A stretch of DNA of 35,785 bases from a virus (taxonomy: Duplodnaviria > Caudoviricetes). The first letter of the stretch is position 1. Every line of letters starts with the position of its first letter. The DNA lies in the IMG/VR virus record IMGVR_UViG_3300014656_000076, positions 1 to 35,785 of that record; one strand, 5' to 3'. The translations under genes and the position numbers were made by a program. Of this stretch, positions 1 through 35,785 are shown piece by piece. The notes beneath the pieces were generated by a model. The model was given only the letters and a program-made list of their open reading frames with translations. It was not told the DNA's origin and did no database searches.

Positions 1-73
1 AGGTTTTTGTATCTGTATCATCGTATTGAGAGAATAGTGGCATAGTCAGGAATACCTTTGATGAATGTAAGTT

Positions 74-114
74 TGCACGTGGTTTGAGAAATATTTGCAA
101 ATGGAATGAGAAAT
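74..114 (+). repeat. Two tandem putative transposase-binding sites (tail-side end)
   Basis: TGCAcgtggttTGAGAAAT (74-92) and TGCAaatggaaTGAGAAAT (96-114), 22-bp period; the same motif occurs inverted at the other end of the window. Confidence 0.8.
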
Positions 115-278
115 TTCAGAGGGAAAATTTACCGGATTTTACAAGGCATAAAAATCCTGTTCAATTTCAGCATCTGAAATCGACAGGCTTTTTTCTCGCG
201 ATAATGGTTGACAAAAGGCTCCTTAAAATCCCTTTTTCAACCTGTTTTATTCCCGACTTAAAGCCACCCCGGAACGCC

Positions 279-521
279 TCAAATGGAGACCGTCTCGAGA
301 AACGCTGCATACGCAGCAATAACTTCAGGCGTGTGGACGGTCCGAGCTATTTTCTGGATTTCAGCAGGTTCTCTACTAAAATCATCACCAGGCGTGATAA
401 CATGACGATGATAAGTTACCCCTATTTCTTTGCCTTCTTCCATTTTTTTTGTTATCTGTATCACGTGAATATGACCGCTCTTTGTAACTGAGTGATTATA
501 AGATACTAATGTTTCGCCCAT
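279..521 (-). CDS. Small tail-fibre-associated protein (assembly/chaperone-like)
   Basis: Directly follows the fibre gene; GGGAGG RBS before ATG at 521; YHRHVITPGDD..VHTPEVIAAY motif resembles small proteins found after fibre genes. Confidence 0.6.
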   Translation of the reverse strand: MGETLVSYNHSVTKSGHIHVIQITKKMEEGKEIGVTYHRHVITPGDDFSREPAEIQKIARTVHTPEVIAAYAAFLETVSI

Positions 522-534
522 TATATCCTCCCTT

Positions 535-1857
535 CTATGCTGACTCATATTCATAGGTTGCGCTGATCATTATTGTCGAATCGTTTGCGAAGTTGGCATC
601 GGTCAATGTTGTGATCGTGCCGGCCTCTGTAACCTCATTCATGGCAATGGTTGTAGCGTTTATGTTGATATAATGCTGGTGTTGATTGGCAAAGGATATC
701 TTACCGGGGGTTAGAGACACGGAGGCATATGCCCCGTTATCATTTTTACAAACAAGCGGCAACCCGGTTATTGTCGCGTTTCCATTGGCTGTGCCCTTAC
801 TGGTCAATGCCATATATCCGCTTATGGTGATCTTGCCAGCATTTCTCACATAACGTCCCGTCTGGGACCCATAGGTAATCCCTGTCGTCCCTCCGCCAAA
901 GGCCACTCCGAACGTCCACGTGCCTATCTCGCCATCATTCGCGGGAGACAGCATCTGGAAGTTGGTTCCATCATACGCCACGGCCACAACCTGCCCTGAT
1001 TCGATATCTCCCGTTTCAAGATCCTGATCGTGTTTTTTCTTTATGGATTCCGCCCCCAATGCATTGACGTTCAGCGTGGCGGCCCCAGTGTTGGAGGTGT
1101 TGGCAGTAAAAATCACCATCATGCCAGGGAATAGGGCAGCCGGCGCCGGATCCAGTGTAACCGCATAGGCGTCAGATGCCTCCGCATCCGCGGCGAACTG
1201 TTGGTCCTGTAGGCTGATGAGTGATGGTCGCTGCTCATACCATACGCCGGCGGCTGCGTAGTCATCCGGGCGTATTATGAACGGATGCGTTGCAACCTGC
1301 TCCGCATCCGTTGCAGCGCCCTGGAACTCGTAGAACGTCGCGGTGTCGTTGGCATCCATAATGAGGCAACGCTGCTTATCACTAAGTGCCCCTACGGGTA
1401 ACGCATCCAGCGCGCCTGCCGCCCCGCCGGTAATTGCCGTGCATTTGTATCGTTCCGTCCCTGCGATATGTCGCAGGTCCCCGATGCGATTGATATCGGC
1501 CCCGCTGCAGTCGATAAACGCGATCGGGACATAATTGCCGGTCGGGGGCGTCACGTTGATCTGCATATCACCGGCATCGTCCACATACAACCAGTTGAGA
1601 TCATTGTCGGTGCAGCTTTTGTTGCCCGCCGTGATGTTAAACGAGACTTTATCGACCTCGATGACCCCCGCCGCATAATCGATCTGCAGGCCGCCACCGT
1701 CACTCGGGGTTACCCCCGCGATGACGTGATTGCCCTGCTCGATCGCCCCGATAATGATCTCGGCTATTTGGGCGTTGTCGTTCACCTCGTCATCCCAGGC
1801 CGTATCCCCGGCGGCCGGCTGTCTGAGTTTCATTCGGTCCGTGTACGTATTTGCCAT
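535..1857 (-). CDS. Tail fibre / receptor-binding protein
   Basis: 440 aa at the distal end of the tail module; fibre-like segments (FTANTSNTGAATLNVNALG; GTWT..YGSQTGRYVR..ITGLP). Confidence 0.8.
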   Translation of the reverse strand: MANTYTDRMKLRQPAAGDTAWDDEVNDNAQIAEIIIGAIEQGNHVIAGVTPSDGGGLQIDYAAGVIEVDKVSFNITAGNKSCTDNDLNWLYVDDAGDMQINVTPPTGNYVPIAFIDCSGADINRIGDLRHIAGTERYKCTAITGGAAGALDALPVGALSDKQRCLIMDANDTATFYEFQGAATDAEQVATHPFIIRPDDYAAAGVWYEQRPSLISLQDQQFAADAEASDAYAVTLDPAPAALFPGMMVIFTANTSNTGAATLNVNALGAESIKKKHDQDLETGDIESGQVVAVAYDGTNFQMLSPANDGEIGTWTFGVAFGGGTTGITYGSQTGRYVRNAGKITISGYMALTSKGTANGNATITGLPLVCKNDNGAYASVSLTPGKISFANQHQHYININATTIAMNEVTEAGTITTLTDANFANDSTIMISATYEYESA

Positions 1858-1869
1858 GATGCTCCCCTT

Positions 1870-2307
1870 TTAGACCGAGATTGTCAGCACCCACGTGAGC
1901 GTTAATGTGTCGCCGGCGGCCTTGTTTTTAACGGCAAACACGCTCCGACACAGCATCACTCCAGCCGCGCCGGCATTAAATATCCCAGCCTCGGTAATCG
2001 CGCCGGTGCCGTCGCCCGCGGCCCAGTCGCCGACGTAGGTCACCGTGTTGGTCGATTGGGTCGTGGATGTAAGCGCGTTCCGGTCCAGCTCCGTCTGCAG
2101 GGCCGTATCCCCTGCCGCCGCGGCCGTTGTTCCCGTCCCGATCGCCATGTGGCTCATGGCGGCCTCGCCCTGATCACTCATCTGGTCGGCGATATGGTTT
2201 TTGCCGACCGTGACGATCAGGTTATCGACCGTCTCGTCATCTTTGATTTTCCCGTGCTCATCCTTGAGCACGATGCGCACCCGGCCCGACACTGTTACTT
2301 CACCCAT
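1870..2307 (-). CDS. Tail tip/baseplate structural protein
   Basis: NLIVTVG..MAIGTGTTAAAAGDTAL..ITEAGIFNA pattern typical of tail/collar proteins; GGGAGG RBS favours the start at 2307. Confidence 0.7.
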   Translation of the reverse strand: MGEVTVSGRVRIVLKDEHGKIKDDETVDNLIVTVGKNHIADQMSDQGEAAMSHMAIGTGTTAAAAGDTALQTELDRNALTSTTQSTNTVTYVGDWAAGDGTGAITEAGIFNAGAAGVMLCRSVFAVKNKAAGDTLTLTWVLTISV

Positions 2308-2371
2308 ATCCGTCCTCCCCAATCTCATTATCATATTTAATTTATCAGATGCTGTGACTGTTTCCGTTTTT

Positions 2372-5300
2372 TCAACTCCCGAAGGGTCCGAGTCCGAACC
2401 CGTTAGAAATATCGTTTCCTCCGAACCCTGCGCTGAAATATAATATTTCCGACGCCGTGGCGCTGTCGGCGAGCACAGGCCCGATCGTCAGGGCCAATTC
2501 GTCTGCCGCCTCAACGATCATGGAATCCAGGTTGCCGAAGAGACTATACCCTCCAAAGCCGATCGTCCCGAAATAGCCTGCCCCGAAACCGAACTGTGGA
2601 TTCCAGCATTTCGCCACATCGTGAATTTTTACCGTCTCCGCCAGGTTGATCCCGATCTCTATTGACAACGCCTCGGACGCGACGGCGGTGTCGGACAGTG
2701 CGGAGTTGAAAACGGCGATGATACTCAACACCTCCGAGACCGTGATCTCCTCGGCTATTTCGCGGCCCCAACCGATGGTCAACTGATCCAGGGCGAGCAC
2801 TACATCATGCAGCAGCAAATCAAACCCGCACTCGACACTCAATGCGTCGGACACCACGATCGTATCCGCCTCGTTGACGCTCCACAGAAAGTAGTGGAGG
2901 CATTCGGCAACTATCTTGATGTAGTTCATCCTGGAGAGCTTCCCGCTCCCGAATAGCCGATGAGAGGCCTTAACCACCATCGCGGCTTTCCGGAGTTCCC
3001 CGAAACTGCTGGTGACAGACAGGATGTCCTCTTTTTCTACGTCAAATTGTTCAAGGTATGCATTGAACGTGTAGAATGTTGATGGGGTTTTCAGCGTGTC
3101 GATATAAAAATCCAGCAGGCTGTCGGCCATGCTTGAGCCTGTCACCAGGTCGAACAGAAACCGGCCTCTATCTTCCCTCACCCCATGAGCCGTGACAGAT
3201 GCGGCGTCAGAATCAGACGTGTCGGCCTGGTATCCCGATGAATCCTCAACCGCTGAAGTCCAGTCTCTATCGTAACAGAGGTCGATCGTGTTGATGATAT
3301 CTGGGACCCTCTGCCTCCTGGCCGAAAAACTCTTGAGCTGGTAATCGTCGGCTGTCAGCGCCCTATCCGCCGACCCCCAGTCCTCCATCTTTTCCCTGAC
3401 CGCCAATTTCGCCTTTGCCCCATTCCAAAAAAGCCGGGTCCTGGTCTGGAACTCCACTTTTTTGACGGCCTCCCTGACCGTCAAATCCGCCCTCAAAATA
3501 CCGTTTATCGTATACCCGAGGGCCGCGAGCCGCGCCCCCGCCACTGTCATGGCATCCACGTATGCAGATCCCAGGCCCCCGCACCCCATCAAGAGATGCT
3601 TGTATACATAGTCAGGCCGGGTGATGACGGCGCTCGGTGTCCCCGTGTAGGTTCCGCTGCCGTCATCGATCAGCCCCGTCACCGCAGCCGTCACATCATC
3701 TGAAAAAACCCGCTCCCGTTTGCGGTGCTCCACGTCGAAAAAAGCATGCAAAACATACACGGACTTATCGTCGTGAGTCCCGGTATACGTGACCCGGATA
3801 TCCCTGTCTGAGAACCAGCCCCAATCGAAGTTGACATAATCGGTAACGTCAAACAAGTTGACATTGCTTTTCGTCGGCGCCTGCAACGCCGTCACCTGAA
3901 GGGCGACATTATCGGTCGCCAACCCATCAACATCGCCGACCTCTTTTACCGCGCTCAGGTTTTGCTGGACGTCTCCCGCGTTGCTGATCCCGGTCGTGAC
4001 ACCGGTGTAGCTTTGGACAATGGTCGTCAGTGTCGTCGCCTCAACGCTTGCCGCCCCTACCGTAACGTGCCCTCCAACAACTCCCCAGCCCTTCGTGCGG
4101 AACGTGATAAAAAAATCCGACCCGCTCGACCAGTTCTGGATCCCGATAATTGTTTCACCGTTCGGAACCTCAACGCCCCAAGTCGGCCCTCCAGGGTAAA
4201 GAATAATACATGCGGCGCCCATCGTATAAACCGTGACGCGCAGGACCGCCTGGTCGAACTTTTTCAATCCGGAGAATCTTATCGTTTTCGCGTCCCCGTA
4301 CTGATTGGCGACGTATGCATATAATTCAAACCCGAGCGGCTCGCTCGGGTAATAGGTCTGTGTGACGCTGACCCCGTCGGTCGCGTGGGTGTGTGGCGCA
4401 TCCTTTGTCGTGATGCCGGGATCGACATAGGCGTGCACATGATCCCCGCCGATCTGGTGGGCGTGGCCGTGATCGATATCCACCTCCGCCTCCAGGTCAG
4501 GATAATCATCCGGATTGGGCCGGCTCAGCCTGCCGATATTCCCGATCCCCTCGATCCAGACCTGGGCATAATCGTTTGCAAACGGCCCGCTCTCCCAGTG
4601 CTCTATGGCGAGGTACGCCTTCACGATCTCTCCCCTGTCCGGGTTCACCGTCGCCTGCTTGAGCGATAACAGGGGATATGATTTGTTTATCATTGCCGCC
4701 GAGGCGAGGTTGGCCGCGTCATAAGCTTTATAGGCCTGGTACGCCGTGTTCTCGGTATTGACCACATCAAACTGCATCTCCAGAAATGAGCGGCCCTTCG
4801 CGTATTGTATGGAGAAGGGCTTTTCGCTGAAAACAATTTTTGCGGGATTTGTCGCGGGATAGGTCGTATAGATGCCTGCCGGCGCCGCGAAGCCGTCCAC
4901 CTTAACATCCGATATGGCGCTGACCGGCCCTTTACCGATCAAGTAAGTATGATCCGTTATCAGCTCGACCACCTCATCCCTATCGAGATGCTCGCTCGCC
5001 GTGGTTGTCCATCCCCGCTGTGCAACGGTGAACGCGCTCGATGTGCGGCTCGAATACCGGATCTTTTCTTCCCCGACCTGGATTGCCCCGGACGCGGAAA
5101 ACCCCAGCGTGTCCAGATCCTCATTAACATTGATGGTTGCGGAATTTTCAAGGATGCTGCCGTTCAGTGTGGCCTGCGGCGCCGTCCGGGCGCAGATCGT
5201 CGGGACTTTTGAAACCGTCCCCAGAATGAGGTCGATCCCCTTCCCGACGTCTTCCGTCTTCGCATTCGGCCAATCCGACACCCTGAGCGTATCATTGAGC

Positions 5301-5764
5301 GGCCTGTCATAGAGCATGATGACGGAGACGAGATCCAGCCTCAACAGCCTGCTCGCCTCGTCATAGGCAATAGGATCCTGGATGACGAATGTGTCTATGA
5401 TTGCAGCGTCACTCGCCGAAAGGCCGTCGAACCATTGGTAAATATCGACCAGCACGTTCTCCGGATCTTCCTCCAGGAAATAATCGGAAAACGGCGTCGT
5501 CCCGCCGTTCCAAATGGTAAGAGATAACTGCCGGATCTCCGAGGTCGCGATCGCCTCCTCATCCCCGCCCGCCATATCGTTTAGCTCGCCCCAGTCCTCG
5601 ATCAACGCGGCATATTCGTGGCTGAGCCCGTCCGCAGCGCCCAGGGCCTGGTCTGACAGATACTTCGTCCCGGCATAGGGAAAGCGGAAATGTGCAAGCT
5701 GCCTGGGCTTCCTGCCCACCAGGGCCATCTGCGTCTGAAAATTAGCTGAAAGATCCGTCCTCAA
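2372..5764 (-). CDS. Baseplate hub / Tal-like host-specificity protein
   Basis: 1130 aa immediately after the Dit-like gene; internal HxHxH motifs; Gly/Phe-rich C-terminus. Confidence 0.75.
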   Translation of the reverse strand: MRTDLSANFQTQMALVGRKPRQLAHFRFPYAGTKYLSDQALGAADGLSHEYAALIEDWGELNDMAGGDEEAIATSEIRQLSLTIWNGGTTPFSDYFLEEDPENVLVDIYQWFDGLSASDAAIIDTFVIQDPIAYDEASRLLRLDLVSVIMLYDRPLNDTLRVSDWPNAKTEDVGKGIDLILGTVSKVPTICARTAPQATLNGSILENSATINVNEDLDTLGFSASGAIQVGEEKIRYSSRTSSAFTVAQRGWTTTASEHLDRDEVVELITDHTYLIGKGPVSAISDVKVDGFAAPAGIYTTYPATNPAKIVFSEKPFSIQYAKGRSFLEMQFDVVNTENTAYQAYKAYDAANLASAAMINKSYPLLSLKQATVNPDRGEIVKAYLAIEHWESGPFANDYAQVWIEGIGNIGRLSRPNPDDYPDLEAEVDIDHGHAHQIGGDHVHAYVDPGITTKDAPHTHATDGVSVTQTYYPSEPLGFELYAYVANQYGDAKTIRFSGLKKFDQAVLRVTVYTMGAACIILYPGGPTWGVEVPNGETIIGIQNWSSGSDFFITFRTKGWGVVGGHVTVGAASVEATTLTTIVQSYTGVTTGISNAGDVQQNLSAVKEVGDVDGLATDNVALQVTALQAPTKSNVNLFDVTDYVNFDWGWFSDRDIRVTYTGTHDDKSVYVLHAFFDVEHRKRERVFSDDVTAAVTGLIDDGSGTYTGTPSAVITRPDYVYKHLLMGCGGLGSAYVDAMTVAGARLAALGYTINGILRADLTVREAVKKVEFQTRTRLFWNGAKAKLAVREKMEDWGSADRALTADDYQLKSFSARRQRVPDIINTIDLCYDRDWTSAVEDSSGYQADTSDSDAASVTAHGVREDRGRFLFDLVTGSSMADSLLDFYIDTLKTPSTFYTFNAYLEQFDVEKEDILSVTSSFGELRKAAMVVKASHRLFGSGKLSRMNYIKIVAECLHYFLWSVNEADTIVVSDALSVECGFDLLLHDVVLALDQLTIGWGREIAEEITVSEVLSIIAVFNSALSDTAVASEALSIEIGINLAETVKIHDVAKCWNPQFGFGAGYFGTIGFGGYSLFGNLDSMIVEAADELALTIGPVLADSATASEILYFSAGFGGNDISNGFGLGPFGS

Positions 5765-6136
5765 TTAAACCTCCGCCTCCAGCAGTAAAGTCCCTTTAAA
5801 CCGACCCGGGGGATCCTCCTCGAAGTCCATCGGGTTGGTCACCAGCCGCACGGTGTATTCCGTCCCGTCCTCATCCGTATAGGTAAAAGTGTTCGCGGCC
5901 CCATCGCTCACATTATCCCACCAGTTGACCAGGGCGTCCCTCTTCGTCTGATCCAGTAGCACAAGGCTCAACGGGAACCGCTGCCAGGCCACGCCCAGGT
6001 CCTCCACCTGCAGCGATCCCGCCGCGGTCCTATCTACCACCTGGCTTTTCTGTTTCGGCCTCCTGAAGGGATAATTTACGTGACCGTCGAGTTCGATATC
6101 GGACTGCCCCGCCTTTGAGAATTTAGGATTGCTCAT
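5765..6136 (-). CDS. Distal tail (Dit-like) protein
   Basis: 123 aa between tape measure and hub genes; GAANTFTYTD motif; ATGA overlap with the tape measure stop. Confidence 0.65.
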   Translation of the reverse strand: MSNPKFSKAGQSDIELDGHVNYPFRRPKQKSQVVDRTAAGSLQVEDLGVAWQRFPLSLVLLDQTKRDALVNWWDNVSDGAANTFTYTDEDGTEYTVRLVTNPMDFEEDPPGRFKGTLLLEAEV

Positions 6137-7884
6137 GATCTGTCACTCTGCCGCGTCTGCTCTTCGATGATGTTCGAAATGTCCGACCTGGACATTTTTT
6201 CGTTGATATTGACATTAATAACCGAGCTGCCTTCGTAGATTCTGGCTGTCCCTGTTGTTTGGCCTAACCGGATAAAATCAGGGCTACCTATCTCTCCGCT
6301 TCCTGCAGCCCCCGATCCTGGCCCCGCCGCAGACTGACTGTTTTTAAGCCGTTCCAGGCTCTCTATCAGCCTTTCCACCCCATCCACAAATGGCTGATCA
6401 TACAACTGCACATGCACGCCGATCTGCGATCCGTCGAGATCCTTGATGCCCTGGCCGATCTTCGCAAACCGCGCCATCATATCGGCCTCTTTGTCTTCAA
6501 GATCGGTCACCAGCTCGCCGGCATGCCACTTAAGCTGGGCCAGCCAGTCGGCCTGGGCCTCGGCCCCCTTGCTGAACGCCTCCTCCTGGATCTTCTCGAT
6601 CCGGGCGAACATCCACTCGTTGATGTCCGCGATATTGACGCCGGCGTCCTTCCACGTCTTGGCCTGTTTGGCGACCTTGTTGATCTCTTCGCGGTAAAAT
6701 CCCTCGGCGTTGATCCCGGCTTCCTGATACATCTTTTCAATGGCGGCCTGCCGTTTCTCGGCATCCGATTTCTGGAGATCCATCAGCTTCTTTACTTCGT
6801 CTGATGCCTTCTTGGCGGCGGCGCCTTGGTCTTCGAGGTCTTTAATGACGCCCCGGTGGACCGGCTTGCTCTTAATCCAGAGGGAGGTCATCGCGTCCCA
6901 GGTCTCGCTCATTTGTTTGATGCCTTCTTCACGGACGCTTTGCATTCCCTCTTTTACCTCACGAAATCCCTGTGCCCATGTGCTGAAATGCTTGCCTATC
7001 TTCGGGATCCATGCCATTTTGTCAGATAGGATCTCAAACCCTGCGGCGGCGCCTTCTATGAATCTCCACACAGTCGTCTCGGCTGCGATTAACGCAATAT
7101 TGATCACTTGTGCCACAGTCAGGAGGGCCTTGCCAATAGTATATGACGCATCCGACCACCGCGCCTGATACCGCTGAATCCGCTCCGCCGCCGAGTCCTG
7201 CATGGATCCGACCCTTCTTACGATATCGCCTCCGGCCTCGAGGGTAGCATTTAAAAAGGCCTGTTTTTTTTCAGCCTCGGTGAGTTGTTCCGCCGTCTTA
7301 TGCAGCTTTTGTGCGTACCGTTCATTGGCGTCTTCGACCTTTACGATGATCCCGAGGTTATCGAGGATCATTTTGCTCTGCCGCCCGACCGCCAGCGTGA
7401 TGTCCGAAAAAGCCGCGCTGACCGTCTGACCTGTGATCTTGGATGACGCCCTGGCGACCTGCATCAGCTCGTCCAGCTTATCCGCGGCGATCCCGAGGGT
7501 CATGGCCGTCCCGGCCTTTTCCATGATCGTCATGGTGTCGATCGTGCCCCTGGAGATCCGCTTCATATCGGCGATGATTCTGTCGGCGTTGGCGCCGTGG
7601 GACGCCGCCATGTTGGCGAAGGCCTGCTCCCGCTCCTGGAACTGCGCCGCCTGGTTCATGAGATCAAAGGCTTTTTTTGCCGCCAGCACCGCCGCCGTGA
7701 TCCCCACCCAGGCCCCTTTTGCCTTTTCCCACCCCGCCTTCAGGCCGTCCCCGAAACTCCTGGCGGATTTATCAGCATCCTGGAGGCCCCTGTTCGTGGT
7801 GTCCGTAAATTGCCGCATCTGTTTGGCCGCCGCGTCGGTTGCCGCCTCGATGATTAATTTTACTTTCGCTTCATCAAACATCAC
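6133..7884 (-). CDS. Tail tape measure protein
   Basis: 583 aa, helical and Ala/Lys/Glu-rich; AVGRQSKMILDNLGI motif; follows the tail chaperone pair. Confidence 0.88.
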   Translation of the reverse strand: MMFDEAKVKLIIEAATDAAAKQMRQFTDTTNRGLQDADKSARSFGDGLKAGWEKAKGAWVGITAAVLAAKKAFDLMNQAAQFQEREQAFANMAASHGANADRIIADMKRISRGTIDTMTIMEKAGTAMTLGIAADKLDELMQVARASSKITGQTVSAAFSDITLAVGRQSKMILDNLGIIVKVEDANERYAQKLHKTAEQLTEAEKKQAFLNATLEAGGDIVRRVGSMQDSAAERIQRYQARWSDASYTIGKALLTVAQVINIALIAAETTVWRFIEGAAAGFEILSDKMAWIPKIGKHFSTWAQGFREVKEGMQSVREEGIKQMSETWDAMTSLWIKSKPVHRGVIKDLEDQGAAAKKASDEVKKLMDLQKSDAEKRQAAIEKMYQEAGINAEGFYREEINKVAKQAKTWKDAGVNIADINEWMFARIEKIQEEAFSKGAEAQADWLAQLKWHAGELVTDLEDKEADMMARFAKIGQGIKDLDGSQIGVHVQLYDQPFVDGVERLIESLERLKNSQSAAGPGSGAAGSGEIGSPDFIRLGQTTGTARIYEGSSVINVNINEKMSRSDISNIIEEQTRQSDRS

Positions 7885-7893
7885 TTGCCATCC

Positions 7894-8229
7894 TTACTTG
7901 CCATCCTTATTCTTTTCCGCCCGCACCGCCTTTACGACTTCGATCATCTGCAACGTCCGCTCAGGCTGATCATAAATCCCGCCGCCGAAAGGCAGGTACC
8001 CTTGCTCATAATGGTTGAACAGCCCGAAGGCCTCCTCGGAGAGATCCTGGTCGACCAGCCCCACAGGGCATTCGAAAATATCCTCACCATCGATCGCATA
8101 GATCGCGACCTGCGCTTTCGCCCCCCGCATCGGGCAAAGCCGGTGTTTATCCATCTCCTTTTGTCTGCACTCGCCGCAGTCATACAATCTCCCCTCGAGG
8201 CTTAAGCCTGCGGCGATGCGGAGTTTTTT
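7894..8229 (-). CDS. Tail assembly chaperone, frameshift extension (T part of G-T)
   Basis: Open -1 frame entered at A AAA AAC (8223-8229); C-terminal GYLPFGGGIYDQP motif; position just before tape measure. Confidence 0.75.
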   Translation of the reverse strand, partial: KKLRIAAGLSLEGRLYDCGECRQKEMDKHRLCPMRGAKAQVAIYAIDGEDIFECPVGLVDQDLSEEAFGLFNHYEQGYLPFGGGIYDQPERTLQMIEVVKAVRAEKNKDGK

Positions 8230-8468
8230 CTTTCGTCTCCGCTGAGATAGGTCATCCCGGTTATCCGGGTGTATAACTCGAGCGCCTCTCCGGGCGTGAT
8301 TTCGTCCGGATCCAGATCCGGGCATACAATCTTGAAAAGTTTATCCAGGGCTCCATCCCTCGCCTCTTCCTCCATATCCGTCAGCTTCCCCAGAACAACC
8401 CCGTCCTTCTTGAGCTGCTTTATCTCCCCCCTGGTCAGCCCCCGAATCTCTATCGTCTCAATATCCAT
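8202..8468 (-). CDS. Tail assembly chaperone (G-like)
   Basis: 88 aa acidic protein between tube and tape measure, ending near a slippery heptamer. Confidence 0.8.
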   Translation of the reverse strand: MDIETIEIRGLTRGEIKQLKKDGVVLGKLTDMEEEARDGALDKLFKIVCPDLDPDEITPGEALELYTRITGMTYLSGDERKNSASPQA

Positions 8469-8538
8469 CCACTTCGCCTCCGTCTCATTTTTTCATTCTT
8501 ACCCTTACGCCGTATGCCTTGTGCCTTCCGCCTTCCCC

Positions 8539-9459
8539 TTACGTAAACGCGATCGAAATCTCGTCATCCCCGGAATCCTCAGTCAAATCGAACTGATGAT
8601 TGAGGGTCCGGATATTCTCCCTCGCATCCAGGGCCAATGATGAATACCGGCATTTCGGCGCCGTGATGGTGCAGATATTGCCGGCGGCGCTCCCCACCGT
8701 GGCCGTCAGGGCCGCCAGGGTGCCGGCTCGCCAGTCCCCGAAAAAATCCTCCGTGGCCACGAGGACATGCTCCGGATCGATCGTGCCGACCGGCCCGCGA
8801 TCCGCCACGGCGGCGGACAGATGCCCGCTCGCCGCATTGACCGATGGCCTCAGGACGACGGCGTTATTCATAGCGATATCGAGCTTGGAGATGATCCCCG
8901 CATAGGAGCTGATCGTAAAGGTGGCGCTCACGAAAGGCAGCGGCACTGTGGCGTTATAGGTTGCTGAAAGTAATGCCCCATCCGTGACGGAAAAATCGGC
9001 GCCCGTGAAGACGAAGTGGATTTTCCCCGGGTTGCCCGCCTCGAGCATGATCGTCATATCCCCTCTGCAGCCCCACAGCTTATAGATCATGCCGTCTTCG
9101 TACATGGCGAGGGTCAATGACGGATCCGACCAATCGCTTAAGGGCGTATAGGTCACGGATGTCACGGCTACGACGGCTTCATAAAACCCGCATGCCTGAA
9201 TGAGGTCTCCACACTCGGGGGCCGTCCCTGCGGTGCCCGAGCCCTTCAGGTCAACATCGAACTCGAGCATCGCGCTCCGCCTGCCCGAGAGTGATGCCAC
9301 GCGGGAGAGCGTCGTGCGATTGACGTTCCGCGACAGCATCGGGATATTCGGGGTGAACTTCGCGTTAAACGCGAGAACTGCGTCTGCGGCAGCCAGCGTT
9401 TCCGCCGTCCCTTCTTCGTCCTCTATCTCCTGGGCGATCTGAAATTTTTGAATCAACAT
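8539..9459 (-). CDS. Major tail tube protein
   Basis: 306 aa beta-rich protein after the gp37-like gene; LKGSGTAGTAP..LIQACG motif; no sheath gene nearby. Confidence 0.82.
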   Translation of the reverse strand: MLIQKFQIAQEIEDEEGTAETLAAADAVLAFNAKFTPNIPMLSRNVNRTTLSRVASLSGRRSAMLEFDVDLKGSGTAGTAPECGDLIQACGFYEAVVAVTSVTYTPLSDWSDPSLTLAMYEDGMIYKLWGCRGDMTIMLEAGNPGKIHFVFTGADFSVTDGALLSATYNATVPLPFVSATFTISSYAGIISKLDIAMNNAVVLRPSVNAASGHLSAAVADRGPVGTIDPEHVLVATEDFFGDWRAGTLAALTATVGSAAGNICTITAPKCRYSSLALDARENIRTLNHQFDLTEDSGDDEISIAFT

Positions 9460-9474
9460 AACTTTTTCCTCCCT

Positions 9475-9945
9475 TTATGCGCTGTAGGTCATGCGCCACT
9501 TCACTTCGAATTCGCGGCTGAATATGGTCAGCGACTTAGTAGCGGCCACCCTTCTTACCCGGAGCGACCTGCAAAGTAGTATAGTCAACCCCAGGGTCGA
9601 AAAATTAAGAGCCGCCAACACGTCCTTCAGCATATCGTAGACGCCTTTCTCTCCGGTAACCGGCCCCCGGGCCGCCGCCGATGGGGATCTCACATTTTTA
9701 TGGGCGCACATAACGGCGAACCGCCCCGAGTGATCCATGACATTGAAGTTGCCGGTGTCGTCATCGCCTCCCGAATACGAGACCACAATCGCCGGGTATT
9801 GCCTGAGCAGCTTGACCAACTCATCCAGGTTATCCCAGGGCATCCGCTCGAAGGTTTTCACATACGCCTTCAGGGTTGCGTTGTTAGACAGCGTGCTCAC
9901 GATCGCGTCCTCAATCGATTCTATGCTATACCCGGTATATCCCAT
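9475..9945 (-). CDS. Mu gp37-like tail terminator / neck protein
   Basis: IESIEDAIV..YPAIVVSYSG..GVYDMLKDV pattern and position. Confidence 0.72.
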   Translation of the reverse strand: MGYTGYSIESIEDAIVSTLSNNATLKAYVKTFERMPWDNLDELVKLLRQYPAIVVSYSGGDDDTGNFNVMDHSGRFAVMCAHKNVRSPSAAARGPVTGEKGVYDMLKDVLAALNFSTLGLTILLCRSLRVRRVAATKSLTIFSREFEVKWRMTYSA

Positions 9946-9989
9946 ATCTCACATCCCACATCTCATATCCCATATCTCACATCGCATAT
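9941..9989. repeat. Heptamer tandem array (c[c/t/g]ca[c/t]at x7)
   Basis: cccatat ctcacat cccacat ctcatat cccatat ctcacat cgcatat fills the gap between two neck genes. Confidence 0.9.
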
Positions 9990-10453
9990 CATCGCGGCGC
10001 CGTGAGGAACGCCGCCACGGCCGCCTTGATCTCCGGCCAATCCTCATCCCTCACGCCGAGGAACGGCCTCGCCGGGATCTTGACGCTATGGCCTCTCCCC
10101 GCCATGCCGCCGAATTGATGTATTGCCGCATACACCTCATCCGTCCCGATCTCCACCCTGTCAGGGTATGCCTCCGGATGAACCGAGCCCATCAGGATCC
10201 GGTTCAGGATCAGGATGTCCTCGGCGCTCCGGCCTTTTTTGGCCCTGGCGGCCGCGGTGGCCGGGGCCAGAGGCTCCCACGCCGTCCCGTCCGGCGCCCT
10301 ATGCTCCTCAAAATTTCTCTGCACGCTCTCCTGGATCACCTCGCCGATCTCCCGCATCACCGGCGTCATGTCATCCATATGGGCCATCACCCGGCCGAGC
10401 AGCTCCCGCATTTCAGAGTCATCAATCTTTATTTCGATTAAAGCGCCTGCCAT
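9989..10453 (-). CDS. Virion morphogenesis protein (Mu gpG-like)
   Basis: PDGTAWEPL, YAAIHQFGG and IPARPFLG motifs. Confidence 0.9.
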   Translation of the reverse strand: MAGALIEIKIDDSEMRELLGRVMAHMDDMTPVMREIGEVIQESVQRNFEEHRAPDGTAWEPLAPATAAARAKKGRSAEDILILNRILMGSVHPEAYPDRVEIGTDEVYAAIHQFGGMAGRGHSVKIPARPFLGVRDEDWPEIKAAVAAFLTAPR

Positions 10454-10501
10454 GTTATATCTTTAATCCCTGTGCCCTACGCCTTGGGCCTTGCACCTTT
10501 T

Positions 10502-10954
10502 TCAATAATTGTCCAGCGTCCCGGTTGATCCGTCCGAGGTCCGCCCCTTGCTGAATACCCTGTCTGTTTTTGAGGTTGTCACCTGCACGCCATGATCCGG
10601 ATCGGAGCCCGGCTCCGGCACGTCAAGCCTCATCATTCCTCTGGCGATCCGGTCCAGATCTTTCATCACCGCCTCACACCGTTCCTTGCGCGTCTCGGGG
10701 ATGGTATCGTCCCGCCGGGCATAAAGATTGCAGATCGCAAGATCAACCGACATGCGCCGCACCAGGTTTGGCGTAGCCGAAAAGGGCAGGCTATATTTAA
10801 CGGACACATAGGCGTCTATCTCTTCATCCGCATCGGCGATCGCTCTGGTGACGACATCATCATCCACTTCGCCGGCCCCGGCATCGTCGGTCAGCGTTAT
10901 GAGGATCGATGAATCCAGTTGCAAGAGGATGTCACTTTGTGTGCAGTATGCCAT
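10502..10954 (-). CDS. Mu gp36-like head-tail adaptor
   Basis: MAYCTQSDI..LTDD..AIADADEEIDAY..YSLP pattern. Confidence 0.88.
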   Translation of the reverse strand: MAYCTQSDILLQLDSSILITLTDDAGAGEVDDDVVTRAIADADEEIDAYVSVKYSLPFSATPNLVRRMSVDLAICNLYARRDDTIPETRKERCEAVMKDLDRIARGMMRLDVPEPGSDPDHGVQVTTSKTDRVFSKGRTSDGSTGTLDNY

Positions 10955-12038
10955 TATTTCTCCCGGCCATGATTTCCATTATTGCCAACCATACAACGGC
11001 AATCATGGCGTTGAGTGCGCTCATCCGGAACATGGAGTTCGTAATCATCCCCGCAACAATGGCGGCCATCGCGGCCAGCGGCATCGCCACCGTTGAAGTA
11101 ACCCGTCTGACTATACTTGCAACATAGCCGAGGATGATAATCGGGAACAAAACGCCCATCTCAACGAAACCCTGGATGAAACTATTATGCAACCTGACCC
11201 AACCCTGCGGAAAGGCGCCCCGCTGCAATAATCCGGGATAGATCGCGGCCCAGTTTCCCAGGCCAAAGCCCAAAAACGGTTGATTAATGATTGAGATGCT
11301 TATCGCTTTTTGCCATAATTCCCACCTCGGCCGGATACACGGTTGATCAATGTATTTTACGAACAGCGCGAGTCCTGCCATTATCGCGCACCCCGAAATC
11401 AAGGCTACCCATCCCGGTTTCGAAACAATCATAAATAGAACAGCCGCCGATGCAAAGCCGATGACCCCGCCGCTCGATTTTGAGAGACCCAGCCCCAACA
11501 AAATCCCGGGCAGAAAGAAAACCCAATATCTCCTGAAAAACGCCGGTCCGCACATGGCAAGACAGGCGGCCGATTCATTCGGGTTCGCGAATATACCTGA
11601 AGCCCTTGATACATCGGCATTCAACGGATTCAGGGTCTGCTGCATGTAAATAAGGGCCAGGACATCTGATATCGCAATCACGCAAAGAGCGTCCAGCAAG
11701 CGGTCGACCTTCAAACATTTCGCAATGATTAATGCATACAATCCGCACCCGGCAGCCACCATATTCAGCGCAATATAGGATTGATCCGTTTGGAGTTGTT
11801 TGAAACCTGACAGGATTAATCCAGGCACTGAGTGTGAGAACAGGGCCAACATAAGAAAGAGCCCGGCATACTTATTAATATCCCGGTACAGGTATATGGC
11901 AAACAGCAACACAACCGCACACCTGAACATGAATTCGAGGTATTCCCGGAGGCTTACAACCGGCGGCCTGGCAATAGCGCCGAGAATCAGCACCGTCGCT
12001 ATTATGATAGGCCAAGGTGTGTTATCTGGTTTCGCCAA
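10932..12038 (-). CDS. O-antigen ligase / oligosaccharyltransferase family membrane protein
   Basis: Many hydrophobic segments; RASGIFANPN, SKSSGG, RWELWQKA..PFLGFGLGNW and LHNSFIQGFVEMG motifs of the WaaL/Wzy_C/PglL family. Confidence 0.85.
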   Translation of the reverse strand: MAKPDNTPWPIIIATVLILGAIARPPVVSLREYLEFMFRCAVVLLFAIYLYRDINKYAGLFLMLALFSHSVPGLILSGFKQLQTDQSYIALNMVAAGCGLYALIIAKCLKVDRLLDALCVIAISDVLALIYMQQTLNPLNADVSRASGIFANPNESAACLAMCGPAFFRRYWVFFLPGILLGLGLSKSSGGVIGFASAAVLFMIVSKPGWVALISGCAIMAGLALFVKYIDQPCIRPRWELWQKAISISIINQPFLGFGLGNWAAIYPGLLQRGAFPQGWVRLHNSFIQGFVEMGVLFPIIILGYVASIVRRVTSTVAMPLAAMAAIVAGMITNSMFRMSALNAMIAVVWLAIMEIMAGRNNGILHTK

Positions 12039-12789
12039 GATACATCTGTTTTATCTCCAGCGTGTTATTGCTTGAGCCATTGTTCCATACCGCGATATCG
12101 ACACCGGACGTCCCGGCAGCGATCGCCGCGATCCCGGTGGCATCCAGAGTCAGCGTTACCAGCTCTTCCGATGCATCGAGCGTCGCACTTGTCAAACTCG
12201 CCCCTGTTTGGCCGATTACTGAAGGAAGGCCAACGTCATTCCCGTGGACCCATATGCCCCAGTCTACGGCATGTTCCGTTCCATCCGCTCCCGAGGAAGT
12301 ACAGATCAAATTAACCGTGAGCGAGGTAAAGTTCGTATCCGGATACCACGGAAATTGTATTTCCGCAGTCTCTCCGGAGTTGTCCCAGACAATGGCTGCC
12401 ACATTATCCGTTGTCGTCAAATTCGGCGCAGAGGAGCTGGTTATAGGACCGGTGCCATCAACGAATACACTTGCAAGCGGAACTGGTATCCGATAAACAG
12501 CGTCCGTTATTTCCCCCGCCCCTATCGAGCCTGTCGGCAAGACAGCGTCCCCGATCACCGTGAGGGTGCCCGTAACGCCCAGATCTCCGCCCACATCGGC
12601 ATCATCCGTCACGGTGAGATCATCGCCTATGGTGACGTTTTCGATGACATGAAGGACCCCTTTCACCAACACATTAGTAAAAAACCCGTCATAATAGACG
12701 GACATGGCGGTCCAGGAAAACGCCAGCAGAAGGATGGATGCCAGCAAGCCGATGAAAAGGCCTTTAGCCCTCTTGGTTATTTTTATCAT
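12022..12789 (-). CDS. Exported or membrane-anchored beta-rich protein
   Basis: Basic plus hydrophobic N-terminus (KITKRAKGLFIGLLASILLLAFSWTAMS); stalk-like repeats (IGDDLTVTDDADVGGDLGVTGTLTV); Ser/Thr-rich globular C-terminus. Confidence 0.75.
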   Translation of the reverse strand: MIKITKRAKGLFIGLLASILLLAFSWTAMSVYYDGFFTNVLVKGVLHVIENVTIGDDLTVTDDADVGGDLGVTGTLTVIGDAVLPTGSIGAGEITDAVYRIPVPLASVFVDGTGPITSSSAPNLTTTDNVAAIVWDNSGETAEIQFPWYPDTNFTSLTVNLICTSSGADGTEHAVDWGIWVHGNDVGLPSVIGQTGASLTSATLDASEELVTLTLDATGIAAIAAGTSGVDIAVWNNGSSNNTLEIKQMYLGETR

Positions 12790-12964
12790 TGCCTTTCCCC
12801 TCCTTCGCTCCTCCCACCTTTATAAATTTCTGTTTCCGGCTGGTTTTAATCAGGGCCTCGCCGAACTCGTTTGGATAATCCTTATCCTCCCCGACATCGT
12901 GTTTGCCATAGGGCGCCACATTAACTGTACTGCTCGGCCCCAAATATTTAATCTTCATCTTCAT
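12764..12964 (-). CDS. Small hypothetical protein after major capsid
   Basis: 66 aa, GGAGG RBS, MKIKYLG start; overlaps the next gene. Confidence 0.65.
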   Translation of the reverse strand: MKMKIKYLGPSSTVNVAPYGKHDVGEDKDYPNEFGEALIKTSRKQKFIKVGGAKEGKGNDKNNQEG

Positions 12965-12994
12965 TCACCTCCGTCGATTACATTTCGTAAAAGT

Positions 12995-13025
12995 CTCAAG
13001 GTGTAAGTCATCCTTACACCTTGAG
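12995..13025 (-). terminator. Hairpin downstream of capsid gene (weak terminator or mRNA stabiliser)
   Basis: Perfect 13-bp stem CTCAAGGTGTAAG/CTTACACCTTGAG with a 5-nt loop, followed on the minus strand by ACTTTT. Confidence 0.6.
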
Positions 13026-13033
13026 CCATCGTC

Positions 13034-14011
13034 TTACGTCGCGATCGTATCGTACCAGAGAAACCCGAGATCCGCCCCTGTCTGCACGATGTGCGTCTCC
13101 TCCGCGGACTCGTAGACATCCTGGTGCTCCGCGTTTTCACGCCACATGGTGTTTCGCCTCGGGGATCCGTCTTCATATCGTCCCCGCGCCTGGTATCCGG
13201 GAGACGGCATCTTAAGCCCGGGCCTTTGAGGCCGATAAAATAAAAACGCCGCGCCTTTGTTTGCGTTCGTCTCCCAGACATTAGCGCCCGTAAAATCGTC
13301 ACCGGCTGCCGTTTCCACTGCGGATGAGTAGATCGCATCCCCGATCAGACATTCCTCCAGCTCGAACATGGCTGCCAGCAATGGCGCTGTCACGATCCCG
13401 CGCTCGGTATACTTGATCTTATCCAGGACCGAGCTTTCCTGCTTCAGCTCGGGGAGATTGTTGGCACTCAACATCAGAACATTCGGCCGAAACCCCGTGT
13501 TTTTCCGGATCGTCTCGATCCGTGTCTCAACGTCATCGATGAATGTGCATCCTGCTCCGGCCGCCCATAGGCCCTCCGCGTCCTCGCCGGCTACGCCGCT
13601 CCATGTGCCTGTCAGCACAAGGGACGCCACTCGCCGTTCTTTGCCGAGGTCGATTTTATCCGCACAAAATTCGATCGCGTCCTGATCCGGCCTCATAGGC
13701 GGTCCGCCGGCAACATTCACGGCCCGGCGATCTTCGTCCGTGACCTCTTTTGCAAATGCGTACTCCTTGAGCAGCACATCGATATAATCAGCCGGGTACC
13801 CGCCCCGCCTGGCGCGCGATCCCGGCCCCCTGATCCCCGCCTCGTCCCTGAACCATGCACCCTTCAGGTACCTGGCGATCTTGGACTTCGGCGAGACGCC
13901 GTCTATGATGGGGAACACCCGGTCCCCGATATAACTCTGGTTGCGGTACGCTATGCTTACCCCGGCCAGCGGCCCCGCAACGATCAATTCCCTTACATTT
14001 GGTTGAGCCAT
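13034..14011 (-). CDS. Major capsid protein
   Basis: 325 aa after protease and decoration genes; strong AGGAGG RBS; LAGVSIAYRN..FP and TGFRPNVLML motifs. Confidence 0.85.
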   Translation of the reverse strand: MAQPNVRELIVAGPLAGVSIAYRNQSYIGDRVFPIIDGVSPKSKIARYLKGAWFRDEAGIRGPGSRARRGGYPADYIDVLLKEYAFAKEVTDEDRRAVNVAGGPPMRPDQDAIEFCADKIDLGKERRVASLVLTGTWSGVAGEDAEGLWAAGAGCTFIDDVETRIETIRKNTGFRPNVLMLSANNLPELKQESSVLDKIKYTERGIVTAPLLAAMFELEECLIGDAIYSSAVETAAGDDFTGANVWETNANKGAAFLFYRPQRPGLKMPSPGYQARGRYEDGSPRRNTMWRENAEHQDVYESAEETHIVQTGADLGFLWYDTIAT

Positions 14012-14044
14012 GTTCTTGTTCCTCCTTTGGTTTTGTTATGCCGT

Positions 14045-14440
14045 TTAGGCAGTGACGGTCAGAGGGGTGAGCAGGCAGGTGGCGAGATCATCCTCGACAC
14101 CACCATCCAACAGCACGCCTACGGGATACTGGGTGGAGACACATGCCTGGGCTTTCCCCGCATCCGCTGCGCCCACGTATTCCATCGCCACGCGTGCCCC
14201 TCGAGACAGGGTGGCGCCCAGAACAATCTTGCTCACCCCGCCGCACCCGACAGGCCTGACCACCGCCGCCTCGCCGTCATCCGGCGCATTCTGCAGCACG
14301 CCGAACGGGATATCTGTGATCGCGTCCGGCCGCCTCACCGTGCCGTTCGTGGCGTCCAGCACCACGATCCGGTATTGATCACTGGTGAGGTCCTCTTCCG
14401 CCTCATAGGAGAGATCTATCACTTTGTTTTCAGTCGCCAT
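14045..14440 (-). CDS. Capsid decoration/cement protein
   Basis: 131 aa; GVLQNAP..GEAA motif; located between scaffold and capsid genes. Confidence 0.7.
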   Translation of the reverse strand: MATENKVIDLSYEAEEDLTSDQYRIVVLDATNGTVRRPDAITDIPFGVLQNAPDDGEAAVVRPVGCGGVSKIVLGATLSRGARVAMEYVGAADAGKAQACVSTQYPVGVLLDGGVEDDLATCLLTPLTVTA

Positions 14441-14442
14441 TA

Positions 14443-15723
14443 TTACGCCACCTCCCTCATCTCGGATTGATATGACCGGACCAGGTCCGCGTTTTCGATC
14501 TGCACCTCGGCGAATGCCGCGGAATAGTCCAGGGTTTTGCTCTCTTTCATCTTGGCCTCGATAAGCGCCTCCAGTTTTCCAGCGGAATCCCCGGTCGCGA
14601 CGTTCCCGTCCCTGGTCGCGATCTCTTTGAACTCCACGACCTTTGGTAATTCCGCCAGGAAGGATTTGAACCAGTCGATGGCCGTCATTTTCCGTTCTTC
14701 CGAGAACTCGATGACATCCTCTCCGTCAAGCTTCAGCATGAACTCCTCGAGGCCCATCTTTTCCCAGGCCGGGATCAGTTTGCCGTCTTTCATCCGGTTG
14801 GCGACAAACTCGGAGATCTCGGTTTTCCGTTTTTCTCCGCGGGCCTTCCTCTCCTTTTCGGCGAATGCCGTCTCGGCCTTTTTCCGCCCTTCCTCCTCGG
14901 CGGCCTTTTTGATCTTATCCAGGTCCGCCTCGGTGAATGCCGTGCCGTTAATCCCGTCGGGCGGTGTATCCGGCAATGCATCATCCGGCACTTTGCTGAC
15001 ATCCACGCCCATGAAGCTTAAAAGCCCCTTGACCTTTTCCTTGAATCCCATCATGTTGTTTCCCTCCCTCGTTTGTTGGTTAGCCGCGCCCCTGTCATCA
15101 ATAGCGCTCGTCGCGCCACTGAAAGCCGGAACGGCAGCATCGATTTCCGTCCTGTCTTTCCCGGACTCCTCTCTGATATATTCCACATCCCAGTCCGGGA
15201 TGATTGCATCAGCCTTTTCCTTACCCTCTTTCTCGATGAAATACTCCCTCAAATTTCTCAAAATACGTGCAATTGTTCCCATCGCCCAATCTTCGAATTC
15301 GAATGATACCGCCCCGGCTTGGCCCTCGAATTTCATATCCGCCAATCCTTTTACCGCAGGCGGCGCCGCCCCCAAAAACCCGACATGCCTGAGGCGGCCG
15401 TCCTTGTAAAAACTGGCAGATCGTTTTTTGAAAAGACCTTTTTCGACCATCGTTTCAAACTCGGGTACCACCTGTTTGAACCGGGCCAAGAGAACCTTCA
15501 CCCCGTCATTCAGATCGGTCTTCAGCCCTTCCACCCACCCGAATGCCGGCGCGTTTTCCTTCGGATGGCCTATCACGACGGGCGGTTCATGTTCCGAGGC
15601 ATCGAATGTCGAAACAGCCTTATCAATGATTTTATCTCCGTCATGTTCCAGGCCCTGGCTATCGATCTGCCTGCCGCCCCGAAAGATCTCTATCCAATCG
15701 CTAAAACCCTTGAATTTACTCAT
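14443..15723 (-). CDS. Mu gpI-like head protease with C-terminal scaffold
   Basis: WIEIFRGG, PVVIGHP..APAFGWV, KKRSASFY and LRHVGFLGAAPPAVKGL motifs; charged helical C-terminal half. Confidence 0.9.
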   Translation of the reverse strand: MSKFKGFSDWIEIFRGGRQIDSQGLEHDGDKIIDKAVSTFDASEHEPPVVIGHPKENAPAFGWVEGLKTDLNDGVKVLLARFKQVVPEFETMVEKGLFKKRSASFYKDGRLRHVGFLGAAPPAVKGLADMKFEGQAGAVSFEFEDWAMGTIARILRNLREYFIEKEGKEKADAIIPDWDVEYIREESGKDRTEIDAAVPAFSGATSAIDDRGAANQQTREGNNMMGFKEKVKGLLSFMGVDVSKVPDDALPDTPPDGINGTAFTEADLDKIKKAAEEEGRKKAETAFAEKERKARGEKRKTEISEFVANRMKDGKLIPAWEKMGLEEFMLKLDGEDVIEFSEERKMTAIDWFKSFLAELPKVVEFKEIATRDGNVATGDSAGKLEALIEAKMKESKTLDYSAAFAEVQIENADLVRSYQSEMREVA

Positions 15724-15743
15724 CTGATTCAGATCCTCCCCTG

Positions 15744-15968
15744 TTATTTCTTCGTTTCGAACATGATGCCGTTATCTCCCTGGTAGGGTTCTCGATGATC
15801 ATGCTCCCCGGAGACGATCGCGAGCGGGATCTCCTTGAACGCCTTACACCGGTTTCCGCTGATATAGTGCCGGCATTCGTCGCACTGGACCGTCCCGAAT
15901 GTCGTATCGATATATTTCTGCTGCAGGTCCTGAAATTCTTTCGTCCCATTCTTTTTTTCGGACATCAT
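15744..15968 (-). CDS. Small Cys/His protein, candidate partner/immunity protein of the MuF extension
   Basis: 74 aa from the ATG overlapping the MuF stop; CDECRH..CKAF..IP..HDHREPYQGDNGIMFE. Confidence 0.7.
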   Translation of the reverse strand: MMSEKKNGTKEFQDLQQKYIDTTFGTVQCDECRHYISGNRCKAFKEIPLAIVSGEHDHREPYQGDNGIMFETKK

Positions 15969-17134
15969 TTCGCCTTTCCTTTGCGTCTCATTAAAACCAC
16001 GTCCGGCTTTCCAAAACGATCCGCATCCCAGCCCTCCGGCGCGTACTGATCGTCCCACTGCAGCCGGCCATATTCTTCGAACCCGAATTTACCATAAAAG
16101 CCCGGCAGGTACCCATCAAAACAATCCAGTGTTTCAGCCCCTTGCTCGATGGCGTTTTTAACGGCCGAGCCTCCACGCTTGGCGCCCGGTTTCGAAAAAA
16201 CGGAAACCAGCTCATTGTCTTTGGTGATCGCATACCCCGAGCTGCCGTCATAGGCCGTATAAACGCTCGCCCCGAGGGCCTTGTATGCCTCGACGTCATG
16301 CGGCGTGACAAACGGCCTGAATTGATCCGGTAGCCTGTCGCGATTATAGATGAACTCTTTTATGTCTTCATCCGTCGCGGCGGGCACGAAGACGGGAAGC
16401 GTCATAGCCTCCTCGATCCTCTCCCTCGCCAGTCTGTCATAGGGTTTAAGATCCGGCTTCCATGCATCAAGCCCCGCTTTCCCGGGATTATACCGCCACC
16501 CCTCATCCGGCCTTTCCCGGACCCCTTGCGTTTCTTCGGTCAGTTTCCTCTGCTTCATCTGGCGTTCGCTGAGCGTCTTGACGTAGCACCGGCACCCGAA
16601 CCCGTTAGGAGGGTACCACTGGTTCCAGAAGGGATGATCCCTGTGATACACCTTTCCGTGCTGCGCACCGTGTTCCGGTCTCGTAACCGCATCCATGATC
16701 GACATATACTGCCAGAAAACCCGCGTCACCGAATCCATCATCTGCTCGTAGCGGCCGACGCTATAGGAGGCCTGGAGGTTCGTCTTATAAATATTTTCAA
16801 CCCTCCACGCCGTCAGCCGTTTCCGGATCGTCCCGTCCGGCATCTCGATCTCGGCCCGCTCGCCCTTCGGTGCGAACCAGCCTTTCTTTTCGAGGGTCTG
16901 TCTCAGACCTTTCTTGAACTGCCCGAGACTTTGTCCTGTTTTGACGGCCTTTTCCGCCTCGTCGCGGATGCCGACAAGGACATCCATCTTCGTCACGTTC
17001 GCGACCGTGAATGCCCTCGCATGGGCCTGCTGCCAGAGATTCCGCCATGAATCGGGCGAAAGCATGACGCCCTTATCGCTGAAATATTGGATTGCCTCCT
17101 TAAATGGCAGATTTCCGTATACGGCTTCCGGCAT
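15965..17134 (-). CDS. MuF (gp30-like) minor head protein with C-terminal extension
   Basis: HARAFTVA, TRPEH and YPPNGFGCRC motifs, plus an extra ~140-aa C-terminal domain. Confidence 0.9.
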   Translation of the reverse strand: MPEAVYGNLPFKEAIQYFSDKGVMLSPDSWRNLWQQAHARAFTVANVTKMDVLVGIRDEAEKAVKTGQSLGQFKKGLRQTLEKKGWFAPKGERAEIEMPDGTIRKRLTAWRVENIYKTNLQASYSVGRYEQMMDSVTRVFWQYMSIMDAVTRPEHGAQHGKVYHRDHPFWNQWYPPNGFGCRCYVKTLSERQMKQRKLTEETQGVRERPDEGWRYNPGKAGLDAWKPDLKPYDRLARERIEEAMTLPVFVPAATDEDIKEFIYNRDRLPDQFRPFVTPHDVEAYKALGASVYTAYDGSSGYAITKDNELVSVFSKPGAKRGGSAVKNAIEQGAETLDCFDGYLPGFYGKFGFEEYGRLQWDDQYAPEGWDADRFGKPDVVLMRRKGKAK

Positions 17135-18645
17135 CAGTCCCCTTCGTCCCCCTCGGCGGCGGCGTACCCCGTGAGGCCCGCCGCGAACATCGCCCTTGCG
17201 AGCAGCGCCTGGAACTCATGGCTGTCGAGCGCCGGGTACATCTCATAAATCATCTCCCCTATCTCGTCGAATGATCCGGCCCCCTCGATCATCTTCAAAA
17301 CCGGCTCCAGGAGCGCGGAGACAGCCCCGTCTGCGTCGATCGCCCCCCGGGCCGATAGATTGTCCACGTCATCCTGCCCGAAGCGCATACCGGCCGTTTC
17401 TGCAAATTGTCTTACTCCCGGATCCCCGCTCCTTGCCGTGACGATTTCCTCCCCTTCCTCCGGCTCCGGTATCGCATAGGTCTCATAAAAATACCGTTTC
17501 CCGACAGGAACTCCGATGTCAGTCACCAATGTCTTGTCCCTTTCGGCAAGGGCCTTGAGATCATGCTCTTTTTCGGTTCGGACCCATAGTTTAGGGTATG
17601 CCGTAACGCCGGGGAAATTATAATCCACGATCCATCTGACCAGGCTGTTATTCAAACATTCGCACAGCAGGTCCGCATCTGCCTTGAGGATATCGGCTCT
17701 GACTTCCTCCTGCGCGTCTTCGTTTCCGAGTTTACCGGGCGTTCCCTCTGTCGTGGCCGTCTGCCCGAGGACTGCCTTGGAAATCTGCTTATCCATATAC
17801 TCGCAGATTGTCTCATAGGTCACGCGCCCCTGGCGCGTCGCTTCGAGGAGATCGATCGCCATCGTGTCCGGGATCTTGACTCCGGTTTCGGAATGTATCG
17901 CGTCAATGGCATCGAGAAGTGCCTGCTGCTGATCTGCCGGCGTGCCGGGCGGATATTTGCCGACAGCCGTCGGCATGCCGAATTTTTCTAAAAAAATCAT
18001 CCAGAACTTGATCCCGTTTTTCTTGAACCACACCGGCCACCAGAGCTTTTGTCCCAACCCCTTGCCATAGGGGTTATCGCTCGATCCGTAGGTGAATTGG
18101 ATAAATTTTCTATCCGGCAGAGGGTCTCCCTCGATCATGTTTTGCGGTGTGAGCAGTCTCAGTTCCCTGTCCATCGAGAACGAAAACCGCCGCGGGTGCT
18201 TCGCCCGGATCATGCCCGGCACGATGTGCCCATCCCTCAGTTCCCACATGACTTCCGCAACGTAAAACCCATAAAGCACCGCCTGCAAAAGCTCCTGTCT
18301 GGCCTGGTCGAAATTCGTGTTTTCCAGACTTTTATAAACGAAGTCCGCTATCCTTTGGGCCTGGGTCTCGGCGGCCGGCCGCCCCCTTGTTGCCGCCTGC
18401 TCCCCCGGTAAAACCTCCCACTCCTTGCCGATTACGGAGAGGTATCGGGTCTGTAAAACCGATCCGGCATGCGGGTCCCTGTCCACCTCGTCATAGAGCT
18501 TGAGCCCTTTTCCCGCCGCCTCCGTCCTCAACGTTGGGTCCGGATTTTCGAGCCTGGTGAGCCAACCCGCAAAGATGTCGATATCCTTCGACGCGGTTGC
18601 GATCTCGTCTTTGGCAGGCTTTTTTGTGATTTCCGCCTCAGGCAT
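17134..18645 (-). CDS. Portal protein (Mu gp29-like)
   Basis: NPYGKGL, FLEKFGMP..GKY and ISKAVLGQT motifs; follows terminase. Confidence 0.92.
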   Translation of the reverse strand: MPEAEITKKPAKDEIATASKDIDIFAGWLTRLENPDPTLRTEAAGKGLKLYDEVDRDPHAGSVLQTRYLSVIGKEWEVLPGEQAATRGRPAAETQAQRIADFVYKSLENTNFDQARQELLQAVLYGFYVAEVMWELRDGHIVPGMIRAKHPRRFSFSMDRELRLLTPQNMIEGDPLPDRKFIQFTYGSSDNPYGKGLGQKLWWPVWFKKNGIKFWMIFLEKFGMPTAVGKYPPGTPADQQQALLDAIDAIHSETGVKIPDTMAIDLLEATRQGRVTYETICEYMDKQISKAVLGQTATTEGTPGKLGNEDAQEEVRADILKADADLLCECLNNSLVRWIVDYNFPGVTAYPKLWVRTEKEHDLKALAERDKTLVTDIGVPVGKRYFYETYAIPEPEEGEEIVTARSGDPGVRQFAETAGMRFGQDDVDNLSARGAIDADGAVSALLEPVLKMIEGAGSFDEIGEMIYEMYPALDSHEFQALLARAMFAAGLTGYAAAEGDEGD

Positions 18646-20181
18646 TTATGCCCCCATGTAATTTGCCATACGCATATAGGACCGCCGCTTCCCGGTCGTC
18701 TGGTACTCCATCTGTCCGCCTCCCATCTGCGCGAGACCCACGGCCCCTTCTAATGCGTCCGGACCGTCGTCATTGACGTTTTGATTGAGGAGATATATGA
18801 GCTGCTCGACCAACAGATCCTGATCGCTATGGCCCTTCCGGAACCTCAGCTTCCCGAATTCCACCAGGTAACTGAGCGTTCCTATGATCCGAGCTTCCTT
18901 GTTCGTGGAATGATGTGCCGGCCGCCAGGGCAGGTATCGCTTTTTTTCTCTGGCATAACTTTGGATTGCCTCATGCAGGAAATCCTCCAGCATATTGTCC
19001 TCGATGCCGACGGGCCCCGGATACTCGTCATGCTGGTTATAGGCTGCATCGAACATTCCTCCCGGACTGGCATGGCGAATCCAGGCATGCAAGCAATAAA
19101 AAATCATGGTTTGCCGATTCAGCCCTGCCGTGACGATCGCTTTATAATCGTTCGCTTCTCCGCTCTTGGCGCTCGGGTCCACAAACGATGCCACGGATAA
19201 TTCCGCGTCTTCAATCTCCTGTGGGTCGTAATAGACGAACCATTTCTCCGGAAACGGGGAGTTTTCGGCGCCGGTGAGGTTCCGCATCTCGGCGTTGAAA
19301 TCCACAGTGCCCATCGTGCGCCGCTTTTTTTCCAGCCTGTCCGGAGGCCAGAGGGCCGGCCAGAGCGGGCGCTGATCCTGTTTCCCGAAATCGAGCCAGC
19401 AGTCATACACCCTGCTGACATAAAGTCTCTCCCCGTCATCGTCTTTTTCGGCGATGAACTGTGACAGCACGCTTTTAGGGTGGAACAGGTTGCCCACCAT
19501 GATGACGGTGAAGCCCTTGCCCATCGAGCCGATGACCGCCCGCTTCAGCCACTGCTTCCCCTTTTTGATCAGCCTGGGGTTCTCAACGTTTTCGTCATTC
19601 TCGAAATCATCAACCACGGCAAAATCGGGACGGTGCTGCCGATTTTTGAGTCCCCGGACCTTTTCTCCGCGTCCCCGGGCCAGGGTCCGTATACCGTTCG
19701 ACGTGGTGAAATCATTCGCTTTCCAGACCCGGCCTCTCAGGTCCCCGAAATCGTGGCGGATCCTCTGGTTTTCTTCCAGTTCGAGCCGGATCGGCAGGGT
19801 AAACCCCGAGGCCTGGTCATTGGTATCGGAGATAATGATCTGAAAAAGCCGGATCTCGTGGCAGAGGTTCCTGAGCGGCACACCGAAGGTAAAAAACGTG
19901 CTTTTGGCATGCTCGCGCGGCGCCCCCACAAAAACCGCCTCATCCCGGATCTCTGTCAATTCTTCCCACTCATAATGAAAATCCCCAAATTCCGCTGTGA
20001 AATAATGAGGGAGATAGGTTTTGCAAAAATAAAGCAGATCGTGCCGGCTGCGCTCCTTGCGCGCGCTCTGTTTTTCAGGCGTATCCTTTTCGAAAGGCGA
20101 GACGGATTCCCGTATCCAGGCCGCCATATCATCGGCCCAGCGGTCAAACCCGTATTCCGTCAGTTTAGGCCGTTTTCGCAT
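18646..20181 (-). CDS. terL: Terminase large subunit
   Basis: Walker A variant APREHAKST, VRGLK..RPDFAVVDD, and nuclease motifs FVDPS..DYKA and DDGPDALEG. Confidence 0.93.
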   Translation of the reverse strand: MRKRPKLTEYGFDRWADDMAAWIRESVSPFEKDTPEKQSARKERSRHDLLYFCKTYLPHYFTAEFGDFHYEWEELTEIRDEAVFVGAPREHAKSTFFTFGVPLRNLCHEIRLFQIIISDTNDQASGFTLPIRLELEENQRIRHDFGDLRGRVWKANDFTTSNGIRTLARGRGEKVRGLKNRQHRPDFAVVDDFENDENVENPRLIKKGKQWLKRAVIGSMGKGFTVIMVGNLFHPKSVLSQFIAEKDDDGERLYVSRVYDCWLDFGKQDQRPLWPALWPPDRLEKKRRTMGTVDFNAEMRNLTGAENSPFPEKWFVYYDPQEIEDAELSVASFVDPSAKSGEANDYKAIVTAGLNRQTMIFYCLHAWIRHASPGGMFDAAYNQHDEYPGPVGIEDNMLEDFLHEAIQSYAREKKRYLPWRPAHHSTNKEARIIGTLSYLVEFGKLRFRKGHSDQDLLVEQLIYLLNQNVNDDGPDALEGAVGLAQMGGGQMEYQTTGKRRSYMRMANYMGA

Positions 20182-20644
20182 GTTTCCCCTTAAAGCGTGT
20201 CACGATCTCTTCGAAGCTTCCGGCCAGCACCTTCAACCCTTCCGGATCGATCTCTCTCAAAACCTCCGCCACAAACTCCATATCCTCCAGAAAGATCTTG
20301 GGCCGGTCAATGTTTGCGACCGCGTCCTTCTCTTTCTCCTTGATCTCAGTCGCCACCAGGATGGAGCGGAAACCGTGCATGTCCTGGGGATCGATGTTAT
20401 CCATGCCGGTCAGCGTAAAGAGTGCCTTTTGGATCAACTGTTGTTTCAATTTAATCGAGTTACTCCTGATGCCGGCGATAGCCTCCCGGTACCTGGCCCG
20501 TTCCCCGGTCCAGTCCCCCTCGGTCGACCAGTTGGCCGCGGTCCGGTCGGATATCTCGCAGGCACTGGCGACCTCCTCCAGCGTCATGCCTTCTACGACG
20601 TATAAATCCTGGGCCCGCTGTTTCGTCTCGTAATCGATGGCCAT
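20165..20644 (-). CDS. Putative terminase small subunit (N-terminal HTH)
   Basis: AQDLYVVEGMTLEEVA..ISDRTAANWSTEGDW; directly upstream of terL. Confidence 0.78.
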   Translation of the reverse strand: MAIDYETKQRAQDLYVVEGMTLEEVASACEISDRTAANWSTEGDWTGERARYREAIAGIRSNSIKLKQQLIQKALFTLTGMDNIDPQDMHGFRSILVATEIKEKEKDAVANIDRPKIFLEDMEFVAEVLREIDPEGLKVLAGSFEEIVTRFKGKHAKTA

Positions 20645-20647
20645 CGC

Positions 20648-20890
20648 TCAATTCCCCAGGGCCTGGTTGATCGCCTCGATCTCAGCCAGCACCTCTTTAA
20701 GCGCGATCTGCTTGTTGGCAAGCTCGATGGCCTGTGCTGCGATGACATCGGCCTGCAACTTTTCAGCCGGCAGAAACGGGTCAAGGAGGTCCCTCAACGC
20801 CGTGACATCCCCGGCCATCCGAAGCCTCAGGCTTTTCGCCTGCAGCTCCTTTTCCGCCAAACGACCTTTAAATTTCAGGATCTCGCTCAT
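20648..20890 (-). CDS. Hypothetical coiled-coil protein
   Basis: 80 aa, ATGA-coupled to the upstream gene, in the late operon. Confidence 0.7.
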   Translation of the reverse strand: MSEILKFKGRLAEKELQAKSLRLRMAGDVTALRDLLDPFLPAEKLQADVIAAQAIELANKQIALKEVLAEIEAINQALGN

Positions 20891-21246
20891 CCCGTCCCCC
20901 CTTCCCGGCGTACAACAGGGCAGAATTGATTCCCTTTTATGGCATCAGTCAATGTCGTCATCGCCTGGGTATTCATCATGACCACCTCTGTCAAATCCCT
21001 CGCCATGCCTCCATATTGAACCCCGAGTGTGTGGAAATCCTCCACCAGCTTGACATTGTTTTCATACATCCGCCTCATCTCGCTCATATCCGTTTCGTAC
21101 CGTTTCCGCTGCGAATAAAACAGCATGAGCGACATCATCCAGGGGCCGACGATCAGCATGAAAAAGAAAACCGCAAAGGGCCAGTTCGAAAAGAGCTTGA
21201 TCGCCCCCAATAAACTTGTTAGGATCGATACCTGATCAGGACTCAT
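20887..21246 (-). CDS. Single-pass membrane protein in lysis region
   Basis: Hydrophobic segment then coiled coil; ends NQFCPVVR; overlaps the holin stop. Confidence 0.7.
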   Translation of the reverse strand: MSPDQVSILTSLLGAIKLFSNWPFAVFFFMLIVGPWMMSLMLFYSQRKRYETDMSEMRRMYENNVKLVEDFHTLGVQYGGMARDLTEVVMMNTQAMTTLTDAIKGNQFCPVVRREGGTG

Positions 21247-21802
21247 GTTTGTCCTCTCCTTGTTGACGTGCTAATAGCCTCGTCTTATCGCTGCTGCTCT
21301 TCGATGACCCGAAAAAATACTGCAGCACCATCCCGAAACCGGCTGCCAGCGCACCGAACAACTGGTTTACCGGCCCGACGTTATCCATCGGAATGACGGT
21401 AAAATACATAAATCCGAGAAGGACAAAAAACCCCACAATCACGAGCCATGAAAGGACATACAAATTGATATCCCTTTCTCCGGTCGCCTGCACAATCTTG
21501 ATTTCCCGTTCCCTGGCGCTCGCAACATCGGCCAGGCGCAACCTCTCCTGTTCAAGGAAATACTTCTGAAGCTCGATCTGGTTGTTGGATTCGATCTCGG
21601 CGAGTTTCACCGCTGCCGCGGGATCCGTCTGGAGTAAATGATCAATTTTATCAGGCGTCGTTTCCTCCTCACTCAGACCAAATGCCGATGCCAGCAGCTT
21701 AACGCCGGCCCCCATCGCCCCGCCTGCCGGTCCCCCGATGATCCCTCCTAAAAGCGGCGCATATTTAGCGACCGTCCCCGCAACACCTTTCCAGTCCATC
21801 AC
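21236..21802 (-). CDS. Putative holin
   Basis: APLLGGIIGGPAGG N-terminus, DVASARERE, two C-terminal TM segments ending YFFGSS; GAGGAGG RBS. Confidence 0.75.
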   Translation of the reverse strand: MMDWKGVAGTVAKYAPLLGGIIGGPAGGAMGAGVKLLASAFGLSEEETTPDKIDHLLQTDPAAAVKLAEIESNNQIELQKYFLEQERLRLADVASAREREIKIVQATGERDINLYVLSWLVIVGFFVLLGFMYFTVIPMDNVGPVNQLFGALAAGFGMVLQYFFGSSKSSSDKTRLLARQQGEDKHES

Positions 21803-21812
21803 TCACCTCCTC

Positions 21813-22066
21813 GCTCCATGCTCCCCGCTCCATGCTCCGCCCTCCATGCGACAGGGTCCGATGTCGATCGCCGGGGGCGGGATGAAACCGATGGGGCGGC
21901 GGAACTTGATGGAGAACGATTACACTCCGGGGATTTATTCGATTACCTGGCACGCAAAACGACTGATTCTGTCGCCGTGGCAGATACAGATGGTCGCGGG
22001 GCAGTGACGCGCCGGCGGCGCGGCGGGGAGCATGGGGGGCGGAGCATGGAGCGGGGAGCATGGAGC
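21813..22066. repeat. 37-bp inverted repeat of ctccatg-type heptamers around a 180-bp segment
   Basis: 21813-21849 matches the reverse complement of 22030-22066 at 36/37 positions. Confidence 0.9.
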
Positions 22067-22268
22067 ATGGAGCGTGTCCGTGCGGGTTATCCATCCAGCG
22101 GAGGTTATAGGTCGCAGGCGTACTAAGTGAGTTGTAAAACTCGACTTCGAAAGCCGCCGCCGGTGCCAAGTGAGTTAGCACTATCAAACATATAAACAAC
22201 GCTAAAACCTCTGTATTGACGGCCATGTTAGTAAATGATCGCGCTAAGATACCAAGTGTCTTTTGCAT
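21846..22268. pseudogene. Secreted-protein gene apparently split by an inversion (5' half on minus, 3' half on plus)
   Basis: Minus strand 22268-22075 encodes a signal peptide plus FEVEFYNSLSTPATYNLRWMDNPHG; plus strand 21846-22007 encodes GPMSIAGG..DYTPGIYSITW. Confidence 0.55.
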
Positions 22269-22280
22269 CAGATTTGCCCC

Positions 22281-22640
22281 CTACTTTAATGTGCGGTCCT
22301 TGTTATGACAGCTAAGACAATGTCCCGTCACCCACCGGTGAAATGTTTTAACGCAATAGGGACATAACCCCGTATTCCATTCCGGCCATCCTTTATCGGA
22401 TCGTATTTCGTCGGGGTGTTTGAAAATATGTGGATAGGCATTGGCCTCGGCAACGGTTTTAACAACGTTTCCAAAGGCGTCGTACGTCCTTGTTATTTTC
22501 ACGATCTCTTCCCGGGAAACCTGATTTGCCAAATCCTGCGCCATCGAGCTTCCGAAGGGACTTAGCAAAATCATTATCGAACAAACTACGACAGCAAAGC
22601 CCGAAACCCTTGATAATCGCGTCATCCAGCGGGTCCTCAT
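22281..22640 (-). CDS. Exported protein with CPYC and CLSCH motifs
   Basis: ATGA overlap with the endolysin stop; hydrophobic N-terminus; C-terminal CxxCH. Confidence 0.65.
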   Translation of the reverse strand: MRTRWMTRLSRVSGFAVVVCSIMILLSPFGSSMAQDLANQVSREEIVKITRTYDAFGNVVKTVAEANAYPHIFKHPDEIRSDKGWPEWNTGLCPYCVKTFHRWVTGHCLSCHNKDRTLK

Positions 22641-23125
22641 GCCAGCGCCCTCCTGATCCATCCCTTCAAATAGCGGGGATTATCCAGCTCAACATAATGC
22701 TTGATCGCCATGAGCCTCAGCTCCGCGAGCAGCCATGCCGGGTTGGGATGCCCGTTCACCGCCCCGACGGTCTCCGGCCCGATGATCCCGTCCACCATGA
22801 TCATCCTGCCGCCCGACAGAAGAACAGCCGCCTGCAGTAGCCTGTGCGCCTTCGACGGCCCCATATTGACGGCCAGGCTTAATATCTTGGCGGCCAGGTC
22901 GGAATCCTCGATCCGCCCATACCCGTATCGCTCCCACCAGTCCCGCCGGTAGATCTCGATCGCCTCATCCTCGGTCAGGGCCCCGATGTCCAGATCCGGG
23001 TAAGACCGCCGCGAGATCCCGTAATTCGTCTCCCCTCCCGGATCGGCCGGATCGTTGACATACCCGCCCTCGAGCTCCAGGAGGATATTCACCGCTTTTT
23101 CAAAATTCCGGTCTTTTTCATCCAT
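22637..23125 (-). CDS. Endolysin, glycoside hydrolase family 108 with peptidoglycan-binding C-terminus
   Basis: EGGYVNDPADPGGETNYGI, VDGIIGPET and YLKGWIRR motifs. Confidence 0.93.
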   Translation of the reverse strand: MDEKDRNFEKAVNILLELEGGYVNDPADPGGETNYGISRRSYPDLDIGALTEDEAIEIYRRDWWERYGYGRIEDSDLAAKILSLAVNMGPSKAHRLLQAAVLLSGGRMIMVDGIIGPETVGAVNGHPNPAWLLAELRLMAIKHYVELDNPRYLKGWIRRALA

Positions 23126-23244
23126 CGCTCATATCTCCTGGTCCACATGGCCGCCCGCCGTTTCGGGATCCCGATATCCCGCAGCCGGCAATAGACGTGC
23201 AGCGGATTCAGCGGGTCTGCAAGCACGGCCTCATAATCTGTCAA
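23089..23244 (-). CDS. Small hypothetical protein
   Basis: TTG start with GGAG RBS; LNPLHVYCRLRDIG..YER reads as a genuine protein; overlaps the endolysin start. Confidence 0.55.
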   Translation of the reverse strand: MTDYEAVLADPLNPLHVYCRLRDIGIPKRRAAMWTRRYERWMKKTGILKKR

Positions 23245-23422
23245 TTCTCCGCCCCATGCTCCCCGCTCCACGCTTGACCGTCGGATTCTCCCACAAACAC
23301 CGCCCCTGCCATTCCTCGACTGCATACACCGTCCTGCACACCCCTGTCTTCTTATGCCACGCGCAACACCGCGCCTCGCGAAATCTCCGGTCAACGTCCG
23401 CCTGATCAACAACGTACTCCAT
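23231..23422 (-). CDS. Possible first small ORF of late operon
   Basis: MEYVVDQADVDRRFREARCC.. fills the gap after the terminator; start uncertain. Confidence 0.35.
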   Translation of the reverse strand: MEYVVDQADVDRRFREARCCAWHKKTGVCRTVYAVEEWQGRCLWENPTVKRGAGSMGRRIDRL

Positions 23423-23447
23423 CGGATCACATAATCCCTTTCCCCCC

Positions 23448-23493
23448 AAAAAAAACGCCCGACACCCCGCGATTTCTCGCAGGATATCGGGCG
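23448..23493 (-). terminator. Intrinsic terminator in late-operon leader
   Basis: Minus-strand RNA CGCCCGAUAUCCUGCGA-GAAA-UCGCGGGGUGUCGGGCG-U8: 17-bp stem whose three non-Watson-Crick positions are all G-U on this strand. Confidence 0.88.
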
Positions 23494-23540
23494 CTCTGGC
23501 CGCCATTATTTCAATGCTGTTTTACGGGCGCTCTGGCCGC
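23488..23540 (-). repeat. Two 16-nt direct repeats GCGGCCAGAGCGCCCG in late leader
   Basis: Identical copies at 23525-23540 and 23488-23503; the downstream copy overlaps the terminator 5' arm. Confidence 0.9.
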
Positions 23541-23557
23541 TATTGATAATTATTCAA

Positions 23558-23586
23558 ATTGTCCCGAATAATTACCGTAATGTCAA
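23558..23586 (-). promoter_or_regulatory. Putative sigma70 late promoter
   Basis: TTGACA (23586-23581), 17-bp spacer, GACAAT (23563-23558), in an AT-rich stretch. Confidence 0.7.
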
Positions 23587-23735
23587 CCTTTTTTGGTGAT
23601 ATACCGAAATGCCTTGCATCCCGGACACCATTTTTTGATGATGGCAAGGCCCTTGACCCGTTCCCACTCGGCAAAGACCTTGCCGCAAACAGGGCACGCG
23701 ACAGGATTTTTATAGGCTTTTTTACCGTTCCCCAT
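23583..23735 (-). CDS. Com-like Cys4 zinc-ribbon protein (50 aa, not in ORF track)
   Basis: Hand translation MGNGKKAYKNPVACPVCGKVFAEWERVKGLAIIKKWCPGCKAFRYITKKG*; GGAG RBS; CxxC-x19-CxxC and basic composition, similar in size and layout to Mu Com. Confidence 0.75.
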   Translation of the reverse strand: MGNGKKAYKNPVACPVCGKVFAEWERVKGLAIIKKWCPGCKAFRYITKKG

Positions 23736-23749
23736 CACTCCGCCGCCGG

Positions 23750-23875
23750 CCCTCGGCCTCCTGGCTCCTGACTCCTGACTCCTGGCTTCTATCTTCCGCC
23801 TCCTGGCTCCTGACTCCTGGGTTCTATCTTCCGACTCCTGACTCCTGACTCCTGACTCCTGGCTCCTGACTCCTT
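23750..23875. repeat. tcctgac-type heptamer array
   Basis: Tandem tcctgac/tcctggc units; encodes RSQESGV-type repeats on the minus strand. Confidence 0.9.
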
Positions 23876-24100
23876 CCCCCCGTCCCCCATCGGAAGCTCC
23901 TCAACAATCCCGATCGCCTGCTCCAGCCGGTCCTGGACGTCGCCGAACCAGGTCTCCAAATCCGCATACTCACCCTCGAGACGCCGCGACTCGCCGCCCA
24001 TCAGGTACCCGACGGCGCCGAACATGCCGCGAAGCCGGTTGAGCACTTCAAGGGCCGCGTCCCGTTTGTCTATCCTCTCTCGTATTTGATCCGTCATCAT
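23789..24100 (-). CDS. Hypothetical helical phage protein with repeat-encoded tail
   Basis: GAGGGGG RBS before ATGATG at 24100 (MMTDQIRE..); in frame with the upstream PIN fragment. Confidence 0.6.
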   Translation of the reverse strand: MMTDQIRERIDKRDAALEVLNRLRGMFGAVGYLMGGESRRLEGEYADLETWFGDVQDRLEQAIGIVEELPMGDGGKESGARSQESGVRSRKIEPRSQEPGGGR

Positions 24101-24139
24101 AGGGCACCCCCTCTCGCGAAAGAAAGGGCTTCCGGCAGC

Positions 24140-24304
24140 TCCGCCGTTCAGTTCTTCATGGACGACATCAACAATTCTCAATTCGTTTGGAATCGCCTTG
24201 ATAACGGCAGATGCGTAGCCCGTTGCATTCAGGTTGATTGCCACGCTCGTGTCCACAACGAGAGGTAGCGAGAGCTTATCGAAGCAGCACCGGGGCCTCA
24301 TCAC
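24140..24304 (-). pseudogene. Truncated PIN-domain gene (first ~55 codons)
   Basis: LVVDTSVAINL..VVHEEL matches a PIN N-terminus; overlaps the XRE-peptidase stop; similarity ends near 24140. Confidence 0.65.
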
Positions 24305-25478
24305 CCTCCTCCCCTTCAGCCTCCAGATTACCTAGCATCTCTCGAAGTTCTATGCGATCAAGCTTCAGGAGACGGACTAGTTGTCCTTCACTCAGCAACC
24401 CTCGCCGCCAGGCCTCATTTGCTAGAGAACTTAAACGGAATGTAGTTGGCAGATTCGCGTCCGATTTGGTTTCCTCAGTGGTTACACGGTCACCTAGTAC
24501 CTGACGTACTTGTTCTTCAGTGATTCCACCATTCGCCTCAAACCAATCCCACGCCCCTTTCTTCGTCTGTCCCAATTCCTCCAGTCTTCGGACTATTGCC
24601 TCGCGAGATACGCCGAAGGAATGAGCTATCAATATTACATGCCGCCGGGTAAGCTTTGACGCACCTGCCGTTATCTCATGAAGTCTCTCAATCACGGTGC
24701 GTGAAGGAGTGAGAAAGGAACGCGCAAATGCGTTTGCGTATCTCTCTTCTGGTGATCTCACAGGTGATCGAGACCATAAAACGTCGGTTTTGCGCCTGGT
24801 TGATACTAAATGTCCCAGTTCATGGGCGGCAGTGTTGTTCCGGCGTTCGCGGGGATGGTTTGCGTTCAGCAAAATGCAAGCACCGATTGTATCATCGAAG
24901 GCGAATAAGCCAGAAATCTTAGCGTCAAGTCGCCGCACGTAGATCCGAATCCCAAACTCAAGCTCTAAGAATGCTGTGATGTCCAAGACGGGCTGTAGTC
25001 CGAGGCCGACGCGTTGCCTAAGCTCCAATGCATCGCGATCGGCTTGGTCTTCCACGTTACCTGGAACAAGCGGCCGCTCCGGTGGGTAATTGGCAGTCCT
25101 TTGCACACCCAGAAGGTTCTCAAGCTCGACCTCGGCCTTGGTCAAATCGGCAAGAAGCTTACCAGCGATTTGAATCGCGGCATCTTTAGTGTACTGGATT
25201 CTCCGAAAACGTGGCGCGAGGTCCACATGGACGGCTTCTGTTCTTAGCAGAGAGTTGGCGTTAGTCCCGTATAACTTAGCAAGCTCTCGGAGTTCATCAA
25301 TCCTGACCTGCCTCTGGCCTTGTTCGATTGCAACAAGTGTCGTGCGAGCGATGCCCAAAGCCTTGGAAGCCGCGGCCTGCGTTAAGTTCGCATCCCCACG
25401 CGCAATCCGTAAACGCTCTCCCATCGTCCACCCCGGTTCCCTCAGCCCCGCCATAATATCATCAACCGTTTTCGCCAT
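24276..25478 (-). CDS. XRE HTH fused to ImmA/IrrE-family zinc metallopeptidase
   Basis: GERLRIAR..LTQ..LGIARTTLVAIEQGQR HTH; RRNNTAAHELGH and EERYANAFARSFL motifs; base composition differs from neighbours. Confidence 0.92.
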   Translation of the reverse strand: MAKTVDDIMAGLREPGWTMGERLRIARGDANLTQAAASKALGIARTTLVAIEQGQRQVRIDELRELAKLYGTNANSLLRTEAVHVDLAPRFRRIQYTKDAAIQIAGKLLADLTKAEVELENLLGVQRTANYPPERPLVPGNVEDQADRDALELRQRVGLGLQPVLDITAFLELEFGIRIYVRRLDAKISGLFAFDDTIGACILLNANHPRERRNNTAAHELGHLVSTRRKTDVLWSRSPVRSPEERYANAFARSFLTPSRTVIERLHEITAGASKLTRRHVILIAHSFGVSREAIVRRLEELGQTKKGAWDWFEANGGITEEQVRQVLGDRVTTEETKSDANLPTTFRLSSLANEAWRRGLLSEGQLVRLLKLDRIELREMLGNLEAEGEEGDEAPVLLR

Positions 25479-26016
25479 CAAACTGACTCCCGATTTTATC
25501 CACCAGGCTCTCAATCCCCTCCAGGCGCTTGAATTCCTCCGCCGTCAAGCCCTTTCGTTCCTCCTTCGATGTTCGATGTTCAGTGTTCGATGTTCGTCTT
25601 TTCTTCTCCCGCTCCCTCTCCTCCGCCGCCGTCAACCCCTCATCGCTCAACCTTTTTGCTTGACTTAACAGTATCTTCTTGAGATAATTATGGTTTTTGA
25701 ATCCGTACTTCTCCGCATCCACGACGGTCCTCAGCCCTTTGATTATCTCCGCCCAGCCCGTCGTCCTGAACCGTTTCCCGTCATATTCAAACTCATTTTT
25801 CTCGAACAACTTCCACACTTCCTGAAGCAGCCGCAGCCGTTTCTGCTCGCGCACGCTGGCCCACTGATCCGCCCGGAAACACTCGGTATAATCGAACACC
25901 AATCCCCAGTTCCGGCCGAACCGTGACGCCATCTCGATCATCTCATCCTTTGCCGCCTCATGCATCAACTCGGCGATGGTAAACTTGCTCTGACAAACAG
26001 GACAGGCAATCCTCAT
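25462..26016 (-). CDS. Hypothetical Mu-like early protein (N-terminal CPVC)
   Basis: MRIACPVC start overlaps the upstream stop; FKNHNYLKKIL; internal ttcgatg-type repeat. Confidence 0.72.
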   Translation of the reverse strand: MRIACPVCQSKFTIAELMHEAAKDEMIEMASRFGRNWGLVFDYTECFRADQWASVREQKRLRLLQEVWKLFEKNEFEYDGKRFRTTGWAEIIKGLRTVVDAEKYGFKNHNYLKKILLSQAKRLSDEGLTAAEEREREKKRRTSNTEHRTSKEERKGLTAEEFKRLEGIESLVDKIGSQFDGENG

Positions 26017-26264
26017 TTTTCGCACACCTGCCTCTTGACCCAAATCACGCCCTGTTTAGGGTCCATGAAAAAGGGAGACCACCCCGTGTCTAACACCATA
26101 AACGCGCGAACATCGTCGATCCGGTACGCCTTGACCGCCCATCGGCACCTGGCGTCGATCGGCGGCGCCAGCTTCGTGATCGGATAATACTCATGGGTGA
26201 CCTTGAGCGCACACCCGCCCATCACAAAAACGAGCAACGCCACACACATTATAACCTTTTTCAT
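26013..26264 (-). CDS. Putative small lipoprotein
   Basis: MKKVIMCVALLVFVMGGC lipobox-like N-terminus; AGGAGG RBS. Confidence 0.62.
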   Translation of the reverse strand: MKKVIMCVALLVFVMGGCALKVTHEYYPITKLAPPIDARCRWAVKAYRIDDVRAFMVLDTGWSPFFMDPKQGVIWVKRQVCEK

Positions 26265-26275
26265 CCTGCGCCTCC

Positions 26276-27689
<1,414 letters not shown>

Positions 27690-27690
<1 letters not shown>

Positions 27691-28283
27691 TACCAGACAT
27701 TCTCCTCCAAACACCCCACCGCCTCTTCATAGGCCTCCTCATACCCGCCGCCGATCCGTTGATACAGCGCCTGCCTCAGATCCCGCGAAAGCGCTATAAA
27801 ACACCCGTAACAAAACGACCGCCCCGACTTCTTGGCCTTCCCGCAGGCGCACTGATTGCTCATCAACTCATTAAAATAAAACCCTCTGGGCCTCATTCTA
27901 TCGCGTTTCACCGCGGCATCAGGGCACTCTCTGATCTTTGTCAGTGCCTTCCCGCAATGATCCGGTTCATCCAGGTCGTAATGCCGGCATTTCCGGTTGA
28001 AGCATTTTATCAGTCCGTCACTCATAGACCTGCTCCCATTCCGGCTCCCTGCTCCCTGCTCCCTGCTCCCCACCAGCGCCCGGAATACATTACCAAAGCT
28101 CATTTTCCCCGGCACATATCCGACTTCCGGATAATCCGGCTCCGCCTCCATCTCCGGCAAAAAATCCACCCACCGCTTGAGCCACACAACCGCCACGCTC
28201 GCGCACGCCGGGCAGTCCGTATTATCGCGCCCGTTCCACACCTCGTAACAATCCAAACAATACTTGACTTTATTCAGCTTCAT
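27690..28283 (-). CDS. Cys-rich hypothetical protein(s), possibly two genes joined in frame
   Basis: CLDC..CPAC N-terminal part, REQGAGSR repeat linker, then MSDGLIKC..CACG..FCYGC. Confidence 0.6.
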
Positions 28284-28293
28284 CTATCCCCTC

Positions 28294-28345
28294 CTCCTGA
28301 CTCCTGACTCCTGACTTCTGGCTCCTGTCTTCTATCTTCCGACTC
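28294..28345. repeat. tcctgac-type heptamer array (intergenic)
   Basis: tcctgac tcctgac tcctgac ttctggc tcctgtc ttctatc ttccgac. Confidence 0.88.
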
Positions 28346-28847
28346 ATGCCGTCCTCCGATAATAATTTCCCAGCCCTTTCCGCCTCGCCGTCTGCTGCAC
28401 CACGTTCACTAAGTGCGACAACTGCCGGTCATCCAGCCACCGCGGATGGTTCTTTTTGAAAAGCTTGTAACAAAGCCCATAAAGCGTTTTCGGCCTGTAT
28501 CCCATCTCCGTCCAGATCACGAAGACCATCCTGATCTGCGGATCATCCTCCTCGCGGAACCCGTACTCGATATCCGCATCGCCCTTTTTCCAGTCCCTGA
28601 TCTTCGCCGGCACCGCAGGCGCAAAGATCCGCTGCCCGCGCCCCTGAAAATAGGCGATCAGCTTATGCCTCTCCCCGAGGCTCATCTCGCTCAAACCGCC
28701 GACGGGCCGCTTCGCCACGTCGGACATCAGCTTGAGCCAGAGTACCTTGTCTTCGTTATAGGAGAATCCCGCCGCCGCCATCGCCTTGTGGATCAGCCGG
28801 TTCTGCACCTTGTAAATATCGCTCGCTTTTTTTACTTTTTGCTCCAT
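28344..28847 (-). CDS. GemA/Mu gp16-like regulatory protein
   Basis: LIHKA..GLSEMSLGERHKLIAYF..PQIRMVFVIW..WLDDRQLSHLV pattern; early region position. Confidence 0.65.
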   Translation of the reverse strand: MEQKVKKASDIYKVQNRLIHKAMAAAGFSYNEDKVLWLKLMSDVAKRPVGGLSEMSLGERHKLIAYFQGRGQRIFAPAVPAKIRDWKKGDADIEYGFREEDDPQIRMVFVIWTEMGYRPKTLYGLCYKLFKKNHPRWLDDRQLSHLVNVVQQTARRKGLGNYYRRTA

Positions 28848-28856
28848 CTTCTCTTC

Positions 28857-28995
28857 TTCTGACCCCTGACTTCTGACTCCTGACTCCTGTCTTCTGACTC
28901 CCCGCTCCTGGCTCCTGACTCCTGACTTCTGGCTCCTGACTTCTGGCTCCTGACTTATGACTCCTGACTTCTGACTTCTGACTTCTGACTTCTGG
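28857..28995. repeat. tcctgac/ttctgac heptamer array (intergenic)
   Basis: About 19 tandem units filling the gap between two genes. Confidence 0.92.
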
Positions 28996-29006
28996 ATCCC
29001 TTCCCC

Positions 29007-29702
29007 TCATCCCAGCGACGCCACCAGGTCCGTCATCTCCTGCGCCTTCGCCCTCATCGCAGCCAGACTCTCTTTCTTCAACAGCACGGCCCCGGGGCTG
29101 AAATATTTCTCCCTAAGAATTCTCAAAGTAGATGCAAATTTCTCCGGATCCCGCGTCATTTTAGAGAGCAGCGCGTCCACAATCTCCGGCGCCATCGGCT
29201 CCGCCGTCCTGGGGATCCCCTTCGCCACGATCGCCGTACGGTCCGTCAGATCGTCAAACTCGAAAGCGAGCTGCTCGACCGCCTCGACAACCGCCGCCCG
29301 CTTCCCCCTGGTCGCCTTCACGAGCCCGCGTAGGCCGCGTTTCCGCATCGTGTAATAATACTCCGACGCTTCCTCTTTCCCGGCCGCGACCCAGTACCCG
29401 CCGCCCTCTCCGGCCTTCGATATGACCGGGATATCGTCATGCTCTTCAAGAATGTGCGTCTGCATATACCGGACGTCCCGCTTCCATCGCTCGATTTCCA
29501 TCCTGTCCGTCGCAAAATCCGGGTTCAGCGTTTCCCCTCCAAAACCATAGGCAAAGAGGATCGCGAAGTCCTCGGCCGATATCGCATTCTTCATGCCCAC
29601 ATGATCAACCCACAAGAGCCCCACAAACACGCTCTCCGCATGCGTCAACCGCCGATCATGCACCCACGTTTTCAAATCATACCCGAGATCTTCCAGCTTC
29701 AT
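29007..29702 (-). CDS. Winged-helix-like hypothetical protein
   Basis: GGAGG RBS before MKLEDLG; NAISA..RDVR..IPVISKAGEGGGYWVA. Confidence 0.68.
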   Translation of the reverse strand: MKLEDLGYDLKTWVHDRRLTHAESVFVGLLWVDHVGMKNAISAEDFAILFAYGFGGETLNPDFATDRMEIERWKRDVRYMQTHILEEHDDIPVISKAGEGGGYWVAAGKEEASEYYYTMRKRGLRGLVKATRGKRAAVVEAVEQLAFEFDDLTDRTAIVAKGIPRTAEPMAPEIVDALLSKMTRDPEKFASTLRILREKYFSPGAVLLKKESLAAMRAKAQEMTDLVASLG

Positions 29703-29842
29703 GCCGCACCTCCATTTTCCGGGCTTCCCGCCAGGCCTTCGCATCTGTAATCATCTTATCGGAGCACTCGTCACATATCCCGTGAGATACCGCATCATAG
29801 CGCCCCGGCTTTCCTCCCATCGCCTTCCGGCACCACGCACAT

Positions 29843-29853
<11 letters not shown>
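29677..29853 (-). CDS. Small zinc-finger protein (58 aa, not in ORF track)
   Basis: Hand translation MRVECAWCRKAMGGKPGRYDAVSHGICDECSDKMITDAKAWREARKMEVRHEAGRSRV*; AGGAGG RBS; fills the gap and overlaps both neighbours. Confidence 0.75.
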
Positions 29854-30330
<477 letters not shown>

Positions 30331-30337
<7 letters not shown>

Positions 30338-30418
30338 GCTCCCTGCTCCCTGCTCCAGGCTCCCTGCTCCAGGCTCCCTGCTCCAGGCTCCCTGCTCCAG
30401 GCTCCCTACTCCAGGCTC
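30331..30418. repeat. ctccctg/ctccagg heptamer array
   Basis: About 12 units, partly alternating as a 14-mer, between the ATPase stop and the next start. Confidence 0.92.
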
Positions 30419-30419
30419 A

Positions 30420-31118
30420 TCAATTCCCCCGAAACCCACGTTTTATGGCCAGCTTCACCATCTCATCCGTCACCGCATTGCCCGGGTTCGCCTTGATGAT
30501 CTCCTCCAGGCTGCCGAGATCCCGTTTCACTAACCGGAAATCCCCCTCGGACGCATCCCGGATCAATTCCCCCTGATCCGCCGTGATCGCCATCCCGCCG
30601 CTTTCCTTGGCGAAAAACAAAATGTCTTTTGTCGTGATAGGCCCGAACTCGACCGCCCGCAGCGTCCGGCTCCAGATCCGCCGCTCGCGTTTCATTTTGT
30701 GCAGGATCAGCTTTTCGCCGACGAGAGCGAACGGGCAAAACGTCACGTCCGCCAGATCCCGGACCCACTCGATCAACGCATCACTGAGCTTATCCGCCTC
30801 ATCCACCAGCACGGTCCTCGGCTCTCGATGGAGTACATCCCGGATAGCCTCGAATGCTGCCTTTTTCCGCTTCGGCACCGGATCGATCTGCAGCTCGAAA
30901 CAAAGATCCTGCAACATCCAAAGCTCGGTCCACCCCTTCAGCGCCCGGCAGTAGGTCCACCCTTCCTGCGCCGCAAAAAACTGCGCAGCAGACGTCTTCC
31001 CCCGCCCCGCCTGCCCGTGAAACACCAGTAAACAGGGCTCTCCCGCCGATTTCTCGGCCTCGTGAAGAACCCCAATAAAATTCTTCACATTCTGCGTATG
31101 CACAAACACATTTTTCAT
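30420..31118 (-). CDS. MuB-like AAA+ transposition ATPase
   Basis: Walker A GQAGRGKT, Walker B VLVDEAD, R-finger region RIWSR; downstream of the transposase. Confidence 0.9.
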   Translation of the reverse strand: MKNVFVHTQNVKNFIGVLHEAEKSAGEPCLLVFHGQAGRGKTSAAQFFAAQEGWTYCRALKGWTELWMLQDLCFELQIDPVPKRKKAAFEAIRDVLHREPRTVLVDEADKLSDALIEWVRDLADVTFCPFALVGEKLILHKMKRERRIWSRTLRAVEFGPITTKDILFFAKESGGMAITADQGELIRDASEGDFRLVKRDLGSLEEIIKANPGNAVTDEMVKLAIKRGFRGN

Positions 31119-31134
31119 GTTGGTTCGCCTTTCG

Positions 31135-31482
31135 TTAGAAAATCCCCCGCCTAATCTGTATCAAGCGCCGCCCCGTCTGCCATGCCCAGTTAATCTCTTT
31201 CATGGGCTCCTCATCGCCCGTGAGATCGTGGTGAAACCGCTTGATCGCCTGACGGTGCAGCCCTTTAAGCATCATCTGCAGTTCATCAAGGGTGTACCTG
31301 GCATATATCGACCCATTAACCGGTCGATGTTGCCCGTGACCCCCGTATGAATAAGGGTTGGCATAAACATCCTTCACGTCCGCCCCGAGGATTGACAGGC
31401 ATCTATTCAAGCTCTTTCTCCGTTGAAACCGCCCCGGAAGTACCATCAGCGCCATCGTATTTTCCATCCAGCTCCTCTGCAT
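31135..31482 (-). CDS. J-domain-like protein (HHD instead of HPD)
   Basis: SLNRCLSILG..HRQAIKRFHHDLTGDEEPMKEINWAW follows the J-domain pattern; start uncertain. Confidence 0.5.
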   Translation of the reverse strand: MQRSWMENTMALMVLPGRFQRRKSLNRCLSILGADVKDVYANPYSYGGHGQHRPVNGSIYARYTLDELQMMLKGLHRQAIKRFHHDLTGDEEPMKEINWAWQTGRRLIQIRRGIF

Positions 31483-31579
31483 ATTCGTAAAGCTTCGAAC
31501 TGATCAATGAGATCGTTCGCGCCGTGTCCGCAATCACGGCGGCCGCCTGCTCGATGATGTCTGTCTTACGTTTCGACAT
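31403..31579 (-). CDS. Small hypothetical protein
   Basis: GGAGGAG RBS before MSKRKT; overlaps the transposase stop. Confidence 0.55.
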   Translation of the reverse strand: MSKRKTDIIEQAAAVIADTARTISLISSKLYEYAEELDGKYDGADGTSGAVSTEKELE

Positions 31580-33737
31580 CCGTCTCCTCCGGCCCCGCAA
31601 TAAACAACTCCCTCAAAAACTCAAACCGGCTTTTTAGCGATGCATAGAGGTTCGTCCCCTTGAAATACCGCATAAACGTCATGTCATCGAGCTCCATCTC
31701 GACGCCCTTGCACTCCCGCTCCAGTAGGTCTTCGTACCGGTCCGCCTCGCTCATATAGACCGGTTCCCGCCTTTTGGGCTTCAGCTCGATGACCTTCATG
31801 GCGGAGGCCTCCGCCTCGATCCGCTCCGCCTCGCCCCGGGTCAACCGCGCCTTCCCTCCTCCCCCCTTTACCAAAGGGGGGAGGAGGGGGATTTCTCCGA
31901 CACGCTCCGGTATCATCACCAGCGCCGGCGCATCCTCGATATAAGCCCGTGCCTCAAACTCAGTGCTCTTCTTGGCGGCACGCTTTTTCTTGATGCCGTC
32001 TTCGACCAAAACCAGGTCATCCTTTGTCCCCAGTAATTTCGCCATAGGATGCACCTTTTCAAGCGCATCTGCAGTGCAAAGAAACCTGGCCCCTGTGATA
32101 TCGTATACATGGACCCTTGACAGGTCCTCAAAATCATATTTGATGGTTACTCGCTCCCGGTACCCGTAAAGGGCTTCATCATAATAACTCCGCCCCCTAA
32201 ACGATACACCGTTTCGCCCGACTTTCTTGACATCAATGCTCATCATCAAATGACGCAGCGCAATTTCATCCACACCAGGTCCCCGCCCTGATTTGAAAAT
32301 CTCTCCAGGACAAAGCCCTTTCAGCCCCCTGTGCGGCCGTGACGCGTACTCGATCACCCAGCCCGTAATGATCCGGTTCGCTTCCTCGATCGTCGGAACC
32401 CACCCGCCATATTTTTTCTCGTGGATCTGTCTATGGAGTTTCTCGTTGCGCATCATGTGGGCCGGCTTATCCTGGATGGACGCGCCCGTGTAGGTGGGCA
32501 TGAGCCTCTCAAGCTCGTTAAATGTCCCGAAAAACCGCTCGACGGGTTTTGACTGGGCGTTATAGGGCCATGCAAAAATAGTGTCGATCCCGAGCCGCGC
32601 GAACATCCCGTAAAACCCCGCCTCCTCGAAATCGATATCACAAGAAGTAAAAACCTTGGCCCTGAACGCCTTGCCGTTGTCAAGGTATGCTATCTTTGGC
32701 ATCTTACCCAGGGTAAGGATTGCGTGACGGAGACCCGCGGCGACGCACTGCACGTTCTCTGTCGGCATGATCTCCCAACCGACAGGCATGCAGGATGCCC
32801 AGTCATACCAGGTTATCATTGTCATCCGGCCCGGTTTTCCTGTGAACGGGTTTAAAATCTGAAAGTTAAGAACATGCCCGTCCGCCACCAGCACGTCCCC
32901 TACGTCCAGCAGGTTTATATCGCGCTCCAGATACGGCAACCACTGGTCATTCAAGGCCTTCTCACCTTCCCTGCAAAACACCCACTTGTCATCATTCGTC
33001 TTCCGCCAGTCCTCGATCGCCCGCCTTAACGTGGCCTCATGCGAAGGGGACTCGACGCCCTGCTTCCTGAGCCTCATCTTCGTCAATTTTGTCACTTCAG
33101 CAATCCGGAGGTGATTGGGATGTAGGGCAAAAGACAAGAGCGTGTTAAACTCATCGTCTGTGACTTTTCGATGCCCCCGGTTCGTTCCCCATTTCGGAGC
33201 CAGCACGGCATAATCGTAGTTGGAATCACGAAACTTCTTTAACTGACGTTCAACGCTCTTAACTGATGTTTCCCCGATGGCCGCAAAAACATTAGGTAAA
33301 AGCATCCCCGTGTTGTACCCTTTCAAAAACAGATTCGCCGCCGCCACCTTTTTGAGACCCTTAGCCTTCGCCAGGTTCTTCTCGTTGACGTATGCCCGCA
33401 CCAGATCCGCCCACGCCAACGCGGTCTTATTCTGCCACCCCGCCAGCTCCGGCGATCCCACCGGCACACTTCTTGCAATTCCTTTATATGAGGATCCTGC
33501 CAGCGCTCCCCTATCTGCTATCAGCTCCCCCTTATGAGCTATCAGCTTTGAGCTATGAGCTACTATCGCCATCCTCACATCCTCCGGTAAATGCTCGACC
33601 AAAAACCGCTTATCCCCCCGCTTATTCACAACCTCCGCCAACCATCTCTCCTTCGCGGCCCTACGCTGTATCTTCCGCCTGGAAATTCCGAGCGCCGTCG
33701 CCAACTCCCGCACTGAGTAACTCTCCGATCCGGTCAT
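31566..33737 (-). CDS. MuA-like DDE transposase
   Basis: N-terminal HTH; catalytic VADGH, YLDNGKAF and SKPVERFF motifs; Mu-transposase C-terminal region (GVSFRGRSY..IKYD..VHVY). Confidence 0.95.
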   Translation of the reverse strand: MTGSESYSVRELATALGISRRKIQRRAAKERWLAEVVNKRGDKRFLVEHLPEDVRMAIVAHSSKLIAHKGELIADRGALAGSSYKGIARSVPVGSPELAGWQNKTALAWADLVRAYVNEKNLAKAKGLKKVAAANLFLKGYNTGMLLPNVFAAIGETSVKSVERQLKKFRDSNYDYAVLAPKWGTNRGHRKVTDDEFNTLLSFALHPNHLRIAEVTKLTKMRLRKQGVESPSHEATLRRAIEDWRKTNDDKWVFCREGEKALNDQWLPYLERDINLLDVGDVLVADGHVLNFQILNPFTGKPGRMTMITWYDWASCMPVGWEIMPTENVQCVAAGLRHAILTLGKMPKIAYLDNGKAFRAKVFTSCDIDFEEAGFYGMFARLGIDTIFAWPYNAQSKPVERFFGTFNELERLMPTYTGASIQDKPAHMMRNEKLHRQIHEKKYGGWVPTIEEANRIITGWVIEYASRPHRGLKGLCPGEIFKSGRGPGVDEIALRHLMMSIDVKKVGRNGVSFRGRSYYDEALYGYRERVTIKYDFEDLSRVHVYDITGARFLCTADALEKVHPMAKLLGTKDDLVLVEDGIKKKRAAKKSTEFEARAYIEDAPALVMIPERVGEIPLLPPLVKGGGGKARLTRGEAERIEAEASAMKVIELKPKRREPVYMSEADRYEDLLERECKGVEMELDDMTFMRYFKGTNLYASLKSRFEFLRELFIAGPEETDVET
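31854..31888. repeat. REP-like palindrome within transposase C-terminus
   Basis: Perfect 16-bp stem ccctcctccccccttt / aaaggggggaggaggg with a 3-nt loop; encodes PLLPPLVKGGGG. Confidence 0.85.
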
Positions 33738-34215
33738 TCTTCCATCTCACGTAAAAACATCATTCGTTTCCGCTTACTGGCCTTCGCCCGGGCGATCTCC
33801 TCATCCAGCTTCTGGATTTCGGACCGCAGCGCCTCCGGCCCCGGCATCACAAAAACGCCGGCCGTCTCGCCCATCACCCGCAGCGGATCGGTCGACCTGG
33901 TGACGGCGCAAAACGCCGCAAGTATTCGGCAGGGATATGCCTCCCCGGCCGACCGTTGATTTCGTCCGACTCCCGGGTCCAGGAATCAATCTGCTCTTTC
34001 GTGATCGTCTCTCCGAGTAAATGACTCATCTCCCCGGCGATCTGGTGCCGCGAGAACGGCGACCCCTTGATCGCGTCCCGGAGAGCGTTTTTTAATTTTT
34101 CGATGATTTGAAAGCTGCCTTGTGTCGCGGCGGGTTCCGGCCTGGAAAGATCCTTGAGCAGGTCAAAGATTGTAACCTGCCGTTTATCGTCAATATTGTT
34201 GCGAGACTTAGACAT
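33734..34215 (-). pseudogene. Early regulatory protein with a 1-bp frameshift near 33918
   Basis: Adding one base after HIPAEYL gives xAFCAVTRSTDPLRVMGETAGVFVMPGPEALRSEIQKLDEEI..REMEE*, whose stop overlaps the transposase ATG. Confidence 0.75.
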
Positions 34216-34242
34216 TGACACAACGCCTTTTCGGGTTTAGTA

Positions 34243-34473
34243 TCATACCAATTCCGGGTTTTTGCGTCTGGTCTTGCTGAAATAATACTCGGGGAAAACC
34301 TCATAGTGATGACGATCTATCTTGGCCGCGATCGTCTTCATAATCCTGTCGGATATGGACTCCTTCCGGATCACCTTGGATACCGCCATCTGACAGACAC
34401 CCATGTCATCGGCGATCGACTTCTGGGTTATCCCTTTTTTTCTGAGATCAAACTGTATCTCTAACGGTGTCAT
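34243..34473 (-). CDS. ner: Ner/Cro-like HTH regulator
   Basis: 76 aa; EIQFDLRKKGITQKSIA..IAAKI..EVFPEYY; near the start of the early operon. Confidence 0.8.
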   Translation of the reverse strand: MTPLEIQFDLRKKGITQKSIADDMGVCQMAVSKVIRKESISDRIMKTIAAKIDRHHYEVFPEYYFSKTRRKNPELV

Positions 34474-34504
34474 TTCAAACCTAACCCCTTAAAGGAGGCA
34501 TTAC

Positions 34505-34765
34505 ATGGACCAGAAAAACACAAAACCCGACACATGGGTAACTTTCGAGCATTCTATTGGAGGCTGCGGTGGTCATTTTCAAACCAGGTTGTCAATGCTT
34601 CGTGATTTTCCCGAAAAAGTCCTGTGTCCCGGATGTCCGTCATCATTGAACGATGATAAAATTGATGCACTGCGCGCCTTCGGTAACGCCGCAACGGATC
34701 TGATCGCAGCCAAGAATGTCCTTGAAAAAGCGTTCAGCCTTAAGCTGCTTGACCATCTCTGGTGA
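34505..34765 (+). CDS. Hypothetical protein antisense to early operon
   Basis: Strong AAGGAGG RBS; 86 aa with CPGC. Confidence 0.55.
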   Translation: MDQKNTKPDTWVTFEHSIGGCGGHFQTRLSMLRDFPEKVLCPGCPSSLNDDKIDALRAFGNAATDLIAAKNVLEKAFSLKLLDHLW

Positions 34766-34861
34766 TTTTGAAGGGCAATGCTCGCATGCCCATTCGATAT
34801 TTTCACCAAGCGCCCTGGTGCAGGTATCGATCTCCTGGCAATGTTCTGTTTTGTCCGGCAT
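34643..34861 (-). CDS. Possible first early gene, Cys-rich
   Basis: GGAGG RBS just downstream of the early promoter; overlaps the antisense ORF. Confidence 0.4.
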   Translation of the reverse strand: MPDKTEHCQEIDTCTRALGENIEWACEHCPSKSPEMVKQLKAERFFKDILGCDQIRCGVTEGAQCINFIIVQ

Positions 34862-34915
34862 GATCGCCTCCGTGAATTATCTTTTTTAAAAAAGTCTCTT
34901 GGTTTATGATTACAG

Positions 34916-34944
34916 TTTATAATCGTTATTCTTGGGTATGTCAA
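34916..34944 (-). promoter_or_regulatory. Putative early promoter
   Basis: TTGACA (34944-34939), 17-bp spacer, TATAAA (34921-34916), pointing to ner and the transposase. Confidence 0.75.
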
Positions 34945-35036
34945 GCATAAAAAACGTGTCCAATCAAAAAAGTGTTCTTAGATGCCATTTAAATAAATTA
35001 ACAAATAAATAAAGGGGGTTACAGGTGTTTTATATC

Positions 35037-35077
35037 TGTCGCAATCGATCGCGACATTTTGCGACACGATTGCGACA
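35037..35077. promoter_or_regulatory. Operator-like GCGACA repeats
   Basis: Three direct GCGACA copies at about 10-bp spacing plus an 11-bp inverted pair tgtcgcaatcg/cgattgcgaca, just before the divergent gene. Confidence 0.6.
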
Positions 35078-35088
35078 CGGAAAATAGG

Positions 35089-35583
35089 ATGAAATCTGAT
35101 ATTAGAGATGACAAATTTGCCGACCTCTTGATTAATTTGAGGCTTAAATTACCATTGCGTGGCGGCAGACAAGTTTTAAAAAAGGAAGTTGCGGAAGAGG
35201 CCGGAAGACCTTTTAATGTCCTTCTTCCCATACCCGTCCAGAAACCCGATGCGGTTCACCGTGATGTTTATGGCGCCGAAATCCTCCTCCACCTTTCCCT
35301 CCAGGATGTAGGGCCGCGATCCGTTCAGCAGATGGCAGTATCGGTGATATATCGGGGGGAAGAGGACGGTCTCATAGATGCCGGTGGCGTCCTCGAAGGT
35401 GATGAATTTCATGGGATCGCCGTCTTTGGTGTGGTTGTTTTTAATGGGGAGTTTTTGATTGGCGAAAAAGATTACATCCAAGAGCCAAGCATCACTGAAT
35501 CCGGCGCTATGCTTGAGCCTGAATTTATTGTCCGTTTTTCAGAAATAATGAAAGCGGGACGTCCGGGATTGCCGCTTCATTAA
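35089..35583 (+). pseudogene. Divergent repressor-like gene with interior replaced by foreign DNA
   Basis: Occupies the Mu c position; KFADLLINLRLKL..VLKKEVAEEAG resembles an HTH start, then runs antisense through a dnaE-like fragment. Confidence 0.5.
35205..35433 (-). pseudogene. dnaE: Fragment of DNA polymerase III alpha (DnaE/DnaE2) C-terminal OB-fold
   Basis: HTKDGDPMKFITFEDATGIYETVLFP..RPYILEGKVEEDFGAINITV; GC-rich island in AT-rich surroundings. Confidence 0.8.
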
Positions 35584-35592
35584 CCCCGGATT

Positions 35593-35747
35593 TTTTCTCA
35601 AATTAGATGCAAAAAAACCGCATTTTTCCCGCAAAATTCCCGAAATTTGAACGAGAGCTGAGAAATTTTATTTTCACTATAATGTATTGATATCCCTTCA
35701 CATCCCGCCTAATCCCACCCCCTCCCGCATTTCTCACCCCCCCTGCA
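35593..35747. repeat. Three putative transposase-binding sites (repressor-side end)
   Basis: Minus-strand TGCA-N7-TGAGAAA(A/T) at 35729-35747 and 35593-35611; plus-strand TGAA-N7-TGAGAAAT at 35648-35666. Confidence 0.8.
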
Positions 35748-35785
35748 AGTCAATAGAGGAGTCCATTCCCATCCTGAAATGGATG

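Follow-up and report, generated by a model that had tools for sequence, protein, structure and literature searches.

The window analysed here, meaning the whole stretch of 35,785 nt, is a transposable phage record that is 99% complete and whose DNA occurs in groundwater metagenome runs. A PHROG/Pfam scan places MuA, MuB and GemA at its right on the minus strand, followed by small genes and an HTH-peptidase gene and then by the locus described here (Table 1); with these three genes, the window has the gene content of a Mu-like transposable phage. The Mu transposase was also found in 11 of 13 related records, including all five viral records of the group that we call type 1 below. The HTH gene (24276-25514, minus strand), which also encodes an ImmA/IrrE-type peptidase, lies in the early/middle block two genes ahead of a gene for a 50-aa zinc-ribbon protein. 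Immediately before the zinc-ribbon gene, the last part of the neighbouring ORF contains an array of 7-nt-based repeats (23739-23901).

Table 1. Features of the candidate late-gene switch and its surroundings in the window
Feature	Position	Strand	Basis or remark
Early region context	28344..33737	-	transposase A, B ATPase, GemA
Mu-type transposase A	31566-33737	-	early region, PHROG/Pfam match
B ATPase	30420-31118	-	early region, PHROG/Pfam match
GemA	28344-28847	-	early region, PHROG/Pfam match
Type-1 Cys4 zinc-ribbon protein, 50 aa, putative RNA-binding antiterminator	23583..23735	-	ORF, beta-ribbon model, profile comparison
Sigma70-type late promoter TTGACA-17-GACAAT	23558..23586	-	10/12 consensus matches
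Box 1, RNA mini-hairpin, AGC + 3-bp stem + CWGAGC loop	23526..23541	-	conservation, covariation, folding
Box 2, same hairpin as box 1	23489..23504	-	folding, terminator overlap
Terminator hairpin, 17 bp, GAAA loop	23456..23493	-	arms 23493-23477 + 23472-23456
U8 tract of intrinsic terminator	23448..23455	-	sequence
Candidate first late ORF, 63 aa	23231..23422	-	alternative: overlapping 113-aa GTG frame 23430..23089, without family match
Endolysin, glycosyl hydrolase 108 + peptidoglycan-binding domain	22637..23125	-	PHROG/Pfam scan
Rest of late region: terminase, portal, minor head protein, protease, scaffold, capsid, neck, tape measure, tail	279..22661	-	PHROG/Pfam scan

The zinc-ribbon gene and the late promoter overlap, in that the TGA (23585-23583) lies inside the -35 TTGACA (23586-23581) on the minus strand. 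The leader is ~104 nt long if transcription starts near 23551, as judged from the -10 element. In the leader, the 16-mer GCGGCCAGAGCGCCCG occurs twice, at 23540-23525 and 23503-23488 of the minus strand, 37 nt apart; the whole record holds only these two matches at up to 2 mismatches, and four at 3 mismatches (0.57 expected). A preliminary description of this DNA, made from the letters alone, had noticed a basic 50-aa CxxC-x19-CxxC protein ahead of the late genes, its stop codon inside the TTGACA of a sigma70-type promoter, two identical leader repeats, and a 17-bp GAAA-loop hairpin with U8 whose 5' arm starts in the second repeat. The coordinates bear out each of these points, as well as the claim that the lysis, head and tail genes all lie downstream: the endolysin through to the tail genes are found there on the same strand.

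The hairpin of box 1 is the minimum-energy fold of the 17-mer containing it (-3.5 kcal/mol). For the terminator stem, in which 3 of the 17 bp are G-U, the folding energy is -39.7 kcal/mol (z = -6.95), and its 5' arm begins inside repeat 2. The box-2 hairpin and the terminator exclude each other because the 3' strand of box 2 is the foot of the terminator 5' arm. When the leader is folded without ligand, the terminator fold reaches -46.5 kcal/mol against -37.5 kcal/mol for the box-2 fold, and box 2 by itself is folded to less than 10% at equilibrium. Since the terminator fold wins by 9 kcal/mol, the leader is predicted to be off by default and to need a positive factor. No Rfam family matched the leader at threshold; a weak match to GP20-b sits over the gene start and was dismissed. 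We also set aside an opposite-strand promoter-like site (23543-23572, plus strand) that faces the zinc-ribbon gene in antisense, because it is kept in 2 of 18 loci, where 2.2 are expected by chance.

The 50-aa protein, which appears in an ORF list made at 45 aa, is basic, and its translation carries the cysteines C14-x2-C17-x19-C37-x2-C40. The predicted fold is a single beta zinc ribbon (pLDDT 76) with no extra domain. For this model, Foldseek gave no match at E 0.001 against the PDB and viral structures, and a VIA structure search gave no significant match, its best being to ribosomal chains (Z 3.4, rmsd 2.1, 40 aligned). The nearest clusters in an Atlas look-up were mostly without names and had no structure. 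Single-sequence searches with the protein returned no true relatives; a match in L001 proved to be a chance match inside a larger protein, and that in L002 is the same match on another contig.

The small Cys4 protein Com of phage Mu binds RNA, opens a hairpin and thereby activates mom translation, and the binding has been placed on CC(N)2-3GAG, in a hairpin whose hexaloop is closed by a C-G pair (PMC6483171). The protein of the window has the Com-type spacing (CxxC-x17-19-CxxC in a small protein). In profile comparisons, the type-1 profile matched a 10-sequence Com profile with a probability of 92.8% (E 3.9e-7) and that of the type-2 sister subfamily described below with 95.2%, while the controls gave the type-1 profile 1.2% to TraR-like fingers and 14.8% to another phage ribbon. 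Since Com itself scores 78% against the latter control ribbon, homology of the type-1 ribbon to Com is no more than likely from these profiles. The Com-like character proposed in the preliminary description needs correcting, in that the protein is a distant look-alike and not a Pfam Com member: Pfam Com (PF10122) did not match the window protein, three type-1 or four type-2 relatives at the gathering cut-off. The source record of one type-1 relative calls it 'phage FluMu protein Com'. A Com profile search of solved structures found no Com chain.

Among the cultured phages compared, Com lies ahead of a DNA-modification gene, or overlaps it, in Mu, B3, AP3, Smp131, TJ1 and 2F_1, whereas hypothetical genes come after it in three others. 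What Com-like genes do more widely is called unexplored in PMC6240691. One further record (L073:2733-3070) encodes a true Pfam Com protein (42.6 bits) followed by GAGAGCCCC/GAGAGGCCC-type repeats, the last of which overlaps a terminator, ahead of a head protease and head genes. As read from this layout, the true Com member of L073 bridges the translational and the terminator uses.

Relatives of the locus were collected in several ways. Among 54 loci fetched by terminase, small Cys4 genes were found at the same position with related leaders. A loose box and terminator pattern at the DNA level matched 119 loci, most of which are ordinary terminators. In 76 of the pattern loci, the sequence extended for 600 nt or more upstream. 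A small Cys4 ORF precedes the pattern on the same strand in 13 of these 76 loci, while the count was 0 for a Cys4 ORF downstream and 0 for one on the opposite strand. The loci with such an ORF split into two protein types with two box types. The later search went from the protein and was blind to the RNA. For type 1, 37 rows were reduced to 20 distinct loci, which include the window (as L192) and two near-identical pairs, after we dropped seven distant gut-type proteins (L184-187, L189-191), two false rows (L188, L215), L211 with its incomplete gene and seven duplicates. For type 2, 60 rows gave 23 strong rows and 16 distinct loci once 32 weak rows (L233-L264, six of which were inspected and had no box), five false rows (L271-L275) and seven duplicates were removed. 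The box patterns were widened after variants had been seen, so that boxes with broken stems may have been missed.

In 18 of the 20 distinct type-1 loci, two boxes of the form AGCGGCCWGAGCGCCC follow a sigma70-type promoter, and in 17 of these 18 box 2 is the foot of the terminator. The hairpins of these 17 terminators have folding energies of -31 to -47 kcal/mol, and 7-9 of the 10 nt after them are U. Within 65 nt of box 1, 15 of the 18 loci have a forward sigma70-type promoter, where 2.2 would be expected. The remaining two loci, L202 and L208, have no box within 869 and 529 nt of downstream sequence, respectively, and inserts of up to 1211 nt occur elsewhere; in a further locus, L269, no box was found in 3.8 kb. 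Identity within the boxes is 0.92 and in their flanks 0.36 and 0.40, and box 1, which lies outside the terminator, is conserved as strongly as box 2. Each of the five viral type-1 records contains exactly two boxes, both in the leader. The linker between the boxes varies from 13 to 61 nt and the box-to-box spacing from 29 to 77 bp, with many at 29-32 bp and others at 37, 40, 55, 66 and 77 bp. Promoter, boxes and terminator stay together even where 250-1211 nt are inserted after the zinc-ribbon gene. The co-conservation of zinc-finger gene, repeats and terminator that the preliminary description had proposed to look for is therefore present, and so is covariation in the stem, as described below.

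Extra DNA of 0.6-1.2 kb separates the zinc-ribbon gene from the boxes in L216 (6174-7020), L182, L180 and L221. In L216, an ORF lies in the interval from a consensus promoter to the terminator, where it would be expressed in the lysogen. In the variant type-1 leader of L209 (1010-1160), a 55-nt unit containing the box is duplicated and the terminator begins beyond the second copy, so that box and terminator do not overlap; this layout suggests a relay through an extra helix.

The stem of the box is formed by positions 4-6 pairing with 13-15 around the CWGAGC loop. In the 17 distinct rows, all 51 stem cells are paired, and the four cells that changed are all changed on both sides, by G-C to A-U, G-C to U-A and C-G to U-A replacements that amount to three independent events. 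None of 500 shuffles matches this and slid registers do not, with the proviso that relatedness inflates such counts. These compensatory changes indicate that the box folds as a hairpin at the RNA level. Both changes that start from G-C, to A-U and to U-A, are in box 1, which fits a box 2 held in place by its second role in the terminator. The upper part of the type-1 terminator stem has diverged and yet remains paired, with 6 of 16 pairs doubly changed, while the foot is invariant. The preliminary description had given GAG-NN-CC as the Com target, subject to checking, and seen a fit in GAGCGCC. This target is correct by PMC6483171, and the heptamer is present once per box in 30 of 36 type-1 boxes; it had to be rejected as the whole site, because 6 of the 36 break the heptamer while keeping the stem or loop frame and because the type-2 consensus box has no GAG. 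The predicted recognition unit is instead the 16-nt mini-hairpin.

The type-2 subfamily comprises 45 proteins, and its profile matches type 1 with a probability of 96.6%. In 15 of its 16 distinct loci, a different box is found at the same terminator overlap, with a 4-bp stem and a loop of 4 or, mostly, 5 nt. Two deviant type-2 box-2 sequences keep their pairs (15 of 500 shuffles); the type-2 upstream boxes were chosen by requiring pairing and were kept out of the covariation evidence. No cross-match was observed: the type-2 box occurs in 0 of 20 type-1 loci and the type-1 box in 0 of 23 type-2 rows. This pairing of protein type with box type suggests a recognition code, and it falls short of proof because protein and box are adjacent on the DNA, where linkage could suffice. 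Relatives carrying the type-2 module are found in assemblies of Syntrophaceae, Desulfobacteraceae and other Deltaproteobacteria; one of the proteins bears the label Smithella. When two samples of 401 genomes around the type-2 hosts were scanned for hosts of type 1, the box-terminator pattern was absent except for a single match, which we regard as chance, having neither U tract nor zinc ribbon.

Downstream of the module, the first genes include an endolysin or amidase in 13 of the 20 loci scanned, and 3 more have terminase, head protease or tail genes there. The late region of the window contains 19 promoter-like sites (13.1 expected) and 19 terminator-like sites (17.9 in shuffles), and none of its minus-strand sites matches the promoter consensus at 10/12 or better. 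Because both kinds of site are near the chance level, a single gate for the whole 23-kb late region is plausible.

In the reference transposable phages, Mor/C is a core gene, and other transposable prophages lack it, their late control being left open (PMC8705779). The preliminary description had seen no Mor/C in the window, and both Pfam Mor and a custom Mor profile agree. Near-exclusion between the module and Mor was evident: Pfam Mor was found in 0 of 20 module-bearing records but in 9 of the 16 terminase relatives that lack the module, or 11 of 16 with the custom profile, which adds L009 and L016. Many of the records are fragments, and of the 20 with the module, 4 are complete to 90% or more. 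One more module-bearing record, L216, gave a weak Pfam Mor match (E 4e-5), and five terminase relatives have neither Mor nor a detected zinc ribbon. In a terminase tree of 29 rows, which omits L047 because of its short sequence, zinc-ribbon types are intermixed with Mor types on an unresolved backbone; L040, for example, falls within a well-supported clade with L049. The window contains no Q of family PF06530, other Q families having been covered by the PHROG/Pfam scans only, and no Mom or methyltransferase name is among the listed PHROG/Pfam matches of its 57 ORFs. Mu late promoters lack a -35 element and require C (PMC2582627). The consensus -35 of the present promoter is consistent with a shift of control from initiation to termination.

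From these observations, we propose that a small Cys4 protein, the leader boxes and the overlapping terminator probably form a late-gene read-through switch that replaces Mor/C and acts by antitermination at the RNA level. The sigma70-type promoter would produce a ~100-nt leader RNA that by default stops at the U-tract. The 50-aa zinc ribbon, encoded at the end of the early/middle block, would bind both boxes on the nascent RNA and keep box 2 folded, so that the bottom base pairs of the terminator cannot close and the polymerase runs on into the lysis, head and tail genes. Box 1 may serve cooperative or dimer binding, by analogy with ANTAR systems. In this model, we infer that the promoter is active, that the leader terminates, that the protein binds RNA and that its control is positive, as well as the timing and the coverage of the whole 23 kb. 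The core proposal of the preliminary description, a Cys4 protein, repeats and an overlapping terminator as a late-gene switch, has thus withstood the comparisons of co-conservation, covariation and near-exclusion with Mor. The switch model needs strong or kinetic capture, because box 2 loses to the terminator by 9 kcal/mol and is less than 10% folded alone. Counting against the model, the covariation comprises three events in type 1 and two in type 2, and the linker between the boxes goes far beyond that of ANTAR targets (5-12 nt; PMC3369931).

A different role of the boxes, which we consider unlikely, is that of a loading site from which the protein would make RNA polymerase lastingly resistant to termination, as in lambda N/nut, and override this and later terminators. 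Such a role would explain why box 1 is equally conserved outside the terminator, how one site could serve 23 kb and why neither box overlaps the terminator in L209, but it makes the overlap of box 2 needless in 17 of 18 type-1 and 15 of 16 type-2 loci; moreover, the late region has no excess of terminator-like sites (19 vs 17.9) and the protein is one 50-aa ribbon without an extra domain. Zinc ribbons bind DNA too, and the direct repeats lie just downstream of a promoter, many at spacings of 29-32 bp, as would suit a protein that binds them as double-stranded DNA and acts on initiation or early elongation, as an activator or in a Q-like manner. We regard this as very unlikely, since every stem change is compensatory, spacings of 37, 40, 55, 66 and 77 bp also occur, the terminator overlap would be left unexplained and the nearest characterised look-alike, Com, binds RNA (PMC6483171).

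The sign or the actor could also differ: the protein might favour termination, or the boxes might be read by a protein of the host or by another one of the phage, the zinc-ribbon gene being a linked passenger. Co-inheritance can be explained by linkage alone, but the box type changes with the zinc-ribbon type in relatives, no other late activator was found with Mor, the custom profile or PF06530, and a repressor would be superfluous because the terminator folds unaided; we hold such a reversal or substitution to be very unlikely. Translational control as in Com/mom, in which binding opens the long hairpin and frees a ribosome site, has the precedent of Mu Com (PMC6483171) and is very improbable given that a U-rich tract follows the hairpin in 17/17 overlapping type-1 cases and that, by eye, this tract is in turn followed by the purine-rich ribosome site and the start codon, both of them outside the hairpin.

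The antitermination switch that we prefer shares features with several known systems. ANTAR proteins (EutV, NasR, AmiR) bind two stem-loops with 3-bp stems and 6-nt loops, the second of which overlaps the 5' side of a terminator, and binding leads to read-through; the dual small hairpins, the second overlapping an intrinsic terminator, are shared by the present leader (PMC3369931). Here, in contrast, the reader is a beta zinc ribbon with no match to the ANTAR domain and no sensor domain, and the switch would control phage late genes; the loop has C1/A4 where ANTAR targets have A1/G4, and the linker is 13-61 nt rather than 5-12 nt (same source). The RAT of BglG/SacY/LicT is likewise a hairpin that is stabilised by a protein and that overlaps and excludes a terminator, but it is one 29-30-nt stem-loop read by a larger, phosphorylation-controlled protein, whereas here two 16-nt boxes are paired with a 50-aa protein (PMC3369931). 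The window has no Pfam match to the BglG/SacY family, and the leader has no Rfam match. By analogy, the closest working model would be ANTAR/RAT antitermination.

Lambda Q loads from a DNA element onto a paused polymerase. In the Q/PR'/tR' circuit, the early block closes with the regulator gene; a consensus promoter comes directly after it, then a short leader with a terminator, and then the lysis genes, as is the case here. The window lacks a Q of family PF06530, and its signal differs in being an RNA element, judged by covariation, that overlaps with the terminator. The lambda logic invoked in the preliminary description is therefore retained for the position in the circuit, while the chemistry is nearer to ANTAR/RAT than to Q. 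Mor/C of Mu would do the same job at the same place in a transposable phage genome, but Mor and C are DNA-binding activators of promoters without a -35 element (PMC2582627), whereas the window has no Mor/C and a full -35.

Com (PF10122) resembles the present protein as a small Cys4 zinc finger of a Mu-like phage, and its target resembles the type-1 box as a short hairpin with a stem of 3-4 bp, a 6-nt loop, a C-G closing pair and GA in the loop. The type-1 loop reads CC-N1-GAG, however, and that of Com CC-N2-3-GAG; the hairpins here are separate and 29-77 nt apart, while the Com target is GAG(N)2CC twice at 2-3 nt; and the site here is a leader terminator before a lysis gene rather than, as is seen in Mu, B3, AP3 and Smp131, the start codon of a DNA-modification gene that overlaps. 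In summary, the proposed switch would work in the manner of ANTAR/RAT, occupies the circuit position of lambda Q/PR'/tR' and uses a Com-like part, while belonging to none of these. We found no description of Com-like antitermination in the literature searched, which lay largely outside subscription journals and excluded the supplements where non-Rfam motif catalogues may sit.

Related leaders were noticed in other phage records. In L184-L187 and L189-L191 (e.g. L186:2960-3215), another phage zinc-ribbon family is followed by GAGCC repeats, the last being the foot of a terminator, upstream of scaffold-like and major capsid genes. Among the terminase relatives, more zinc-ribbon variants occur in L024:5421-5745, L045:217-573 and L046:1127-1452, where other repeat words precede the terminators of the late region. 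Yet another leader word that is conserved, CGGTATC-GA-AA-CCGGGCCG-like, is found at the foot of late terminators in L005 (7190-7240), which is the nearest terminase relative of the window, L007 (6620-6675) and L017 (3980-4030 and 7670-7720), the last having it twice; no zinc-ribbon gene was seen in these three records, and no Mor in L005 and L017. Longer structured leaders with a common word before a strong late terminator occur in L039 (450-630) and L041 (7390-7565), where no adjacent zinc ribbon was detected. Small Cys4 genes recur in the lysis region of L013, L015, L018, L020 and others, ~1.1-1.3 kb before terL; we take them to be TraR/DksA-like from their pattern. No such gene was found at this place in a scan of the window.

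On a wider reading, Com-like zinc ribbons may well be a broad and as yet undescribed class of minimal antiterminators that bind RNA and whose recognition code can be swapped, every subfamily having its own pair of mini-hairpins at the foot of a terminator. In transposable phages, the 290-bp cassette would then be exchanged with Mor/C as the late master switch, the translational Com of Mu would be one special case, and the protein-box pairs would be natural orthogonal switches. The Com hairpin is already in use in synthetic biology, and two subfamilies with different boxes could yield orthogonal protein-RNA switches. If true, this would answer how transposable phages that lack Mor/C time their late genes, which is left open in PMC8705779, and would give Com-like genes outside the mom operon a role, called unexplored in PMC6240691. 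The 50-aa antiterminator would also be among the smallest, and the dual-hairpin design of ANTAR would have been reached by an unrelated fold.
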